Below are positions 1 through 64,000 of a stretch of DNA of 64,000 nucleotides, one piece after another (the stretch's first letter is position 1; the number at the start of each line of letters is the position of its first letter). Under the pieces are notes generated by a model. The model was not told the DNA's origin and made no database searches. It saw only the letters and a list, made by a program, of their open reading frames with translations. Source of the stretch: a virus; IMG/VR virus record IMGVR_UViG_3300047564_005433, positions 9,392-73,391 of that record. The stretch is one strand, 5' to 3'. The translations under genes and the position numbers were made by a program.

Positions 1-245
1 CAAATACCAGCGAGCATTTCGCCTGCGTATTGGTGAGCTTCACGAAGATTGTCAAGAGCTGCTTGGCGCTCGTCGCGAGCCTTGTAGAAAGCATCTGGTC
101 CTTGAGGATAAAAATCCCGACCATTAAGCTCGGCTTTTACTAGAGCATCAATGGCTTTGTCAATGGCTTGGTAAGCATTGGCGTAGCCGTCTCTGAGCGT
201 GGTGAAGCCAGTGCCGTTAAGGTGGATGGTGGGGATGGTTGCCAT
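1..245 (-). CDS. Hypothetical phage protein, truncated at window edge
   Basis: Manual translation MATIPTIHLNGTGFTTLRDGY... is open to position 1. Confidence 0.6.
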   Translation of the reverse strand, partial: MATIPTIHLNGTGFTTLRDGYANAYQAIDKAIDALVKAELNGRDFYPQGPDAFYKARDERQAALDNLREAHQYAGEMLAGI

Positions 246-274
246 GGTTTGAGGCGCGAACGAGGGAACAATAC

Positions 275-303
275 AAAAGAAAGGGGCCTGATGGCCCCTT
301 TGT
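275..303. terminator. Rho-independent terminator hairpin
   Basis: AAAGGGGCC-TGAT-GGCCCCTTT with A/T flanks. Confidence 0.7.
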
Positions 304-312
304 CACAAAGCT

Positions 313-504
313 TTACAAAGACAAAAGTCGCTTGATGTCGCGCTCCACATTCTTCAAGCTGTGTCTGTCTGTCGTGCTTTTGCTGCAGACCAGCATTTTG
401 CCAGAAGAATGCTTAAAAACATAATGCTTTGTTTGTCTATGCAAAACAAAGCCATGCTTTTTAACAAGCGCAAACAATTCTCGTCTATTGTCCTTGAGAG
501 CCAT
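313..504 (-). CDS. HicA-like mRNA interferase
   Basis: 63 aa basic protein with pattern L..HGF...RQTKH.VFKH..G...V...DIKR; start overlaps the upstream stop (TAATG). Confidence 0.65.
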   Translation of the reverse strand: MALKDNRRELFALVKKHGFVLHRQTKHYVFKHSSGKMLVCSKSTTDRHSLKNVERDIKRLLSL

Positions 505-734
505 TAAGCGTCGCCAGCAAGTATTTGGCCAATTTCTGTTTCTGGGCCATCGCTGTAAACGAGGCAATTAGATTTCCAGGACAAAGGATTTTTACCTTCT
601 CCCACCTCTTCCGACCAGATAGAAGGACGTTCGTTGGAGACTATTTCATTGGCGAAATCCTCCGCTTCGCAACTGTCTTCAGCCCAAACATAGGCTTGGT
701 AGTTAATTTCAACAACGTACAGTTTCTTTTCCAT
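504..734 (-). CDS. Hypothetical protein
   Basis: ORF in a tightly packed minus-strand run. Confidence 0.6.
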   Translation of the reverse strand: MEKKLYVVEINYQAYVWAEDSCEAEDFANEIVSNERPSIWSEEVGEGKNPLSWKSNCLVYSDGPETEIGQILAGDA

Positions 735-736
735 GA

Positions 737-943
737 TCAAAGCACCTTCCAAATGTCATCTTGCAAAGCGTCTGCAAGCGTGATTAGCAAGTCTTTCTTG
801 CTTTTATAAGCGGGCTTATTAACGCGGGAAAGAATAAAAGAGCGAGCAGAAGAACGATCATTGGAGCTGTAATCTTGCCATTTGTGCTTGGCATTGTCAG
901 AAACCATTTTGGCAATGGCTTGTTGCGTTTTGGTGAGAGGCAT
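737..943 (-). CDS. Hypothetical protein
   Basis: ATG ORF, tightly packed. Confidence 0.6.
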   Translation of the reverse strand: MPLTKTQQAIAKMVSDNAKHKWQDYSSNDRSSARSFILSRVNKPAYKSKKDLLITLADALQDDIWKVL

Positions 944-946
944 GGT

Positions 947-1153
947 TCAAAGATTTCGGGAGTGGATGTAAATAGACAAGCTTTTAATTTTGCCTTCTAA
1001 CTTGCCAATGTAATTAAACAGGCGCTCAAGCATCACGCCGTCTTCTTCCATTAGCTCTTCTGCTACTGGTCGCCCTTCGGGGAGCAAATACCGAGAAAAC
1101 AGCACCCTGTCTCTGTTTGACATGCGTGGTTTGTTTTTACGAAAGAAGCGCAT
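947..1153 (-). CDS. Hypothetical protein
   Basis: ATG ORF, tightly packed. Confidence 0.55.
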   Translation of the reverse strand: MRFFRKNKPRMSNRDRVLFSRYLLPEGRPVAEELMEEDGVMLERLFNYIGKLEGKIKSLSIYIHSRNL

Positions 1154-1156
1154 TGT

Positions 1157-1435
1157 TCAGAAGACGAGGGTTTGTCCATTGGCTTTGATGCTTGTCACGC
1201 GCTCACAATCAAACGAACGCCAAGCACCTTCCCCTTCTTTACGAGCGATGGAGAAATCACGACAACGGACAATGCTGGGCTTTTTGATTACCGTGCCAGT
1301 GCCCTTGATTTCCTTGGTGTCCCAGGGATTGAACTGGAGCTTGCGCAGGGAACCGTCTGCCTTAACGAATTCCACTGAAACAATGCTGTGGCCAGCATTG
1401 AAGATGAACTGTTTAATGCGGGAGGTTTTGTCCAT
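1157..1435 (-). CDS. SH3/WYL-like beta-barrel phage protein
   Basis: V.F.KADGSLR...WRSF..ERV pattern. Confidence 0.55.
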   Translation of the reverse strand: MDKTSRIKQFIFNAGHSIVSVEFVKADGSLRKLQFNPWDTKEIKGTGTVIKKPSIVRCRDFSIARKEGEGAWRSFDCERVTSIKANGQTLVF

Positions 1436-1516
1436 GAGGAGCTGTCGCCAGCGAAGGAACGAGGAAGAAAGAAAGGGGGAGCCTCTTGCGAAGCTCCTTT
1501 CCGATCGACCGAAGGA

Positions 1517-1546
1517 ACTATAGGCTCAACTGAGCGGGGCTGTCAA
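1517..1546 (-). promoter_or_regulatory. Sigma70-type promoter
   Basis: TTGACA-N18-TATAGT on the minus strand upstream of the 1435 ORF. Confidence 0.6.
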
Positions 1547-1730
1547 GCCTTGGTACGGGGAAGCCGTTGGCAATGCGGCAGTAGCGCTCAGGATGCAGGA
1601 GCATGCACTTCTCCAAGCCTTCCTTGTTGGGCAGCACGTTAGGGGAAGCTGCAATGGCAAAGGCACCTAGACCAAAGATGAGGCTTACGAGCAGGAAGGA
1701 AGCGGTGTCTTTCATAGCTTTGAAATGCAA
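1518..1730 (-). CDS. Small membrane or secreted protein
   Basis: N-terminal hydrophobic helix and two Cys. Confidence 0.5.
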   Translation of the reverse strand: MHFKAMKDTASFLLVSLIFGLGAFAIAASPNVLPNKEGLEKCMLLHPERYCRIANGFPVPRLDSPAQLSL

Positions 1731-2068
1731 ACGTTTGTAACGCCTTGCGAGGGGCGGGCAATACGAGAGAAAGCGCCGATGGAAAGATCGAGAATGCGCC
1801 CTCCGTAGAATGGCCCGCGATCTGAGACGGTCAACACCACTTGCTTTCCATTGTCACGGTTCTTAACAAGAAGCTTCGTGCCAAATGGAAGCCATGGATG
1901 GGCGGCGATCATTGCTTGGGGATTCATGGGGCGACCATTGGCCATTGTCTGCCAGGCGTAGCCATCACCATGCCCTCCATAGAAGCTTGCTTCACCACAT
2001 TGGAGCGTTGCTGCTTGCGCCTGGAGAGGGCATAGCAGCAGGAGAGAAAAAAGGAAACGTTTCATCAA
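1712..2068 (-). CDS. rlpA: RlpA-like (DPBB) lytic transglycosylase
   Basis: Signal peptide; GEASFYG, ANG, AAHPWLPFGT, V.DRGPF..GRILDLS..AF motifs. Confidence 0.85.
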   Translation of the reverse strand: MMKRFLFSLLLLCPLQAQAATLQCGEASFYGGHGDGYAWQTMANGRPMNPQAMIAAHPWLPFGTKLLVKNRDNGKQVVLTVSDRGPFYGGRILDLSIGAFSRIARPSQGVTNVCISKL

Positions 2069-2177
2069 TTAGTACGAAAGAACTAGCGAGGGCCATGCCG
2101 TCTCCGACAAGGCAGCCCCTATTGTGCCATGAAACTGCTCGTTGCTGCCGAACGGACTTGGCGTGTTATGCTTTTGA

Positions 2178-2388
2178 AGCACTCGGCCCTAGCGGCTTAA
2201 TTGCTGCTCTCGTCTTCGGGCGAGCCGTGAGGATGGGCGTTTCTGATGATGCGGGCGAAGATCGAACGATCTAGCCAAGGAGTTTTTGCATGGTCTCCTG
2301 CGAGGCGCATCATCTCCCTACGCAACTGATGGGAAACAGAAAAATCGGAGGGTGTAAAGAGAAGGGGCCGCAAGGCCCTTTTTCTTTT
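2178..2388 (+). ncRNA. Putative structured non-coding RNA
   Basis: Extended -10 TGnTATGCT at 2164-2172, several hairpins including a cUUCGg tetraloop, long-range pairings and a terminator at 2361-2388. Confidence 0.5.
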
Positions 2389-2435
2389 GCCAATACAAAG
2401 CCAGTTAGACTCAGGCAATACAAGATCAGCCGATC

Positions 2436-2603
2436 ATGAAGCTTTCTGCAGAGCAGGAAAGAGAAAGGCTTAAACGATGGATGGCAAGCGGGGAAGTTTA
2501 TGACCCTCGCAACGAAGAAGATTTTGACACTTGGTCCGTAGGGATGGAGCCTCTTCCTGGTGATACAACGTGGGCAAAGAAAAAGCCCCTTGAGGGGCTT
2601 TAG
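2436..2603 (+). CDS. Small hypothetical protein (55 aa)
   Basis: Manual translation MKLSAEQERERLKRWMASGEVYDPRNEEDF...; ends in a terminator hairpin. Confidence 0.5.
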   Translation: MKLSAEQERERLKRWMASGEVYDPRNEEDFDTWSVGMEPLPGDTTWAKKKPLEGL

Positions 2604-2670
2604 CAGGATTCTTGATAAATGGCGTTTATTGGAAATCCTGATAATTGACGAGGGCTCTCAGTGGGTCTGA

Positions 2671-2889
2671 CTACTGGTCTTCAAGCTCATCAGCGATGGC
2701 GAGTAAGTCGTCCGCGTCGCACTGCCATATGTCGTGGCCAGGATGCCTCTGCGTATGGGCTACAGCAGCACGAAGGGCGGCGGCAGCAATGTCCCTAGAG
2801 TCATTTAGGATGTCATCTGGGCCATAGCAGCAAGCGCCATTGGCGGCATCCAACACAGCTTGGGCAGCAGGTGAAAGTTGTTGAGTCAT
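2671..2889 (-). CDS. Hypothetical protein, paralog of 3391-3639
   Basis: Shared LS.AAQAV..AA, IAAA.LRA and LL.IADEL motifs. Confidence 0.7.
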   Translation of the reverse strand: MTQQLSPAAQAVLDAANGACCYGPDDILNDSRDIAAAALRAAVAHTQRHPGHDIWQCDADDLLAIADELEDQ

Positions 2890-2901
2890 TAGTTGATCGG
2901 A

Positions 2902-3372
2902 CTAAGAGGGCTGGGGCAAAGCGTTGGCGGGGAGCCAGTGGGAAAAGCCCAGCCATTGGACAGAAGGCAACACGTGTTGAGTTGGTACTAAATACCAAGA
3001 TTCCCAAATGTCGTCGTCTTCCGGGTTGTACTGGTGAAAACCCCAACACCTCCCTTCTTCATCGCAATCTTCCGGTCCTGGCAGGCGCTCGCTCACTGGG
3101 ATGGACTGAGTTGAACTATCTGGAGATCCCGGATGGTTGCCCCAGCGAGCAAGGACAGCACGGGCATAGGCACGCCAGCTTTCGGGCTCACCGCTCTGGT
3201 CGATCTCGGTGAACAGCTCGTCAAGAGCCTCATCAGTCGGCTCCTCCGGCTCAGGCTCAGCCAGGGCGTCGCGGACACGCAGCATTAGGGGAGACAAGTG
3301 CATCCGATCTGTGGGAATACCGCTATCAATAGCGTCAACCAACTCAGCGCACAGTCGTTTGTAATCGGTCAT
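2902..3372 (-). CDS. DUF551-like phage protein
   Basis: IPVSERLP and SHWLP motifs. Confidence 0.6.
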   Translation of the reverse strand: MTDYKRLCAELVDAIDSGIPTDRMHLSPLMLRVRDALAEPEPEEPTDEALDELFTEIDQSGEPESWRAYARAVLARWGNHPGSPDSSTQSIPVSERLPGPEDCDEEGRCWGFHQYNPEDDDIWESWYLVPTQHVLPSVQWLGFSHWLPANALPQPS

Positions 3373-3390
3373 GGTGTTAAGTGAGGTGGA

Positions 3391-3639
3391 CTACTGGGCA
3401 TAAAGCTCATCAGCAATAGAAAGAAGTTGCTGACGGCATTTTTGTCTTGTGTCCCGCTCAAGCTGCCAACGCTCATCAAGAAAGTGAAGCGGCTCTTCTG
3501 GAACTATTTGATCTGCAACAGCACGTAAAACAGCGGCTGCAATCTCTTCAGCTTGGCAAGGATAGTCGTCTGGATCAAAAGAGCTGACATAAAGGGCAGC
3601 TTTTGCTACTGCTTGTGCAGCAAGTGAAAGTTGAGACAT
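3391..3639 (-). CDS. Hypothetical protein, paralog of 2671-2889
   Basis: Shares motifs with 2671-2889. Confidence 0.7.
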   Translation of the reverse strand: MSQLSLAAQAVAKAALYVSSFDPDDYPCQAEEIAAAVLRAVADQIVPEEPLHFLDERWQLERDTRQKCRQQLLSIADELYAQ

Positions 3640-3653
3640 AGAAGTGATGTTGA

Positions 3654-3992
3654 CTACTCGGGCAGGGATTCAAGAGCTGTCTTGATGGTTTCAAGGTCTT
3701 GGTGAAACTCTCTGGTGTCATCAGCGCCTGTGGCTATGGCATAGAGAGCACCCAGCGCCTGCTCCTTCAAGCTCGGCGGCTTGGTGCGGCGGGCGGTGCG
3801 GAGACCCCGGCTTAAAGTTTCCCAGTGATCTGCAACTAGCAACTCACAGCACGCCTCCAGCTCCTGATCAGCGCCAGCCTGGTAAGCCTGAACAAACAAA
3901 GAGTCAACATCAGCGCCCATGGCTAGAGCCTGTTTGCACCAGGCATCAACCTGCCACTGCGGCGGAGTAATCGGATGGTTTTTGTCAGTCAT
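3654..3992 (-). CDS. Hypothetical phage protein
   Basis: ATG at 3992 (MTDKNHPITPP...GADQELEACCE...PPSLKEQAL). Confidence 0.65.
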   Translation of the reverse strand: MTDKNHPITPPQWQVDAWCKQALAMGADVDSLFVQAYQAGADQELEACCELLVADHWETLSRGLRTARRTKPPSLKEQALGALYAIATGADDTREFHQDLETIKTALESLPE

Positions 3993-4026
3993 GAGAAAGA
4001 GAAGTGTGTAGAAATTGGCAATTTGG

Positions 4027-6339
4027 CTAGATGGAAGTGATGAGACGATAGCGCTTGAGGATTTCCTCTTGCTCTTTATCTCGCCAGTATTGAAGCCTAC
4101 GCTCAAGCCTTGCCGTGGCAAGTTGCATTACGCTTCGCTTGTCATGGTCCCAATCAAGCAATGGATCAGAATTGCTGGCCAAAGAGCTGCTCGTAGGCAT
4201 GAGAGATAGCGCGAAATTTCCTAAGATGATGATCCCTATCTTTCGCCAACAATTCCGCGAGATCTTTAACGAGCTGGTCGCCATTGTCATTGTCAAAGTA
4301 TTCAAAAATAGCGTCCGTAAGTGTGTCTTTGGGCGTGCTCACAGTTTGCCTCCTTTAATGGCATTGTTGTAGTTCATCAGATATTCTTCAAAATCAGCGC
4401 CAGTGGGAGCTTCTTTACAAAGCTCTTCATGGTTCTCCTTGAGCATTTCCAAGCTCACAACAAATGCACAACGAATGCGATTCAAAGCAAGTTGTTGCAC
4501 GAGATTGGGCTCTTCATCAATAGCCTTTTCAATGGTGCAAATGTATTCCTGCAGATCAGTCATGGCAAAGCTGCGCGTCACCATTGGCTGACCAAAGCTC
4601 ATGGCAAGCTCGTTGTCCTTAAAAGCAGAAACGGGATGGTTCGGCAGCAGGTGATTGAAAGAGACGGTCACGATGGAAAAGCGGAGGGCTAGCGACGTTC
4701 GCCGTCGCATGGCCATAGTATGCCATCAAAAAGGCCCCCATCAAGGGGGCCGTTCATAAATCGTTACAAAGCTCGTGCTGGCTTTCGCAAGGCCTGCGTG
4801 GCAATGCTCAAATTCTTAGTGATGGGCAATGGCTTTTCCCTCCACTTGATGGCAATGGCATGGCAAGTGCCCACTGGCATCAGCTCAGCGTGCCTGTAAG
4901 CCCTGTCCAGCAGAATTTGATAGGCCTGGCGTTTTGGTTTGCTCATTGGCCCCTCGGGCTCTTCAATGTTGGTGCGAGCGAAATCAGCCAGCTCCGTGAT
5001 GTCATCTAGTTCGTTCGTGGCAATAACAAAATGCCTGCCACGTTGCTGCACCTTTCGCCATGCTGGATGAATGGGAGGGTTTTCCATGGCCAAGGCTTGC
5101 GCTTCTTCTCGGAGTTGAGGAGGAATGCAAATGTGAACCATGCGAGGCAAGGAATGCTCTTCAACCAAGGAGAGCTGATAATCCATGGTTAGGCGAAACG
5201 GAATTGTCCGAAGCGAAAGGAACGAGAGCCAATGGCAAGGCGACATTCGCCAAAACCATCGTACATAGTGCCAAGAAGAAAGCTATTCCTCCATTGGAAA
5301 CAAAATCGTCCTAGGCGGAAATGGCCAGTGGCATCAGTGCAATGGAAAGAGAACGTCATGGGCTGGTTTTGTCTTTAGTGACAGTAGCTTCAATGGCATT
5401 AGCAAGCTGCAGCTTGCTTAAATCAGGAAATTGTTTCGTACTAACACGAATCATTTCCACTGCCGCCAAAATGCCTTCATTCATGGCGTCTTCAGTGACT
5501 TTTGCAATCACTGCACGCATTGCAGCTTCTTCTATTGGTGTCATTTGTTAATAACAGGAAGTGATTGGCCCAGTGTCTCAAGCCAGCAGAGCATACACCA
5601 ATGGCCGTTATGACCAGGAATCGTACTCACAATGGTATGGGGATGAACACCGTGTTTTGGGCAATCAATTTTGGCAGCTTCAACAACGAGAGTGCTTTTC
5701 CACTCTAGGTCTGTCAATTGTGTCATAACTGTGGATCTTCAGGAAGCGGAGGAATTTCTTCAATGAGAGCAATCTTTACATCGGGGCGCATTGCAAGAAG
5801 AAAATGCTCTGCTTGTTTTGCTGAAATTGCCCCAAGGGCAATTTTCTTCCCTTCTGAAGTGGTAATACAAAACGTACGACAAAGTGAGGCCATTACCAAC
5901 TTTCCTCCTCAAGCTCTTCAAGGATGTGTTGACTGAGCGTTTGTTCAAGCATGGGCTTCCATCCGCCGTCGCCTCCAATGCTATTAATTTCTCCCAAGAG
6001 ATGGAGGGCATCAGCAACGCGAGTGGCGTCCATCAGACAGCTACAGGCCATACTCGGCTCCTCGCCAATCAGCTCCTCAAACATGCCAATGTGCAGCTCA
6101 AACCATTTACCAAGACAGAACAGGGCAATTTGCCTGTAGGTTTCGTCGCCATGCTTTTCGAGCATGGCTTCAATGGTGGCGGCCAGCTTTGGAGGAATGC
6201 CTACGGTGCCATGGTCCTGCAGGCCAGGGGAGATTGAAGAGGCAATAGCTTGACGCTTGCCGTCTTTGGCGGCTACGGCTTGGCGCAGGAAATCGTCAAC
6301 GGAGGCGAATTGATCCAATGCAAGGAAGCGTTTCGTCAA
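4027..6339 (-). other. Run of small hypothetical ORFs (e.g. 4339-4716, 4764-5246, 5356-5544, 5541-5726, 5893-6339)
   Basis: Contiguous minus-strand ORFs with no recognisable domains. Confidence 0.5.
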
Positions 6340-6363
6340 TAATGGCGCCTTAAGGCGCCGTTG

Positions 6364-7119
6364 TCAATAATCATCTTCATTAATTGTTTGTAAAGGCATG
6401 GTTTCAGGAATGGGCTCACTTTCTGGCTCGGCATCAAAGCTGATGGTCTCAGCAGACGCAAGGAGAGAATTGCCACGTCGTTCTTCCGTAGCCTTCGCTT
6501 CCTTCTCCTTTTCAATGGTGGAAGACAAGTCTTTTAGGAAGGTTCGGTAGGAAGTGTCTTGGTTTTCTACTGGCTTGATTTCGTTCAAGCCCAGCAGCTT
6601 TGCTTGTTCCACCAAGGAGTTTTTGGCCACGTTAAGGAACGAAGCATCACCAGCGCTTTCTTCTATCTTCACCATTTCCTTTCCGCCATCGTCACCGCCG
6701 TCCATGATGGTCACTGTCTTTTTGCGCTTACTGGTTTCAAAGCTTGCCAATGCAAGATCTTTTAGGTCCATTTGCTCTTTCAACAAACGCGCCCGATGAG
6801 TGTCTTGATTCTTGAGAATCTCTTGCGTGTATAGGTCTCTGTTGAAATGCCTATCTCCATTGACTGTTTCTTTGCTTAGTTTTAGTACATTCGCGATCTG
6901 ACGATTGCTCATCTTCGCTGCCAACAATTCTTGCACCATCCATCGCCTTACGCCAAGCATTTCCTTTGTATAAATGCCAGCACCATGCGTGCCGCCCTTT
7001 GATTTATGCTCGCGGATGGTTTCGTATTGCGTAATTGGTACGCCTGCCTTTTCTAAGGCTTTCCTCGCATAAGCTTCTTCTTCTTCAGGCGTGGCGAATT
7101 CAATCTCTGGACGAGGCAT
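6364..7119 (-). CDS. HTH protein, candidate terminase small subunit
   Basis: HTH MSNRQIANVLKLSKETVNGD, helical middle and AKLLGL motif resembling TerS. Confidence 0.5.
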   Translation of the reverse strand: MPRPEIEFATPEEEEAYARKALEKAGVPITQYETIREHKSKGGTHGAGIYTKEMLGVRRWMVQELLAAKMSNRQIANVLKLSKETVNGDRHFNRDLYTQEILKNQDTHRARLLKEQMDLKDLALASFETSKRKKTVTIMDGGDDGGKEMVKIEESAGDASFLNVAKNSLVEQAKLLGLNEIKPVENQDTSYRTFLKDLSSTIEKEKEAKATEERRGNSLLASAETISFDAEPESEPIPETMPLQTINEDDY

Positions 7120-7125
7120 TGTTTA

Positions 7126-7783
7126 TTATTTTGCTCCTCGCATTGTATCCCCTTTTCCATGGAGAGTACGGACAAACAATTCAGTGAAACGTTCCATGCG
7201 AGAAGCCACGACAGTGGCTGGACCATCATCAATTGCTTTCTTGAGCATGCAAAGCTCTTCCCACTCAGAGTCAGACAATGGCACGATGATTTCCATAGTT
7301 AAGCAAAGGGGCGCATAAAGCGCCCCGTTTCTCCACAATCAATGATACTGCCAGAAGGCTTTTTCTAGCAAATCATCAAAATCGTTAAGCTTTTTAGGGC
7401 AATACTTTCGGACAAATTCTTCCATTTCCTTATGGAAGCTATCGACAATTTCTGCATAGGCAGCATCTAGTCCACGAGCGTCCATTTCATGCTCAGCTTC
7501 GCGCTCATAAGCAAGAGCCATGCAATCTTTTGGATTGGTGCAAAATTCACGCATTAGCCTGCTCCTGAGTGGCGAAGCCATTATCAATTAATTGCTTGAT
7601 TTCATGCAAGCTAGAGCGCCAATGGCGCTCGCCATTCTCATCCCTTGCTCCATAAATTGTTCGGGCCGCTGGTTGCGGCCCTTTGCTTGGCTTTGAAAAA
7701 CCGTGATGGACAATAGGCAAAATTTCTGCCCCATTGTGCTCTAGGAGGGGAAGCTTGTCTACTGGTTGAGGCGGGAGAAGCAT
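7126..7783 (-). other. Three small hypothetical ORFs (7126-7338, 7339-7587, 7547-7783)
   Basis: Packed minus-strand ORFs; exact starts uncertain. Confidence 0.45.
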
Positions 7784-8179
7784 TGCGCTGGTAGATTCCT
7801 TTGCAATGTTAAGAGCGTTTTAGACGATTGAAGGTTGTTTATGCCTTTTGTCTAGAACGTTCCGCCTTGGGGGCTCCACTATGTCTTGAACGGCATTGCG
7901 AAGGTTTGAGGCATCGTCTGGCTTTGATCGTTTTGTTAGGTGATCTTGGCCTGATGATTGAGCGCTCCGCCCTGGGGGGCTACGCTTGCCCTCGCTGGCC
8001 AGGCAGCGTAGGCTTGGTAGCCCCCTCATGCCCTGCTGAGCATGTCTGGATGCACGCGGGACATTCCGGAACCAGTGTACAGCCCCCCACCAAATTTCCA
8101 CAAGAGGGCCAATCCTTGAACTGTCTTCCTCTATGGAAAAACGGGCTGATGGTAGGATTCTTGGGCTTCGCAAGCCACC

Positions 8180-8335
8180 ATGACTGCTTCCCTTCCTGAC
8201 GGTTTCAAGATTATTAAGCTCCCTCGTAACGGCCCCAAGCCAGGGCAAAGCACCAAAGACTGGCTCTATGGCAAGGACAAAAATTGCCAAGCCGAGCGTG
8301 ACGCTGCTAAATGGCAGGAGGGCAAGCGTGCCTGA
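8180..8335 (+). CDS. Small hypothetical protein (51 aa)
   Basis: Manual translation MTASLPDGFKIIKLPRNGPKPGQSTKDWL... Confidence 0.45.
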   Translation: MTASLPDGFKIIKLPRNGPKPGQSTKDWLYGKDKNCQAERDAAKWQEGKRA

Positions 8336-8522
8336 AGAAATGGACTACAAACAGGCCTACTTAGAGATTGTCTCAGTGGTGGCGCCAAGGTTTCCAGAAT
8401 GCTCCATCTATACCGTCGATCTGGTTCGGCTCTTAGCCTTCGAGAACGATACGTTGAGAATGGCGCTGAATTTACCACTGGCCACTAAGGTTGTGGCAGC
8501 CATTGAAGACGATTTGAATTAA
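8328..8522 (+). CDS. Hypothetical protein
   Basis: GTG or ATG start overlapping the previous ORF; followed by a terminator. Confidence 0.5.
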   Translation: MPEEMDYKQAYLEIVSVVAPRFPECSIYTVDLVRLLAFENDTLRMALNLPLATKVVAAIEDDLN

Positions 8523-8528
8523 GCAAAG

Positions 8529-8555
8529 CAAAGGGGCCATCAGGCCCCTTTTTCA
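8529..8555. terminator. Bidirectional terminator
   Basis: AAAGGGGCC-ATCA-GGCCCCTTT between convergent ORFs. Confidence 0.7.
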
Positions 8556-8669
8556 TTCTTCGTCTTCGTCTTCGTAGTCTTCTTCAAGATCATCTTCAAA
8601 GATTTCAGGAGCTTCTTCAACGATGGGAAGAGGAGCAGCACTTTCGCTGTTATCAAAAATTAGCTTCAT
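8553..8669 (-). CDS. Very acidic 38-aa peptide
   Basis: MKLIFDNSESAAPLPIVEEAPEIFEDDLEEDYEDEDEE. Confidence 0.4.
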   Translation of the reverse strand: MKLIFDNSESAAPLPIVEEAPEIFEDDLEEDYEDEDEE

Positions 8670-8767
8670 AATTTCATGAGCGCTTTCTGTTTATACTAGA
8701 AAAAGCTGCTCGCTACGGTAGGCAGCGGGGAGGCTAGCAATAGAGCCTCCCTCCTATTGCGAGACAG

Positions 8768-10822
8768 TTAGAACCAATCATCCTCGTCTTCCTTCACGGG
8801 AAGACTTTCATTGGCTTGACATAGCACAAAGTCCTCAGCCGCTACGGGAATGGGGGCGAAAATTTCATCGTCTTTTTCATTTTCAACTTCCGTGAAAACT
8901 GGTTCTTCCTGAAAATCCAAGTCAGGCTCCACGTAGTCCCACGAATGGTAGAGGCGATCCCGCTCCCCATTGGGACCAACAATAAAGCTGCTGCTAATTA
9001 AGCCTTGCCGCCTGGCCACTTCCAGCATCTTGCCCGTGGAGCCAGTGTCAAAACTGCCAGAAAGCATTGCCACTTGTTGCTTGGTGAAGCGTTCAGTTTT
9101 GCGCATTTCCACGACGTTCACCACTTGATTCAACTCTTCCAGGGAGCCACCAACTGGTCCTGCATAGTGCCAACCATACGTGAGATTGTCGCGCTTGAGC
9201 ACGTGCTTGCCCGTGAGGCCACTCCTGCTCTTCATCCACTCCAGCGTAAATTCATTTGGATCGAAGCTTTCAGAACGCGTGAGCTTCACCACTTCACTAA
9301 CGTTGTCCACAAAGCTTGTTGAGTCGCGCAGGCCTCCGCTTTTGTTGAGGTGGTGGAGAATGAGGATGGAGCAGCGATAAGTGTTGGCAAGATCACGCAG
9401 GCCGTAAATAACGTCACCAGCGTTGCTCTTCACCATATCCACGTCCATGCCAGCAAGGCAAGCAGTGAGGCTATCAATCACCACAAACAGCGGACGTTCT
9501 TTCCTCACGTATTCTTCAAGCTGCCTCATGTGAGCAAACCGCCAGGTTTCCCAAAATTCAATGGTGCGAGGAGCAAGGGCAGTGTCTTGATAGCCAATAA
9601 CGGAAAGCTTTTCGCTGGTATCAATGAGGGGCTCGTCACTTTGGCAAATGAGAGTGCGGCCCTTCATGCAACGCCTGCCGCTCCACTTTGTACCAAGACC
9701 AATATTGAGCGCCCAGTTATATGCCACTGTTGATTTGCCCGTGCCGCCTCCAGCAGCAAGCAATGTCACGCTTCCCAAGGGGATGATGCCAGCAATGAGC
9801 CATTCACGAGCTTTGTCAGCATTGGCAATAGAAAGTGCATCAATACTTTCAAGCTCTTCTCTGCCATAGATGCGTTCTTTTGCTTCGGCAATGATCTTCT
9901 CAACATTCTGTTGGCTCATCTTCACGCCACGTTGCTCTAGCCAATTACCAGTTTCGTAAGCAATGCGTGAATCATTGGCATAGAGGCCAACAAAATTTTC
10001 AATGGTGGAAATAATCTCCTCGTAAGCAGGCTTTCCGTCTTGCCCTTGATGGCGGCTTTTGGAAACAATGGAGGAGAGAAGATCGTCTTTAGAAGCGCCT
10101 TCCTCAATGTAATCGCCTAAGTCGTAGCCATTTCCAGAAGGAAGATTGTCCCATTCCCATGAACGAGGGTCTGCATAAAGCCAACTTGCCCCAGGATTAT
10201 CACTGGCAATTTCTGCCATGAAAGCAACGCCCTGCTCGTCACGATCAGGACAAAGGACAAGCTTTTTGTTGCGGAAGAGGCTTGAATAGTCACCGTTTGT
10301 GCGATATTGCTTGCTGCCACCGAGGAAAGTGATACAAGGAATATCAAGAGCCCACACTGCTTCGCACGTCAATTCGCCTTCGACAATAAAGATGGGAAGG
10401 CCAGTTTCGTCGCTTTTTGCTATTGCATCGTCGTAACGATAAGGAAGAACATTCGCCTTGATTTCCTTGAGCGCAGTTTTATGGCCCTTCTCATTTTTGT
10501 CAATAGTGGGAAAATCTTGCCAAATCTTTTTGCTGCCTGAAGTGTCGTCACGATGGACAATTACCACTTCCTTTCCATTGTTATTTTTGTAGACAAACGA
10601 ATAGTTACCAGCGTCACGAGGGGGCTTCTCCCATCTGGTGAGCGGGGCTAAAGCATCGCGAATTTCAGCACGGTGAGCAGGGCTGGTGTCATGCCAGCAG
10701 TTGTATCCCCCGTTGTTCTTGTTGACAGTGAAATCATTCCCGCCGCATGCAGGGCATTGATACTTGCCTGGCTCGTTGCTTGGCTCCAGTTGTTCGAGGT
10801 GATCGAGGATGGAGAAGGTCAT
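8768..10822 (-). CDS. Primase-helicase (Zn finger + TOPRIM + RecA-like AAA helicase)
   Basis: CPACGG...CWH; IVEGE and DRD TOPRIM motifs; Walker A AGGGTGKS; Walker B VVIDS; ILHH. Confidence 0.9.
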   Translation of the reverse strand: MTFSILDHLEQLEPSNEPGKYQCPACGGNDFTVNKNNGGYNCWHDTSPAHRAEIRDALAPLTRWEKPPRDAGNYSFVYKNNNGKEVVIVHRDDTSGSKKIWQDFPTIDKNEKGHKTALKEIKANVLPYRYDDAIAKSDETGLPIFIVEGELTCEAVWALDIPCITFLGGSKQYRTNGDYSSLFRNKKLVLCPDRDEQGVAFMAEIASDNPGASWLYADPRSWEWDNLPSGNGYDLGDYIEEGASKDDLLSSIVSKSRHQGQDGKPAYEEIISTIENFVGLYANDSRIAYETGNWLEQRGVKMSQQNVEKIIAEAKERIYGREELESIDALSIANADKAREWLIAGIIPLGSVTLLAAGGGTGKSTVAYNWALNIGLGTKWSGRRCMKGRTLICQSDEPLIDTSEKLSVIGYQDTALAPRTIEFWETWRFAHMRQLEEYVRKERPLFVVIDSLTACLAGMDVDMVKSNAGDVIYGLRDLANTYRCSILILHHLNKSGGLRDSTSFVDNVSEVVKLTRSESFDPNEFTLEWMKSRSGLTGKHVLKRDNLTYGWHYAGPVGGSLEELNQVVNVVEMRKTERFTKQQVAMLSGSFDTGSTGKMLEVARRQGLISSSFIVGPNGERDRLYHSWDYVEPDLDFQEEPVFTEVENEKDDEIFAPIPVAAEDFVLCQANESLPVKEDEDDWF

Positions 10823-10911
10823 GGGGGAAGGTGAGATGAAAGTGTTCTAGCACCAGAATCCTGCCGCTGCAAGGCTTTCACAATTCTTAACGCGCTCTTC
10901 AGTCCCAAGCC

Positions 10912-10939
10912 TTGACCTCCTGGCCATAACGGCTATATT
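10912..10939 (+). promoter_or_regulatory. Sigma70-type promoter
   Basis: TTGACC-N16-TATATT; similar to the promoter at 15145. Confidence 0.55.
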
Positions 10940-11029
10940 GGCCATGTCCCTCGCAAGGCAAAACCATGGAGCTTTGGCTGGCCGCCATTATCGGCTTCAG
11001 CATTGGCTACCTTCTCGGCCCTTTGTTTT

Positions 11030-11272
11030 ATGACCATTGATCACGGCGAACCGAAGAAGAGTCGCCACTTCACCCTCACTGACACCGCCTACTCTCATTT
11101 GAAGGATATTGCCCATGAAGCACGACTGAGCCTCAGCGAGACTGTCGAACGTCTCATCCGCACCACTTCTCCATGGGAAGGAAATGCAGTGCTTTCTGAC
11201 GGTGCATTCTCCTTGGTAGAAGACCATTCCATTGTTTCTGAAATTGAGGATTATGAAGGTTTCTCAGCTTAA
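11030..11272 (+). CDS. Ribbon-helix-helix-like DNA-binding protein
   Basis: KKSRHFTLTDTAYSHL..IA....LSLSETVERLIR. Confidence 0.55.
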   Translation: MTIDHGEPKKSRHFTLTDTAYSHLKDIAHEARLSLSETVERLIRTTSPWEGNAVLSDGAFSLVEDHSIVSEIEDYEGFSA

Positions 11273-11716
11273 GCTTGCTTGCGAAGAGTTTCTTCTGGAA
11301 TTTCCCGACACAGAAGTGAAGCTTCTCTGGGAAGAAGGCGTTCTCACTGAGAATTACGATCCCGAATGTTTAGAAGAGCCCACTGACGTGAGGATCATCA
11401 GCGACTGGCCGCTTCCTGGTGAAAGCCTAGTCAATAAAGCTGAAAATCCTGAGAAGATGTTTGTCATCATGTATGGCGAATATCAGCCTTCAGGCTTTGG
11501 CTACAAAGCAGTTGCTTGTCTTGATTGATGGAAACGCCCAATCTCACCACCTCCGAGTTTTATGCTCGCATGAAGCAAATGGATCTTGATGTGATTGATT
11601 GCCTTGATTCTTTCCTTTTGGATACTGGCGTAGGCGTTGCTGGGCTGCGTCTTTCGTTCAGCAAAGAAAGCGAAGAATATCTTCTTGATTGGCACTTCGT
11701 TTTTCCTGAAGAATGA
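11232..11716 (+). other. Two hypothetical ORFs (~11253-11528, 11525-11716)
   Basis: Overlapping start and stop codons within the operon. Confidence 0.5.
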
Positions 11717-12651
11717 ACCACACTATCCTCACCTACTCCCCCTCCGACTTTTTCAGCATGGAAGACTCCGCAAAACAAGCAATGATGGACCGTTACAACG
11801 GCGTCTTCTCCCCCCTAGAGATCAGCGCTGAAGCTTTTAAGGCTGCTTACGACACACCTGACATTGGCCCCCACATTGAAAAGGACTACAAAGGCCTCTC
11901 CTATCTGTCGTGGCCGTTTGCCTTTCGCTATCTGAAGGAGCATTTCCCGACGTTGTTTGTAGCGTTTGAAGAGAAGACCATTGGCTGGCCCGTATTTGGC
12001 GAGCCTGGCGCCTTCATCCTTCGCCCCTATCTCACTGATGGAATCAAGCGCACGCCTGCGCTGGTGTTCCCCATCATGGACCGCAAGCACAATTCCATTC
12101 AACAGCTCGATGGTCGTGCAATTAGCGACAACATCCAACGTGCCAGTGTCAAAGCCATCGCTACGTTCACGGGCCTTGGTCTTCGGCTCTATGCCGGAGA
12201 GGACATTCCTAAGGAGGAAGCGCCAAAGCTGCAGCAGGACACGCTCAAGACGCCTGCACGCACGAAGAGTGCCGCTAAGGAAAGCACTGCTGCTTCTGGA
12301 AGCGAGGGGCCTGTTGCCGCCGCTGATACAGGGTCCGCTGAACCCTTCGATGCAAAGGCAGCTCTTACGGCAGTGTGCAAAGCCAATCCTTTGAACTATG
12401 TCGACGAAAAAGCTTCTATGGCTGCAGGTAAAGCTGCTCTTGAAAGTATTGGACTTGCTCGCGCCACAGAAATCAAAAGCTGGCAAGCCTTCGGAAACGT
12501 CGTCGCAGCAATGATGACACTATGGGCTAAGCAAGAGCAAATTGTCATCAGCAAAGCTGAAATGACAGAAGAAATCAATGCCGTGCGTGGCCTTGAAGAC
12601 ACCAGTGCCATTATTGAGGGGATGAAGGCTTTCGTGGCAAAAAAGAAATAG
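11713..12651 (+). CDS. Sak/Rad52-like ssDNA annealing protein (DUF1071-like)
   Basis: GLSYLSW.FA, PIMD.K..SI, IQRA.VKAIA..TGLGL.LYAGEDIP motifs. Confidence 0.8.
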   Translation: MNHTILTYSPSDFFSMEDSAKQAMMDRYNGVFSPLEISAEAFKAAYDTPDIGPHIEKDYKGLSYLSWPFAFRYLKEHFPTLFVAFEEKTIGWPVFGEPGAFILRPYLTDGIKRTPALVFPIMDRKHNSIQQLDGRAISDNIQRASVKAIATFTGLGLRLYAGEDIPKEEAPKLQQDTLKTPARTKSAAKESTAASGSEGPVAAADTGSAEPFDAKAALTAVCKANPLNYVDEKASMAAGKAALESIGLARATEIKSWQAFGNVVAAMMTLWAKQEQIVISKAEMTEEINAVRGLEDTSAIIEGMKAFVAKKK

Positions 12652-12839
12652 ACCTAGCGGCGGCCCGCCTAGCGCGGGCCTTTGCTGGCACTGTTTGCAT
12701 TGATGATGACTTTCTTCCCATTGTTGAGCTTCCTCCCAAGCTATTTAGCTGATGATCCTCTTGGCTTGTTTCTTCTCGTTACTTTCACATGCTTGATCCT
12801 TGCTCTGTCAATCCTCGCCATCCTTTCGTTGATAGTCCC

Positions 12840-13353
12840 ATGAGCCGCTTCACTTTTCTGAATGAAGATGGAGAAACCAAGATCTCCCATTCATTCCATA
12901 ACATTTGCTGTCCAGAAATTATGCACAATTTCAAGGACTTCCTTCTTGGTTGCGGCTTTCTTGAAAGCACAGTAATTGAGGCCATGTATGGAGTGATTGA
13001 AGAATACGAAAGCCTCCATCCTCAAAAGGATAATGGAAAATCATCGTCAATTGATTGATGCTTGCCATGAAGCATTCTGGAGCTTTCCTGAAGATACGCT
13101 TAGCAGTGATCGTCGCATTGCTGCATTGCTCAAGGCTATTGCTGACTTTCCTCTGGCTGATCGAACTTTTCTTTCTCAAACTGCACACCGTATTCTCATG
13201 GCCGATATTGGCAAGTGCTCGGGCGATGGATGTCCTGTCAAGGAAAACTGTTGGCGTTATTTGGCGCCTGCTTCCGATTGGCAGAGCTATTTCGCTCCGC
13301 CTCCATTCACGGAGGAAGGCTGCGACTACTTCTGGGACGTGAACGAGAAATGA
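12840..13353 (+). other. Two hypothetical ORFs (12840-13058; 13033-13353 with a Cys-rich C-terminus)
   Basis: Operonic ORFs; DI.KC.G..CP.KE.C.RY motif. Confidence 0.5.
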
Positions 13354-13356
13354 GCA

Positions 13357-14157
13357 GTGGCCTGTTACGATCTATGCCTAGCCTCCCTTCAAATGCAAGC
13401 ATTTCCCCGTTACGAACCGAACCGGCTCCAAATTCAAAAGAAGCGTTATTATCATTTGAACGGTTTTCCAAATGTTCCCGAAGGGTATGTTTTGCCCTCT
13501 GTGACAACTATTGCGAGCGCGTGTTCAGCGCCTGGCAAGATTGCAGCGCTAATGAACTGGCGAAAAAAGGTGGGCAATGAAGAAGCTAATCGTCGCACTC
13601 GTAATGCTGTGGATCGAGGCAATTGGCTTCACGGTGTTCTAGAAGATTTCTGGAATGGTGAAGACATTCAAGAGCATCTTGATTCTCACGAAAACTACGT
13701 GCCTTATTTTGAGAGCATTGTTGGTTTTCTTGAGCGCGTTGATAGTCCATTGCTCGTCGAAAGTGCCATTGCCTGGTACGATCCTGCGCAAGAAATTGGC
13801 TATTCAGGCACCTTTGATATGCTCGCCAAAATGAACAGCGGGCAATATGCCCTGCTTGATTGGAAGACAAGCTATAAAGAGAAGCCTGATACACAGCTAG
13901 CCGACTATCGCATGCAGCTTGGTGCCTACGTTCAGGCCATTGAGCAGATGTATGACATTGAAGTTAATGAAGCACATTGTGCCATTGCCATCCACGATCC
14001 TGATACTGGCCATTCCCAAGAAGCGCAAATCGTGAGTCTCTCAGCGGGGGAGCTTGCCATGCAGGCGGGCATCATGGTGCAGAAGGTGCAGCAGTTCTTC
14101 TTCGAGCATTACCCAGGCGGACGCCCCTTAATGATTTCTATGGACCGAGGAGCTTAA
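13357..14157 (+). CDS. PD-(D/E)XK exonuclease (recombination)
   Basis: LPSVTTI, RG..LH, GYSGTFD...LLDWKTS, QL.AY motifs; true start may be ATG 13393. Confidence 0.85.
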   Translation: MACYDLCLASLQMQAFPRYEPNRLQIQKKRYYHLNGFPNVPEGYVLPSVTTIASACSAPGKIAALMNWRKKVGNEEANRRTRNAVDRGNWLHGVLEDFWNGEDIQEHLDSHENYVPYFESIVGFLERVDSPLLVESAIAWYDPAQEIGYSGTFDMLAKMNSGQYALLDWKTSYKEKPDTQLADYRMQLGAYVQAIEQMYDIEVNEAHCAIAIHDPDTGHSQEAQIVSLSAGELAMQAGIMVQKVQQFFFEHYPGGRPLMISMDRGA

Positions 14158-15149
14158 CGATGGCTATTGAACACACGTTTAACTCAGTACAGCAGCGCAA
14201 TCTCATCGAACCACTTGCCGTTTATTTTGCTGGCAAAGTTCGGAAAGGAATGCAAGATTACAGGGCAATCCTGTTCCACGACGACAGGATAATGTCACGA
14301 GTTGTAAAGAGCGAACTGAAAATCTTTAACCAGCTTCCCAGGGAGTGCCCGGCAGGGACCGTTATTTATGCGGGACCGAGCGCTTTATCTTGCGACCATG
14401 GATGCTGGCACGACAAGAAATACGAGATTGGCGCAAATCATGGCATAGTTAATCCCTGGGGGCCGCGTAAAGATTTATCTTTTCCCGATGGAGGATCAAT
14501 CCATGTTGGACGCGAATGGTTATCCTACTTTCAGCAAAAAACTGACTGTCCCAACGGAAGCAACGGGCTCTCAAAAGCACAAGCTGTAGAACGTTGCTTG
14601 TATCAAATTAGGATGTGCGATGCTCTTTACGCATACATAGATGAACTCGATTGTTATGGTACTATTTCCGAAATTGGCTACGCATATGCACTGGGAATTC
14701 CAATTTACATTGTCTTTGACGACAAACTAAAGAATGCTTGTGATGAATACGAAGATTCGGGCGGACATGGAAAATACCAAGTTGCACGCAATGATTTTTG
14801 GTTTATTGCAGAAATGGCCACACAATGCGCGTGGGGGAAGCCATGGGAATTAATACATGAGATTGCGTTTTCAAGGCAAAAAGATAGTAAATTCTCAAAA
14901 GCAAAAAGGGTTGGAATTAGGCCTAAAGATCGAGTGGTAGTACTTGTTCGCGATCAATACACTTGCCAGATGTGTGGTGTATCCAGGGCAGACGGAGCAG
15001 TTCTTGAGATTGATCACATTCATCCAGTATCCAAAGGTGGCACTAACACTCTTTCGAATTTGCAAGTACTATGCCGCGAGTGCAACGCTGGCAAAAGCGA
15101 CCACGTTTTACCCATGCCTTAACAATTTCTATGGACCGAGGCGCTTGAC
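14134..15149 (+). repeat. 25-bp direct repeats flanking the NDT-HNH gene
   Basis: ATTTCTATGGACCGAGGAGCTTAAC (14134) vs ATTTCTATGGACCGAGGCGCTTGAC (15125). Confidence 0.85.
14160..15122 (+). CDS. Nucleoside 2-deoxyribosyltransferase-like domain fused to HNH endonuclease
   Basis: VYFAG...CDALYAYID...YGTISEIGYAYALGIPI; C-terminal RD.Y.CQ.CG...LEIDHIHP.SKGG....NLQVLC..CN..K. Confidence 0.75.
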   Translation: MAIEHTFNSVQQRNLIEPLAVYFAGKVRKGMQDYRAILFHDDRIMSRVVKSELKIFNQLPRECPAGTVIYAGPSALSCDHGCWHDKKYEIGANHGIVNPWGPRKDLSFPDGGSIHVGREWLSYFQQKTDCPNGSNGLSKAQAVERCLYQIRMCDALYAYIDELDCYGTISEIGYAYALGIPIYIVFDDKLKNACDEYEDSGGHGKYQVARNDFWFIAEMATQCAWGKPWELIHEIAFSRQKDSKFSKAKRVGIRPKDRVVVLVRDQYTCQMCGVSRADGAVLEIDHIHPVSKGGTNTLSNLQVLCRECNAGKSDHVLPMP

Positions 15150-15173
15150 CTCTGTCCACGCTGGCGTTATGCT
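15145..15173 (+). promoter_or_regulatory. Sigma70-type promoter
   Basis: TTGACC-N17-TATGCT. Confidence 0.55.
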
Positions 15174-15220
15174 GGCAATGCCCTTCCAGGGCCAACCACT
15201 CTCCTTTTGAGGAACACTAC

Positions 15221-15493
15221 ATGCCCTCTGGCAATCTGCCCGTATTCAGCGGCACCATTGATCTCACTTCCGACATTCTGAACGCTGCCAAAAAGCAAGG
15301 CCCCAACGATCAAGGAAACTATTCCTTCCGCGTGGCCCTGTGGAACAATGACAAGCGTGATAAGGACACTGCCCCTCATTACAAAGGGCAAGTGACTGTC
15401 AACAAAATGCAGGACTCTCCCAAGGCCTATTCCAGCTTCTGGCGCAATGAAGAAGCAGGCAGCAGCTCTGGCTCTTCAGACGATCTGTTCTGA
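15221..15493 (+). CDS. Small ssDNA-binding-like protein
   Basis: W.N.K....APHYKG motif; acidic DDLF C-terminus. Confidence 0.5.
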   Translation: MPSGNLPVFSGTIDLTSDILNAAKKQGPNDQGNYSFRVALWNNDKRDKDTAPHYKGQVTVNKMQDSPKAYSSFWRNEEAGSSSGSSDDLF

Positions 15494-15550
15494 ACTTCGT
15501 TTCCATTGTTCATGAGGGCGCTAATGCGCCCTTTTCTTTTCTTCAAAACC

Positions 15551-16135
15551 ATGCTTCTGAATGACAAGGAAATCAGCATTCTTGCTGAAAATGATATTAT
15601 TTTTCCTTTCGTCGCGGAGAAAACCAGAGAGCTTCCCAATGGAACAAAAGCCCTCTCATACGGACTGAGCCATGCCGGATACGATCTCAGGCTCTCGCCA
15701 AGGGGCTTTATGGTCATCAACAACAACAACCCCGTGGAGGCCCTGGACGTTAAGAGCTTCAATAAGGAGCTGATGTATGAGGCTTCTCCCGTCGAAGAAA
15801 ATGGCTCTACGTTCTTCGTGCTGCCCCCGTTCTCCTACGCTCTTGGCGTGAGTGTGGAATTGCTGACAATGCCGTCTAACATCATGGGGATCACAGACGG
15901 CAAAAGCACGTATGCCCGGCAAGGCACCATCATTAACGTTACGCCAATTGAGCCTGGCTGGTCTGGTCATCTCACTATTTGTATTGTCAATCCCTTGGCT
16001 TTTCCCGTTCGTATTTATGCCAACGAAGGGATCGTGCAAGTCATGTTCGCTCGCCTCTCCAGTGCAGCAGATCAGGATTATGGACAAGGCAAATATCAAA
16101 ACCAAGGCGCTAACGTAGCATTTGCTGCCGTCTGA
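15551..16135 (+). CDS. dcd: dCTP deaminase
   Basis: LSYGLS..GYDLRL, GKSTYAR.G, TPIEPGWSG.LT, YANEGI.Q, KYQNQ. Confidence 0.92.
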   Translation: MLLNDKEISILAENDIIFPFVAEKTRELPNGTKALSYGLSHAGYDLRLSPRGFMVINNNNPVEALDVKSFNKELMYEASPVEENGSTFFVLPPFSYALGVSVELLTMPSNIMGITDGKSTYARQGTIINVTPIEPGWSGHLTICIVNPLAFPVRIYANEGIVQVMFARLSSAADQDYGQGKYQNQGANVAFAAV

Positions 16136-16138
16136 TTA

Positions 16139-16501
16139 GTGAGTGCTCTTGAAGACCAGTTTCTCGGACTGTGGCAAGCTAATTTTCCCGATCTTCCATT
16201 GATCAGAGAATTTAGCGACGTGCCAACATGGGAAGCTGATTTTCAAGAGCGCTATGCAAAAAGCAAGCGATCAAAGCGCTATAGGGCAGACTTCGCTCAT
16301 CTGCCCTCACAAAGCCTCATCGAAATTCAAGGGGGCACATTCAGTAGGGGCCGGCACGTAACCGGCTCTGGCTACGAGCGTGATGCCCGCAAATTTAATC
16401 TTGCCACCATTGGTGGCTGGAAAGTGTTCCTTCTTACCACCCAAACGGCCAAGGAAACTTTTTGGCTTGAGCGGATTGCTGCTTCATTGCGAACTGCGTA
16501 A
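16139..16501 (+). CDS. Vsr/DUF559-like endonuclease (possible resolvase)
   Basis: YRADFAH...LIEIQGG...GRH....GYERD..K.N.A...GWKV. Confidence 0.7.
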   Translation: MSALEDQFLGLWQANFPDLPLIREFSDVPTWEADFQERYAKSKRSKRYRADFAHLPSQSLIEIQGGTFSRGRHVTGSGYERDARKFNLATIGGWKVFLLTTQTAKETFWLERIAASLRTA

Positions 16502-16748
16502 CGGCATCAGCGGCCTCCCCTAGCAGCTCATCAGCAGCTTCCAGATCGGCCTGTTGCATCTGCATGGCTTGACGCAGTTCTAGATTTTCCTTTACCAGCG
16601 ATGTGACGGCTTCTTGCATATTGCTCCAGCCTTCCATCATCGTGCAGGCCACTTCCCGCAACTTCTCAATGTCAGTGCATTCGCTGAGCGCCTTCTTGTT
16701 GGCAACGAGAGCAAAATCTCGTTCCATACTGCGTTCAAAAGGCCCCAT
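16434..16748 (-). CDS. NblA-like / coiled-coil protein
   Basis: S.E.DF.L...K....C.D.E.LR pattern resembles the NblA helix-loop-helix. Confidence 0.35.
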   Translation of the reverse strand: MGPFERSMERDFALVANKKALSECTDIEKLREVACTMMEGWSNMQEAVTSLVKENLELRQAMQMQQADLEAADELLGEAADAVTQFAMKQQSAQAKKFPWPFGW

Positions 16749-16838
16749 AATGCCAATACAATCTTGACCATTGTATTTTAAGCCAATGGGAATCGAGAAG
16801 GTGCTCATTGCTCTTGCATTGTTTCGTTTAGCCTAGCC

Positions 16839-17165
16839 ATGCAGCGATTTGGCAAACGGTTTGTTTATCGGGTGGACGATGGGAAGGATGCCGTAAAATG
16901 CGGGACGGGCTACCGCCCCTACAAGCTTCCCTGCACTCCTCGCAACCATGAATGGCTGGTCGGACAAGAAGTGGTGTACGTGCAACGCACAGCAGCAGGG
17001 TGGATGCCCTCTTCTATTGTTGGCACCATTGAAGGCTTTGATGCAAGCGGACGCGCCAGGAAGGCACGAGTACGCTGGCATTCGGCTACGAACATTGCTC
17101 CTACAATCAGCTTGCAACGACTTCGGCCCCTCTCGCTAATCAACCATGCTTACCAAGGCAACTGA
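16839..17165 (+). CDS. Hypothetical protein
   Basis: ATG ORF in the operon. Confidence 0.55.
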   Translation: MQRFGKRFVYRVDDGKDAVKCGTGYRPYKLPCTPRNHEWLVGQEVVYVQRTAAGWMPSSIVGTIEGFDASGRARKARVRWHSATNIAPTISLQRLRPLSLINHAYQGN

Positions 17166-17355
17166 CGATCTCCTTAAGGATCTTTCTAAAACTGCAGGCG
17201 TGCTGCTTGCGGCTTTTGGCATTCTGTGCTTGCGGGCATGGCTTGTAAGCATTTGCGCAGGCCTACTGTTTCCTGCTTTTTCTTTGGGCTTTTGGAATTG
17301 GGTGTTGATTGTTGCCACCTTTCGCGCCCTTATTGCTACGGACAAAGCTGAATGA
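17146..17355 (+). CDS. Small membrane protein
   Basis: Two hydrophobic segments. Confidence 0.55.
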   Translation: MLTKATDDLLKDLSKTAGVLLAAFGILCLRAWLVSICAGLLFPAFSLGFWNWVLIVATFRALIATDKAE

Positions 17356-18059
17356 TGGCCAAGATTGATCCGCTGATGGATGGCATCAGCTTCGTGCGTC
17401 TCATTGATTGGATGGGAAGCTCGCTTGACATTGTTTGTGATGCCAGGCAAAGCTTTGATCAAAGCAGCAGCGAATGGTCCGAAAAGGATCAAAAGCTTCT
17501 TAACTATCTAGTGCAGCACAAACACACTAGTCCGTTTCGTGGCGTGGTCACAAAATGGCAAGTGAAAGCTCCGCTGTATGTTTGTAGGCAATGGTGGAAG
17601 CATGTTATTGGCGGGACGTTCGCTAATGACACGCTTGGCTGGAACGAGAAGAGCTTTCGCTATTGCGAAGCTGATGATGAGGCCTACTACATGCCTCGCG
17701 AATTCAGACAGCAAAGCTCCAGCAACAAACAAGCCTCTAGTGGGCCTCTGGAGCCCAGTATGAACCAAGTGGCAATGATTGAATATGCCAAGGCTCTTGA
17801 GCAGGCAAAGCAAGCTTACAGGGCGCTGCTGACGCTAGGTGTGGCGAAGGAACAAGCCAGGGGCATTTTGCCAATGGCGACTTTTTCTACTTTTACATGG
17901 ACCTGCAGTCTCCAGGCCCTCCTGCACTTTGTTTCATTGCGTGACAGCCCCGACAGTCAAGGGGAAATCCAAGCCTATGCTCAGGCCATGGTAGTATTGG
18001 CGCGTCCTCTTTTCAAAGAAGCATTCGAAGCATTTGAAAGCCATGGCAGCACCTTCTAA
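17352..18059 (+). CDS. thyX: FAD-dependent thymidylate synthase
   Basis: H.SPF, V.AP.YV.RQW.KH, WNE.S.RY, KEQAR.ILP, Q.EI..YA motifs. Confidence 0.9.
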   Translation: MMAKIDPLMDGISFVRLIDWMGSSLDIVCDARQSFDQSSSEWSEKDQKLLNYLVQHKHTSPFRGVVTKWQVKAPLYVCRQWWKHVIGGTFANDTLGWNEKSFRYCEADDEAYYMPREFRQQSSSNKQASSGPLEPSMNQVAMIEYAKALEQAKQAYRALLTLGVAKEQARGILPMATFSTFTWTCSLQALLHFVSLRDSPDSQGEIQAYAQAMVVLARPLFKEAFEAFESHGSTF

Positions 18060-18594
18060 AATTGTCAATCCCCGACCTTGGGCAGTGCCATTCCCGCGTG
18101 CATTCAATGCCGGAGAAGGCACTCTTTACGAACGCTTTTCTTCGTATGTTTACAGGAAGAAAGACCATGAATGCTGGCCTTGGGTGGGCGCCATCACCCA
18201 TGCGACTGGATACGGGCAAATTACTGAATGGCGAGACAACAAGCGCGTAAGTCGGAGGGCACATCGCTTGGCATGGGAATTTTGCTTTGGCCCAATACCA
18301 GGCGAACTACTTGTTCGGCACATGTGTCACAATCGAGCCTGCTGCAATCCAACACATCTTCTTCTCGGTACAGCTAAAGATAATTTCGATGACAAAATCA
18401 GGGCAAAACGCGAAGGTAATTCGGTGATGCTTAAAGGCGAAGACAATGTAAACTCTAAGCTTACGGAGGCAGAGGTAATGGAGATTCGGGCGACCAACGG
18501 CAAAACAGTTCGCCAAATGGCGAAAGAATATGGTGTAAGCAAAACTTTGATTAGCGCAGTTCGCTGCAATAAGGCTTGGAAATCCTTCATCTAA
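18043..18594 (+). CDS. HNH homing-type endonuclease with C-terminal HTH
   Basis: ECW.W.G....GYG, AHRLAW, VRH.C.N..CCNP.HL..GT..DN. Confidence 0.85.
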   Translation: MAAPSKIVNPRPWAVPFPRAFNAGEGTLYERFSSYVYRKKDHECWPWVGAITHATGYGQITEWRDNKRVSRRAHRLAWEFCFGPIPGELLVRHMCHNRACCNPTHLLLGTAKDNFDDKIRAKREGNSVMLKGEDNVNSKLTEAEVMEIRATNGKTVRQMAKEYGVSKTLISAVRCNKAWKSFI

Positions 18595-18611
18595 CTAAAA
18601 CCATTTTAATT

Positions 18612-18959
18612 ATGACTGACGCTGTGAATCATCCCCGTCATTACGCTAAAAATGGCGGCATTGAATGTATTGAGGCCATTGAAGCTTCAATGGACAAAGA
18701 CGATTTCCGTGGCTTCCTCAAAGGGAACATTCAAAAATATGTTTGGCGTTATGAAGAAAAAAATGGCCTAGAAGATTTGAAGAAGGCCAGTTGGTATCTT
18801 GATCTTCTCATCTTCAATATAGAAAGCGAGCCGCAACAAGAAGCCGTTGAAGCCCTTGAGAATGCTTCTATGGAATGCAAAGATGGATTCTGTCCAATGC
18901 CTGGAATTCGCTATGACCTTCCTGGAAAGCAAATCACTTTTGCCCCAGTAGAAGGCTAA
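18612..18959 (+). CDS. DUF3310 family protein
   Basis: D.VNHP.HY...GIECIEAI...GF.KGN..KY.WR...KNG.EDL.KA.WYL. Confidence 0.85.
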
Positions 18960-19438
18960 GCAGCACTACAACAAAGCCCCCACAAGGGGGCTTTTTCATG
19001 CTCAATTTTTTGGTGCATCGGCAGGACAATCCCTTTCTTTTCGCACCACTCCTCAAGATGCTTTTGGTCAGTGTGAGCGCTAACAAAGCTATTGCAATAC
19101 ACCCACGCCATCACAATTTCCTCTCGTTGCTCCGTCCAAAAAGGTTGCACTCGCCACCATTCAAGCATCGGCAAGTCTCCCTTCTTGAGATTACAGCTCT
19201 TACATGCCGGAAGCATGTTCCAGCGCGAGAAGTGTGGGCCGCCTTTGCTCTTGGGAACAATGTGATCAATCGTAAGCTTTTCTCCCCATTCTCCGCAATA
19301 AGCGCAAGCGCATTGCCCAAATGGTCCCCTCAAAAAATAGTCTTCAAAAATACTCTTACGGAATCTACGTTTTGCATCACCAGGGCGAAGTTCAATGAGA
19401 GAATAAAGCAGCTCATCAGGACCATTCGCTCTAAGCAT
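18956..19438 (-). CDS. HNH endonuclease
   Basis: CAYCG...[13 protein letters not shown]....N..PAC..CN..K. Confidence 0.85.
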
Positions 19439-19515
19439 GGCACTATTTAGTTGTCTTGCCCATAGTTTAACGCTAAATAATGCCCCATGAATTTCGTCTA
19501 GAATTAGAGCATTGA

Positions 19516-19734
19516 TTGTCGGCTATGGACAGTTTCAAGGACGGCCTTGCAAATTTCGTAGCCACCATCACGGCTGGCATGTTGCTTTCAACGGGCGCCA
19601 TGCTTATAGCCGTAGGCACTCAACAAGCAAGAGTGGCAGTACAAATTGAAACCGTCACAGAGAAGCTTTCTACGCTCACAGACAAGATGAGCGAAATGGA
19701 AGCAAGAGTACGAAACCTAGAGATTGAACGCTAG
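19516..19734 (+). CDS. Membrane-anchored coiled-coil protein (lysis region)
   Basis: TM helix followed by a coiled coil. Confidence 0.5.
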
Positions 19735-19764
19735 GCTATTTATATTCCCGTTGCATCTCTCGTC

Positions 19765-19908
19765 ATGAGCGGCATTGAATGGTTCGTGATTGGTGGCATC
19801 ATTGTTGCTGCTGTTGACCAAATCATCGAACGCACTCCCTACAAGGAAAACAATATCATCCAGCTTCTGCTGACTGGCCTCAAAGCAGTCTTCCGCGTGA
19901 AGGGCTAA
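19765..19908 (+). CDS. Small holin-like protein
   Basis: MSGIEWFVIGGIIVAAVDQIIERTPYKENNIIQLLLTGLKAVFRVKG, directly upstream of the endolysin. Confidence 0.5.
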   Translation: MSGIEWFVIGGIIVAAVDQIIERTPYKENNIIQLLLTGLKAVFRVKG

Positions 19909-19912
19909 AGCC

Positions 19913-20857
19913 ATGTGGCCTTCAAATCGGGCTTTCTGGGACGAATGCTTCCAGACAGCCCGTAAATATGGTGCTCGCTATCCTGAGCTTGTGGCAGCAC
20001 AATGCTGCCTAGAGAGTGGCTTTGGTAAGCACACGTCTGGTAAGCATAACTACATCGGCGCCAAAGGCGAAGGCACTACTACCACCACTCAAGAATTTTA
20101 CGATGGTCAGTGGGTGACTATCAAAGCTGGTTTTATTGATTTTCCTAGCCTTGCTGCTTGCATTGAATACTTAGTTACGCGCTGGTATAAAGACTATCGT
20201 CAATTCAAGGGCATTAATCATGCTCCCAATCGTTACGCTGCGGCACGAATGCTCAAGGAGCAAAGCTATGCCACTGATCCGGCGTATCCAGCAAAATTGT
20301 CTAAGCTCATGAAGGAATATGCTCCTGAGAGCACTGCTGTTACTATGATCGGCCCCAAGAAACGTCCGCAAGATTTTGGCTTCAAGAAAGGCGATTCGCA
20401 TTTGATTGTGAATGATGCCGTTGAGACCATGAAAGCTTTCTCTTTTGAAGGGAAGCTTCTATGGGAAATCCCTTGTCTTGCTCGCGGACAATACAGTGAT
20501 TTTGAATGGAAGATTAAAAATTCTGACTGTCCTCCTGGTCTGTACAAGATCGGCGCCATCTACAAAGACTACGAGCGAGTGGGTGATAAGCCTGCCTATG
20601 ATCGTACGCTCATGGCTTACGGCTGGTATAGCTTTGACATGGTGGAACTAGAGAATCAGGAAGCTAAATATGGCCGTGCAGGAATTATGGTCCACGGTGG
20701 ATCCAGCGCCCTTGGATGGCCTGGAGCTTGGGCGCCAAACCAAGCGCTTATGCCAACTCACGGCTGTTGTCGCTGTAAAAATATTGATCTTCGCGATAAA
20801 ATTTTGCCTCTCACTAAAACTGGCACAGTATATATTTCAGTTTTTCAGGAAGGCTGA
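19913..20857 (+). CDS. Endolysin: GH73 glucosaminidase + L,D-transpeptidase-like domain
   Basis: AAQ..LESG.G...HNY.G.K and YATDP.Y; C-terminal HGG...PTHGCCR. Confidence 0.8.
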   Translation: MWPSNRAFWDECFQTARKYGARYPELVAAQCCLESGFGKHTSGKHNYIGAKGEGTTTTTQEFYDGQWVTIKAGFIDFPSLAACIEYLVTRWYKDYRQFKGINHAPNRYAAARMLKEQSYATDPAYPAKLSKLMKEYAPESTAVTMIGPKKRPQDFGFKKGDSHLIVNDAVETMKAFSFEGKLLWEIPCLARGQYSDFEWKIKNSDCPPGLYKIGAIYKDYERVGDKPAYDRTLMAYGWYSFDMVELENQEAKYGRAGIMVHGGSSALGWPGAWAPNQALMPTHGCCRCKNIDLRDKILPLTKTGTVYISVFQEG

Positions 20858-21261
20858 TGAATTGGCAGTCTTGGTTTAATGCTCTTTGCTACGAACTAGG
20901 CTTATGGGCCGCCTCAAAGCGGCCTTCTCTTGCTCTTCAGCCATGGTTCAAGCAATTAATGGCTTGGTGCAGGCCTGACTGGGCAGAGTGGAAAACCAAA
21001 GGCGTCATGCAGAAAGTTGACCAGCAAGCAAAAACGCTGGTTAAACAATGGGAAGAAGAGGAACGAGAATCAAAAGCAAATGCCCTTGCATGGGAAGCCC
21101 ACAAGCTTTTTCCTGGTGCCATCGTCACGCCCCTTCCAGATGCCATTGTTCCATCAGTGCTCATTGAAACAGCCCCACCAGCGAACGCTAGTGAGGCCGT
21201 GAAAGCCCTTGGCGGTGAGCTAAGAATCACCTATCGCTTGCCAGACCAAGGAGAGTCCTGA
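20857..21261 (+). CDS. Hypothetical protein
   Basis: ORF coupled to the endolysin stop. Confidence 0.6.
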   Translation: MNWQSWFNALCYELGLWAASKRPSLALQPWFKQLMAWCRPDWAEWKTKGVMQKVDQQAKTLVKQWEEEERESKANALAWEAHKLFPGAIVTPLPDAIVPSVLIETAPPANASEAVKALGGELRITYRLPDQGES

Positions 21262-21451
21262 GGCGCTTCCATTTAGCAAGCTCCTTCTCGTGATAATCCT
21301 CCCACGAAGCGATGGTTTCGCTAAGAGCCTTGCAGGCCATAGCCGGATCATCGTCCGTTAGCAGCTCTGCAAGAATGTCGGAGAGACCCTCGGTCTGCTG
21401 CTTGTACCATTCGCCCTCTGCAACAAAAGGAAAGGCCATGGGAAGGGGCAT
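21227..21451 (-). CDS. Hypothetical protein
   Basis: ORF downstream of the structural gene. Confidence 0.5.
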   Translation of the reverse strand: MPLPMAFPFVAEGEWYKQQTEGLSDILAELLTDDDPAMACKALSETIASWEDYHEKELAKWKRLRTLLGLASDR

Positions 21452-21465
21452 ATTGCCCCCATAGC

Positions 21466-22689
21466 TTAAGTGATTTCCACCCAGCCGATCATGCCAAGTG
21501 CTTTAGCGCTGACTGCACTATCGACGGTCAAGATGAGAGTGTCGCTTTCGCCAGAAGCATTTTGCCCTAGGGCAAGACGAATGGCCACTGCAATGTCGTA
21601 ATTATTCGCACTGCCTTGACTGACAAAACCTGCGTCAACCACTGTGCCGCCTGTGGCAGTACCACTAGTTGTCACTTCCACATTGCCCCTTTGATTGTCC
21701 GCAGCACTCCAAGTGACGTCACTCAGTGTTGGATTTAAACGCAAACGCCACAACACCACATCACTAGAAGCAGTGGCAGTAGAAATTCTTACGGGGAGAA
21801 TAACATTACCAGTGCGACCACTTGCCATGCGAATACCAGCGGTGATGCGCTCCCCAGATGTATTTGGAACAGTGCTTAAATCGTGATTCACTGAATACAC
21901 GGCGCCATCTGGCTCATATCCCCCCTCGCTAAGAATGCTGCTACAAATTTGCTTCATGGTGCGTCCTGAAGCTTGAGCGGAAGCATTGTGAATGCGATAG
22001 GACAATGGCAAAATAGCCGTTGTCATATATGCGCTAGTCAGTGTGTTGTAGTGATTGAATTCATGGCAATAAATGATCTCGCCGTTAATTACAAAGCCAG
22101 TCCTCACTCGCCCCACGCCAAGCCATTCAAGATCGGCAGTGAAAATCTGAGCTTTAGAGAAGTCGAGCGAATCAAGAGTGTTAATGTTCCACGCTGATTG
22201 ATCAACTACGTTTTCAACAACTGCGCCAGACGTGAAGCTTCTGATGACCATTTGCAACGTAGTACCACTTGCCCTAATCATCACTCCATTCTGGTCATCA
22301 AAGAAGCCCACTTCTTGAATGAGACCTGCTGTTGGAGTGGTGCCAGCGAAGCTTTGCATGATCATCATGCTTTTTCCTGGTTGGTACGGGAAGTATTGCT
22401 TAGTTCTACGCAGCACTGTATCGCCAGACGCAGTGGTGGTCGTCAAAGCAGTGCTGCTTTCGTTTGTTAAATACGTGACCACGCCTCCATTGGACACGCG
22501 ATCAAACCATTGGTCAGCACGCTTGTTGTAACGCATCGTGCTATCAAAAAGCGTATAGGGAGCGCTCGTGCGAGCACGCCCAAAAGCATCAACTGCTCCA
22601 CTATCAGGGCCTGTCTTTAAAATCTGCCCGCGATAATCAGATTGAATGTGAGTTTCAAACTGTTCGCCCCCAGCAATTATTTGTCCCAT
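21466..22689 (-). CDS. Probable virion structural protein (beta-rich)
   Basis: DAFGR.R.S.P.TLFDS, YQPGKS and EWLGVG.VR.GF motifs recalled from cyanophage structural proteins. Confidence 0.6.
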   Translation of the reverse strand: MGQIIAGGEQFETHIQSDYRGQILKTGPDSGAVDAFGRARTSAPYTLFDSTMRYNKRADQWFDRVSNGGVVTYLTNESSTALTTTTASGDTVLRRTKQYFPYQPGKSMMIMQSFAGTTPTAGLIQEVGFFDDQNGVMIRASGTTLQMVIRSFTSGAVVENVVDQSAWNINTLDSLDFSKAQIFTADLEWLGVGRVRTGFVINGEIIYCHEFNHYNTLTSAYMTTAILPLSYRIHNASAQASGRTMKQICSSILSEGGYEPDGAVYSVNHDLSTVPNTSGERITAGIRMASGRTGNVILPVRISTATASSDVVLWRLRLNPTLSDVTWSAADNQRGNVEVTTSGTATGGTVVDAGFVSQGSANNYDIAVAIRLALGQNASGESDTLILTVDSAVSAKALGMIGWVEIT

Positions 22690-22749
22690 GGAAAAGAATG
22701 CTTTCTTTCATTGTACTAGCAAAAGAAAAGAGGCCTTTCGGCCTCTTGA

Positions 22750-22881
22750 TTATTTGCCTTGTCCTCGCGGAAGCTTTCGACCGTGCGAAGCTTTACTATT
22801 TGCTCCATTGCCTTGGCGCGTGCGCTTGCTTTTATTTGGCTGATGAAGCTTTTGCCCGTTAATGGTTTTGCTTGATGCCAT
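22750..22881 (-). CDS. Small basic peptide (RTRQG...RGQGK)
   Basis: MASSKTINGQKLHQPNKSKRTRQGNGANSKASHGRKLPRGQGK. Confidence 0.55.
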   Translation of the reverse strand: MASSKTINGQKLHQPNKSKRTRQGNGANSKASHGRKLPRGQGK

Positions 22882-23192
22882 CAGGACCAGGGCACTCCAG
22901 TGCCATTAGTGGGAGTGCGCTGTTGAGAAATTTGCTCTGCGAGAGCGGCTTCAATTTCAGCCACTTTTTCGTCGCCAAACTTTTCCTTCACCCAACCAGT
23001 AACGATGTCCGGCGTAAGTTGCGCATAAGGAATTTCATCATCTTCGTCGGGAGCTTCAAGCCCAAGACTGCCATACGCCGAACTGGCATATGTGCCGTCA
23101 TCAGCAGAAATTGTATAATGAACCGTGTAGACGATTCCATCAGCAAGGTGGCGCTCAAGATTGGCGACGCCCCATTGGTAAGTGATTGCCAT
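22881..23192 (-). CDS. Tail-fibre-associated protein
   Basis: W.V.NLER...DG.V.TVHY, IPY..LT...V.GWVK, GVPW. Confidence 0.6.
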   Translation of the reverse strand: MAITYQWGVANLERHLADGIVYTVHYTISADDGTYASSAYGSLGLEAPDEDDEIPYAQLTPDIVTGWVKEKFGDEKVAEIEAALAEQISQQRTPTNGTGVPWS

Positions 23193-23258
23193 GATTAAAA
23201 AGAATGGTCTTTGTTAGTTTAACAATGGAAAAGAAGGCGGCTTCTTCGGGAAACCGCC

Positions 23259-24113
23259 TCAAAGCACTGGCATCTCGTATTCCTGCGTGCTATTGCAATA
23301 GTGCTTGAAAATCACTTCGCTTGTATTGCCTGCCCAGTTGGCCACTTGTGGCACGGGAATGCCAGCTTCAATCCAGCGGCTAATAGCAGTGTGGCGACAA
23401 TCATACGGCCTATAAACATGGGAAATTAGCCCTGCTTCATGCAGAGGCGAAAGCTTTTTCCTGAAATAGCTCTGAAAGGCAAGCCGATTCCATGGAAAAA
23501 TAAATTCGTTTTCGCGAGGAAGCTCAGCAAGGATTTCTTGGCAACGAGCATTGATAGGCACCCAACGGCGCTTGTTGGTTTTCGTGCTGTTCTTTAAACC
23601 ATGAGTGAGTGTATAGTTTTGGTGTACCAAAAGCTTATTTTCCTTAATATCGTCCCACTTGGCTGCCCTCACTTCTCCAGTGCGCATTGCAGTTTGCAAC
23701 ATAAATTCCGTGTACCAAGACCAATTAACATCGCGATAAGTTAGCTTCGCTTCTAATGCGGCAAGGACTAGGCCAGTTTCATTTCGAGGGATGACAACGA
23801 TTTCCTCCTCGCGTTGAGGAGCCTTTGGCATTTTGAAGCTTGCCAATGGATTGCGAGCAACGATTGCCACGTCTTCTTGCGCCGCCCATTTGTACATAGT
23901 CTTGATGTACATAGCAACGCGCCTTGAAGTGAGCACTGGCTTCTCTCCTAAAGCCCAAATCATTAATTTTCGTGCCTCGTTAATGTCTTGAATGGGGCAG
24001 CGAGCAAGCCATTTACCCACCTGCTTGTAGTCTGAAGTGAGACTGGTTGGACATAAAGAAATGGAGCGCTCTTCGACGAAGGCGCTCCAGAGGCTTGAGA
24101 CAGTGGTGGTCAT
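23259..24113 (-). CDS. Tyrosine recombinase/integrase
   Basis: TAMRTGE (R), TKT (K), YDCRHT (H-x-x-R variant), AGN, FKHY (catalytic Y). Confidence 0.9.
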   Translation of the reverse strand: MTTTVSSLWSAFVEERSISLCPTSLTSDYKQVGKWLARCPIQDINEARKLMIWALGEKPVLTSRRVAMYIKTMYKWAAQEDVAIVARNPLASFKMPKAPQREEEIVVIPRNETGLVLAALEAKLTYRDVNWSWYTEFMLQTAMRTGEVRAAKWDDIKENKLLVHQNYTLTHGLKNSTKTNKRRWVPINARCQEILAELPRENEFIFPWNRLAFQSYFRKKLSPLHEAGLISHVYRPYDCRHTAISRWIEAGIPVPQVANWAGNTSEVIFKHYCNSTQEYEMPVL

Positions 24114-24134
24114 GCTGGTCTTAAGAGGAGACTC

Positions 24135-24163
24135 AAGTTACCAGCTTTGCAAGGCCTTGTCAA
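24135..24163 (-). promoter_or_regulatory. Promoter of the recombinase gene
   Basis: TTGACA-N17-TAACTT. Confidence 0.5.
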
Positions 24164-24184
24164 GTCAAAGCCTTCTGGCTCTGG

Positions 24185-24448
24185 CTAAAGAATTGACAAG
24201 CCGCCCTTGTGATCCAGCCCCACTGTAAGAAAAACAGTGCGAGTCGTCTTAATGTCGCCCATGCTTTTCTTGAACTCTTCAGTTTCTTTTTCGGGATACT
24301 TTGGTTCGTACTGCATGGTTTCCGGGTTCAAACGATTGCACTCGGCATCACCAAGGTGGTAGGTGTTGAGTGCTGCTTGTGCTTCTTTGATCTGCTCAGA
24401 GTCAAGACAAAACGACACTGGCACCTTAAAGGTTGCAATTAAATTCAT
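24185..24448 (-). CDS. Hypothetical protein
   Basis: ORF between the tail fibre and recombinase genes. Confidence 0.55.
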   Translation of the reverse strand: MNLIATFKVPVSFCLDSEQIKEAQAALNTYHLGDAECNRLNPETMQYEPKYPEKETEEFKKSMGDIKTTRTVFLTVGLDHKGGLSIL

Positions 24449-24575
24449 GGTTACTAGAGCAAGTGTCTTGCCACCTATAATAAGGTTTCACCCAGTGGCG
24501 TTACGATGCCGCTGCGCCCTCAGGCTTAGGTCTGGGGGCAATTTAATGCCTTGCCAGACCCAGAGGAGAAGGGGA

Positions 24576-27023
24576 CTAGGCGCTTTCGAAAACAGCAACT
24601 TTGGCCTGCAGCTCAGCAATCATTGCTTGCTGCTCCTGAATCGCCTTGATGCACAGCGACACCATGTTTCCGTAGGCAAGGGCATCTGGCGTACCATCAT
24701 CCGCGTATTGGACAAACTCTTGCAAGCCAGCGGCATCCACTTCTTCAGCAATCAAGCCACCATAAACAGTATTGCCGTCAGATGCCGATTTTCCCTGATA
24801 TGTAACTGCCCTCAACGCCATCAGCTCTTGTAGGCCGTATGGTGCGTCTTGAACGTTCTTCTTGTACTTCAAGGATGAAGTGCTTCTTTGAAGCTCACCT
24901 CCTGATGTGACAAATAAGTTTGCCGCGCTAGCGGTTGTGTTGTTATAGGGAGAAAGTGTATCAGTTCCAGTCAGTATTACGCCATCGTTTCGGATAGTGA
25001 AGTGGACAATGTCACCGCTTTCTGTAACCTCAAGAGAGTAAGCGCTTGAATCAGACGTCGAACCTTTAATCGTTGTTTTGCCGTTACTCGCAATCCTCAT
25101 CCGCTCCGTCGGAGAACTCGCCCCATCCGCAGTAGTGGAGAACACTAATCTGCCTGGCATGTCGTTAGCGCCAGGGGTGCCGTCTACTTGGCATTGAATC
25201 ACCGCAGCTTGCTTAAATCCTGTTCCATCGTTTCCTTCAATGGAAATATCCATCAATAAATCGTTATTACTGACGATGGTATTGCCACCGACAGAAGCAT
25301 TTCTGCTCTTTTGAAAAACCAGGCCCGCGCCAGAAGTTGAATCAACAAAAGTAGCAAAATGTCCGACGCCATACGAACCGGCTACCTGCAAGTTTGCCAA
25401 ATTGGACCAGTAGGGGCCGCTAAGCGCACTAGACGTACCAACCAAGAGCTGCCCCGAGTTTGAGATTCGGACTTTCTCGCTTGAATTGTTTGTGTACCAG
25501 ATGTGTTCGCCTACATATCCTTGCGTCGCCGATCCAGTGATCTTGTATGCGTTTTGACCCGTATTAAAGGCGTCACTTCCTCTTGCTACTCCAAAGTCTC
25601 CATTGATAGAACTTACACTCCAGTTTTTGTAGTCCGTTGCAGCGTTCGTATCGGTAAGCCACAACAGACCGCCGTTGTTTGGAAAAGCATTTGCAGATGA
25701 ACCTGCAAGCCGCAATACGCCTCTAGCGTCAGTAGTGCCAATCCCTACGTTGCCTGCGGAGTTGATTACCAACAAAGGTGTTGTGAACGTTGTCCCCCCT
25801 ACAGCGGTAGATGGCGTGATCTCAAGTGCATTATCTACATTTTGTTGAGCGCCTATTTTCCAGTTATATTTTGTGCCTGTTCCATAAAAGATAGCCGCAC
25901 CAGTATCGCCAGCATCATTTGATCCAATACTTACAACTGTTGCGCCGCCAGCAACGTGTAACTTTGAGCCAGGCGAACTAGTCCCCACGCCTACGAACCC
26001 TGCCGAGGTGATGCGCAGGCGTTCGGCGACTGTGCCCGCACCCGTGCGTGTCCGGAAATAAATAAAATCGCTGTTGAGTTCAAGAGGCGCGTAATCGCCT
26101 TGGTCGTTATTAAGAGCCGAGACAATTCCGCCACCTCCTGCACTTCTGGCTGTTACCGCAAGACAGTCACCGCCCGAAGAAGCTTTAACGGCAAATAGAT
26201 TAGCCGTTGGGCTACCTTGAACTTCAAAAGCATTGATAGGGTTTGCGGCAGCCACACCCACTCGCCCATTCGCATCCACAAACAACCTGCCAGACCCACC
26301 AGTGCTGATGGCTACTTGGTCTGCACCGGGGGAGTAGATGCCGGTGTTGGTGTCGCCAGTGAATGCAATGGAAGGTGCAGCAGCACTACCACCTGCAGCG
26401 CTAAAAATGCCAGTGGTTTGAACTGTCTGGCTGCCGAAATCAGGACTAATCTTGGTGCCAGCAATGGCGGCGCTTGAATTAATATCTGCGTTGACGATGG
26501 TATCATTTCTAATCATCGTACTGGTCACTGTTTCACTATCACCAGTAGTGACAACGGTGCCGCTTACATTTGGCAAAGTAATAGTACGATCCGCTGTGGG
26601 ATTGACAACAGTCAAAGTGGTCTCAAAACCATCATCTACACTGCCTTCAAAAATAAGATCGGCAGAAGGCCCCATGGTCAAGGAGCCAGTCATGGTGTCG
26701 CCAGTAGAATTTACAAATTCACCAGCTTCACTGCGCCATGCAGCGCCGTCCCAAATCTTGAAGACATAAGTGCCGCCACTGGTATCAAGCCATTGCTCGC
26801 CAAGGCTATTACCAGCAGTGCCACCACTTGCAGGGCTAACATTAGGAGCCGTTGCTCCCACATGCACAGGCCCCACTTTTACTAGACTTCCATTGCTGTC
26901 CTTGAAAAACATTCCAGGACTACCACTTGCATAGTTAATGGCAACTTGCCCATCAACCATGGAAGCAGGATTAGGACGCTTGTTAAGCGTCGATGAACGC
27001 AGATGCTGAAGAACACCAGCCAT
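24576..27023 (-). CDS. Tail fibre with C-terminal S74-type intramolecular chaperone
   Basis: Repeated ER.RI...G.VG.GT modules; TSSLKYK.NV...GLIAEEV...L.Y..MV...IKAIQE coiled coil. Confidence 0.85.
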   Translation of the reverse strand: MAGVLQHLRSSTLNKRPNPASMVDGQVAINYASGSPGMFFKDSNGSLVKVGPVHVGATAPNVSPASGGTAGNSLGEQWLDTSGGTYVFKIWDGAAWRSEAGEFVNSTGDTMTGSLTMGPSADLIFEGSVDDGFETTLTVVNPTADRTITLPNVSGTVVTTGDSETVTSTMIRNDTIVNADINSSAAIAGTKISPDFGSQTVQTTGIFSAAGGSAAAPSIAFTGDTNTGIYSPGADQVAISTGGSGRLFVDANGRVGVAAANPINAFEVQGSPTANLFAVKASSGGDCLAVTARSAGGGGIVSALNNDQGDYAPLELNSDFIYFRTRTGAGTVAERLRITSAGFVGVGTSSPGSKLHVAGGATVVSIGSNDAGDTGAAIFYGTGTKYNWKIGAQQNVDNALEITPSTAVGGTTFTTPLLVINSAGNVGIGTTDARGVLRLAGSSANAFPNNGGLLWLTDTNAATDYKNWSVSSINGDFGVARGSDAFNTGQNAYKITGSATQGYVGEHIWYTNNSSEKVRISNSGQLLVGTSSALSGPYWSNLANLQVAGSYGVGHFATFVDSTSGAGLVFQKSRNASVGGNTIVSNNDLLMDISIEGNDGTGFKQAAVIQCQVDGTPGANDMPGRLVFSTTADGASSPTERMRIASNGKTTIKGSTSDSSAYSLEVTESGDIVHFTIRNDGVILTGTDTLSPYNNTTASAANLFVTSGGELQRSTSSLKYKKNVQDAPYGLQELMALRAVTYQGKSASDGNTVYGGLIAEEVDAAGLQEFVQYADDGTPDALAYGNMVSLCIKAIQEQQAMIAELQAKVAVFESA

Positions 27024-27095
27024 GATTAAAGCCTTTCGGAATTACAGGAGACTAATTAGTCTTTTGCAATTCTAAAAGGCTTTCTTTTCTAGTGA

Positions 27096-30000
27096 TTAGA
27101 ACGTTCCTTCGTCAACAGTGGCATCAATGGTGCCAGCAGAGAAGTTACCGCTTGAATCGCGGGCAACAATTGCGCTAGCAGTGTTGGCACTAGTGGCAGT
27201 CGTTGCGCTATTGCTAACCTTTCCAGCGGTGGAAATTGTACTGAGCTTAGTGTCGGCAATGCTGCCTGCAAGCATCGCATTTGTGACAGTGCCGCTATCT
27301 CCAGTGGTAACAATGGTGCCAGTAGTGTCTGGCAGCGTAATCACCTTGTCCGATGTGGCATCAGCAGCGGCGAGTTGAATTTCAAAAGCATTGTCGGTGG
27401 CGCCTTCAAAAAGCAACGTGCCAGTGGTGCCAATAACCACTTCGCCAGTAATAGTGCCGCCTGCACGGGGCAATGCAGCATTGGCCAGGTCGTAAGCGCT
27501 CTTCACTGCAGTGGCAGTAGCTGCAAGCGTAGAACTTGTGGTGGACGTGCTGTCAGTAAGAATGACAGTACCACGAACGCTTGTTGTGGCATCTGGGATG
27601 GAAATAACTGGCGTGGTGGAGCCACTAACAACAGTGAGAGGAGCGTTCACACTCACTGAAAGAACAGTGCCACTTGCGGGCGTAGCCCATTTCACTCCAG
27701 TGCCAAGTGCTGAATCAGCCGTCAACACTTGTCCATTGGTACCAACTGCTTGCTTCAGTAGAACAGTGCCACTGCCAACAAGAAGATCACCTTTGGTATA
27801 AGCATTAAAGCTTGTGCCGCCATAGCCAATGGCAAGAATGCCACTCGCTACATTGTTTACATTCCTGCATTCAGTGCTAACTTCTTCAATTGCCGCTTGC
27901 ACATTTCCTGCAGCAATGCCTGCGGCAGGCGAGAATGCAACTTGCGAGGCAGTCTGAGAAAGATAGGTGGAGCTAACGTCCACTTCCGTCCATGCCGTGC
28001 CATTGCAAAGCAAGATGTCCGGCGGTTGCAAAACAGTGGTAGGAGCTGGTGAAACGCCAGTACCTCCGCTGGAGACCACCACGTAATAGCGATTAAAAGT
28101 GGCCGATGGAGTGGGAAGTGGTTGTCCTACACTCAAGCCAACTGCTGCACCATCGCTACTTGTGCTGGCAATGGTATTTCCGCTTGCGTTATAAGTGCCA
28201 GCAAAAATAATTTCGCCAACACTAATGCCAACTGGGTTCCAAACGTTACCATCCCACAGATAGAGATCTTTCTCCAATGGATTGAAGAAAAATTGTCCAA
28301 TAAAATCAGCAACTGGCGGTGCTTCACCAAACTGACTTACGGAATAGTTTGCCAGTTTTGAAGCAAGAATGGAATCATCTGCAATTAAGCCACTGCCAAA
28401 TGTGCCTGTCGTAATCTTGGAAGCAGGAAGAGAAGGAATGTCGTCTGCTACAAGAGACGTTTCGCCAGCATTAACGTGTCCTTCCGTATCTACCGTCACT
28501 TTGTAATAAGTGCCAGAAGCCACGCTGTTTGCGTGATTGAAGATGCCGCTAACAGTGACTAAGCCAGTACCAGCTTGTGCCACACCTAGTGCAGCAATGG
28601 TTGCCTTGGGAAGGTCATCAGCGGAGATAGCTCTAAAAGTCGGAGCAGCATCAGCACTGCCACTAGCTGGGCCAGCAAAGAAACGAGCAGCAACTTGCGT
28701 GTTTAAGGAAGGAACAATGGATGCACTAAATTCATCCGGGTAGGAAGTGGCAAAGCTATAAATAGTGTCGCCAGAAATAACCGTAGTAGAAAGGCCAGCT
28801 TGCCGCTGCCAAGTGCTTCCATTCCATGTGTATTCGTAGCCCGTACCAGTATTTAGCCATTGTTGGCCAATGAATTCACCGCTGCCCGTTGGCGTGGAAC
28901 CAGCGACAATGGCGGCAGAATTATCTGCCATCTTGACGCCAGTGACTGCTCCATTGGCAATCTTGGCAGTAATAACAGCGGCATCATTAATCTTCGCTGA
29001 AGTGACTGCAGAATTAGCAATGGTTGCAGCAAACGCTCCAGTGCCAGTGCCCGTCACGTCTCCAGAAAGAGTGATTGTTTGATCGCCAGTATTAGTGCCG
29101 GTGGAAGTGCCAGAGAAAGTGCCATCTTGAACGGCTAATGTGCCAAGTCCAAGCGTTTCTCTAATGTCTGCAATACTGGCATCGTCAAGGATAGAACGAG
29201 CAGCAGAAGTGCAAGCAATTTCTTCTACAGTGCCGCCGCTTGCGGAAAAGCGCCCAAGAATGACATCGCTAGAACTTGTGGATTGAATTTTGCTGTAGGA
29301 AACTGCCGCGTCAGCAATTTTGACAGCAGTAACGCCACTGTTGACAATCTTGGCAGTGGTAACTGAATCGCTGGCAAGCTTGGCATCCGTGATGTTTCCA
29401 TCAGCAATCTTGATGGTGGTTACGCCACTGTCAGCAAGTTTTGCAGTGGTAATTGCACTGTCGGCAATATTCGCAGTGACAATGGAGGAGGAATCATAAT
29501 CGCCGCTTCCAACTGTATTTTTTACAGCTAGCGAACCAAGGCCAAGCGTTGTACGTTGTGCGCCTGCATCAGCATCATCAAGAATGGCACGACCAGCAGC
29601 AGTGATTGCACTAGTGGCGTAAGTGTCAGACGCAGTGGTATAAATGAGCTGACCAGATGCAGTGGTCAGTCCTGCAATTGAAGCCAGGGCGGAATCATAA
29701 GCCTGCACGTCAGTGCCAATAACCAAGCCAAGATTGGTGCGGGCGCCAGAAGCAGTAGATGCGCCTGTACCGCCGTCTGCAATGGCAAGATCAGTGATGC
29801 CACTGATAATTCCCCCATTGATCGTGGCGTAAGAGATGGTGCCACTACTAAGCACTGCCGTGCCACCAGTGATTGCCACGCCAGAAGCAGCTTGCACTGC
29901 CATGGTGCCAAGGCCAAGTGTTGTACGCTGAGCAGCAGCATCGGCATCGTCCAGAAGCGCCCTACCAGCCTCAGTGAGCGTGATGCTTTCCACGTTGCCA

Positions 30001-32096
30001 CTGCCAGCGGAAGCCCGACCAAGAAGCACGCCACTTGCTACTTGCTGGATCTTGGCGAACGTAACTGCATTGTCTGCAATGGCGGCGGTAGGAATGGAGC
30101 CGCTTGCATAGCTTCCAGAGGGAATGGAGCTAGCAGTAATGACAGCGCCGGAAAGTTCTCCAGAAGAAAGACTTAACTTGCTAATGGTGACAGCACCAGA
30201 TGCAATCTTTGCAGTAGTAATTCCGCTATCAACGAGCTGTGCAGTATTGACACTGCCGCTTGCCATCTTGGCGAGAGTTACGGCGGAATCGACAATGTTG
30301 ATTGTGGCAACGGATCCGCTGGACAGCTTTTCTTGGGTGACTCCGCTATTGACTAGTTGGCTCGTTCCAACACTGTTACTCGCCATCTTGGCAAGCGTTA
30401 CAGCAGCATCAACAAGATTAACGGTATCAACAGCGCCACTAGAGAGTTTCGACTGGGTGATGCCGCTATCAACGATATTTGCAGTTGCCACTGCATTCGC
30501 TGCCAGTTTGGCTTGAGTGACGCCACTGTTGACCAAATTGATGGTATTGACGCTATCGGCTGCAAGCTTTGCAAAAGTGACGCCACTATCAACTAAATTA
30601 ATAGTTGCCACTGCATCGGCAGCAAGTTTCGCTTGGGTGATTCCGCTGTTGACAATGTTGATTGTCGCCACCGCGTCAGTGGCAAGTTTTGCCTGGGTGA
30701 CGCCACTATCAACAAGCTGAGAAGTGTCAATGCTATTGCTTGCCATTTTGGCAAGCGTCACCGAAGCATCAATAATATTAATGGTATCAATGGACCCACT
30801 CGCCAACTTGGCTTGTGTGATGCCGCTATTGACAATCTGAGAAGTGCCAACACTATTGCTTGCTAATTTTGCAATCGTTACAGAGGAATCGACGATATTG
30901 ACGGTATCCACAGCTCCGCTAGAAAGCTTTGCCTGAGTGATGCCACTATCGACAATATTGACAGTAGCAACGCTGCCAGAAGCAAGCTTTGCCTGAGTGA
31001 TGCCACTATCAACTACATTGACAGTTGCCACGGCATTTGCAGCCAGCTTAGCTTGAGTGACGCCACTGGCAACAATCTGAGCAGTATCAACGCTATTGCT
31101 CGCCATTTTGGCGAGCGTAACGCTACTGTCAACAAGATTAATCGTTGCGATTGCTCCACTTGCAAGCTTTGCTTGAGTGACGCCGCTATCAACTAATTGA
31201 GCAGTGCCAACACTGCCACTGGCCATTTTTGCAATGGTAACGGCGCTATCAACAATATTGATTGTCGCCACTGCATCGCTTGCTAGCTTTGCCTGCGTAA
31301 CACCACTATCAATAAGATTGACAGTGCCAACGCTATTTGCAGCAAGTTTGTTTTGAGTGATGCCACTATCGGCAATATTGGTGGTGCCAACTACGCCACT
31401 TGCTAGCTTGGCTTGCGTAACACTGCCGTCAACAATTTGAATGGTTCCAACAGAGTTGGAAGCCATTTTTGCCAGCGTAATACCACTAGCAGCCAAATGA
31501 ACAGTGTCAATGGCGCCAGCGCTTACATTGGCGCCAGTAATACCACTAGTTTGAATTTTGGCAGAAGTTACGGCGCCATCAAGGATTTTTACAGTTTCTA
31601 CTGCATCGCTAGCAAGCTTGCCAGCAGTAATGGCAAGATTGTTTATTTTGCCGGTGGTAACACTGAGGTCTTCAAGGAGAGACGTGTTAATTGTATTGCC
31701 AGTGGCAACCACCCCAAGTTCAAGCGTTGAACGAGCAGCAGCAGCATCCGCATCGTCAAGAAGCGTGCGAATGTAAACCGTACAATCAATCTCCTCTACA
31801 TCACCAAGAGACGTGCCGCGACCCAGTAATTTATTGGCACTTACTTGCTGGATTTTGTCGTAAGTGAGAGTATTGGCAGCAATGGAAGAACCAGTTAATT
31901 TTGCCGCACTGCCTTGATTGATCTTGGAAATATCGAGCGTTGAAGCATCAGCAAGATTAAAGCCTGCCTGAATCAGGCTCTTTACTTGCACCTTCTTGGT
32001 TTGATTGGCGCTAACGTCTGCAATAGGCAATACGTCGTTTGAAGCTACGCCTCCCTGAGGAAGTTCGACGAGTTCCGTAATTCTTTGATCGGCCAT
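27096..32096 (-). CDS. Long tail fibre / structural protein with tandem repeats
   Basis: 1666 aa, Ser/Thr/Ala/Gly-rich; N-terminal MAD.RITEL. Confidence 0.8.
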   Translation of the reverse strand: MADQRITELVELPQGGVASNDVLPIADVSANQTKKVQVKSLIQAGFNLADASTLDISKINQGSAAKLTGSSIAANTLTYDKIQQVSANKLLGRGTSLGDVEEIDCTVYIRTLLDDADAAAARSTLELGVVATGNTINTSLLEDLSVTTGKINNLAITAGKLASDAVETVKILDGAVTSAKIQTSGITGANVSAGAIDTVHLAASGITLAKMASNSVGTIQIVDGSVTQAKLASGVVGTTNIADSGITQNKLAANSVGTVNLIDSGVTQAKLASDAVATINIVDSAVTIAKMASGSVGTAQLVDSGVTQAKLASGAIATINLVDSSVTLAKMASNSVDTAQIVASGVTQAKLAANAVATVNVVDSGITQAKLASGSVATVNIVDSGITQAKLSSGAVDTVNIVDSSVTIAKLASNSVGTSQIVNSGITQAKLASGSIDTINIIDASVTLAKMASNSIDTSQLVDSGVTQAKLATDAVATINIVNSGITQAKLAADAVATINLVDSGVTFAKLAADSVNTINLVNSGVTQAKLAANAVATANIVDSGITQSKLSSGAVDTVNLVDAAVTLAKMASNSVGTSQLVNSGVTQEKLSSGSVATINIVDSAVTLAKMASGSVNTAQLVDSGITTAKIASGAVTISKLSLSSGELSGAVITASSIPSGSYASGSIPTAAIADNAVTFAKIQQVASGVLLGRASAGSGNVESITLTEAGRALLDDADAAAQRTTLGLGTMAVQAASGVAITGGTAVLSSGTISYATINGGIISGITDLAIADGGTGASTASGARTNLGLVIGTDVQAYDSALASIAGLTTASGQLIYTTASDTYATSAITAAGRAILDDADAGAQRTTLGLGSLAVKNTVGSGDYDSSSIVTANIADSAITTAKLADSGVTTIKIADGNITDAKLASDSVTTAKIVNSGVTAVKIADAAVSYSKIQSTSSSDVILGRFSASGGTVEEIACTSAARSILDDASIADIRETLGLGTLAVQDGTFSGTSTGTNTGDQTITLSGDVTGTGTGAFAATIANSAVTSAKINDAAVITAKIANGAVTGVKMADNSAAIVAGSTPTGSGEFIGQQWLNTGTGYEYTWNGSTWQRQAGLSTTVISGDTIYSFATSYPDEFSASIVPSLNTQVAARFFAGPASGSADAAPTFRAISADDLPKATIAALGVAQAGTGLVTVSGIFNHANSVASGTYYKVTVDTEGHVNAGETSLVADDIPSLPASKITTGTFGSGLIADDSILASKLANYSVSQFGEAPPVADFIGQFFFNPLEKDLYLWDGNVWNPVGISVGEIIFAGTYNASGNTIASTSSDGAAVGLSVGQPLPTPSATFNRYYVVVSSGGTGVSPAPTTVLQPPDILLCNGTAWTEVDVSSTYLSQTASQVAFSPAAGIAAGNVQAAIEEVSTECRNVNNVASGILAIGYGGTSFNAYTKGDLLVGSGTVLLKQAVGTNGQVLTADSALGTGVKWATPASGTVLSVSVNAPLTVVSGSTTPVISIPDATTSVRGTVILTDSTSTTSSTLAATATAVKSAYDLANAALPRAGGTITGEVVIGTTGTLLFEGATDNAFEIQLAAADATSDKVITLPDTTGTIVTTGDSGTVTNAMLAGSIADTKLSTISTAGKVSNSATTATSANTASAIVARDSSGNFSAGTIDATVDEGTF
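30180..31660 (-). repeat. Tandem 60-nt (20 aa) coding repeat, about 20 or more copies
   Basis: Consensus SG(V/I)TQAKLAS.AV.T.N(I/L)VD. Confidence 0.9.
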
Positions 32097-32172
32097 CTCT
32101 CAAAAAGGCAGGGCTAAATACAGTCTAGTCTCTCTCGATAATAGCTATTATTGCCCGCTGCTCTTTGCCTTG

Positions 32173-33183
32173 TTAATCCACCACTTCTTTTAACAGGTAA
32201 TCAAGGCCCTGTTCAAGGTAAATGGCATCATAATCTTCCTTCAGAATGTACTCTGCAGGCACTCCCACTCGAATTTTGAATTCTCCAGTGGTAACAAAGT
32301 CAACAGAACACGCCACCAACGCATCGGAAGTAACAGTGACGCCTGCTCTTGTTACCACTGCTTCAATATCGTAATAAACTTCCTCCCTAAAGCCTGGCGT
32401 TTCTTCTGTAGAGGATATGGCAAGTAAAGCCTTAAAGCTGCTTCCCACGTCCAGGCGGTTAATCACTTGTAACAGAAATAGCGGTATGTCTTGGTTTGCT
32501 ACTGTTTCATAGCTAAACAAGCATTCAATGCTTCCATTGCCACTTAACAAGCCAGCCGAATACTGCTGCTTAAAGCGATCAGACAAACTCGTTGTCTCCA
32601 TCGCAGCCCTGTCCGTATTAATCTCAAATGATGTGACAGAACCAAGTGTATTGTATCTAGTGTCTCTTACGCCCACTGTAATATCAATGGGTTCGCCATA
32701 AAAGTCTGCTAAAGCATATTCGCTTGCCCTTTCATTATTCACTGCATCGGCAAAAGTGGGAAACAAGCGAATGCCTCCCACTGCATTAATGTGGGCATAA
32801 GCCGTTAAGCTATTTGCAATGACATAATCACTGAGCCTAAACTCGTCATATCCTGCAGGCGGTAAATCGCTACTGGTGCTAATTTCATCATCTAACCACC
32901 CCGCCAATCCAGCGGTGCTTCCCGAAGACCATACCACTGCGCTATAGCCATCAACATCCTGTCCAGGTATGTCCCAAAATGTGGCAGGCATAAACAAAAG
33001 ACCTCTTGGATCTTCTGTTGAAATCTCAAGGAAATCTCCTGTGATTAAATTATTATCGCTCCCATCAAAACTAAAGCGATTTAATAGTGTGTTTACATCG
33101 CTAGCGGAAACAGTGGCCGTGAAAGTGTTCTCGCCCCCTCGCTGAAGCTTGATAGCGCCTGTGTGGCCAACAAAAAACGTCAT
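32173..33183 (-). CDS. Tail structural protein (tube-like C-terminal domain)
   Basis: Shares F..G.TG..L and W/F...T.R...ETT.L.D features with 33245-33664. Confidence 0.6.
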   Translation of the reverse strand: MTFFVGHTGAIKLQRGGENTFTATVSASDVNTLLNRFSFDGSDNNLITGDFLEISTEDPRGLLFMPATFWDIPGQDVDGYSAVVWSSGSTAGLAGWLDDEISTSSDLPPAGYDEFRLSDYVIANSLTAYAHINAVGGIRLFPTFADAVNNERASEYALADFYGEPIDITVGVRDTRYNTLGSVTSFEINTDRAAMETTSLSDRFKQQYSAGLLSGNGSIECLFSYETVANQDIPLFLLQVINRLDVGSSFKALLAISSTEETPGFREEVYYDIEAVVTRAGVTVTSDALVACSVDFVTTGEFKIRVGVPAEYILKEDYDAIYLEQGLDYLLKEVVD

Positions 33184-33244
33184 CTCGCTTCAGCGACTAT
33201 TCTTCCATTGTACGAACAATGCAAATTGTAAATTAAGCTTCTGA

Positions 33245-33664
33245 TCAAGTGGTACCAGTAAGAGTGACAGAAGTGAGGGGGCCGTTGATTGTAAAGTTGA
33301 ACGAAACAGTGGTTAGCTCGTCGGTGGACGAAGTTATGCTGGCACTGTTAATAAAAGCATCGGCAGTGAAAGACTGACTGGTGCCCACTTCAAAAGTGAG
33401 AGCCACTTCATCTGTGTCAGTGACAGCGCCAGTTTTAGCAATCTTTTCAAGAAGATTGGTCACATCAGTGGTGTCGCCGTTGTAATACGACAGCGTGGCG
33501 CTACCAGTGGCACTAAACAGCCCAGGAGTGAACGTATTCGCGGTATCTCCCAGTGCCGTAGTATCAAGCATGTTTACGGAAGTATCAAGCGTCCAGTTAC
33601 GAACTTTTGACACCTCGCTGCCGCCAAGACGCAGCTTACCAGTGCGACCAGTGTAAAAAGGCAT
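33245..33664 (-). CDS. Tail tube-like minor protein
   Basis: YTG..G.L...V.NWTL.....LDTT.LGD motif. Confidence 0.65.
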   Translation of the reverse strand: MPFYTGRTGKLRLGGSEVSKVRNWTLDTSVNMLDTTALGDTANTFTPGLFSATGSATLSYYNGDTTDVTNLLEKIAKTGAVTDTDEVALTFEVGTSQSFTADAFINSASITSSTDELTTVSFNFTINGPLTSVTLTGTT

Positions 33665-33709
33665 TGTCTTAAAGCTTTTTGTTTATGATAGCGAGATTTA
33701 CCATGCGTG

Positions 33710-36700
33710 TTAGTCAATTAAGAACGCATCGTCAAAATTGGCAATCTTTGATAAAGTGGCGCCGCCAACTTCTTCGCAAGGATGTTCAATAGCGCTAATC
33801 GTAATCTCACCTTCCTCTTCCATTGAAACGTCAGTCACGCGAAATACGCGCTTCACTTCAGATGGTATGCCAAGCACAAACAACCATCCTTCATAATTTA
33901 TCAGCGCGGAGGATTGATTGTCAACAATGGAAACAGAGGAAAGTTTAGTGGGCGAATCTTGGCCGTTATAAAGCAAGATGGTATAGCTTCCGTTTATGGC
34001 ATCTTCAACTAATGGAATATTCAGCTTTCCACCTTCCTCGATGACGCCACTTCTAATATCATCCCATTGATCTCTACCTAATTGCACGTAAATATAAGAT
34101 CCAGGAGCAACAGGGCTTTCAGTGGGGAATGTTTTAAATTCAATGGCACGACGAGAGAAGCGACGTTGCTGGCAAAGAAGCTTGCCATATTTAATCGCCT
34201 GCTCTCTGCTGCTTACGAAAGTAGACAGGTCAAAAGTTTGACGGATGCTATCAGCTTCAATGGCATCAGCTCGCATGATTTGCAAGCTAGTGTTTTGAGG
34301 GAAAACATTATCGTCTGCAGTGTTCCTATAGACAATGGTGGCGATTAAATCTTGCGTATTGTCCCCATAGTCAAGAAACTCCTCTTTGTAACTGTCCTCC
34401 AAAATATTGCCTTGATTAAACAAGGCGGAAATTTGAATGGCCCTTGAAATCCTATAGAGAGGGTCATAAGGTACTGCCGGAATGAGGGTTTCCTTGCCGC
34501 CAATGCGCGCAAACTCAAGCAAGCTAAACGGAGCGGTTTGCGCCCAAAATTCACGCCATGACGTGGGATCAGCAATCACGCCGTCCATAAACAATTCATT
34601 TTCTTCGCAAAAACGCTGCGAAATACTAAGCTGCTTTTTGTCTATGCCATTTTCATTGGCATAGGCAGCAATACCGTTTTCCTTGTCAAGGATGGTATCT
34701 AAAAAAATCTCTGGCGCATAGCTAGTTGATTCAACGGCATCTCCGTAATTTCCCTCTGTATCAAGAAACTTTCTAACCTTCTTTCCCTTATTCACCCATG
34801 CACTAAGCGAACGCAAATCTCTCACTCCTTGCCCGCTATAGATATTCAAGCCAAGCATTGCCATGCCATCGTAAATAGACGGCGTAAGTGCTTGCTTTTG
34901 TTGCTCTGTTACTGCGACAAGAGCAATTTCTGCTCCACTTTCAAAAGAAAAGGAAATTTGCGTGTCACTACGAAGTGAGAACAGGCCCCATTCATCAACA
35001 AATTTAGGAGTGCGATTAAGTGGAGGGCGACGGCGAATTGTATTAACAGGATCGCGTCCTTTGTAAACAAAAGAAAACCCGTTGCCAAACGTAATTTGCT
35101 TGCCAGCAATGGATCCCTTCGTTCCAGCAGTGCGCAAATAAATCATGGGCATATCATTGCCATCGTTGTGAGTGCGCAATTCTGCTGCTAAGTCAACAAT
35201 GGGCTCAAGCTTAAATTGCCATTTTGCTTTTGATGGCGCAATAAATCGTAGTCCTACATAGGAGTCAAGTTCCTTGCCATTTCTAATGGCAAAAACGTAT
35301 GGAACCAAGCTGTATTGACTAGTGGGATCAAAAGGATCCTTGTACCACAGCCAGAACATAGAAGTGCGATTGCGAATGCCATTGTCACTATCTTTATGGC
35401 CCTGCTGATCTTCTTCTGCATATTTATTCATGCGCCCTTGAATGCGTTGAAACACCTTGGCCTTAAATGCAAAATTAACCACTTCACATTTTGTTATACA
35501 TTCGTAACGGATTTCATCAATCTTGGCAATACATTTGGTGTTGAAATAGTCATTCCACGAATCTTCGTCCTTTAGTTGCGCGACGATGTTGTTTAAATTC
35601 GCCACTGCCGCGTTATAACTCGCAGTCCATGCGGATTGAGCTGCGTTTTCAGCGCTGGAATCCCGCTCGACATTGCTTGCAACTTCGGCTCTTCTTTTCG
35701 TAAGATTGCGCCGTCTAGCTTTTAACTTTTTACGCTCTTCTCTAAGATCAGTATTTTTCGCACCATCGTAAAGACCCTGTTCAATGGCACGAGTGGTAAG
35801 GCGTGAATACTGGTCTTTTAGTTCTCCCTTCTTGGCACGCTTAACTGCAATTTGTTTTGCCTTTTCTTCTTTTGCATCTTGGAGCTGACGCTTTTGTGCA
35901 TTAGTTCTGCTTCCAGCGGGAGTATCCCTAATAGTGCCAATTGTATTTTCTGCAGCATCTATCTTATCGTTTGCGCTTTTAATGTCATTTTCAAGCTGAT
36001 CAATGGCAAGCCTAATGCCTTTAAAGACCCCCTCTTCTTTAATGACATTCAAAAGTTCGCTGCCCGTAAGATTGCCTTTCAAGATGGCAGTGGCACTTTC
36101 AATGGCATTGTCAATTTCCTCTAGCTCAGCATCAAAAGCTGCAATCTTATCAGCTCCAGGCCCTTTAAATCGTTCTGCAAATGCAGCACTTTTTTCCGTA
36201 TTAAGAGTGCTGATCGTGTTTTCGGCTTCTCGCTTTTGCCTCCTTAGATCCTGCTCGTTTTCTTGATAACGCCTAGTGCCATAATCCTCTTCGCAAAGCA
36301 CTCCGCTTTCGACGCATTCAAAAACAAAAGTGCCCTCAATGTCGCTCCCGTTTTGAATATTATCCGCACGTAATTTAAACTTCGCCGCGCCAATCTTATA
36401 AGTGCTAGCAGGATCAAAGGTGTTGATATAAGCGCTTCTTAAATCAATAGCCGCACGCTCCACTTGATCAGTAGGCTTATTGTCATCTTCACTGAAAACA
36501 ACAAAAAGCAAACTACCCTTTGGAAGAGCTGGTCTCACTCCAGTGGTCGGCCATGTGTTAGGCCAATAAATCCCTCTGCCTTGTACAGGAAAACCATTGA
36601 GAACCGACTGTGGCACGTTAATGCCTAAGGAGTCTTGCTTTAAATTGCCTTCATCATCTCTATCTTCTACTTGCACTCGCAATGGCACAACGTCGTACAG

Positions 36701-37435
36701 TCCTAGTGAAGAACTAGTTGTAGGGGAGAAAGCTTGGCTATAACCTTGTGTTCTATTTTGCCCATTGGTAATGACAGTGCAAAGATCGGCATTGCCAGTG
36801 GTATAAACTGGATCGTCTTCTGCTCGTACATCAGTGGGCAGCTTTCTGTCTTTAAAGAAAAGCCTGCTCTGATCTTCGTTGGCGTAAAGAAAATAGCGCT
36901 GCGAAGCCAGGTCCCTAAGTGGGGTTTGACCAAATGCAGTGCGACCATAATCAAAACTTTGAATGGGACCAGCACCTATGACTGTCAACATCTGCATGTA
37001 CTGGCTAGTGCCAAAACTATGCACTGCAGACCAAACAAGAGAAGTGTTAACGCGCAATCCTCCTGCTAGCTTGTTTTCGTCAGCATTGGTATAAATTAAG
37101 TTGACGGGTTCTCCATATCGAGCAACTTCTTGAAGCGAATTGAAGCCATAACGCGGAGCAAAAAATGGATTACGGGATTGTCTTCCCATTTTGTCGCCTG
37201 GAACTTCAGGCTTTGGCGCAAGTAATGTTGCTGCAACTTGCGCAACCGTGCCAACAATCGAGATGATTGCAGCGGCTAACGCCCATTCGGCCCCTGTTCC
37301 CATCCTTACGTCAAGGATGGTGCCCTGCTTTTCGTCGCGGTAATTTAACCTGGCTAAATAAAACTGCCAATACTCTTCCTCAGAAATTTGCAGAGCATCA
37401 ATAAGAGCACGTTCGTAAGGAAGAAGCTTTCTCAT
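33710..37435 (-). CDS. Central tail tip / host-specificity protein (gpJ-like) with internal coiled coil
   Basis: Size, position after NlpC/P60, ALFN.GNI, G.YI, V.....E.E..I.A.EHP. Confidence 0.65.
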   Translation of the reverse strand: MRKLLPYERALIDALQISEEEYWQFYLARLNYRDEKQGTILDVRMGTGAEWALAAAIISIVGTVAQVAATLLAPKPEVPGDKMGRQSRNPFFAPRYGFNSLQEVARYGEPVNLIYTNADENKLAGGLRVNTSLVWSAVHSFGTSQYMQMLTVIGAGPIQSFDYGRTAFGQTPLRDLASQRYFLYANEDQSRLFFKDRKLPTDVRAEDDPVYTTGNADLCTVITNGQNRTQGYSQAFSPTTSSSLGLYDVVPLRVQVEDRDDEGNLKQDSLGINVPQSVLNGFPVQGRGIYWPNTWPTTGVRPALPKGSLLFVVFSEDDNKPTDQVERAAIDLRSAYINTFDPASTYKIGAAKFKLRADNIQNGSDIEGTFVFECVESGVLCEEDYGTRRYQENEQDLRRQKREAENTISTLNTEKSAAFAERFKGPGADKIAAFDAELEEIDNAIESATAILKGNLTGSELLNVIKEEGVFKGIRLAIDQLENDIKSANDKIDAAENTIGTIRDTPAGSRTNAQKRQLQDAKEEKAKQIAVKRAKKGELKDQYSRLTTRAIEQGLYDGAKNTDLREERKKLKARRRNLTKRRAEVASNVERDSSAENAAQSAWTASYNAAVANLNNIVAQLKDEDSWNDYFNTKCIAKIDEIRYECITKCEVVNFAFKAKVFQRIQGRMNKYAEEDQQGHKDSDNGIRNRTSMFWLWYKDPFDPTSQYSLVPYVFAIRNGKELDSYVGLRFIAPSKAKWQFKLEPIVDLAAELRTHNDGNDMPMIYLRTAGTKGSIAGKQITFGNGFSFVYKGRDPVNTIRRRPPLNRTPKFVDEWGLFSLRSDTQISFSFESGAEIALVAVTEQQKQALTPSIYDGMAMLGLNIYSGQGVRDLRSLSAWVNKGKKVRKFLDTEGNYGDAVESTSYAPEIFLDTILDKENGIAAYANENGIDKKQLSISQRFCEENELFMDGVIADPTSWREFWAQTAPFSLLEFARIGGKETLIPAVPYDPLYRISRAIQISALFNQGNILEDSYKEEFLDYGDNTQDLIATIVYRNTADDNVFPQNTSLQIMRADAIEADSIRQTFDLSTFVSSREQAIKYGKLLCQQRRFSRRAIEFKTFPTESPVAPGSYIYVQLGRDQWDDIRSGVIEEGGKLNIPLVEDAINGSYTILLYNGQDSPTKLSSVSIVDNQSSALINYEGWLFVLGIPSEVKRVFRVTDVSMEEEGEITISAIEHPCEEVGGATLSKIANFDDAFLID

Positions 37436-37827
37436 TGTTTAATATCTGGCAGCATTTTAAATAGCTTCAACGATGGAAATAAGCGAGACCAGTATGATCT
37501 GCCTCCTCGTGAAACCGTAAGTATTCCCCCATCATAAGCCACTCCAACTGCTATCTCGCCTCCTAATTTTGGCAAAATAATTGCAACATTGCCATCTTTT
37601 TTCTCAAAAGTTCTTTTGCCATTTTCAAACAACCATCTCACAATTCGCCGCATTGGCAAATTGCCAGAATCATATTCATCATATGCCCATCGAAACTCAT
37701 CCTCATAGTCGTGCAATCCAAGCCGTCGCCTTACTTCACATACGAGCATAAAACAATCGCTCTTTCCATTGCCCTCGCAAAAGCGAGCCCTCCGTTCATA
37801 TTGCAAGCCAATTAAATCATTGATCAT
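37432..37827 (-). CDS. NlpC/P60-like tail tip assembly protein
   Basis: DLIG..Y......DCF.LV.EV...LG pattern. Confidence 0.65.
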   Translation of the reverse strand: MINDLIGLQYERRARFCEGNGKSDCFMLVCEVRRRLGLHDYEDEFRWAYDEYDSGNLPMRRIVRWLFENGKRTFEKKDGNVAIILPKLGGEIAVGVAYDGGILTVSRGGRSYWSRLFPSLKLFKMLPDIKQ

Positions 37828-38369
37828 CGTAGGTTTACTTCTGCATTCAATGGCAAAATGCCAACATTTTTAGACGTGAATGTACGACGAGGAAAACTTG
37901 CTCCTACACTGTCCATGGAAGAACGAAATCGAAGCTCAACGGTTGTATCGTCAAATGAAGCTCCTACGCCCACGTAAAATTCTTCATATTGCGCCGTTGC
38001 AGAAGCAAGGCTATACGATGCGTAGTCTGTAATATCACCAGTGCTTGCCATCCATATGGTTTTTAAGGAAAGTTTGCTAAGCCTATTGCCATTTCCTTCT
38101 TCTACCATTGCTACGGTAAATTCACTATGGGGAAACAGCAGTCGCAATATACTGTTATCTCCATTCAATGCTGCTAATGCTCCTTCAGCTCGAAATGGCG
38201 CAAAACGATATACCGGCGAAGCAGTGCCAGGCACTGCTACAGCGGCAAAATCTTTGCCAAAAAAATAGTTTTGGTATAAATGCTGTCGTCCTTGTGGCGC
38301 CTTTTCTGTTGGCGGCGTTTCAATGGAAGCAAAATTGGCAATGTGAATAGTGGTGGCAGTCATAATCAA
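37824..38369 (-). CDS. Minor tail protein (gpL-like position)
   Basis: Y.FAPF, L...S..D.V....PRR; gene order. Confidence 0.55.
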   Translation of the reverse strand: MIMTATTIHIANFASIETPPTEKAPQGRQHLYQNYFFGKDFAAVAVPGTASPVYRFAPFRAEGALAALNGDNSILRLLFPHSEFTVAMVEEGNGNRLSKLSLKTIWMASTGDITDYASYSLASATAQYEEFYVGVGASFDDTTVELRFRSSMDSVGASFPRRTFTSKNVGILPLNAEVNLR

Positions 38370-38761
38370 GCGCCAGAATAATCAAGCTCGCCAATGAGCC
38401 TCACTGTAACAGTGCTACGCCCATTGAATACGCTTTCCACTTGTGGAGGCTCAGCGTATTCCCAAAGGATGTTAGCAGGAGCCTGTAGAACGCCTTTTAG
38501 CTCAGAGGAAGTGCCAGAAAAAACAGCATCAGGGAGAGTGAAGCGAGCATAGTTGCCAAACTGTCCGTAGTAGTGATCAAGAATGGCTTTTGTATTTACG
38601 TCAGAAATGTTTTCAAACTGAAGATCAATGGCATGGCCAAATGAGCGATTGCCAAACACTCGTTTAACAGTGGCACCAGACAAACCACGATAAGTTTTAG
38701 TGGGAAACTGCCCTGGAGAATAAGAACGTCCAGTTGGTCTAATGGAAGGAAATATTGCCAT
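38366..38761 (-). CDS. Distal tail protein (gpM-like position)
   Basis: Follows the tape measure gene; FP...P..R, W.Y..PP.V. Confidence 0.6.
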   Translation of the reverse strand: MAIFPSIRPTGRSYSPGQFPTKTYRGLSGATVKRVFGNRSFGHAIDLQFENISDVNTKAILDHYYGQFGNYARFTLPDAVFSGTSSELKGVLQAPANILWEYAEPPQVESVFNGRSTVTVRLIGELDYSGA

Positions 38762-41700
38762 CAGCGGATACCAATACTAGAACGAGTGGAGGGGCTTTGC
38801 TTAATCTTATCGAGCGTCATTGACATACCTCGTTGAGCACCGCCTGCAATGGAAGCTCGACGAGTTTCTGCCATTGCTTGCTCTAATTGTTCGCGGCTAA
38901 CGTATTCTACGCCATTGATCTTAGTAGTTTCAAACTTCATGCTGAGAGAGGGCGCCTGAGGCATGCCGGGGGCATTGCCTCCCATCATGTCGCGAGCGGA
39001 ACGTCCTCCGAGCTGCACGGGAATGGAACGGCCATCGGGAAGGGGTACAACTGCTTCGTTGTACTTGCCTTCGCCTACTAAGCCAAGAGTAGGACCAGTG
39101 ACCACTCCACCATTAGCGAAAGCTTGGAATCCGCCAGGGGCAATACCTCCATTTGCAAACGGCGTAAATCCAGGTCCTTCCAGCATCGGGTATTTAGTAA
39201 ATCCAGAAGTATCAAGACCTCCTTTTCCTCCGCCTCCTCCTCCACCAAGTCCAGCAAACATCTTTGCAATGCCAATGGCAATGTAAGTGGCAATCATTTG
39301 CGAAGCTGCTTGAGACAATGCTTGCCCCACGCTTTGCAAGAAGCTTGCAAACACTTCCTTGGCAGTGGCGGTGCCAGAGATCATGCTGGTAACGCCTTCA
39401 GTGAGCACATTGGCAAATGCGCTGCTCACGCCAGCAATGGCTCCCTGCAGACCCTCGAATACGCTCCTGAGCTGCATGGCAGCAGTTTCAACATTTGCAA
39501 GTTGCGTGGCGTAATCAGTGTCGCCATACTGCTCCATTGCCCGTTCAAACACGCCCGCAGCACTTCCCGTAAAGCCGGCCCTCAGCCCACCACCAATTGC
39601 GCTCAAACCGCGTTGAGCCTCGAAAAGTCCTTGCTCCTTTTCAAGAAGCTTAAGGTTTTCAATACGAAGGCGAATTTGATCTCGAAGCCCGTTTGTACGA
39701 CTTTCAATTAATTTTTGCTCGTCTGCTCTCAGCCCTGCAATTTTTTCTTCAACGATAAAATTAGCCTGCTGTTCTGCAGTGAGTTCGCCAACGCCATTTT
39801 TAAGATTGTTCAACAATGCCTCTTGTTTTTCAATCTCTAAATTCTCATTACGTAAGGCATCAATAAACGGCTTTTCAAGCTGAAGCCTTGCGCCCTTCAC
39901 TGCAATATCTCTTTGTTTTTCGGCTATAGCCAGCCCGTTTGCCAGTTTGACTTCCTGATCCTTGATGGCAAGAGCTTTGTCGGCAGCACTTAAATTATCG
40001 TTTCTAATTTTTTCGGTTTCCAGGCGGAAGCGCTCTTGCAGTTCCGCTCTTTCCGTCTCAAGAGTGAGTTCAGCAAGTTTAATGTCGTAAGACGTTTGCG
40101 ACAGCAAATTCGCCTGCAACTGCTGATCCAGTATTTGCTTCTCTGCATCAAAGCGTTGCTTGATAAAATCAAGTTGGCTTCTGTTGTACGTATCAAGTTC
40201 TTTGCCTTTTTGTGTTCTACCGTCGCCTTCTGATGGTGAAATTGGAGCAAGCACTGCTTGCTGTTGCACTTGCTGTTCTTCAAACTTGATTTGTCTTTGC
40301 CTAAAAGCAGCTTCCGATTGAAGTCGTTGAGCTTGCGGGGCAAGCGCCATAGCCTCACTACGCTTAACGTAAATCGGGCCTCCCGGCGCCTGCTGAGATT
40401 GAATACCACCTAACTGCTGCAATTGACTCAGTTCTTTCTGGCTCACTGGAACAAGCCTGTCCCCGCCTGGCTGCTGTGCTCCCTGTCGTCCAGCAATTTG
40501 TCCAATTAGTTGATACGCAGACTGCGCCTGCTGCTCTGCCGCCCTTGCTTCCGTTTGAGACATAGAGCGAATTGCTTGAGCGGCTCCAAGCGCTTTAGCT
40601 TTTGTATCGGCTAGCGCTTGGTTCATGCTCATGAATTTTTCAATGAGCATACTGATGCCAACAATTACAAGCCCCACTCCAGTAGTGGCGAAGAAAGTGC
40701 GCAATGTAATGCCAGCAGTGCGAATAGAGGCGGCAGTGGTCTGGGCAGTGGCGCCAGTAGCGGCCATCATTCCTCTAAAAGCAGTAAGAGTGCTAGTACC
40801 AGTAGCCACGCGAGTGTTGAAGATTACAAGCTGTAAAGCATTAGCGGCCCATAGCCCCTTCATCACATTGAGGGCAATATTAATTGGCAACGCAATGGCA
40901 TATAGCCGAGCCAGATAACCAACAATCGGATTTCCCGCAATTTGCAGGAGCACCTTACTCACTTCAAGGGCTATGCGAGCAAATTGGCCAAATTGCTCAA
41001 TCAATAAAGCAGCATTTTGCCTAATTCCATCGAACGCTGGCCGCAGTCTTTCAAGCTCTTGTGCAATGGCAAAACCGCCAGCCGTTTGCGCCGCCATGCC
41101 AGTAAAAAACGACTTAAATCCGTCCGAAATCTCTTTAATGCCAGACGTTAGTGGCACCACTACGCCATTGAGGAAGTTAATTGCAACAGGCTCAAAGCTC
41201 TCATACAAGAGAGTCATTGAGTTTTGCATGCGATTAATGACGCCTTGGAAAGTCCGAGCGGCTCCTTCGGCTCCAGAGCCAAATTCCTGCTTCATCACAA
41301 TGCCAACATTTTTCAGCAACGCGACCATCGCTTCGCCTTTGTAGGCACCGTCTTCCAGCGCAGCAGAAAAGTCTTGAATTGCTTTTGGCCCTTCAAATCC
41401 AGCAGCTTCCGCAAACAACGCCATCGCACCGGGCAACACGTCACCCAGTTGCCCTTTAAGTTCTTCGCTCATCACTTGGCCTTTGCTTGCCATTTGAGCA
41501 AAGGCATAGTTCACGCGATCAACTTTATCTGCGCTCATGCCAAACGTGGCAGCAGCTTGCGTGATGCCAGTGAACAAATCTCTAATCTCATCTCCGCTAA
41601 ACCCAGCAGGAGCCATGGAAGCATAAAGCTTAGTAAAACCATCGCGGGCCGATTGCAGCGGCACGTTATATTTATCAACTAAATCAAGAATGAGCTGATT

Positions 41701-43368
41701 AGAGGCGGCAGCTTCTTCTGCGGTGGGCGAAATAGCGCCAAGCGTATTACGGAAATTTTGAAGCTGGCTTACAGCCGCACCCACTTGTGCCGGAAAATTT
41801 TGAATGAAAGCAAGCATTTTATATGCCTGCCCAAATAGCAGTACTTGCTTAGTGGCAAACGCAAATTCAGAGCCGAGTTCGCGAATAACACCAGCGCCAG
41901 GGAGATTAACGCCACCAAGAGCGCGCCCAAAGCCTCCCATGCCACCGGTTCCACCCCTGCCTCCTCCAGAAGGCGGGACGATGCCACCTCCGCCTCCTCC
42001 AATGGGAGCAGGAATACTTGGTGCTCGCATGAATTGCTGTTGCCCAAGAGCGGCACCAGTTCTCACTGCATTGAAACGCATTTGACCGATTGGCGTTGTA
42101 CCGCCCGCTGCTGGCAGGAGTCCAGCCACTTGACTTCCCGGCCCAAGTAAGGGCTGTCTACTAATGGGAGCCTTGGGTGCTTGAGCAATTTCCCTTGCAA
42201 CTGCTTGTAAATAAGTGCGCACAGCGCCTGCTAAAATATTGTTTAGCTCAAGCATGCTTGCTTGAGACGGTCTTCCTGGGAGAAATCCAGCAATGCGGCC
42301 AGCCCCAAGCAATGGCTGGCGTGAAATGGACGGCCCCATGTCCCGCACGCTCACCTGCCTAATACCAGCACGGATAGTGTCAAGGAAGGCATTGGCTGCT
42401 TCTCGCAGCACTCGCTTCATCTCCTCTCCCAGAGCAGACGGGAGATAGCGCTGAGCCGCAAAAGCCGTACCAGGCAGTGCGCCGGGAGTTGCGCCAGGGG
42501 GCAGTGCTCTTCCGGTGTCAGAAGGGCCAATTGCAATGCGTTGGCGAGGTGGAACAGTCGCCGGAAAATCAACAGGAGGCAATGCTCGCGCTTGCCCCAC
42601 TTGCCGACTAATTTCGGCAGCGCTCATGCCGCCGACCATTAGCGCCATTCGTGCAAGGCGATCAAGCATGCGGCGCATTTGGCGCGTGGCAGATCGCTCC
42701 GCGATCTCCATAGCTTTTAATAAGCCCAGCTCAAAACCCTTGCCAGCGTCTTCGCCTATTTTTCTGAATTCCCTTGAAGGCGAAGCAATCCCTAAAACGC
42801 CTTTAATCGTTTTGATAAGGTTTTCTCCGATGGATGCAGCGGCAGTCTTTAATCGCTCGTCCTGACTTGCGAGACCATTAAGAAGGCCAGCAATTGCGTC
42901 GCGCCCAACCAAATCAAGAGCTGCAACCATCGCAGCTTTTGTACGTGCTATTTCTTTATCAAATTCAAGAATTCCAGCTTTCGCAGCAGCCTTGTAAAGC
43001 TTTGCAACTTCTTTAGATCCAATGCCTCCAGATTGCGGACCAGGAAGAAGTGCTCCCATCCCCATTTGTTGCCGCACTCCACCTTGCCCAGCGGCTCTAA
43101 CTCTCCCCAAATTTTCAAGTTCTTTGGCGAGCGTTTTCGCGTTTGCAATTTCGGCCTGCAAATTTGTATTGACATTTAACGTATAACTTCTTCGCCTAAT
43201 ATTTGCACCAAGAGCATTCAGTTCGTTCTGGACAGAGCGCCGATCAAGCTGCACCTTAATTGGCAGGTTATATCCAGCCGCCGCTTGCCCCAGTCCTGTT
43301 AATTGCTGCCTAAAAAAACCCAGGTCAAGACTTACCTTCAGCTTCAGTTCGGCGTCTTGAGCTGCCAT
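38761..43368 (-). CDS. Tape measure protein
   Basis: 1535 aa helical; AF.QM.SKGQVMSEEL.GQLG tape-measure domain; LGIASPS; FA.GG. Confidence 0.9.
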   Translation of the reverse strand: MAAQDAELKLKVSLDLGFFRQQLTGLGQAAAGYNLPIKVQLDRRSVQNELNALGANIRRRSYTLNVNTNLQAEIANAKTLAKELENLGRVRAAGQGGVRQQMGMGALLPGPQSGGIGSKEVAKLYKAAAKAGILEFDKEIARTKAAMVAALDLVGRDAIAGLLNGLASQDERLKTAAASIGENLIKTIKGVLGIASPSREFRKIGEDAGKGFELGLLKAMEIAERSATRQMRRMLDRLARMALMVGGMSAAEISRQVGQARALPPVDFPATVPPRQRIAIGPSDTGRALPPGATPGALPGTAFAAQRYLPSALGEEMKRVLREAANAFLDTIRAGIRQVSVRDMGPSISRQPLLGAGRIAGFLPGRPSQASMLELNNILAGAVRTYLQAVAREIAQAPKAPISRQPLLGPGSQVAGLLPAAGGTTPIGQMRFNAVRTGAALGQQQFMRAPSIPAPIGGGGGGIVPPSGGGRGGTGGMGGFGRALGGVNLPGAGVIRELGSEFAFATKQVLLFGQAYKMLAFIQNFPAQVGAAVSQLQNFRNTLGAISPTAEEAAASNQLILDLVDKYNVPLQSARDGFTKLYASMAPAGFSGDEIRDLFTGITQAAATFGMSADKVDRVNYAFAQMASKGQVMSEELKGQLGDVLPGAMALFAEAAGFEGPKAIQDFSAALEDGAYKGEAMVALLKNVGIVMKQEFGSGAEGAARTFQGVINRMQNSMTLLYESFEPVAINFLNGVVVPLTSGIKEISDGFKSFFTGMAAQTAGGFAIAQELERLRPAFDGIRQNAALLIEQFGQFARIALEVSKVLLQIAGNPIVGYLARLYAIALPINIALNVMKGLWAANALQLVIFNTRVATGTSTLTAFRGMMAATGATAQTTAASIRTAGITLRTFFATTGVGLVIVGISMLIEKFMSMNQALADTKAKALGAAQAIRSMSQTEARAAEQQAQSAYQLIGQIAGRQGAQQPGGDRLVPVSQKELSQLQQLGGIQSQQAPGGPIYVKRSEAMALAPQAQRLQSEAAFRQRQIKFEEQQVQQQAVLAPISPSEGDGRTQKGKELDTYNRSQLDFIKQRFDAEKQILDQQLQANLLSQTSYDIKLAELTLETERAELQERFRLETEKIRNDNLSAADKALAIKDQEVKLANGLAIAEKQRDIAVKGARLQLEKPFIDALRNENLEIEKQEALLNNLKNGVGELTAEQQANFIVEEKIAGLRADEQKLIESRTNGLRDQIRLRIENLKLLEKEQGLFEAQRGLSAIGGGLRAGFTGSAAGVFERAMEQYGDTDYATQLANVETAAMQLRSVFEGLQGAIAGVSSAFANVLTEGVTSMISGTATAKEVFASFLQSVGQALSQAASQMIATYIAIGIAKMFAGLGGGGGGGKGGLDTSGFTKYPMLEGPGFTPFANGGIAPGGFQAFANGGVVTGPTLGLVGEGKYNEAVVPLPDGRSIPVQLGGRSARDMMGGNAPGMPQAPSLSMKFETTKINGVEYVSREQLEQAMAETRRASIAGGAQRGMSMTLDKIKQSPSTRSSIGIR

Positions 43369-43401
43369 CTTGATTCCGCTTACTTTCTCTTCATTCTATA
43401 A

Positions 43402-43875
43402 TCATTGATCCTGATTACGTCCGGCGAAGTTTTTAAGCTCGTCGGCAAGCAGTGCGATAACGCGCCCGTCCATTCTCTTCGTCTTCATTAAACGTTGCAG
43501 AACAATCAAGCTTTCGTCCGTCACGCCATCATCTTTCTTCAGTTTTTTCGTGTCAAATGGTAAGAAATCATCCGGCTTGACTTTGCTTTTCTTGCCCGCC
43601 AGCATTCCTGCTGCCATCGTACCAAGCTTCGCAACGGCAACGCTGCTCACATTGTATTTTGCAATATCATGACGATCAAGATATTTCAATGCACGCTTAA
43701 CATCATCAAGCTTTTGGAGGCCAAAATTTTTGGCGCTCCATCGCTCATCCTTGAAATCTGAAGCAGAGAGTCTGAAATAAATTTCGTTCCAATCCGTCAA
43801 ATTCTTAAGTTGTTGCCTAGCTCGTGCTTCAAGCTTTTCTGCTACTGAGGACCATTCCTCTTCGTCGCTTTTTTT
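43402..43875 (-). CDS. Tail assembly chaperone frameshift extension (gpT-like)
   Basis: -1 frame open from the slippery site A AAA AAA (43869-43875) through ORF 43402-43800. Confidence 0.7.
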   Translation of the reverse strand, partial: KKSDEEEWSSVAEKLEARARQQLKNLTDWNEIYFRLSASDFKDERWSAKNFGLQKLDDVKRALKYLDRHDIAKYNVSSVAVAKLGTMAAGMLAGKKSKVKPDDFLPFDTKKLKKDDGVTDESLIVLQRLMKTKRMDGRVIALLADELKNFAGRNQDQ

Positions 43876-44375
43876 GCTGCCATGGCCTCCTGCGTCTCAG
43901 CATTTTGCTCTTCAGCAATAAACTCCACTACCTTCGCAATGGCCTTACGGGGAAGAGTTTTAGTGTCTTCAAGCTCCCAATCAGAAAGGTCTTGCCAGTC
44001 GCCATCAATCATGCCTTGCCCGCGAGAACGAATGAAGGCAGTAACCATGCGAGCATTGGTAGCTTCTACAGATGACCCACTGGTAATCATTGCCAGGGTC
44101 TCTTCAGTGAAGTCAGAAAGCAATTCTGCTTCAGTAATGGTGCTACCGCCTTGCAATAGGGCAAAAGCCTCGTCCAGAGGAATCTCGCGCTGAGCGGCAA
44201 TTCGCTTGGCAAGCTGGACGGCGCGAATAGTGGCTTGGCTTTGCAGTTTGCTAATTTCTTCCTGTTCAATGGATTCAGCAACAAGCCAGCTACCATAGCG
44301 CTTCAGGCGAATTTCGGGCAGCAGCTCAAAATAACCTTCAGTTTTGGTCTGAACCAGAAAGCTGTATTTGCTCAT
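43842..44375 (-). CDS. Tail assembly chaperone (gpG-like)
   Basis: Upstream of the tape measure gene with a slippery site at its 3' end. Confidence 0.7.
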   Translation of the reverse strand: MSKYSFLVQTKTEGYFELLPEIRLKRYGSWLVAESIEQEEISKLQSQATIRAVQLAKRIAAQREIPLDEAFALLQGGSTITEAELLSDFTEETLAMITSGSSVEATNARMVTAFIRSRGQGMIDGDWQDLSDWELEDTKTLPRKAIAKVVEFIAEEQNAETQEAMAAKKATKRNGPQ

Positions 44376-44601
44376 GATCAAGAATGTTAAGCAATGCGTT
44401 GAACACCTTCACTCGCTCATGGGAAGAGCGAAATTCAGGCGGCACTTCAACCAACATTGAATGATTGTCGTTGCTAATTCTAATGGTCTGTTCTCGGCAG
44501 GAAATAAGGCACAAAATGCCAACTTCCAAAGCAGTGCCGTCCACCAAGCAATTAATGGCATGCACTGTATTGTCTGCGCTCCACAAATAGTCAACTTTCA
44601 T
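44338..44601 (-). CDS. Hypothetical protein
   Basis: Overlapping operonic ORF. Confidence 0.5.
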   Translation of the reverse strand: MKVDYLWSADNTVHAINCLVDGTALEVGILCLISCREQTIRISNDNHSMLVEVPPEFRSSHERVKVFNALLNILDHEQIQLSGSDQN

Positions 44602-45047
44602 TGCAATGCTGTTCTAATGCGCCCTTTGAGCTGTCTGCTTACATTACTGCCAGCAAACAAATCTCGCTGCTGAAATACATCCGTCCATTGCCGTGGAGAA
44701 AGGTTGGTACTGAGTCCTTCATGCACATACCAAGCGTATCCTCTCCCGCTATCATTCTTTGCATCCCAGTCCCAAGAGGCGGTAATATCAATGCCCCCTT
44801 GTGAAATAGAAAAACTGTCGCGCCCGCTTCGGTAGAGTTCTCCTAAGTCAAAAATATCGCGAGGGCTGCTAACAGTTTCTCCATTTTTCCTTTCAGTTTC
44901 TCCGTCATAAGGCCATTTTTCTTCAAGAAATTGGTCACGGAAGTAATCATTCACGTCAAAACGCGTCCAAGTCTCAAAGGCTTTTACGAGCTTTGCCTCT
45001 AAGCTTTTTGCATTGACGATGGCCCCTCCAACGATAGTTGCGCTCAT
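44598..45047 (-). CDS. Tail completion / neck protein
   Basis: PRDI.D.G.L..S, YA.YVHEG, R.WT motifs (HK97 gp10-like). Confidence 0.6.
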   Translation of the reverse strand: MSATIVGGAIVNAKSLEAKLVKAFETWTRFDVNDYFRDQFLEEKWPYDGETERKNGETVSSPRDIFDLGELYRSGRDSFSISQGGIDITASWDWDAKNDSGRGYAWYVHEGLSTNLSPRQWTDVFQQRDLFAGSNVSRQLKGRIRTALQ

Positions 45048-45454
45048 GATGCAATAAGAGGACGAAGAACAAGATCAGGAATCAAAAAGCGAGAACGCTC
45101 GTAAGCAATATCATCACCCGGAAAATATCTTTGCGTGGCATCAGGAAATCGCCGCACCATTCTGTCCATTGCCAAAGCAAGCGTATTGGAGCTTGGCGTG
45201 TATTGCACCATTATCACTTCCCATACCTGCGTAACTTTTACAGTGCCTCCCAATGGAGATGCAGGCGTAAGCTGTGGAAACTCCCTCATTGTCACCTCCA
45301 GCCCTTTCACCTTCCATTCTTTGGGCACACTTTGCCTGCCCACTACATACACTGCAGGAATCGTCGCGGCATTGGGTAGCGTATAAGTGCCAATCAGATT
45401 GGGCGATGCAGAAAGCAGCTCGGTGATAGTCTCACGCAGTTGAGAAATGTTCAT
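45044..45454 (-). CDS. Tail terminator-like protein
   Basis: Position and size. Confidence 0.5.
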   Translation of the reverse strand: MNISQLRETITELLSASPNLIGTYTLPNAATIPAVYVVGRQSVPKEWKVKGLEVTMREFPQLTPASPLGGTVKVTQVWEVIMVQYTPSSNTLALAMDRMVRRFPDATQRYFPGDDIAYERSRFLIPDLVLRPLIAS

Positions 45455-45486
45455 TAAAAAAAGCCTGCCCCGTAGGGACAGGCTAG
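45455..45486 (-). terminator. Terminator after the major tail gene
   Basis: AGCCTG.CCC-TACG-GGG.CAGGCT followed by a U-run on the minus strand. Confidence 0.7.
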
Positions 45487-45505
45487 CGAAAACAATGGAA
45501 AAGAA

Positions 45506-46084
45506 TCAGGAGTTAGGAGCGCTCGGGATGAGGCTGCCAGTATTCTCAGCATTCTGGTGAATGCCGATGCGGCCACGGCTGGTCAGATCAAAAGTCACTT
45601 CCACGAGGTTGTCAGCAGGATAGCTCTCGTTATAGTTCATCACGCATGCAACAAATGCCACGCGATCATAGTAGTAAGTGGTACCAGAAGCTCCGAGCTG
45701 CTTATTAATTTCCACGTACACTTCGTGGTTCTTGTTGTAACGGCTTTCGCTAACCACTTGGAAAGCTTCGTCAAAGCTGTTGGGCAGGAACACAGTACCA
45801 TCAACATCCTTCTGAAAATAAGACGTGATGGAGGCAGTAGCTTGGCTGGTAACAATCACGCTATCAGCGAAACCGCCGCCACCCAGCAGATAAAATTCTT
45901 GGTTGCCATCATTGAAGGCAACAGAAGCAGTTGTAGCCGCCTGCAGAGTGTAGAGAGTGGGGGCGCCGCTTACGGTGAAGGTAGCGCCAGATTGAGTGAT
46001 AACGGGACGAGCAGTGCCAGCAATAGAGCCCACGCGGACAATCACGTCCTGGCTCTTCACTAGCTCAGTGGGATGGTAGAGCAT
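45506..46084 (-). CDS. Major tail tube protein
   Basis: Beta-rich 192 aa, strongly biased codons, followed by a terminator. Confidence 0.7.
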   Translation of the reverse strand: MLYHPTELVKSQDVIVRVGSIAGTARPVITQSGATFTVSGAPTLYTLQAATTASVAFNDGNQEFYLLGGGGFADSVIVTSQATASITSYFQKDVDGTVFLPNSFDEAFQVVSESRYNKNHEVYVEINKQLGASGTTYYYDRVAFVACVMNYNESYPADNLVEVTFDLTSRGRIGIHQNAENTGSLIPSAPNS

Positions 46085-46112
46085 GAGAAATTCCTCGATG
46101 GAAAGAAGAGAG

Positions 46113-46502
46113 TTAAGCGTTGTCCACGCTTCCTTTGCCAATCAGTCTAAAAATGCCCCTGATCGGCGTACCTAAAAACTGCCAATAGTGAATAGCAATT
46201 TGTTCGTTAGGCAACAGTTCAAATCTTCCTTCTCTTCCATTGATGGTGGCTTTTGCACTATCGCCAACAGTTACGCCAGACAGCGTAAGGGGACTGGTCA
46301 TCCTGCCTTCCATGTAGACGGCAGTCAGATCAGCCCCCAACAGTTGGTCGTAACGAGGATTGGCTTTTTGCTTCAATGTGGCATAAAACGTAACTCCCGT
46401 GCTAACGGGCACGTAATTACCAGTTTCAGCATCAAGCGCATAGCCTGAAGCCACGTGAAATACCAGAGTGGCATTAGCAAGTGGCTCCAGAAAGTTACTC
46501 AC
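46113..46502 (-). CDS. Head closure / neck protein
   Basis: Position after the adaptor. Confidence 0.5.
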   Translation of the reverse strand: MSNFLEPLANATLVFHVASGYALDAETGNYVPVSTGVTFYATLKQKANPRYDQLLGADLTAVYMEGRMTSPLTLSGVTVGDSAKATINGREGRFELLPNEQIAIHYWQFLGTPIRGIFRLIGKGSVDNA

Positions 46503-46810
46503 ACGACAAACCCAACAGAAGAAAGAGGAAGATTGTTGGTCATTCGTTTAAACTCCTGACCATATTGAGTAGCATCAAGCCCCTCGCCATATACTTTGCC
46601 GTCAGTGGCACCAATTTGAATGCCCATTTGAGCAAGCTGAATGGCAATGATATGAGCAGCAAGGAACTTTACAGCCCTATCAGTTTGATCCCCAAACACA
46701 TCGCTAGAGGCATCGTAAGAAGCCTCTGCAATGGCGCCATTGACGATGCCAGAAGGATGCGGGCTGAATTCAGGAAAGCGCTCAAGAAAGCTTGCATAAG
46801 AAACTGCCAT
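46499..46810 (-). CDS. DUF4054-like head-tail adaptor
   Basis: F..RFPEF, L.AH, T.YGQEF. Confidence 0.8.
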   Translation of the reverse strand: MAVSYASFLERFPEFSPHPSGIVNGAIAEASYDASSDVFGDQTDRAVKFLAAHIIAIQLAQMGIQIGATDGKVYGEGLDATQYGQEFKRMTNNLPLSSVGFVV

Positions 46811-46812
46811 AA

Positions 46813-47199
46813 TCAGGCCTTCCCAATACGAATGGCTTCCGTGCGCTTTGCAATGGCATTCCTCACGCGAACGCGGCCTTCAATTTTCTTCCAATCAGCA
46901 AGACGATCTGCATCATGGATGAGTTCGATGGCACGAATGGCTTGCGTGAGAGGAAGTTCGCTAAGGCTTTGAACATTTTCAGGCAGGTCTTCTACCATCA
47001 CTTGTTCTTTCATTTCTTCAATGGCGCCAATAGCAAGAAGCTTCTTGACCGTACCATTTTCCTTCGCCTCCTTCCATTTCTCATCAGGAATTTCCTGATT
47101 AAGACCAGGCGTCAGTTGAATGAGCCCGCTCTTGGTAATAATGCCAAACCCTGCATCACGAGGGGGATTTTCAAGTTCGGGACGATAAGCAATCAGCAT
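46813..47199 (-). CDS. Hypothetical head-associated protein
   Basis: L.PG.N motif; follows the major capsid gene. Confidence 0.55.
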   Translation of the reverse strand: MLIAYRPELENPPRDAGFGIITKSGLIQLTPGLNQEIPDEKWKEAKENGTVKKLLAIGAIEEMKEQVMVEDLPENVQSLSELPLTQAIRAIELIHDADRLADWKKIEGRVRVRNAIAKRTEAIRIGKA

Positions 47200-47255
47200 T
47201 GTTCAAGAAAAACAATTGCTAATAGCTTAACGCCCCTCTTCTTGATTAACTATCC

Positions 47256-48164
47256 TCAGGCAGAGGCCTGCACATAGATCATGCTCTTGGGATAGTACAG
47301 AGCAACGCCACCCACACGGGCATGGGCAGGAACGATGAATTCCAGACCACGCTGTTGAGGCGGGAACAGCTCGAGAGGCTGAGGGATGTGCAGTTGCACT
47401 TTCTCAGGATCACGCTTGTACACAACCATACGGTCAGTGTTCAGCACGCTGTTGTCGGCTTCCAACTGGTTGATGGGCTCAACGTTACGAATGTAGGGGT
47501 TGGTACGCAGGAAATACTCAAGCACAGTCACGTCCGAGCTGTCGGAGTTACGAGTGGTGCTGATCTTGTTGTAGTCCGCGTAGGACAGCAGAATGGTATC
47601 GGGCTGTTCCTTCATCTTGGAGCCGTTGATGATGGCAGTCACGCCATAGTTCAGCAGTTCCAGCATTTCCTGGGCAGTGGTACCAGTAGTGGTGAACCAC
47701 TTGTCAGCAGCAACCACGTCCACGGTGGAGTTGTTGAAGAAACCAGCCAAGCCCACAGAGCTTTCGCCGAAGAAAGCAAGGCTTTCCACTTTCTCTTCAT
47801 AGGCACGACGCACAGCAGCAGCGCGACGCTGCTCCAGAGCGATGTTGGCCATTTGAGCAGCACGCAGTTCCTGCACGGTGTAACCGAAGCTGCCACCGAA
47901 GGAACGAATGTTGATGCTCTTTTCCACTTGGCTGATGTCAGCGCGGGGCAGATCATCAGCAGCGTCCGCAATCAGACGGAACTCACCAGTGGAGTCCATG
48001 ATGCGATAGGTGAAGGTCTGGGCGCCAGGACCAGCTTCAGCAGTGACGGGCAGAACAGTGGGATATTTAATATCCGCATACTGCACTTCAAAAACTTGGG
48101 GGCGAATGTACTCAAGCTGACGCTCAAGGAACAGGCCCGCATCATCCATACGGAATTCAGACAT
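47256..48164 (-). CDS. Major capsid protein (DUF2184 family, HK97 fold)
   Basis: FL.RQLE.I...V.E..Y, YT.QEL..A, GGV...YP motifs; strong codon bias. Confidence 0.9.
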   Translation of the reverse strand: MSEFRMDDAGLFLERQLEYIRPQVFEVQYADIKYPTVLPVTAEAGPGAQTFTYRIMDSTGEFRLIADAADDLPRADISQVEKSINIRSFGGSFGYTVQELRAAQMANIALEQRRAAAVRRAYEEKVESLAFFGESSVGLAGFFNNSTVDVVAADKWFTTTGTTAQEMLELLNYGVTAIINGSKMKEQPDTILLSYADYNKISTTRNSDSSDVTVLEYFLRTNPYIRNVEPINQLEADNSVLNTDRMVVYKRDPEKVQLHIPQPLELFPPQQRGLEFIVPAHARVGGVALYYPKSMIYVQASA

Positions 48165-48180
48165 TGTTAAGAGCCTCCTA

Positions 48181-48741
48181 TCAAGAATCAGCAGAGAGGG
48201 TGAAGCTCGGACCATTCAGCTCCAGAACAGCGAGACCGCTGCCAGTGGTGGAGGTGAGGAAACGAGCGTTAGCGAGGCGCACAGTTTTGCCCGATGCAAA
48301 AGCATGGGAGAACTGACCAGCCTTGCCAGTGCCACTAGCGGAATACAGCACACGCACGGGCGATGCGGGAGTAACAGCGCCGGTCACGTAGACGGCCACT
48401 GCACCTTCGTTAGCCACGTTCATGGCTTGCTGATTCTTCACACCAGGACGGCTGTTGCTGTCGAGGGCAGTTTCATCAACGTAGGTGAGGACGTTAACGC
48501 CCAGCACAGTGTCAGAAGCGCCAGAAATGGTAGTGGCGGAATTAGCGATGGTACCAGCAGTGTTATACACAGCCAGATTACCAAAGGGAACAACAGCGCC
48601 AGTCTCGTTGACGTAGGTGCCGATGGTGTTGTCGCGGATGTCAGACAGTTGACCTTCCAGCAGTGCAGCATGCGCGAGGCTGTAAGCCTGTTGCACGCCA
48701 CCAGCGGAGGCGGTGCCCGAAGCAGAGAAAGTTACGGCCAT
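48181..48741 (-). CDS. Capsid decoration/cement protein
   Basis: Upstream of the major capsid gene; PFG..V, G.V.V motifs. Confidence 0.7.
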   Translation of the reverse strand: MAVTFSASGTASAGGVQQAYSLAHAALLEGQLSDIRDNTIGTYVNETGAVVPFGNLAVYNTAGTIANSATTISGASDTVLGVNVLTYVDETALDSNSRPGVKNQQAMNVANEGAVAVYVTGAVTPASPVRVLYSASGTGKAGQFSHAFASGKTVRLANARFLTSTTGSGLAVLELNGPSFTLSADS

Positions 48742-48743
48742 AA

Positions 48744-49937
48744 TTACTTAGCCTCCTTAGAGATGGAAAGGGGCTTCTTCCAAGCATTCTGCAGCATGTC
48801 CATGTAGGACGAAGGAGCAGAAACGGGAGAAGCAATGGAAGCTACGGCTTTGCGCAGCTCATCAGTGGTAACAGAATCTTTGCGACCCTCAGAGAGAGTG
48901 TCAAACATTGCTTGCACGTAGTCGTCGCTCTTCTCAGAAAGATCAAGCTCATCACCACGCACTGCCTTGATGGAGTCAACCATCACTTCGCGAGCAGTTT
49001 TGCCAGCGAAAGCATAAGCTGCATCGAGCACAGGCTTGGCTTTTTCAATGAGAGCAACGCGCTCTTCCACCATGGAATCAAGATTGATTTCCTTGGCAGC
49101 AGCGAGTTCAGCGGAAAGCTCTTCCACTTGCTCAGCCAGAGCATCAGCGCGACCCTCAGCGGAATCACACTTGCCCTTCATTTCTTTTTCCATGGCGTCC
49201 ATTTCTTCCTTCATTTTGGAAGCTTCGGACATCATGCCGTCATACTTTTTCTTCATGTCCTCGTAGGACATTTTGGCGTCTTCCCGTTCTTTGGTAATCG
49301 CCAGAGCTACGCTCTCGCTCACCTCGAACTCGGCGCCATCAAAATTGACCTTAGCAGTCATAGATGGATCCTCATTATTGGGGATTAAAGATGGATCAGC
49401 GGCATCTTGGCGATCAAGATGAAGCTTCACTTGCGGGCCAGCGCGGCCACGACGAACAACAGCGATGTGATTACCAAGGATTTCCTTTTGGATGCCATCG
49501 TAATGTTCACCGCCATCAGTAACGCCAGGCGTAGGATCATAATTAACCCTATAGCCAGCGCTTACCTCACGAGCATCGCCACGCATGATGCGCTCAATGG
49601 TGTCTTGATCAGTGATTGTCATCACAGCCTTGACAAAACCATTGTCGTACACCACTTCAGTGCCGCTAAATCCTACTTGGTAGTCTTTAGTATTTTCGGC
49701 ATCAAGAAGGACGGGGGGATGCTCAGAAGTGATTGCCTTGCCCGCAAAGGAAGCAAGACTATCGGGAGAAGCCACTTCTGTTTCAGGCCTGTATTCGCGA
49801 CGCACGGAGCCATCAGCATCTGTGTAGAGCTGAATACCAGTGCGAGCAATCGAGGCCCAAGCCCGAAGATAGCCTTCAGGCGTCACCTCATATTTCTCAA
49901 TGGGAGAGAAATCGTAGCGACAAGATGTGGTGCTCAT
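48744..49937 (-). CDS. DUF2213 prohead protease/scaffold
   Basis: TPEGYL, ARTGIQ.Y, IT.EHP, E.SAGY, NHIAVV.RGRAG; C-terminal coiled coil. Confidence 0.88.
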   Translation of the reverse strand: MSTTSCRYDFSPIEKYEVTPEGYLRAWASIARTGIQLYTDADGSVRREYRPETEVASPDSLASFAGKAITSEHPPVLLDAENTKDYQVGFSGTEVVYDNGFVKAVMTITDQDTIERIMRGDAREVSAGYRVNYDPTPGVTDGGEHYDGIQKEILGNHIAVVRRGRAGPQVKLHLDRQDAADPSLIPNNEDPSMTAKVNFDGAEFEVSESVALAITKEREDAKMSYEDMKKKYDGMMSEASKMKEEMDAMEKEMKGKCDSAEGRADALAEQVEELSAELAAAKEINLDSMVEERVALIEKAKPVLDAAYAFAGKTAREVMVDSIKAVRGDELDLSEKSDDYVQAMFDTLSEGRKDSVTTDELRKAVASIASPVSAPSSYMDMLQNAWKKPLSISKEAK

Positions 49938-49999
49938 ATAATCACTTTACCAATAATTATAGTTTACAATTGAAACGGCTATTCAGGACTGAATAAAAA

Positions 50000-50284
50000 A
50001 TGTGGCTGCTTAAGAAAAGCGACGTGGATGTGCTTAAGATGCCTCATCAGCAGGCTCGTCTTCTCATTGCTTCTCGCATTAAAGAAGCCCGCCTTAATAG
50101 CGGGCTTTCTCAAAAGGACGTAGCTCAAGCTTTACATACAAGCCAAAGCTCTTATTCACGAATGGAACGCGCTGAACTGGCTCCAGATTGCGTGCAAATT
50201 CGCACTCTCAGTGGTCTCTATGGAATAAGCGTATTGTGGCTGATGGGCTACCCCTCGTTTATTCTCAACACGCGAAGAGATTAA
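50000..50284 (+). CDS. XRE-family HTH regulator
   Basis: RIKEAR...GLSQKDVA..L..SQSSYSRME. Confidence 0.85.
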   Translation: MWLLKKSDVDVLKMPHQQARLLIASRIKEARLNSGLSQKDVAQALHTSQSSYSRMERAELAPDCVQIRTLSGLYGISVLWLMGYPSFILNTRRD

Positions 50285-50592
50285 TCCTCGTCGCCGTCAT
50301 CATCACGAAGGTCGCGAAGTTGATCTTCAATGCCCTCCATAATGTATGACTTTGCCATTGCCTCAATTTCAAACGTAAGAAACTTAGTCGGATCAAAATG
50401 AGGGTCGGGCTTTTCGTAGACGCTCATCACATAGATGTGCGTCTCGTCTAGCCGGCCATTCTTGAAGCATTGCTTCTCCACTAGTTCCCATCGCGAAGTA
50501 TTGCGGTGTTCGTTAGCAGAAAGAATGGCTAAAGCCTGCATCACGCCAATACCTTCATCTTCTTGCTCGATGACGCGCACGTATTCGCTCAT
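50281..50592 (-). CDS. Hypothetical protein
   Basis: Operonic ORF. Confidence 0.55.
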   Translation of the reverse strand: MSEYVRVIEQEDEGIGVMQALAILSANEHRNTSRWELVEKQCFKNGRLDETHIYVMSVYEKPDPHFDPTKFLTFEIEAMAKSYIMEGIEDQLRDLRDDDGDED

Positions 50593-50948
50593 TGGCTTGT
50601 ATTACGACTTTCTACCATCTTAATGATGCGTTTAGCCCATGCCCTCCCGGCATCTCCTCCCCATAGCAACCAAGCAATATATCCAGCGTCGTTTTCCCCG
50701 CCGCTTTTATTCTTCTCATGACGAGAAAAGAATGCAGACATACGTTTGATTGTGGCATAGCTGATCTTGCTGCCACCAGCCAAATCACCAGCTCTAGCAA
50801 CGCCACTGCCAATGCTCTGTTTACCAGCTTCCTGCGTTGTTAAGCCGCCTTTGCCATGCTTCTTGCGCAGTTCTAGTCCTCGACGGGCAGCACTTCGCAC
50901 AGCAGCAGGAGGGGAGAAACTCTCAGCGTCTCCCCTCAGCGCTTTTTT
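50589..50948 (-). CDS. Head-associated domain, probably made by -1 frameshift from 50936-51193
   Basis: PP..VR.AARRGLELR...RM..FF.RH.KN...G.IAW.LWGG.AG..WA; only a GTG start, in frame with an A AAA AAG slippery site. Confidence 0.6.
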   Translation of the reverse strand, partial: KKALRGDAESFSPPAAVRSAARRGLELRKKHGKGGLTTQEAGKQSIGSGVARAGDLAGGSKISYATIKRMSAFFSRHEKNKSGGENDAGYIAWLLWGGDAGRAWAKRIIKMVESRNTSQ

Positions 50949-51193
50949 CCGCAGCTCCCATCCATTTCCTCTTCTTCCTCTTCCTCTTCGCCAATCATCT
51001 CCTTAAAGAATCCCATGTAGTATTCATCGCTCATGTCTTCTTTCGGTTTGCGCGTCATGCCAGCTTCAGACAAGGCAATTGCTAGTGCCTGCTTCGGGCT
51101 CTTCACCGCCTCGCCACTGCTGCTCTTTAGCTTGCCACTTTTGTATTCGCGCATCACCTTGGCAATTTTTACCTGCTTTTCCTTCTTGGTCAT
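50936..51193 (-). CDS. Small head-region protein (K..KVMREYK.G.L.S..G..V....QA.AIALSEA family)
   Basis: Recognisable phage motif plus an acidic tail. Confidence 0.7.
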   Translation of the reverse strand: MTKKEKQVKIAKVMREYKSGKLKSSSGEAVKSPKQALAIALSEAGMTRKPKEDMSDEYYMGFFKEMIGEEEEEEEEMDGSCGKKR

Positions 51194-51220
51194 AACGCTA
51201 AATGCTTTCCTTAAGCATAA

Positions 51221-51937
51221 TCAATGGATGAATCCTATAGGAGCAGTGGCAATGTTCATGCCAGGGAAAAGCTTGTCGCGATACAAAACCATGCCAGTAA
51301 TGAGACGTTCGGCAATGAAGGCCAACGCTCGCTTGTCATAGCCTCCAATGCGAAGAAACTGCTCTTCGTGCTTATGCCAAATGGGAGCAAGCGCGACAAA
51401 CAATGCGCTCATGAATTGTTTGTATTGCACGTTGGCTCCCCTGGCCATATTGCAGCCAATAAAGCTATTTTGCTTCCAAATGGCATCAATTTCTTCACGA
51501 GAGAAAATCCAACTCCCAGAATCGGCAAGCTCTCTAGTTATTGCAGGAGCATCAAAGGCAGAATGTCCACCATAAAACTGCTGCTCCAGCGTGCAATTGA
51601 ACAGTGCAGGCTCGGGAAAATACAACGTATTTTCGTCATACCATTGATCATTTGGCTCTAACCAATTACGCCTGTATTGCGCATTGCCAATGTTTTTCTC
51701 ATTCGCATTGAGAATCATCCAAGAAATACAAGACAGCTCTCCCCAGCGACTATTAAGCCGCGAAAGGGAAGCATTCTCATCATCGAACACATAGCCCTGT
51801 AAACGAAGCGCTTCACGCTCTTCGCTTGACAAAACATGCGCCCCTCCCATGATGGGAACAATGGAAGAGCGAGCTTCGTAGCGCACTTTCTCGCCTGGAA
51901 TGCAAACGGCATAAATAGTGCAATCAGACGGTTGCAT
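51221..51937 (-). CDS. DUF4422-like glycosyltransferase
   Basis: N..WGEL....W, IG..QYRR, CNM, R...FIAERL motifs. Confidence 0.7.
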   Translation of the reverse strand: MQPSDCTIYAVCIPGEKVRYEARSSIVPIMGGAHVLSSEEREALRLQGYVFDDENASLSRLNSRWGELSCISWMILNANEKNIGNAQYRRNWLEPNDQWYDENTLYFPEPALFNCTLEQQFYGGHSAFDAPAITRELADSGSWIFSREEIDAIWKQNSFIGCNMARGANVQYKQFMSALFVALAPIWHKHEEQFLRIGGYDKRALAFIAERLITGMVLYRDKLFPGMNIATAPIGFIH

Positions 51938-52649
51938 ACACTTTCCTCGCAGACCAAAGCTCGTTGTAATTATTCACGCCTTTAGCGCCAAGACCAGTCA
52001 AGTCGCCACCTCCTGCAGGCTTGCTCCAGGCCATGATCGTACCATCAGGCAGCACAAAAGCTCTATTCTTCTGGTCGTATGTTGGCGTTAGCTCAAGATA
52101 ATCTCCATAGACGAAATTGGCTTGACTTCCGTTGAAAGCAAGCGCCTTGCCCAGTAACGTAGGACCAGTAGGGCACAATGGCGTGATTCCATAGTATTGA
52201 TTTTGGCAATTGGCCACAATCATTTCAATGGCCATTTGCAGCGCTGCATTGTTTGGCTTTGAATAGAGAACGGTGGTAGCGCATGCCCAACTGGTATAGC
52301 TGAACCGTTGAATGTCACGAAAAGCCAAGAATTCAATGCGATCCCCAAGGTCCACTGCGTTGAAAGCTCTCACGCCAATATCGAAATACCAGCCGCCAAG
52401 TTTGTTTAACAAGCAAAACCGCCCAAGATCTGCTTTGTAAGAAAATGGCACCAGGCAATCATATGCCCACGCCACTTCTTCCCCATAGTTCTCCGCAATA
52501 AAAGCACGCAGTGAAGCGTCGCTGTAAATGACATGCTCCGCACTGGGGAAGCACGCATCAATGGTGCCAGTGGCGTGCTTAAGAAATGGACTCAGCTCTT
52601 CCGCTGGATCAGTGGAAAGAAAGATTTGTGAAATTTGCATGGTGATCAA
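51924..52649 (-). CDS. GT32 / sugar-binding-region glycosyltransferase
   Basis: AY..L.P.SYKADL.R.CLL...GGWY.D, TGP.LLG. Confidence 0.8.
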   Translation of the reverse strand: MITMQISQIFLSTDPAEELSPFLKHATGTIDACFPSAEHVIYSDASLRAFIAENYGEEVAWAYDCLVPFSYKADLGRFCLLNKLGGWYFDIGVRAFNAVDLGDRIEFLAFRDIQRFSYTSWACATTVLYSKPNNAALQMAIEMIVANCQNQYYGITPLCPTGPTLLGKALAFNGSQANFVYGDYLELTPTYDQKNRAFVLPDGTIMAWSKPAGGGDLTGLGAKGVNNYNELWSARKVYATV

Positions 52650-53869
52650 ACAATTTTGGCGGGAGTACCAAAGCCCTTAAATTCGGGCTCTGCAGGCTTG
52701 GTGGCGAGTGTTTCACTCACTGCATCTTTAAGCTGCTGTTGAATGTAGGGCCAAGTAAAAGGCTCTTCATGCAGACGGTTATAGCACCATTGCCCATGCT
52801 TCTTCAAAATGTCGCGATTCTCATAGTAATAAGTGAGAATATTGGCGGCACACTCAGGGTCTGGCAACAATCGCTCAAGTCCATAGTTCCTATCAGTCTC
52901 ACTGGCGTTGCATTCAATGCGAGGCATCTCATCAAAAATTTCAGCCAAGCTCGTATGATCAGGAACCACTTGCGCCACGCCAGTGGCACCATGTTCCGAG
53001 TTGACCAAGCCCCACCCTTCGCCAATGCAAGTGTTAATGCCAATATCAGCAGCGTTATACACTTGATTGAGCTGTTCAATGGGGAGGCAATTGTCCACTG
53101 AATAATGCGGGCTTGTCAAGATAAGCTTGCCAGTGGCATCAAACCCTTCGTCACGCGCAACGCGCTTAAATAATGGAACCAACTCCCATCCCAAATCCTT
53201 GCTGCCCATATTGAGCCATAGCCGAGCATCGTCTTTGTCCTTGGCAAATTTGATGAATGCTTTAATGGTCAAGTCGATGCGCTTACGCGGCTGATTTCTA
53301 TTGCCATTGAACACGACAAACACATCTTCTGGTACGCCAAGTTTCTTGCGGCATTCCTGCTTGTCGAGCGGGAAGAACTTCGTGAAATCAGTGCCATGGC
53401 CAATGATACGCACGGGCTTTGTATAGCCCATCAGTTCAAGCTCTTTCTTGGCAAATTCTGTGTAAGTGGCAAGGCCGTCCCACTCCATCATGGGCTTGGC
53501 CAGATCTGGGAACAAACCGTAGGAGTCAATGGGTGTGTAGACGAACCATTTGAAACCGAGCTGCTCCTTGAGGGGCTTCGCCTTTTCCCATAGTTGCAAT
53601 GCAATCCAAATATCGTTTGTCACCCACACAAGATCGGGCTTAAAAGCTTGAATAACTCCAGTGATGCGATGGGAACCGAATGGGTCGGAGCCATGAAGCA
53701 TGGCTGGATAAACCGTATAGTTCTTTGCTTCTGGATGTGGGTCTCCATGAAAGTTGACCGCCAAAACCGCCACTTCATGCTCTTCTGCCAGTGCGGGCAG
53801 CAAATATTGAGCCACTCTCCCAAAACCAGTTTCTACAAAAGCATCGCCACAGTACAGAATACGAGCCAT
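52646..53869 (-). CDS. GT-B (GT4-like) glycosyltransferase
   Basis: TGFGRV, NRNQPRKRID, YNAADIG.NT..GEGWGL...E. Confidence 0.88.
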   Translation of the reverse strand: MARILYCGDAFVETGFGRVAQYLLPALAEEHEVAVLAVNFHGDPHPEAKNYTVYPAMLHGSDPFGSHRITGVIQAFKPDLVWVTNDIWIALQLWEKAKPLKEQLGFKWFVYTPIDSYGLFPDLAKPMMEWDGLATYTEFAKKELELMGYTKPVRIIGHGTDFTKFFPLDKQECRKKLGVPEDVFVVFNGNRNQPRKRIDLTIKAFIKFAKDKDDARLWLNMGSKDLGWELVPLFKRVARDEGFDATGKLILTSPHYSVDNCLPIEQLNQVYNAADIGINTCIGEGWGLVNSEHGATGVAQVVPDHTSLAEIFDEMPRIECNASETDRNYGLERLLPDPECAANILTYYYENRDILKKHGQWCYNRLHEEPFTWPYIQQQLKDAVSETLATKPAEPEFKGFGTPAKIV

Positions 53870-53930
53870 GATCTCCTCTAAATCTTCGTCATCTTAAGGG
53901 CCTTTTATACTGACGGCAAAAGGAGGCTAG

Positions 53931-54626
53931 ATGATTCTTCCAGAAGGCTCAATCCGCTTTTGCATTAGTACGTGCAAGAAGTTTGCTCCGCACACAATTC
54001 CCGTCATTATTCCTAGCTTGCTTGCTGCTGGACTAAAGCCAGAGGAGATTTTGATTGTCAATGGTGGGCAAACCGTCAGGGCTTTCACCAGCTACAAAGA
54101 CGTGCCAATGCTGCTGACGCAGCAAAATTCCTTTGAATACACGCCGCTCATTGAAATTGTTGAGCATTCGATGGAGAGTCCATATTGGTTCCTCCTGCAC
54201 GACACTTGCATTGCAGGCCCCACTTTCAGACAGCTCGCTTACGAACCTCCAGTGAAAGCGCCAGAAAAGGTGGCAATGAAACACACGCCCTCCATGAGCA
54301 TCGGTCTTTACCGCCACGACTACCTCATGGCCCACAAGGAGCGCTTGGTGGCCATTAAGAACACAGACAGCTCACCAGATGCGCTGCAGCAATGGAAGCA
54401 ATGGGGCGTACCGAACGAAGACTATATGCTCTGGAAACTCCAGGACGTGCCTTGCCATATTTACCACCCCGATAAGCATGGTCCTGATGAATGGAATTAT
54501 CAAGGGCATGCCGATCCATATGGCACTGGCATGCAGCGTCGCATTGAATATTTCCCTCAACTGCACCTTGCTAAAGCCAAAAGCAATTGGCAGGGCGTTC
54601 AACCCCACCTCTGCATTGACATCTGA
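53931..54626 (+). CDS. GT-A-like putative glycosyltransferase
   Basis: SL...G.....I.IV.GG, NSFE...LI, WFLLHDTC; strong RBS AGGAGG. Confidence 0.55.
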   Translation: MILPEGSIRFCISTCKKFAPHTIPVIIPSLLAAGLKPEEILIVNGGQTVRAFTSYKDVPMLLTQQNSFEYTPLIEIVEHSMESPYWFLLHDTCIAGPTFRQLAYEPPVKAPEKVAMKHTPSMSIGLYRHDYLMAHKERLVAIKNTDSSPDALQQWKQWGVPNEDYMLWKLQDVPCHIYHPDKHGPDEWNYQGHADPYGTGMQRRIEYFPQLHLAKAKSNWQGVQPHLCIDI

Positions 54627-55579
54627 TGAAGCGCTTGGCAATTATTGGCGGAGGCTGGGTGGGATGCCATTTGGCAATGAAATTCCGCGATGAGATGGAA
54701 GTGACGCTGTATGAAAAGAATCATACACTCATTTCAGAAACGTCTTTTATCAATCAAAACCGTTTGCATTATGGCTATCACTATGCCAGAAATGCCGCCA
54801 CTCGTCGCTTGTGTGCTACCACTTTTGTGCGCTTTATGGAGGACTACGGCGATCTTGTTTATGACGTAGAGAATAATTACTACGCCGTATCAGAAGACGA
54901 AAGTCTTCTTGACGCTGAAACCATTTCAATTATTTTCGGGAATGGCCCGCATCGCTCTCTGGATCCACAAGTTTTTAACCACACATCGCTTTTGTTAAAT
55001 ACGCCTGAAAAGCGCATTGATGCCATCGGAGCGAGCCTGTACTTTCAATGGCGCCTAGAGCCACTGGTTAAAAAGGAAAAGATTCAACGATGCAATCTGC
55101 AAGCGCTAAAGCAAGATTACGATTTTGTTTTTGATTGCACCAACAACTCTCTTCTGGAGCCCTTGCCTTCTCAATTCTTTGAGGCAGTGGCCATGTTTAT
55201 TTATCGCCCCAAGAAAGCTCTTCCATTCGGCGCTCTCACTTACATTGATGGCGAATTGTTCTCCATCTATCCATACAACGACAGATGCTTCTCACTGAGT
55301 CACGTGAGGCATGGAATTATGCTTGGCAATTCGCTTGACGATGCGGACAATGCAAGACGCAAGATTGAGCAGCACGTAGAGCGCTACTGGCCTGACTTTG
55401 CTGATAGCTTTGACTATCTATTCCCAACGTTTTCTATCAAAGCAAAAACCAAAGACAGCAGTGCTAATCGCACTCCGCTAATGCGCCAAGAAGACAATTT
55501 GTTTTCTTTCTTCACTGGCAAAATCCAGGGCATCTATGCCATCGAGCAAATGGCAAGGCAAATTATCGCTCAGCCATAA
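54626..55579 (+). CDS. FAD-dependent oxidoreductase
   Basis: IIGGGWVG, LYEK, S..NQNRLH.GYHY.R, DG...SIYPY, GKI. Confidence 0.85.
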   Translation: MKRLAIIGGGWVGCHLAMKFRDEMEVTLYEKNHTLISETSFINQNRLHYGYHYARNAATRRLCATTFVRFMEDYGDLVYDVENNYYAVSEDESLLDAETISIIFGNGPHRSLDPQVFNHTSLLLNTPEKRIDAIGASLYFQWRLEPLVKKEKIQRCNLQALKQDYDFVFDCTNNSLLEPLPSQFFEAVAMFIYRPKKALPFGALTYIDGELFSIYPYNDRCFSLSHVRHGIMLGNSLDDADNARRKIEQHVERYWPDFADSFDYLFPTFSIKAKTKDSSANRTPLMRQEDNLFSFFTGKIQGIYAIEQMARQIIAQP

Positions 55580-56313
55580 AGCTGTCTAAATAAAGGATAT
55601 TCACGATGATGCTTAGAGGCATTGGCTAGTTCGCGAGTGATGCCATATTGATATGAACTTGCATTGAGAAGAAGCTTAATTTGTTTATGCTCATATTGAT
55701 TAAGGATGGGACCATTGTCAGTGTCGCTGATATGCACATGAGCAATGAAGCGGAAATAATGCTTGATAATTTTTGTGGGGCTATCTCCCTGAAGCCAAGC
55801 ATTATTAGTGTCGAGCATCGTCTTTACATTGCGCAGATCATAGAAATCAATGTGATTGACAATTTCTTCGACTGTATAGAAATACTTTCCACCAAATGCT
55901 TTAGCAATGGGTTCAATGCAGAGGATGGCGTCGTTTGCTTCCAGGATTGAATCCATACGCTTGAGAGTTTCCATCAGGCTTGACGGGCTCCCCCTGCGCA
56001 ATGCAGGGCTGCCAAGCACAAAGCGTTTGATGCCCATTAACGAACCTAGCCTCACCACTCGCAACAAATGCTCTTGAGTGGCAGCAGTGTCTTCAAAGCT
56101 TTGCACCGCACTGTCATAAAATAATGCTTGAGCTGAATATGCCCAGAGTCCATAATCCTCTCTGTAGCGTTTTGCGATGTCGCCAAAGTCTTCATTTCTG
56201 GCGAAGATGCGAGACGGTACTAGCTCAATGAAATTGAAAGCGCCAGCATTGGCGCTTAAGATTTCATGCTCCTCTTCGTCCTTCCAGCCAATGGCACTAA
56301 TTCCAAGCATCAA
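55570..56313 (-). CDS. Sugar phosphate isomerase/epimerase (xylose isomerase-like TIM barrel)
   Basis: IS.IGW, IE.VP, Q.LF, V.GSP..R, IEP, DT, HVHIS. Confidence 0.8.
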   Translation of the reverse strand: MMLGISAIGWKDEEEHEILSANAGAFNFIELVPSRIFARNEDFGDIAKRYREDYGLWAYSAQALFYDSAVQSFEDTAATQEHLLRVVRLGSLMGIKRFVLGSPALRRGSPSSLMETLKRMDSILEANDAILCIEPIAKAFGGKYFYTVEEIVNHIDFYDLRNVKTMLDTNNAWLQGDSPTKIIKHYFRFIAHVHISDTDNGPILNQYEHKQIKLLLNASSYQYGITRELANASKHHREYPLFRQLYG

Positions 56314-57022
56314 TCAAAGCTCCCATCTTCTTCATTGTTTCTTCTTTGCTAGCAGAATATGGAGCGTAATTGTATTCAACACGCTTGCCACAATCAACTA
56401 TTTCCCTTGCCCATGGGAACCATTTGTCAATAATTTCTAAGGTTTCAACAGGCTCAGGAAACCACTGATGCTCTTCTCCTTTTCTGCAGGCTTCAGTGTC
56501 GGCCCATAGATCATTTAAATCGTACCATTGATAAGCTGAATTTGCGTTAATCTTCTCTACGTTATTTTTGTTGAGAAGATCAAACAGCACGTTCTTTTTA
56601 ATGCGCCGATGGAATAATGCAGGAAGGCGAATAATGGTGATAATTGATTCAGGGAAAGTGCCCCTGACTAGTATTTCAAAAATATAACGAACAGAGCCAT
56701 AGTCAATCCCGTGAATTTCAGGGAAGTTTTGCACATATTTGCAAGTTTGGCTGTAAATATCAATGGTGGAATAGAGAATAATTTCCCTCGGTTTCCATAG
56801 TCTTATTTTTGTAACGACGTGATACATATTGTTGAAGTCATCCATAGGGGCTTGGTTTGCCTTCCATTTTTCCGCCGGCAAACAAGCCAAGTAAAGCTTG
56901 TCAACATCTTCCTTTATCAATGGTGCAAGGTGAATGTTCTCGGAATTAAAGCGGCAATCAAACTCGTGATATTCACGAAGCACGCTGCCAATCAAGCCCG
57001 TGCTTCCAACCAAAACGTCCAT
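56297..57022 (-). CDS. NAD(P)-binding Rossmann epimerase/dehydratase-like protein
   Basis: LVGSTGLIGS.L, FNS.NI, A.KW.AN..P..D, STIDIY, YG..R, IIRLPALF...KKN..FDL. Confidence 0.8.
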   Translation of the reverse strand: MDVLVGSTGLIGSVLREYHEFDCRFNSENIHLAPLIKEDVDKLYLACLPAEKWKANQAPMDDFNNMYHVVTKIRLWKPREIILYSTIDIYSQTCKYVQNFPEIHGIDYGSVRYIFEILVRGTFPESIITIIRLPALFHRRIKKNVLFDLLNKNNVEKINANSAYQWYDLNDLWADTEACRKGEEHQWFPEPVETLEIIDKWFPWAREIVDCGKRVEYNYAPYSASKEETMKKMGALIDAWN

Positions 57023-57024
57023 GT

Positions 57025-57708
57025 TCAAACGGCCACGACTGGCGCTTGTTGACGCATGTATTGTACGCGGCATCTGCAATTAGAAAGGCACGCACATCGC
57101 TGTCCTGGCATTGGCAAGCTTCCTATGGGAACAACGCCCCTCGCGGCAAAGCGCACGCAATCCTCACAATGCTTTGCCTGTGGATCAAGGATGCGTCGCA
57201 TCAAGCTATAACCTTGTCGCTCTTGTCGAATTGCACTGCCTTCCCAGTAAGAGCCTCGCACAGCTTGAGAATACATGCCGATACGAGCAATAGCCATGGG
57301 AGCAGAAATGCTCCCAGCCAGAAGATCGCGAGCAAAACCCTCCAGGTAACGGTATTCCGCACGAAGCCTTTGGCCAATGCGGCCCCAATCTGAAGCCTGC
57401 ATATTATCCCTGCCACCATTGCCAATGATTGCTGCTTGTACATGCGCAAGCTTAAGCGCTTCCCTTACGCTTTCTTGCCATTGAACCAAGCCAATAGAGC
57501 CGTCATCAAGCATGTTTGTAAGACGACGCAGCAAAGTGCCAAGCTTGTTAATTCGACCATCAAACAAAGCTTCAACGGCAGACTGACTAAGGAAGCGTCC
57601 GTTACTTCCGCGATAACGGCCAGTAACGGGGTCGTAGCGCCATGAGGATTCATCAAGACGCAGTTCAAGAGCGGCAGCGAACGTTGATAAATCATTCAGG
57701 CCTTGCAT
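57025..57708 (-). CDS. Minor head protein (Mu gpF/SPP1 gp7-like C-terminus)
   Basis: Follows the portal gene; HC.DC...PG..C.C..NCRC. Confidence 0.65.
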   Translation of the reverse strand: MQGLNDLSTFAAALELRLDESSWRYDPVTGRYRGSNGRFLSQSAVEALFDGRINKLGTLLRRLTNMLDDGSIGLVQWQESVREALKLAHVQAAIIGNGGRDNMQASDWGRIGQRLRAEYRYLEGFARDLLAGSISAPMAIARIGMYSQAVRGSYWEGSAIRQERQGYSLMRRILDPQAKHCEDCVRFAARGVVPIGSLPMPGQRCACLSNCRCRVQYMRQQAPVVAV

Positions 57709-59791
57709 CTTCAGCCTCCAGAATATCCTTGAAACGATCAGGAGCTTCCTCCTTCCATTGATTCAATGCAGCGTCAATGTCTTCTGGACTAATCAGCGAT
57801 GCTTCGTCCACGTCAGAAAGGATGAGACCTTCCACTTTCATGGGCTCAAGCGCATCAACTTTGCTGCTCACATTTTTGGCTGGTCCTTTGCGCTCTGGAT
57901 TGGGATCTGCCTTACGCTTGCGAGCAACAATTGTTTGCCGCTCTTCTTTGCTCATAGCTTGAGCCTTGGCCTGAGGAAGGCATTTAGGCTTGCCTTCTTT
58001 CTCTTCACGAGCGCCACATGGGCCAAGGATTTCGCCATTGGCACCAATTCTCACCCATTTTTCCTTGAACCACTTATCAAGATCATCAGCATGAAGCTCT
58101 TGCTCGTCGTTCTTAAAGGCTCCGCTCAATGAACCGTGCTTCTTCTTGTACATTTGCTTGTACTGTTGCACGACGTAGCCGCTGGCATAAGCAGACGGCC
58201 ACACCTTGAACTTGGCCTTGGCAGCACTCACTGCTCGTGAATGCAATGCTTCGTCAGTAAATTTTACGTCGCCACGCACTTTCTCAAGATCGCCAGGCAA
58301 ATAAAGGCCTGCGGCGTCTTCTCGGCTGTCCTCTACTTCCCTGCTCCCGTCCATGGGAAGCGTGCCATTCTCCTCATTCATGGGATCGCGGCCACCAGGA
58401 GGCACTGCCATCTTTCCAGAACCACCCCCATCCTGAGTGGAACCACCCCCGGCTTGAGTGGGAAGTTCCCGCACTACGGACGGGTCAAGCGTAAGCTCCA
58501 TGCTCCATTCGGAACCGCCATAGCGAGCATCTGCCACCTCCTTCGGACTCAGCACGCCTAGCTGAATGTAGCGGCCATCCACAGCCGCCACACGCGCCCG
58601 CACGTCCGCCATTTCGCGCTCATTAAGCTCAAACAATGGATTAAAGGAGATGCGCCATGATTCGGGCAGTTCTCCTTTCGTCGGCCCTTCTTTGCTCAGC
58701 ATGATGTATTCAAGCAGCTTCTTCATCGGGCGCTTGAAATGAACGCTTTGATAATCAGCCAGCGTCTTTGCAAAATCACGCTCTTCACTGCGACCAGTGG
58801 AACCAAGTCCGCCAGGGCTTTCACCAAACAAAACAGTGTGAGGAATCTTGCTGGCGCCAATAATATCAACGCGCAGCTTCTCCAAGATTTCTCCAATGCC
58901 ACCAAAGTTGCGACTAATGAATTCAAGCTCTTCTTTCTCCGCATCAATCGCATAGCCGCGATAAATGCTCTTGCTCATATCATTCACTTGCAGGCGGTCA
59001 CGGATGGAGCTTTCCTTGCCAGCAGCAAGCATTGCCGCAAGTCCCCTCACTTTGTGAACAAAAATATCAAACTCCGTGAGAAGCGTGGCTGCTGAATTCA
59101 AGCCAGTCCAATAATGCCGAAAACTGTCATAAACAGTTTGCAAACTGCTCATACCCCACCCATAGTTCCTTTGCCTCACGCGATAGGGCAGCCAGTCTCC
59201 GTCAAAACGAAGAATCCTATCTTTGTGAATATAAGCGAGTTGTGGCTGGTTAATTAAATCACCAGAGATGATCTGATAATAATTGGCTTTTGAATAGTCG
59301 TAGAGGTTTTCTTCGTTGATAACTGGTGCAATTTGCCATCTATCAAGACATTCAATTTCTTCAACGCGACGGATGTTACGTTTATCGACAGGCATGTAAG
59401 CGGGACGCCCATCGTCAATAAAAAGAAGTAGACAAGCACCCCCGTAAAGGCGGGAGTTTTTGGCTGCGAGGTTGAGGTGTTCAAGGATGTATAAGTCTTC
59501 AATTACTTGCTCAATGCCTTGCACTTCTTCGGCTCTAACGCCTTCTCCGCCAAACAATACTTTGAAGCCTTTGCGAGTGGCTTGATCAGCATAAATGTCA
59601 ACAATACGACGAGGAAGCCATTCCCCATAAAGATTTTCTAGTTCTTCTTGCGCAAGAAAAACAGTGGCTGTAGTTTTAGTATATTGCCCTTTATCACGGC
59701 CAGTGCCCATGCCGATGAGCACGTTTTGAAGACCATCAGCTCGCACGCCGCCACTGCCAACGTGGCCGAGATCAATTGCTTCGCCTTCCAT
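57692..59791 (-). CDS. Portal protein (DUF1073 family) with extra C-terminal domains
   Basis: RIVD..A..A.R.G, RLYGG, IH.DR, IP.T.LFG.SP.GL..TG, FNPL; ~250 aa extension. Confidence 0.88.
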   Translation of the reverse strand: MEGEAIDLGHVGSGGVRADGLQNVLIGMGTGRDKGQYTKTTATVFLAQEELENLYGEWLPRRIVDIYADQATRKGFKVLFGGEGVRAEEVQGIEQVIEDLYILEHLNLAAKNSRLYGGACLLLFIDDGRPAYMPVDKRNIRRVEEIECLDRWQIAPVINEENLYDYSKANYYQIISGDLINQPQLAYIHKDRILRFDGDWLPYRVRQRNYGWGMSSLQTVYDSFRHYWTGLNSAATLLTEFDIFVHKVRGLAAMLAAGKESSIRDRLQVNDMSKSIYRGYAIDAEKEELEFISRNFGGIGEILEKLRVDIIGASKIPHTVLFGESPGGLGSTGRSEERDFAKTLADYQSVHFKRPMKKLLEYIMLSKEGPTKGELPESWRISFNPLFELNEREMADVRARVAAVDGRYIQLGVLSPKEVADARYGGSEWSMELTLDPSVVRELPTQAGGGSTQDGGGSGKMAVPPGGRDPMNEENGTLPMDGSREVEDSREDAAGLYLPGDLEKVRGDVKFTDEALHSRAVSAAKAKFKVWPSAYASGYVVQQYKQMYKKKHGSLSGAFKNDEQELHADDLDKWFKEKWVRIGANGEILGPCGAREEKEGKPKCLPQAKAQAMSKEERQTIVARKRKADPNPERKGPAKNVSSKVDALEPMKVEGLILSDVDEASLISPEDIDAALNQWKEEAPDRFKDILEAEDARPE

Positions 59792-59857
59792 AAGCTTCCT
59801 TTATGGCCATGGTGTATTGCTTTTATTCTAGAAGCTGGCTACATTGGCACGTAGCTC

Positions 59858-60373
59858 ATGCACACTATGGCCAGCTTTGGTATTGTTTTCCATTTCAGCG
59901 AAGAAGACAAGGAGCTTGTACGGACGGAAGCGGTACGCAGGCAGCGTTTTAACGAGAAAAAGGGCTTAAAAGGACGCAATGGAGGGCCAGAACAGGGGGA
60001 GAAAGCTCTTTTCATTCACAAGCTTGGCGCCGCTGGCGAGCTAGCAGTGGCAGATTATCTCCATCTACGGGAGTTTCTCTACCAAGAAACAGAAGCAAAG
60101 CGAGGGTCTTTTGACCTGCCTCCCAACATTGATGTGAAGACGCGCTCGCGCCATGACTACGATCTCATTTGTCAATTGGACGAGAAGCCTGGAAAAACCT
60201 TAGTGTTGGTTACAATTCAAAACAAAATCACTCTTCTCCATGGATGGATAAAGAGTGAAGATGCAATGCAGGAACGATGGAAGAAGGATCCCGCCCATGG
60301 CAGACCAGCTTATTTTGTCCCCTCTTCTGAATTGCATTCCCTTGTAGACTTGCGCCATGCTGAAATGTTCTGA
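59858..60373 (+). CDS. PD-(D/E)XK-like hypothetical nuclease
   Basis: G..GE.AVA.YL...D.....IDVKT. Confidence 0.5.
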   Translation: MHTMASFGIVFHFSEEDKELVRTEAVRRQRFNEKKGLKGRNGGPEQGEKALFIHKLGAAGELAVADYLHLREFLYQETEAKRGSFDLPPNIDVKTRSRHDYDLICQLDEKPGKTLVLVTIQNKITLLHGWIKSEDAMQERWKKDPAHGRPAYFVPSSELHSLVDLRHAEMF

Positions 60374-61724
60374 CTTCTCCAAACACGCCCTAAAGCTGGA
60401 TCTCTATCCTCGGCAGGCGAAGATTCTCGATAATTTCTTTCAACCAGATAAGAGCCATGCAGTGTGGGCGCTTGGGCGAAGATCAGGCAAAACTGTCATG
60501 GCAGCAGTAGCTTGCGTGTATATGTGCTTTGTCTTGGAAGATGAATATCGTAGGCGCGTAAGGAAAGGAGAGAAATGGTACATCGTGACGGTGGCAAACA
60601 GTCAAGATCAGGCTCGCATTGCCCTCAATAACATTCGCCAGCTCATTCTTGATAGCCCCTTTGCTCAAGAGATTGTCCGCGAAACTGCCGACATTATTGA
60701 ACTAAGCAACAATTGCGTGTTTAAGGCTATTCCCACTTCGGGAAGAGCTGCTCGTGGTCTTGCTTGTGCAGGAGCCGTGTTTGACGAACTTGCATTTGCC
60801 ACTGAAGGCGATGCGAATAGTGGTGGCCGTGGCATTTATGACGCACTTTCTCCTGCCATTGCCCAGTTCGGAGGGAAAGGGCGCATCCTTGAACTTTCCT
60901 CTCCATGGTTAACAGACGGCATCTTCTATCAACATTTCAAAGAAGCAAGCTCAGGCCGTTTTCCTTTTATGCAAGCAGTGAATCTCCCAACGTGGGAGAT
61001 GAACCCAAGCATTTCGCAAGAGTTTCTTGATACAGAGAGACAGCGCGACCCTGAGAAGTTTAAAGTTGAATATGGCGCTCAGTTCGCTAGTAATCTTTCT
61101 GCCCTTGTGGCCAGTGATGTAATTGATGCTTGTGTTGATGATCGCCGTGCAGCACTGCCTCCTCGCCCCGAATTCCAAGGTGCTTATGTACTTGCCCTTG
61201 ACCCCGCCCGTGGTGGCGTTGGCCGTGACGACTACACTGCTTGTATTGTTCACTATGAGAACGGCACGCTAGTCGTAGACAAGTTTCATTCTTTCGTGGC
61301 TGATTTTGAAATCAATGGAAGAATGGAAGTAAATATTAATGCAGTGGAAGATTGGATTAAGGAACAGCATCGTCTGTACGTCTTCGACACCATTGTGATG
61401 GACCAGTTCAACAGCGCTGGCACCATTCAAAGCCTTGCCAGCGACCTTCCCATCACGGAACTCACTTGGACTGTTAGCTCCAAGATGAAAGCATTCAGCA
61501 AGATGCGAGAGTTGTTTAATGCAGGGCAGATCAATGTCTATCGCCATGAGAAAGCAATCATGCAATTAAAGAATCTCACTGTCATCTATAAGCCCAGCGG
61601 ACAATGGAGTGTAACTGGTGGCAAGGCATCAGGAATTGACGACTTGGCCTTTGCAATGGCAGGTGCAATTCTTGCTGCAAGTAAAGACGACGACATCGGA
61701 TGGATTGAAAGCCTAATCTCCTAG
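60357..61724 (+). CDS. terL: Terminase large subunit
   Basis: GRRSGKT Walker A, VFDE Walker B, SSP, LDPA nuclease, DDL..A. Confidence 0.9.
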   Translation: MLKCSDFSKHALKLDLYPRQAKILDNFFQPDKSHAVWALGRRSGKTVMAAVACVYMCFVLEDEYRRRVRKGEKWYIVTVANSQDQARIALNNIRQLILDSPFAQEIVRETADIIELSNNCVFKAIPTSGRAARGLACAGAVFDELAFATEGDANSGGRGIYDALSPAIAQFGGKGRILELSSPWLTDGIFYQHFKEASSGRFPFMQAVNLPTWEMNPSISQEFLDTERQRDPEKFKVEYGAQFASNLSALVASDVIDACVDDRRAALPPRPEFQGAYVLALDPARGGVGRDDYTACIVHYENGTLVVDKFHSFVADFEINGRMEVNINAVEDWIKEQHRLYVFDTIVMDQFNSAGTIQSLASDLPITELTWTVSSKMKAFSKMRELFNAGQINVYRHEKAIMQLKNLTVIYKPSGQWSVTGGKASGIDDLAFAMAGAILAASKDDDIGWIESLIS

Positions 61725-61758
61725 TATGATTTTCAAACAATAGTTCTCTCATAACGCG

Positions 61759-62022
61759 ATGAGCTGTAATTTAACTATGCAAGAGACTCAGTTTCTTGTT
61801 GCACTATTAATGAATGGCACCACTAGCAAGCAAACTTGCCTTCAGCTTCTTGCTGCCGAGCACCTCTATATTCCCACGCTCCTGCCCAAACTCAAGGCTC
61901 ATGCAAAGCAGCTAAGACAAGCTGAGCTTGCTGCCCTGGAAAGCGATGGGGGAGAAGAAGATGACTATTGCCGAGACCGCAGCTTTCCCGAAGAGCAATC
62001 CTTAAGAGAATATGACGCCTAA
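61759..62022 (+). CDS. Hypothetical protein
   Basis: ATG ORF after TerL. Confidence 0.5.
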   Translation: MSCNLTMQETQFLVALLMNGTTSKQTCLQLLAAEHLYIPTLLPKLKAHAKQLRQAELAALESDGGEEDDYCRDRSFPEEQSLREYDA

Positions 62023-62045
62023 ACCTAGGCATGTTATGATTTCAA

Positions 62046-62192
62046 AGCTTTCGCGAAGCACGCTGGCCAGCGTTGGATCAACAAGGAGCAATGGTTTCAG
62101 GCGCCATTGTTCTGTATCAGGGGAAGAGGGGAGCAGGCCGACCTGCTCTGAAATGTCGTACAAAGCGGATTGAAGCCCCGCTCGACGCCCTC
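62046..62192 (+). ncRNA. Putative structured non-coding RNA
   Basis: Extended -10 TGnTATGAT at 62032-62040, then five consecutive hairpins. Confidence 0.4.
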
Positions 62193-62227
62193 AACTTCCT
62201 CTAGCCTCCCCTTTGCTACACTGATGG

Positions 62228-62282
62228 TACGTTCACCCCGCAAGGGGCGCATGACCTGCTGGGCCACGGAACGGGGGCCTGC
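62228..62282 (+). promoter_or_regulatory. Glutamine riboswitch (downstream-peptide / glnA-type)
   Basis: CGTTCA-CCCC-GCAA-GGGG-CGCA...CGGAACG consensus; TGcTACACT -10 just upstream; DUF4278-like ORF downstream. Confidence 0.75.
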
Positions 62283-62298
62283 ATCATCGGGAACCATC

Positions 62299-62418
62299 AT
62301 GAACCCTCTTGCTTTGATTAAAGAGCAGATTGAAAAAGCTGCTCGTCTACGTGCTGCGCAACACGCATCGCTTGTCTATCGCGGCGTCGCCTACGTGCCC
62401 AAGCCTCATTGGTTTTGA
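62299..62418 (+). CDS. DUF4278-like peptide (GS inactivating factor-related)
   Basis: MNPLALIKEQIEKAARLRAAQHASLVYRGVAY; L.YRG..Y signature. Confidence 0.75.
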   Translation: MNPLALIKEQIEKAARLRAAQHASLVYRGVAYVPKPHWF

Positions 62419-62650
62419 CAAATCTCTGGCTTTAGGCTTTAATACGGGGGCGCGAGCCCCCTTTCCTTTTCTCACCATGGCAAGAAAATTTCGTCCGCTA
62501 CAACCGCGAAAACGTGGAGGCAAAATGTCAATGTTGCGTCAATGCTCGCGCAACTCTCGCAAAACACAAAAGCAACAAAAAGGCAAAACAGATGGAGGAG
62601 GCGGAAGCCTTGTTCTTCTAGCCTTGCTTTTTGGACTTTCTTGAGGGAGT

Positions 62651-62866
62651 TTAAGCTCCTTTTTTTATTACCTGAACGCAACTAGATGGTTGCCTATCGT
62701 CCCAGTGGCGCCAAGCATTTGCCACAATCGCCACGTTTGTGATTAAATATGAGGCAAAAATAAATGTGCGAACAAGAGCTACTCTGTCGGCTTCTTTATG
62801 ACAACTGCTCTCCTTTGCTCCCAATGCCTTCGCCCAAATTCGCCACGCCTTGTTCTTCTTGCTCAT
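62651..62866 (-). CDS. Small membrane protein
   Basis: WRIWAKALG.K....EAD.VA..RT motif plus TM helix. Confidence 0.6.
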   Translation of the reverse strand: MSKKNKAWRIWAKALGAKESSCHKEADRVALVRTFIFASYLITNVAIVANAWRHWDDRQPSSCVQVIKKGA

Positions 62867-63044
62867 AAATCCAAGCCTTCAGCTCTCTGACATACTGTCT
62901 AATGATGGCAGCTTTTTCAAGATGCCACTGGTCCATGGTGAGAAAATACTGGGCATTGTGCCAATCAATGGCTCGTAACGATTGATAAATAATGGGATTG
63001 AGCGGCTCACGCAGGGGAGTATTGAAAGTCCGGCGCTCTGTCAT
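62796..63044 (-). CDS. Hypothetical protein
   Basis: Operonic ORF. Confidence 0.55.
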   Translation of the reverse strand: MTERRTFNTPLREPLNPIIYQSLRAIDWHNAQYFLTMDQWHLEKAAIIRQYVRELKAWIYEQEEQGVANLGEGIGSKGEQLS

Positions 63045-63564
63045 TGGAGGAGAAATAAAGCATCGCCTCGTCCCAATGAATGGGCGCGAAGTTGTGTTGT
63101 TCTACACAACAATTAAGATAGCGCCTATCCAAGCCTCCATCAGGAAGCCTTACGTTATGACTATGCAAATGCCCGTGAATATTTCCTTTAAATCTTTGTT
63201 CAAACAATTCTGGATGGAGAGGAATATGACTCAGCATAAATTCATGGTGATAAAAGCATCCACGAATGTCATCGAAATACTGAGCATAATCTTGTAGCTT
63301 GAAAATATCGTGATTACCTCTTACTAGCACTTTCCTTCCATTGAGCTGCTCTAAGACCTTTAAGCCACGGCGAGCGATTGCCACGTCACCAAGCACATAG
63401 ATGCGATCCTTAGGCTTCACTCGTTTGTTCCATTGTTCCACCATGAAAGCATCACCCTCTTCTGCATTCTGAAATGGACGGACTTTCTCTCCATCTGACC
63501 GGAGAAAGCTATACATTTTCTCGTGGCAGAAATGATTGTCTGACGTGAGCCAGCAGTTAATCAT
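63007..63564 (-). CDS. Calcineurin-like metallophosphoesterase
   Basis: SD.HF.H, LGD, GNHD, SH.P, HGHLH. Confidence 0.9.
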   Translation of the reverse strand: MINCWLTSDNHFCHEKMYSFLRSDGEKVRPFQNAEEGDAFMVEQWNKRVKPKDRIYVLGDVAIARRGLKVLEQLNGRKVLVRGNHDIFKLQDYAQYFDDIRGCFYHHEFMLSHIPLHPELFEQRFKGNIHGHLHSHNVRLPDGGLDRRYLNCCVEQHNFAPIHWDEAMLYFSSNDRAPDFQYSPA

Positions 63565-63767
63565 TAGTTAAACTCCTCCACTACCTTGGTTTTTACCACG
63601 CCTTTCCTGTCAGCTTCTTGCAGCTCAAGACCACGCTTGAAAGCTTCTGCAAACGTACCAAACAATCCAGCGTATTCCCACCAAAACCACACCCTTTTCT
63701 CCACTTCAAAAATGGGCTTGCTTGGATCTGCAAAAGAAGGCTTCTCAACAATGCGATAGCGAGCCAT
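63564..63767 (-). CDS. Hypothetical protein
   Basis: Operonic ORF. Confidence 0.55.
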   Translation of the reverse strand: MARYRIVEKPSFADPSKPIFEVEKRVWFWWEYAGLFGTFAEAFKRGLELQEADRKGVVKTKVVEEFN

Positions 63768-63769
63768 AA

Positions 63770-63837
63770 GGCGCTGCCGGGAATCGAACCACGGAATTCT
63801 AGGCTATGTGCCTAACGTGTGCCAACACTTCAGGGCC
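63770..63837 (-). tRNA. Degenerate tRNA-like element (CAT anticodon)
   Basis: GGCCCTG/CAGCGCC acceptor, GTGT/ACAC D-arm, TTAGG-CACATAG-CCTAG, GGTTCGATTCC T-loop. Confidence 0.55.
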
Positions 63838-64000
63838 AGGAGCCCCCTGTTTGAGCATCATCTCTAGAGACCATTTTGTTGGCGCCAACAAATTGGTCTC
63901 CGCCTGAGAGCTAAGCTTGGGGGCGAATCACGCAAACGCGGCGACCAGAAATTTCCAGTCCGTGCGCTGCTCTCCATTGACAGAGCAATGGAGGGAAGTG

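Follow-up and report, generated by a model that had tools for sequence, protein, structure and literature searches.

A fixed order of 14-nt linkers between the cassette genes of a freshwater cyanophage

We describe a set of short linkers that separate the small genes of a hyperplastic accessory-gene array, which occupies the 3′ end of an early operon in a freshwater cyanophage, from the last backbone gene to the terminator. The linkers constitute a family of 14-bp sequences, TAG-T(C/T)-N5-(C/A)ACT, in which the central five bases define a few discrete types, here designated Z, A, B, C and D. They are exactly conserved, follow one order across phages and coincide with breaks of homology at their edges, and exact copies of all five 14-mers turn up in dozens of uncultured contigs of freshwater phages, where the genes flanking them on either side are unrelated. 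Since exact linkers recur with different genes on either side, they mark seams of accessory-gene swapping. We give about an even chance to the proposal that these ordered, mutually distinct linkers are crossover points for short-homology exchange between co-infecting phages.

Architecture of the array and its linkers

The array was analyzed within a window of 64 kb, the whole stretch of DNA under study, and comprises four tandem minus-strand genes, g1 to g4 (2671-3992). It follows a minus-strand backbone gene (4027-4161) of about 44 codons, the last before the array, whose product has the C-terminus ...RYRLITSI*. Site Z (4003-4016, minus strand) stands at the array head and reads AATTTCTACACACT; what the first-pass annotation had described as a half-matching site ahead of the first gene is real, a TAG-less variant of a fifth site type, TAGTTCTACACACT, with which arrays of other phages begin. 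The remaining elements follow on the same strand: g1 (3654-3992; 112 aa, phrog_32006, function not assigned), site A (3643-3656; TAGTCAACATCACT), g2 (3391-3639; 82 aa, LSPAAQAV...IADELxxQ family), site B (3380-3393; TAGTCCACCTCACT), g3 (2902-3372; 156 aa, two modules joined), site C (2891-2904; TAGTCCGATCAACT), g4 (2671-2889; 72 aa) and, at the array end, site D (2660-2673; TAGTCAGACCCACT), with no gene downstream. The TAG of sites A to D is the in-frame stop of g1 to g4, respectively, which bears out the earlier observation that four successive minus-strand genes end in TAGTC-N5-MACT. Gaps between array genes measure 15-27 nt. Read-through fusion of g1 to g4 was considered and rejected, the 14 nt from the g1 stop to the g2 start placing the two genes out of frame.

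Beyond site D lies a conserved non-coding tail (2582-2659, minus strand) that contains ATTATCAGGATTTCCAATAAACGCC and ends in an intrinsic terminator (2582-2601), closing the operon downstream of the array. Tail and terminator are common to the relatives L110, L113, L121 and L148, whichever site comes last. The closest isolate, S-CBS4, has a capsid protein 86% identical to that of this phage and no array; its homolog of the last backbone gene is followed directly by a terminator. No promoter-like site was found within 2660-4016, nor any promoter-like or terminator-like match at the five sites, and the single Rfam match, a sub-threshold ctRNA_p42d hit at 2360-2390, falls outside the array.

The motif is strongly enriched. 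A scan against a shuffled background, as the first-pass annotation had proposed, yields 5 matches to TAGTCN5MACT in the window, all on the minus strand, against 0.30 expected, a count reached in 0 of 100 shuffles; over the whole virus record (73,391 bp) there are 0 forward and 5 reverse matches. The fifth match (56657-56670) is intragenic and looks like a chance occurrence. The looser pattern that had been put forward, TAGT-N7-ACT, is enriched as well, but weakly (8 matches against 2.9 expected, with 2 of 100 shuffles getting to 8). The 92 gene calls end in TAG (14), TAA (26) or TGA (52), and TAG being the rarest stop, four TAG stops in succession are unusual in themselves. Across the genome, Shine-Dalgarno sequences are few, and pyrimidine-rich leaders with CACTT precede other genes.

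This placement at gene ends invites a reading in which the motif is an expression signal only, either a strong UAG-U stop context joined to an unstructured, G-poor restart spacer or an RNA processing site. Breakpoints would then fall at the motif because viable recombinants must break between genes. The sites do overlap stops and lie 1-13 nt ahead of most downstream starts, their junctions are G-poor and unstructured, the array carries no internal promoter-like site, and the scarcity of Shine-Dalgarno sequences, with CACTT leaders ahead of other genes, is compatible with such a role. We nevertheless consider it quite improbable. The motif is confined in the whole record to the array and the one intragenic match, leaving about 90 other gene junctions without it; sites stand at array ends with no following gene and at array heads with no preceding reading frame; and the distance from site to next start ranges from 1 to 42 nt. 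A loose signal, moreover, would not fix the central five bases as a few exact types across unrelated phages, and the same gene families function without linkers in relatives.

Most loci related to g3 in fact have the same gene families joined by overlapping stop and start codons, without linkers, and so do array gene families in the isolates S-CBS2, S-RIP1 and S-H1. Judged from these sequences, the linkers would be dispensable for expression, as the same families work without them elsewhere. Megablast of window positions 1-12000 gave no match among phage isolates, and blastn of 2600-4100 matched only three marine Synechococcus phages among them (5 records), over a short conserved segment of g1; the loci of these phages have no such sites.

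The cassette products themselves are poorly characterized. Two of the genes are paralogs, as first noted, namely g2 and g4 (41% identity, E 2e-6), whereas no relationship is detectable between g1 and g3. The N-terminal module of g3, here fused to a C-terminal one, is a separate gene in other phages, ending in ...ARWGK* plus site C. None of g1 to g4 matches a Pfam family, even at E 0.01, and no PHROG family was assigned to 20 of the 28 cassette and adjacent proteins sampled. The predicted model of g1 is all-helical (mean pLDDT 75.7, pTM 0.43) and has no Foldseek match among PDB folds (best E 4.9), a result that speaks neither for nor against a site-binding or catalytic role of g1. Host-takeover or anti-defence functions are plausible for the small early genes turned over at this locus.

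Recurrence, order and homology breaks in other phages

The collection scans provide samples, and all context, array and pair counts given below refer to the matches listed. The listed loci, 80 in number, span about 60 different metagenome identifiers. Site C appears in 39 contexts with 19 left-flank and 20 right-flank clusters, forming 38 distinct pairings; site A in 39 contexts (15 left, 29 right), site Z in 28 (19 left, 16 right) and site D in 17 (12 left, 15 right). The full set of 157 contexts is not free of chance site pairs, of which unrelated AT-rich phages contribute about a dozen loci. Among the cellular genome representatives scanned, a 19-mer of the left flank plus site C had 0 matches, and the corresponding 19-mer for site A had 1, in a Eubacteriales MAG, which we take as a chance match.

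Linker types are discrete and ordered. After the left flank GAAGCCCAG, the 107 contexts among the matches listed show 17 variants of the variable positions, 6 of which account for 94 contexts. The 77 distinct arrays among the matches listed contain 76 adjacent pairs, of which 74 keep to Z<A<B<C<D, none runs in reverse and the other 2 are C-C, and Z comes first in the arrays of other phages as it does here. The difference in spacer sequence between sites, which the first-pass annotation had regarded as a caveat for homology-dependent exchange, is better described as the key feature of the system, each type being conserved at the corresponding position.

Homology between phages breaks at the linker edges. 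We mapped breaks on pairs of same-type sites whose likeness is 85% or more on one flank but no higher than 45% on the opposite one. Among the matches listed, identity stops 0-1 nt before TAG on the 5′ side in 32 of 44 such pairs and directly at ACT (0 nt) on the 3′ side in 30 of 41. Blocks with 95% identity or more have 50 unique internal ends; of these, 18 come no further than 6 nt from a site edge, where 1.9% would be expected, and 29 are more than 15 nt away from any site. One individual case is a 371-nt cassette that includes g1 (3643-4013), 100% identical in contig L100 and bounded exactly by Z and A, with flanks in L100 unrelated to those of this phage; the transfer of this cassette is recent. 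At Z, homology with L100 and L149 starts, and homology with L110 stops right after ...CACACT. Contigs of other runs diverge exactly at 4012 (X8) and 2660 (X5). Further joints in contigs of other runs lie inside g1 or g3, at low likeness. Gene content changes between related phages at the motif, the initial description of a cassette-like array is upheld, and the suggested comparison of relatives for gain, loss or reordering exactly at the sites gives a positive answer.

Close relatives differ at this locus alone. The closest relative, G004, has flanking genes at 84-92% protein identity and different cassettes; both ends of its contig fall inside the array. G002, whose backbone is unrelated and includes a family A DNA polymerase and a D5-type primase, carries an array as well, so that arrays occur on at least two unrelated cyanophage backbones.

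The linkers could in principle have no special role and be 3′ untranslated tails inherited with paralogous families, the mosaic reflecting rare illegitimate recombination followed by selection. Linker type does partly follow the upstream family: among the matches listed, g1 has A after it in 21 of 32 contexts, and the MKLEIKL gene has D and the MPYFTKK gene C in every case; the g2/g4 paralogy fits this account too. Illegitimate joints, however, should scatter across intergenic space and are instead found at a fixed 11 nt after TAG in every type, a single left-flank cluster is joined to up to 9 (C) or 18 (A) right-flank clusters, and the same cassette with its leader comes after different linker types. 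We therefore regard this reading as very unlikely.

Proposed short-homology exchange and possible dedicated recombination enzymes

Under the short-homology reading, each linker type holds a fixed rank, namely Z, A, B, C and D in this phage. Because the linkers of one genome differ from each other, we propose that they would not recombine within the genome, leaving the array stable; because other phages carry the same type at the same rank, each linker would offer a patch of exact identity during co-infection. This patch may often be extended by conserved ends of the adjoining gene families, and crossovers at linkers would exchange whatever stands between two of them. Exchange would be homology-driven and proceed without need of a dedicated enzyme, relying on the general recombination machinery of phage or host (a single-strand-annealing protein plus exonuclease, or RecA). 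Genes for a Sak single-strand-annealing protein and a PD-(D/E)XK nuclease lie in the window, and Rad52-like recombinases of the Sak kind, as described in PMC3945230, recombine short and diverged sequences. The Sak family (PF06378) was detected in 0 of 5 genomes, yet tblastn gives Sak homologs in G003-G005. No recombination protein common to all array phages was found, a point against this reading, as are the block ends remote from any site.

Linker length also argues against the homology reading, since 14 bp is below the minimal efficient pairing length of both Red-beta (23-27 bp) and RecA (31-34 bp), according to the values presented in PMC3945230. The median exact block between different junctions is 15-18 nt among the matches listed; in favour of the reading, exact blocks of at least 23 nt occur in 63 of 375 different-junction pairs for Z, 148 of 739 for A, 86 of 741 for C and 11 of 136 for D. 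Homology alone also does not account for the uniform 14-nt length and the shared ends, with variation only in the center, or for the TAG being kept where it is not a stop. Among the matches listed, TAG precedes the 11-nt core in 25 of 29 cases for A, 20 of 20 for C, 16 of 16 for D and 17 of 22 for Z, TAA or TGA never do, and 5 true Z contexts have no upstream reading frame.

These features are those expected if a dedicated sequence-specific enzyme, phage- or host-encoded, targeted the linkers, be it a recombinase or a nicking or cutting endonuclease. Such an enzyme would recognize the constant ends TAGT(C/T) and (C/A)ACT, and the central five bases would form an overlap that must match, leading to natural exchange of early accessory-gene cassettes between same-type sites of co-infecting phages, as with heterospecific lox/FRT, while the array stays intact. 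Fixed length and constant ends with only the center varying, discrete types in fixed order with no cross-type scrambling (as expected of mutually incompatible sites), retention of TAG even where it is not a stop, and the shortness of 14 bp for exchange by homology are all in line with this possibility. Homologs of the HNH endonuclease (18956-19438) and of the PD-(D/E)XK nuclease are present in all 5 whole genomes compared, including the unrelated G002; if any gene seen here encodes a linker-reading enzyme, these nucleases are the only candidates, a doubtful assignment in our view. No candidate tracks the arrays, however: every G000 protein common to G002-G005 is also present in the array-less S-CBS4, the tyrosine recombinase family is found in few array genomes (see below), and g1, besides having no fold match, is found in isolates that have no sites. 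Nine constant bases would make a small target for a recombinase, homology ends are numerous away from the sites, and degenerate sites with altered constant ends persist. On this evidence we deem a dedicated enzyme unlikely.

The specific mechanism first suggested, an integron-like system driven by the tyrosine recombinase at 23259-24113, which would cut cassettes out and put them in at the sites, fares worse and is highly improbable. It agrees with promoterless, co-oriented cassettes bearing a repeated site at each 3′ end, and with the presence of a PF00589 protein in the window. This sole PF00589 gene of the window, however, is about 19 kb from the array, no integrase adjoins the array, and just 2 of the 10 other array-bearing genomes of at least 90% completeness were found to have PF00589. 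Relatives have a second variable locus at the position of the recombinase, again delimited by sites of this kind, and the recombinase hence looks like cargo and not like the driver it had been proposed to be. Folding of five 61-nt junction windows is no better than that of shuffles (z between -0.28 and +1.49: one of these G-poor junctions lies at -0.28, the other four at +0.3 to +1.5), so an attC-like imperfect palindrome is absent, and the fixed site order is a further departure from an integron. Tyrosine-recombinase core sites have inverted arms of about 11-13 bp around a 6-8 bp overlap. The inverted AGT/ACT pair reported earlier is present, but its arms span 3 bp, sometimes 4, and the flanks outside the 14-mer are not conserved, which sets the linkers apart from such core sites.

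Comparison with known systems of modular exchange

The origin of phage mosaicism has been debated since the 1970s, with conserved linkers acting as crossover points set against random illegitimate joints followed by selection. To our knowledge, clear natural linkers are rare. The array described here is an unusually clean case, with exact 14-mers, few discrete types, a fixed order and base-exact homology breaks, and it makes the linker hypothesis directly testable through phage crosses and site mutagenesis. It also identifies a locus of small early gene turnover in freshwater Synechococcus-type phages. Should an enzyme read the sites, it would represent a new recombination system and a possible tool. 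The 14-mers Z, A, C and D were not found in the text of the papers searched, and the literature consulted on cyanophage cassettes and on hypervariable or intergenic regions contained nothing like these linkers.

Integrons share with the array promoterless, co-oriented small genes, a site after each gene that may include the stop codon, and content that varies among relatives. An integron encodes IntI beside its array, together with attI and a cassette promoter, inserts cassettes at the head, and has sites that are alike only in structure; attC sites, roughly 57-141 bp in length, are imperfect palindromes folding in single-stranded form. Here, in contrast, there is neither an adjoining IntI nor an attC palindrome, sites are sequence-identical across genomes and fixed in order, and the scan of cellular genome representatives found no arrays.

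The modular theory of lambdoid phages, reportedly developed by Susskind and Botstein, Botstein (1980) and Clark et al. (2001) with boundary linkers as crossover points, likewise rests on short conserved gene-boundary sequences proposed for homologous exchange of modules. The linkers in the array differ in forming one sequence family with constant ends, exact in many unrelated contexts and arranged as an ordered set. Engineered recombinase-mediated cassette exchange uses heterospecific lox/FRT sites that share 13-bp arms and differ in their spacers, so that like pairs with like. Order is kept and the DNA between two sites is swapped in both systems, an analogy of logic only, given that the constant parts here are 4-5 bp and a recombinase is only hypothetical.

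The best-documented natural linker case that we found is the PeSL of T4-type phages. As presented by Arbiol et al. 2010 (PMC2839356), PeSL cassettes combine a sigma-70-like early promoter with a terminator stem-loop, and in the accounts of that paper and of Comeau et al. 2014 (PMC4122927) they are points of exchange between otherwise unrelated sequences, with mini-circles shown. Relative to PeSLs as described in these sources, the 14-nt linkers here share bases with the stop codon, have no promoter match or structure, come in discrete types of fixed order, and are found in cyanophages that have siphovirus-type genes and also on an unrelated backbone that has a family A DNA polymerase; mini-circles were shown for PeSLs, and the array here is known from assembled contigs alone. 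The two systems, to the extent that these sources describe PeSLs, share short conserved intergenic motifs in hyperplastic regions rich in small genes of unassigned function, and insertions, deletions and replacements between related phages that fall at those motifs. Under the short-homology reading, and on an evenly balanced judgement, the linkers of this cyanophage array would be a minimal analogue of T4 PeSL shuffling.

Cassette genes and linkers of the array

The uncultured virus record (73,391 bp, of which the window represents bases 9392-73391) carries direct terminal repeats of 127 bp, and its nearest isolate is the Synechococcus phage S-CBS4 (86% capsid protein identity). Pfam searches of the window identified portal, major capsid, tape-measure and Pam3/E217-type cement proteins, a Sak single-strand-annealing protein (11713-12651), a PD-(D/E)XK nuclease, ThyX, a dCTP deaminase, several HNH endonucleases and one PF00589 tyrosine recombinase (23259-24113). 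Across the whole window, Shine-Dalgarno sequences are seldom present upstream of gene starts; pyrimidine-rich leaders are frequent, several with CACTT (e.g. before 8768-10822, 5356-5544 and 21227-21451).

The small minus-strand cassette genes g1 (3654-3992), g2 (3391-3639), g3 (2902-3372) and g4 (2671-2889) each end in TAG followed by TC-N5-(C/A)ACT, confirming the four consecutive gene ends described in the first-pass annotation; g2 and g4 are paralogs, in line with its mention of two paralogous genes. The corresponding 14-bp linkers, or sites, are A (TAGTCAACATCACT), B (TAGTCCACCTCACT), C (TAGTCCGATCAACT) and D (TAGTCAGACCCACT), and the half-matching site noted ahead of g1 is a TAG-less form (4003-4016) of the head site Z (TAGTTCTACACACT). 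TAG is the least-used stop in the window (14 of 92 gene calls), and the motif matches there five times against 0.30 expected, with none of 100 shuffles reaching five. The fifth match (TAGTCAGGGGCACT, 56657-56670, minus strand) is probably due to chance: it lies inside gene 56297-57079, its TAG differs from the stop of that gene (at 56297) and array context is absent. The operon holding the array has terminators at both ends (4751-4733 and 2601-2582), no promoter-like sites were found among the cassettes, and the G+C of the array block is 0.532, compared to 0.478-0.489 around it. Convergent on the array terminator is a 55-aa gene (2436-2603, plus strand) kept in all five genomes compared; in the unrelated phage G002 its homolog lies far from the array. 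At 2360-2390 (plus strand) Rfam gives a sub-threshold match to ctRNA_p42d (29.7 bits; gathering score, 50), which overlaps a terminator-like hairpin (2365-2378).

PHROG matches were absent for 20 of the 28 cassette and adjacent proteins sampled. The g1 product belongs to phrog_32006, of unknown function; its predicted structure contains helices only, and the model returned no fold match in the PDB. Homologs of g1 also occur in the marine isolates S-CBS2, S-RIP1 and S-H1, at whose g1 loci the motif was not found. In lakes this family reaches very high abundance, and in freshwater runs the summed contig depth over its conserved core (…GADQELEACCE…, window 3750-3880) is very high (~3300-3770 in run X6, against ~4-40 nearby). 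By sequence comparison, g3 looks like a fusion of two modules: its first ~80 residues form a separate gene ending in ...ARWGK* and site C in L019, L020 and other IMG/VR loci, and the remainder corresponds to the C-terminal portion of a 128-aa gene present in L009 and L118.

Linker types and mosaicism across phages

Locus comparison started from IMG/VR relatives of g2 and g3. In most g3-related loci members of the same gene families abut directly, the stop codon of one overlapping the start codon of the next, and the motif is absent; a subset of contigs carries identical 14-mers on stop codons next to different genes. Separate scans for C, A and Z returned at least 117-120 stretches apiece, in which chance matches are mixed with many array-type loci, and a scan combining the left flank GAAGCCCAG with the general motif (18 specified bases) returned at least 123. 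Among the matches listed for the latter, 107 distinct contexts hold just 17 variants at the variable positions, six of which account for 94 of the contexts; so few variants over so many contexts argue that the linkers form a family with few exact types rather than a loose motif. Two 19-mers (left flank plus site) yielded zero matches and one match against one genome per prokaryote species, the single match being likely due to chance.

Among the matches listed, the site TAG constitutes the gene end in 56 of 83 cases from 51 well-supported arrays; at several other gene ends the stop lies a few codons upstream of a site that is still present, or the site is a one-base variant (e.g. TAGAC...). In unascertained contexts among these matches, TAG precedes the 11-nt core of A in 25/29, C in 20/20, D in 16/16 and Z in 17/22, and TAA or TGA in none. 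The conserved 3′ end of g1 (32 contexts among those listed) carries exact A in 21, C in 3, one- or two-base variants in ~6 and another or no site in 2. The TAG of Z is also retained in five true contexts that lack an upstream reading frame. The junctions are unstructured and G-poor, as might be expected if linkers served expression only, but this reading is made quite improbable by the motif being confined to these arrays, by its frozen central bases and by the presence of sites at array ends, followed among the matches listed by just hairpins or non-coding DNA. As an element, the linker stands alone. In some arrays the last site is followed by one of two recurrent non-coding elements that resemble hairpins, the first starting tgtaag…cttaca or tgtttacacattgcg…gtgttaaaca and the second being cctaagcatctcctaatt…aattaggag (L096, L134, L165, L401 and genome G004; L106, L111, L127 and L131).

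The order Z<A<B<C<D is observed in 74 of 76 adjacent known-type pairs from 77 distinct arrays among the matches listed, the remaining two being C-C and none reversed. Phages of the S-CBS4 type carry the array between a gene ending in ...RYRLITSI* and a conserved non-coding tail with a terminator; in S-CBS4 itself this gene runs directly to the terminator and the array is absent. The unrelated phage G002 (85 kb), which encodes a family A DNA polymerase and a D5-type primase, has a Z...C...D-like array downstream of its primase. The closest relative, G004, has different cassettes between flanking proteins that are 84-92% identical, and its 73,130-bp contig, rated 100% complete, has both ends inside the array, suggesting that assemblies break at this locus owing to population heterogeneity.

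Sites were counted if another member of the family lay no farther than 2.5 kb away and both flanks extended for 45 nt or more; this gave 157 contexts among the matches listed, about a dozen of them chance loci from AT-rich phages. In these matches site C joins 19 left-flank and 20 right-flank clusters in 38 different pairings, with similar mixing at A, Z and D. The expectation that gene changes among relatives would fall at the sites was borne out, and homology often breaks at site edges: among the matches listed, identity between pairs sharing one flank only ends 0-1 nt 5′ of TAG in 32/44 and directly 3′ of ACT in 30/41. The leader between ACT and the next ATG is short and moves together with the downstream gene, and one cassette plus leader was found after different linker types. 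Blocks with identity of 95% or more have 50 unique internal ends, of which 18 fall no farther than 6 nt from a site edge (1.9% expected) and 29 are over 15 nt away from every site; the sites are breakpoint hot spots, and other breakpoints exist too. The clearest single example of transfer is the stretch from the Z core through g1 to A (window 3643-4013), 100% identical to locus L100, both flanks of which are unrelated. Assembled contigs from other public runs depart from the window sequence at precisely 4012 and 2660.

Candidate routes of cassette exchange

An integron-like system, possibly driven by the tyrosine recombinase, had been proposed initially. We reject this reading: the junctions are short and lack structure, their inverted arms span merely 3-4 bp, and PF00589 was found in one of five and one of a further five array-bearing genomes with completeness of 90% or more. 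The recombinase is probably cargo and not the driver, judging by its setting in a second variable locus (22881-24578, minus strand) between an 815-aa gene (24576-27023) and a DUF7936 gene (22881-23192). In the window this locus contains an 87-aa gene and the recombinase, with a decayed site (TAGTCCCCTTCTCC, 24565-24578) at the stop of gene 24576-27023; in G003 and G004 different small genes occupy it, and the sites that bound them are TAGTC-N5-CACT with other central bases. Sak is not universal among array phages either (0 of 5 array-bearing genomes), and all proteins of the window's virus with homologs in G002-G005 occur also in array-less S-CBS4.

The reading we favour, at about even odds, is that general recombination exchanges cassettes at same-type linkers. 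Distinct linkers inside one genome would avoid self-deletion, and linkers common to two genomes would direct ordered replacement of cassettes. In its favour, the adjoining gene families often have conserved ends that extend linker identity (exact blocks of at least 23 nt in 8-20% of different-junction pairs among the matches listed), and Rad52-like annealing proteins tolerate short, diverged homology (PMC3945230). The minimal pairing lengths quoted there exceed 14 bp, and the linker length counts against homology-driven exchange. Nor does homology account for the length and constant ends that all types share, a pattern that leaves a dedicated enzyme acting on the linkers as a further, though unlikely, candidate.

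A literature search for the 14-mers Z, A, C and D found no occurrence. The nearest published concept to these linker arrays is the modular shuffling mediated by promoter-early stem-loop (PeSL) cassettes in T4-type phages (PMC2839356, PMC4122927).
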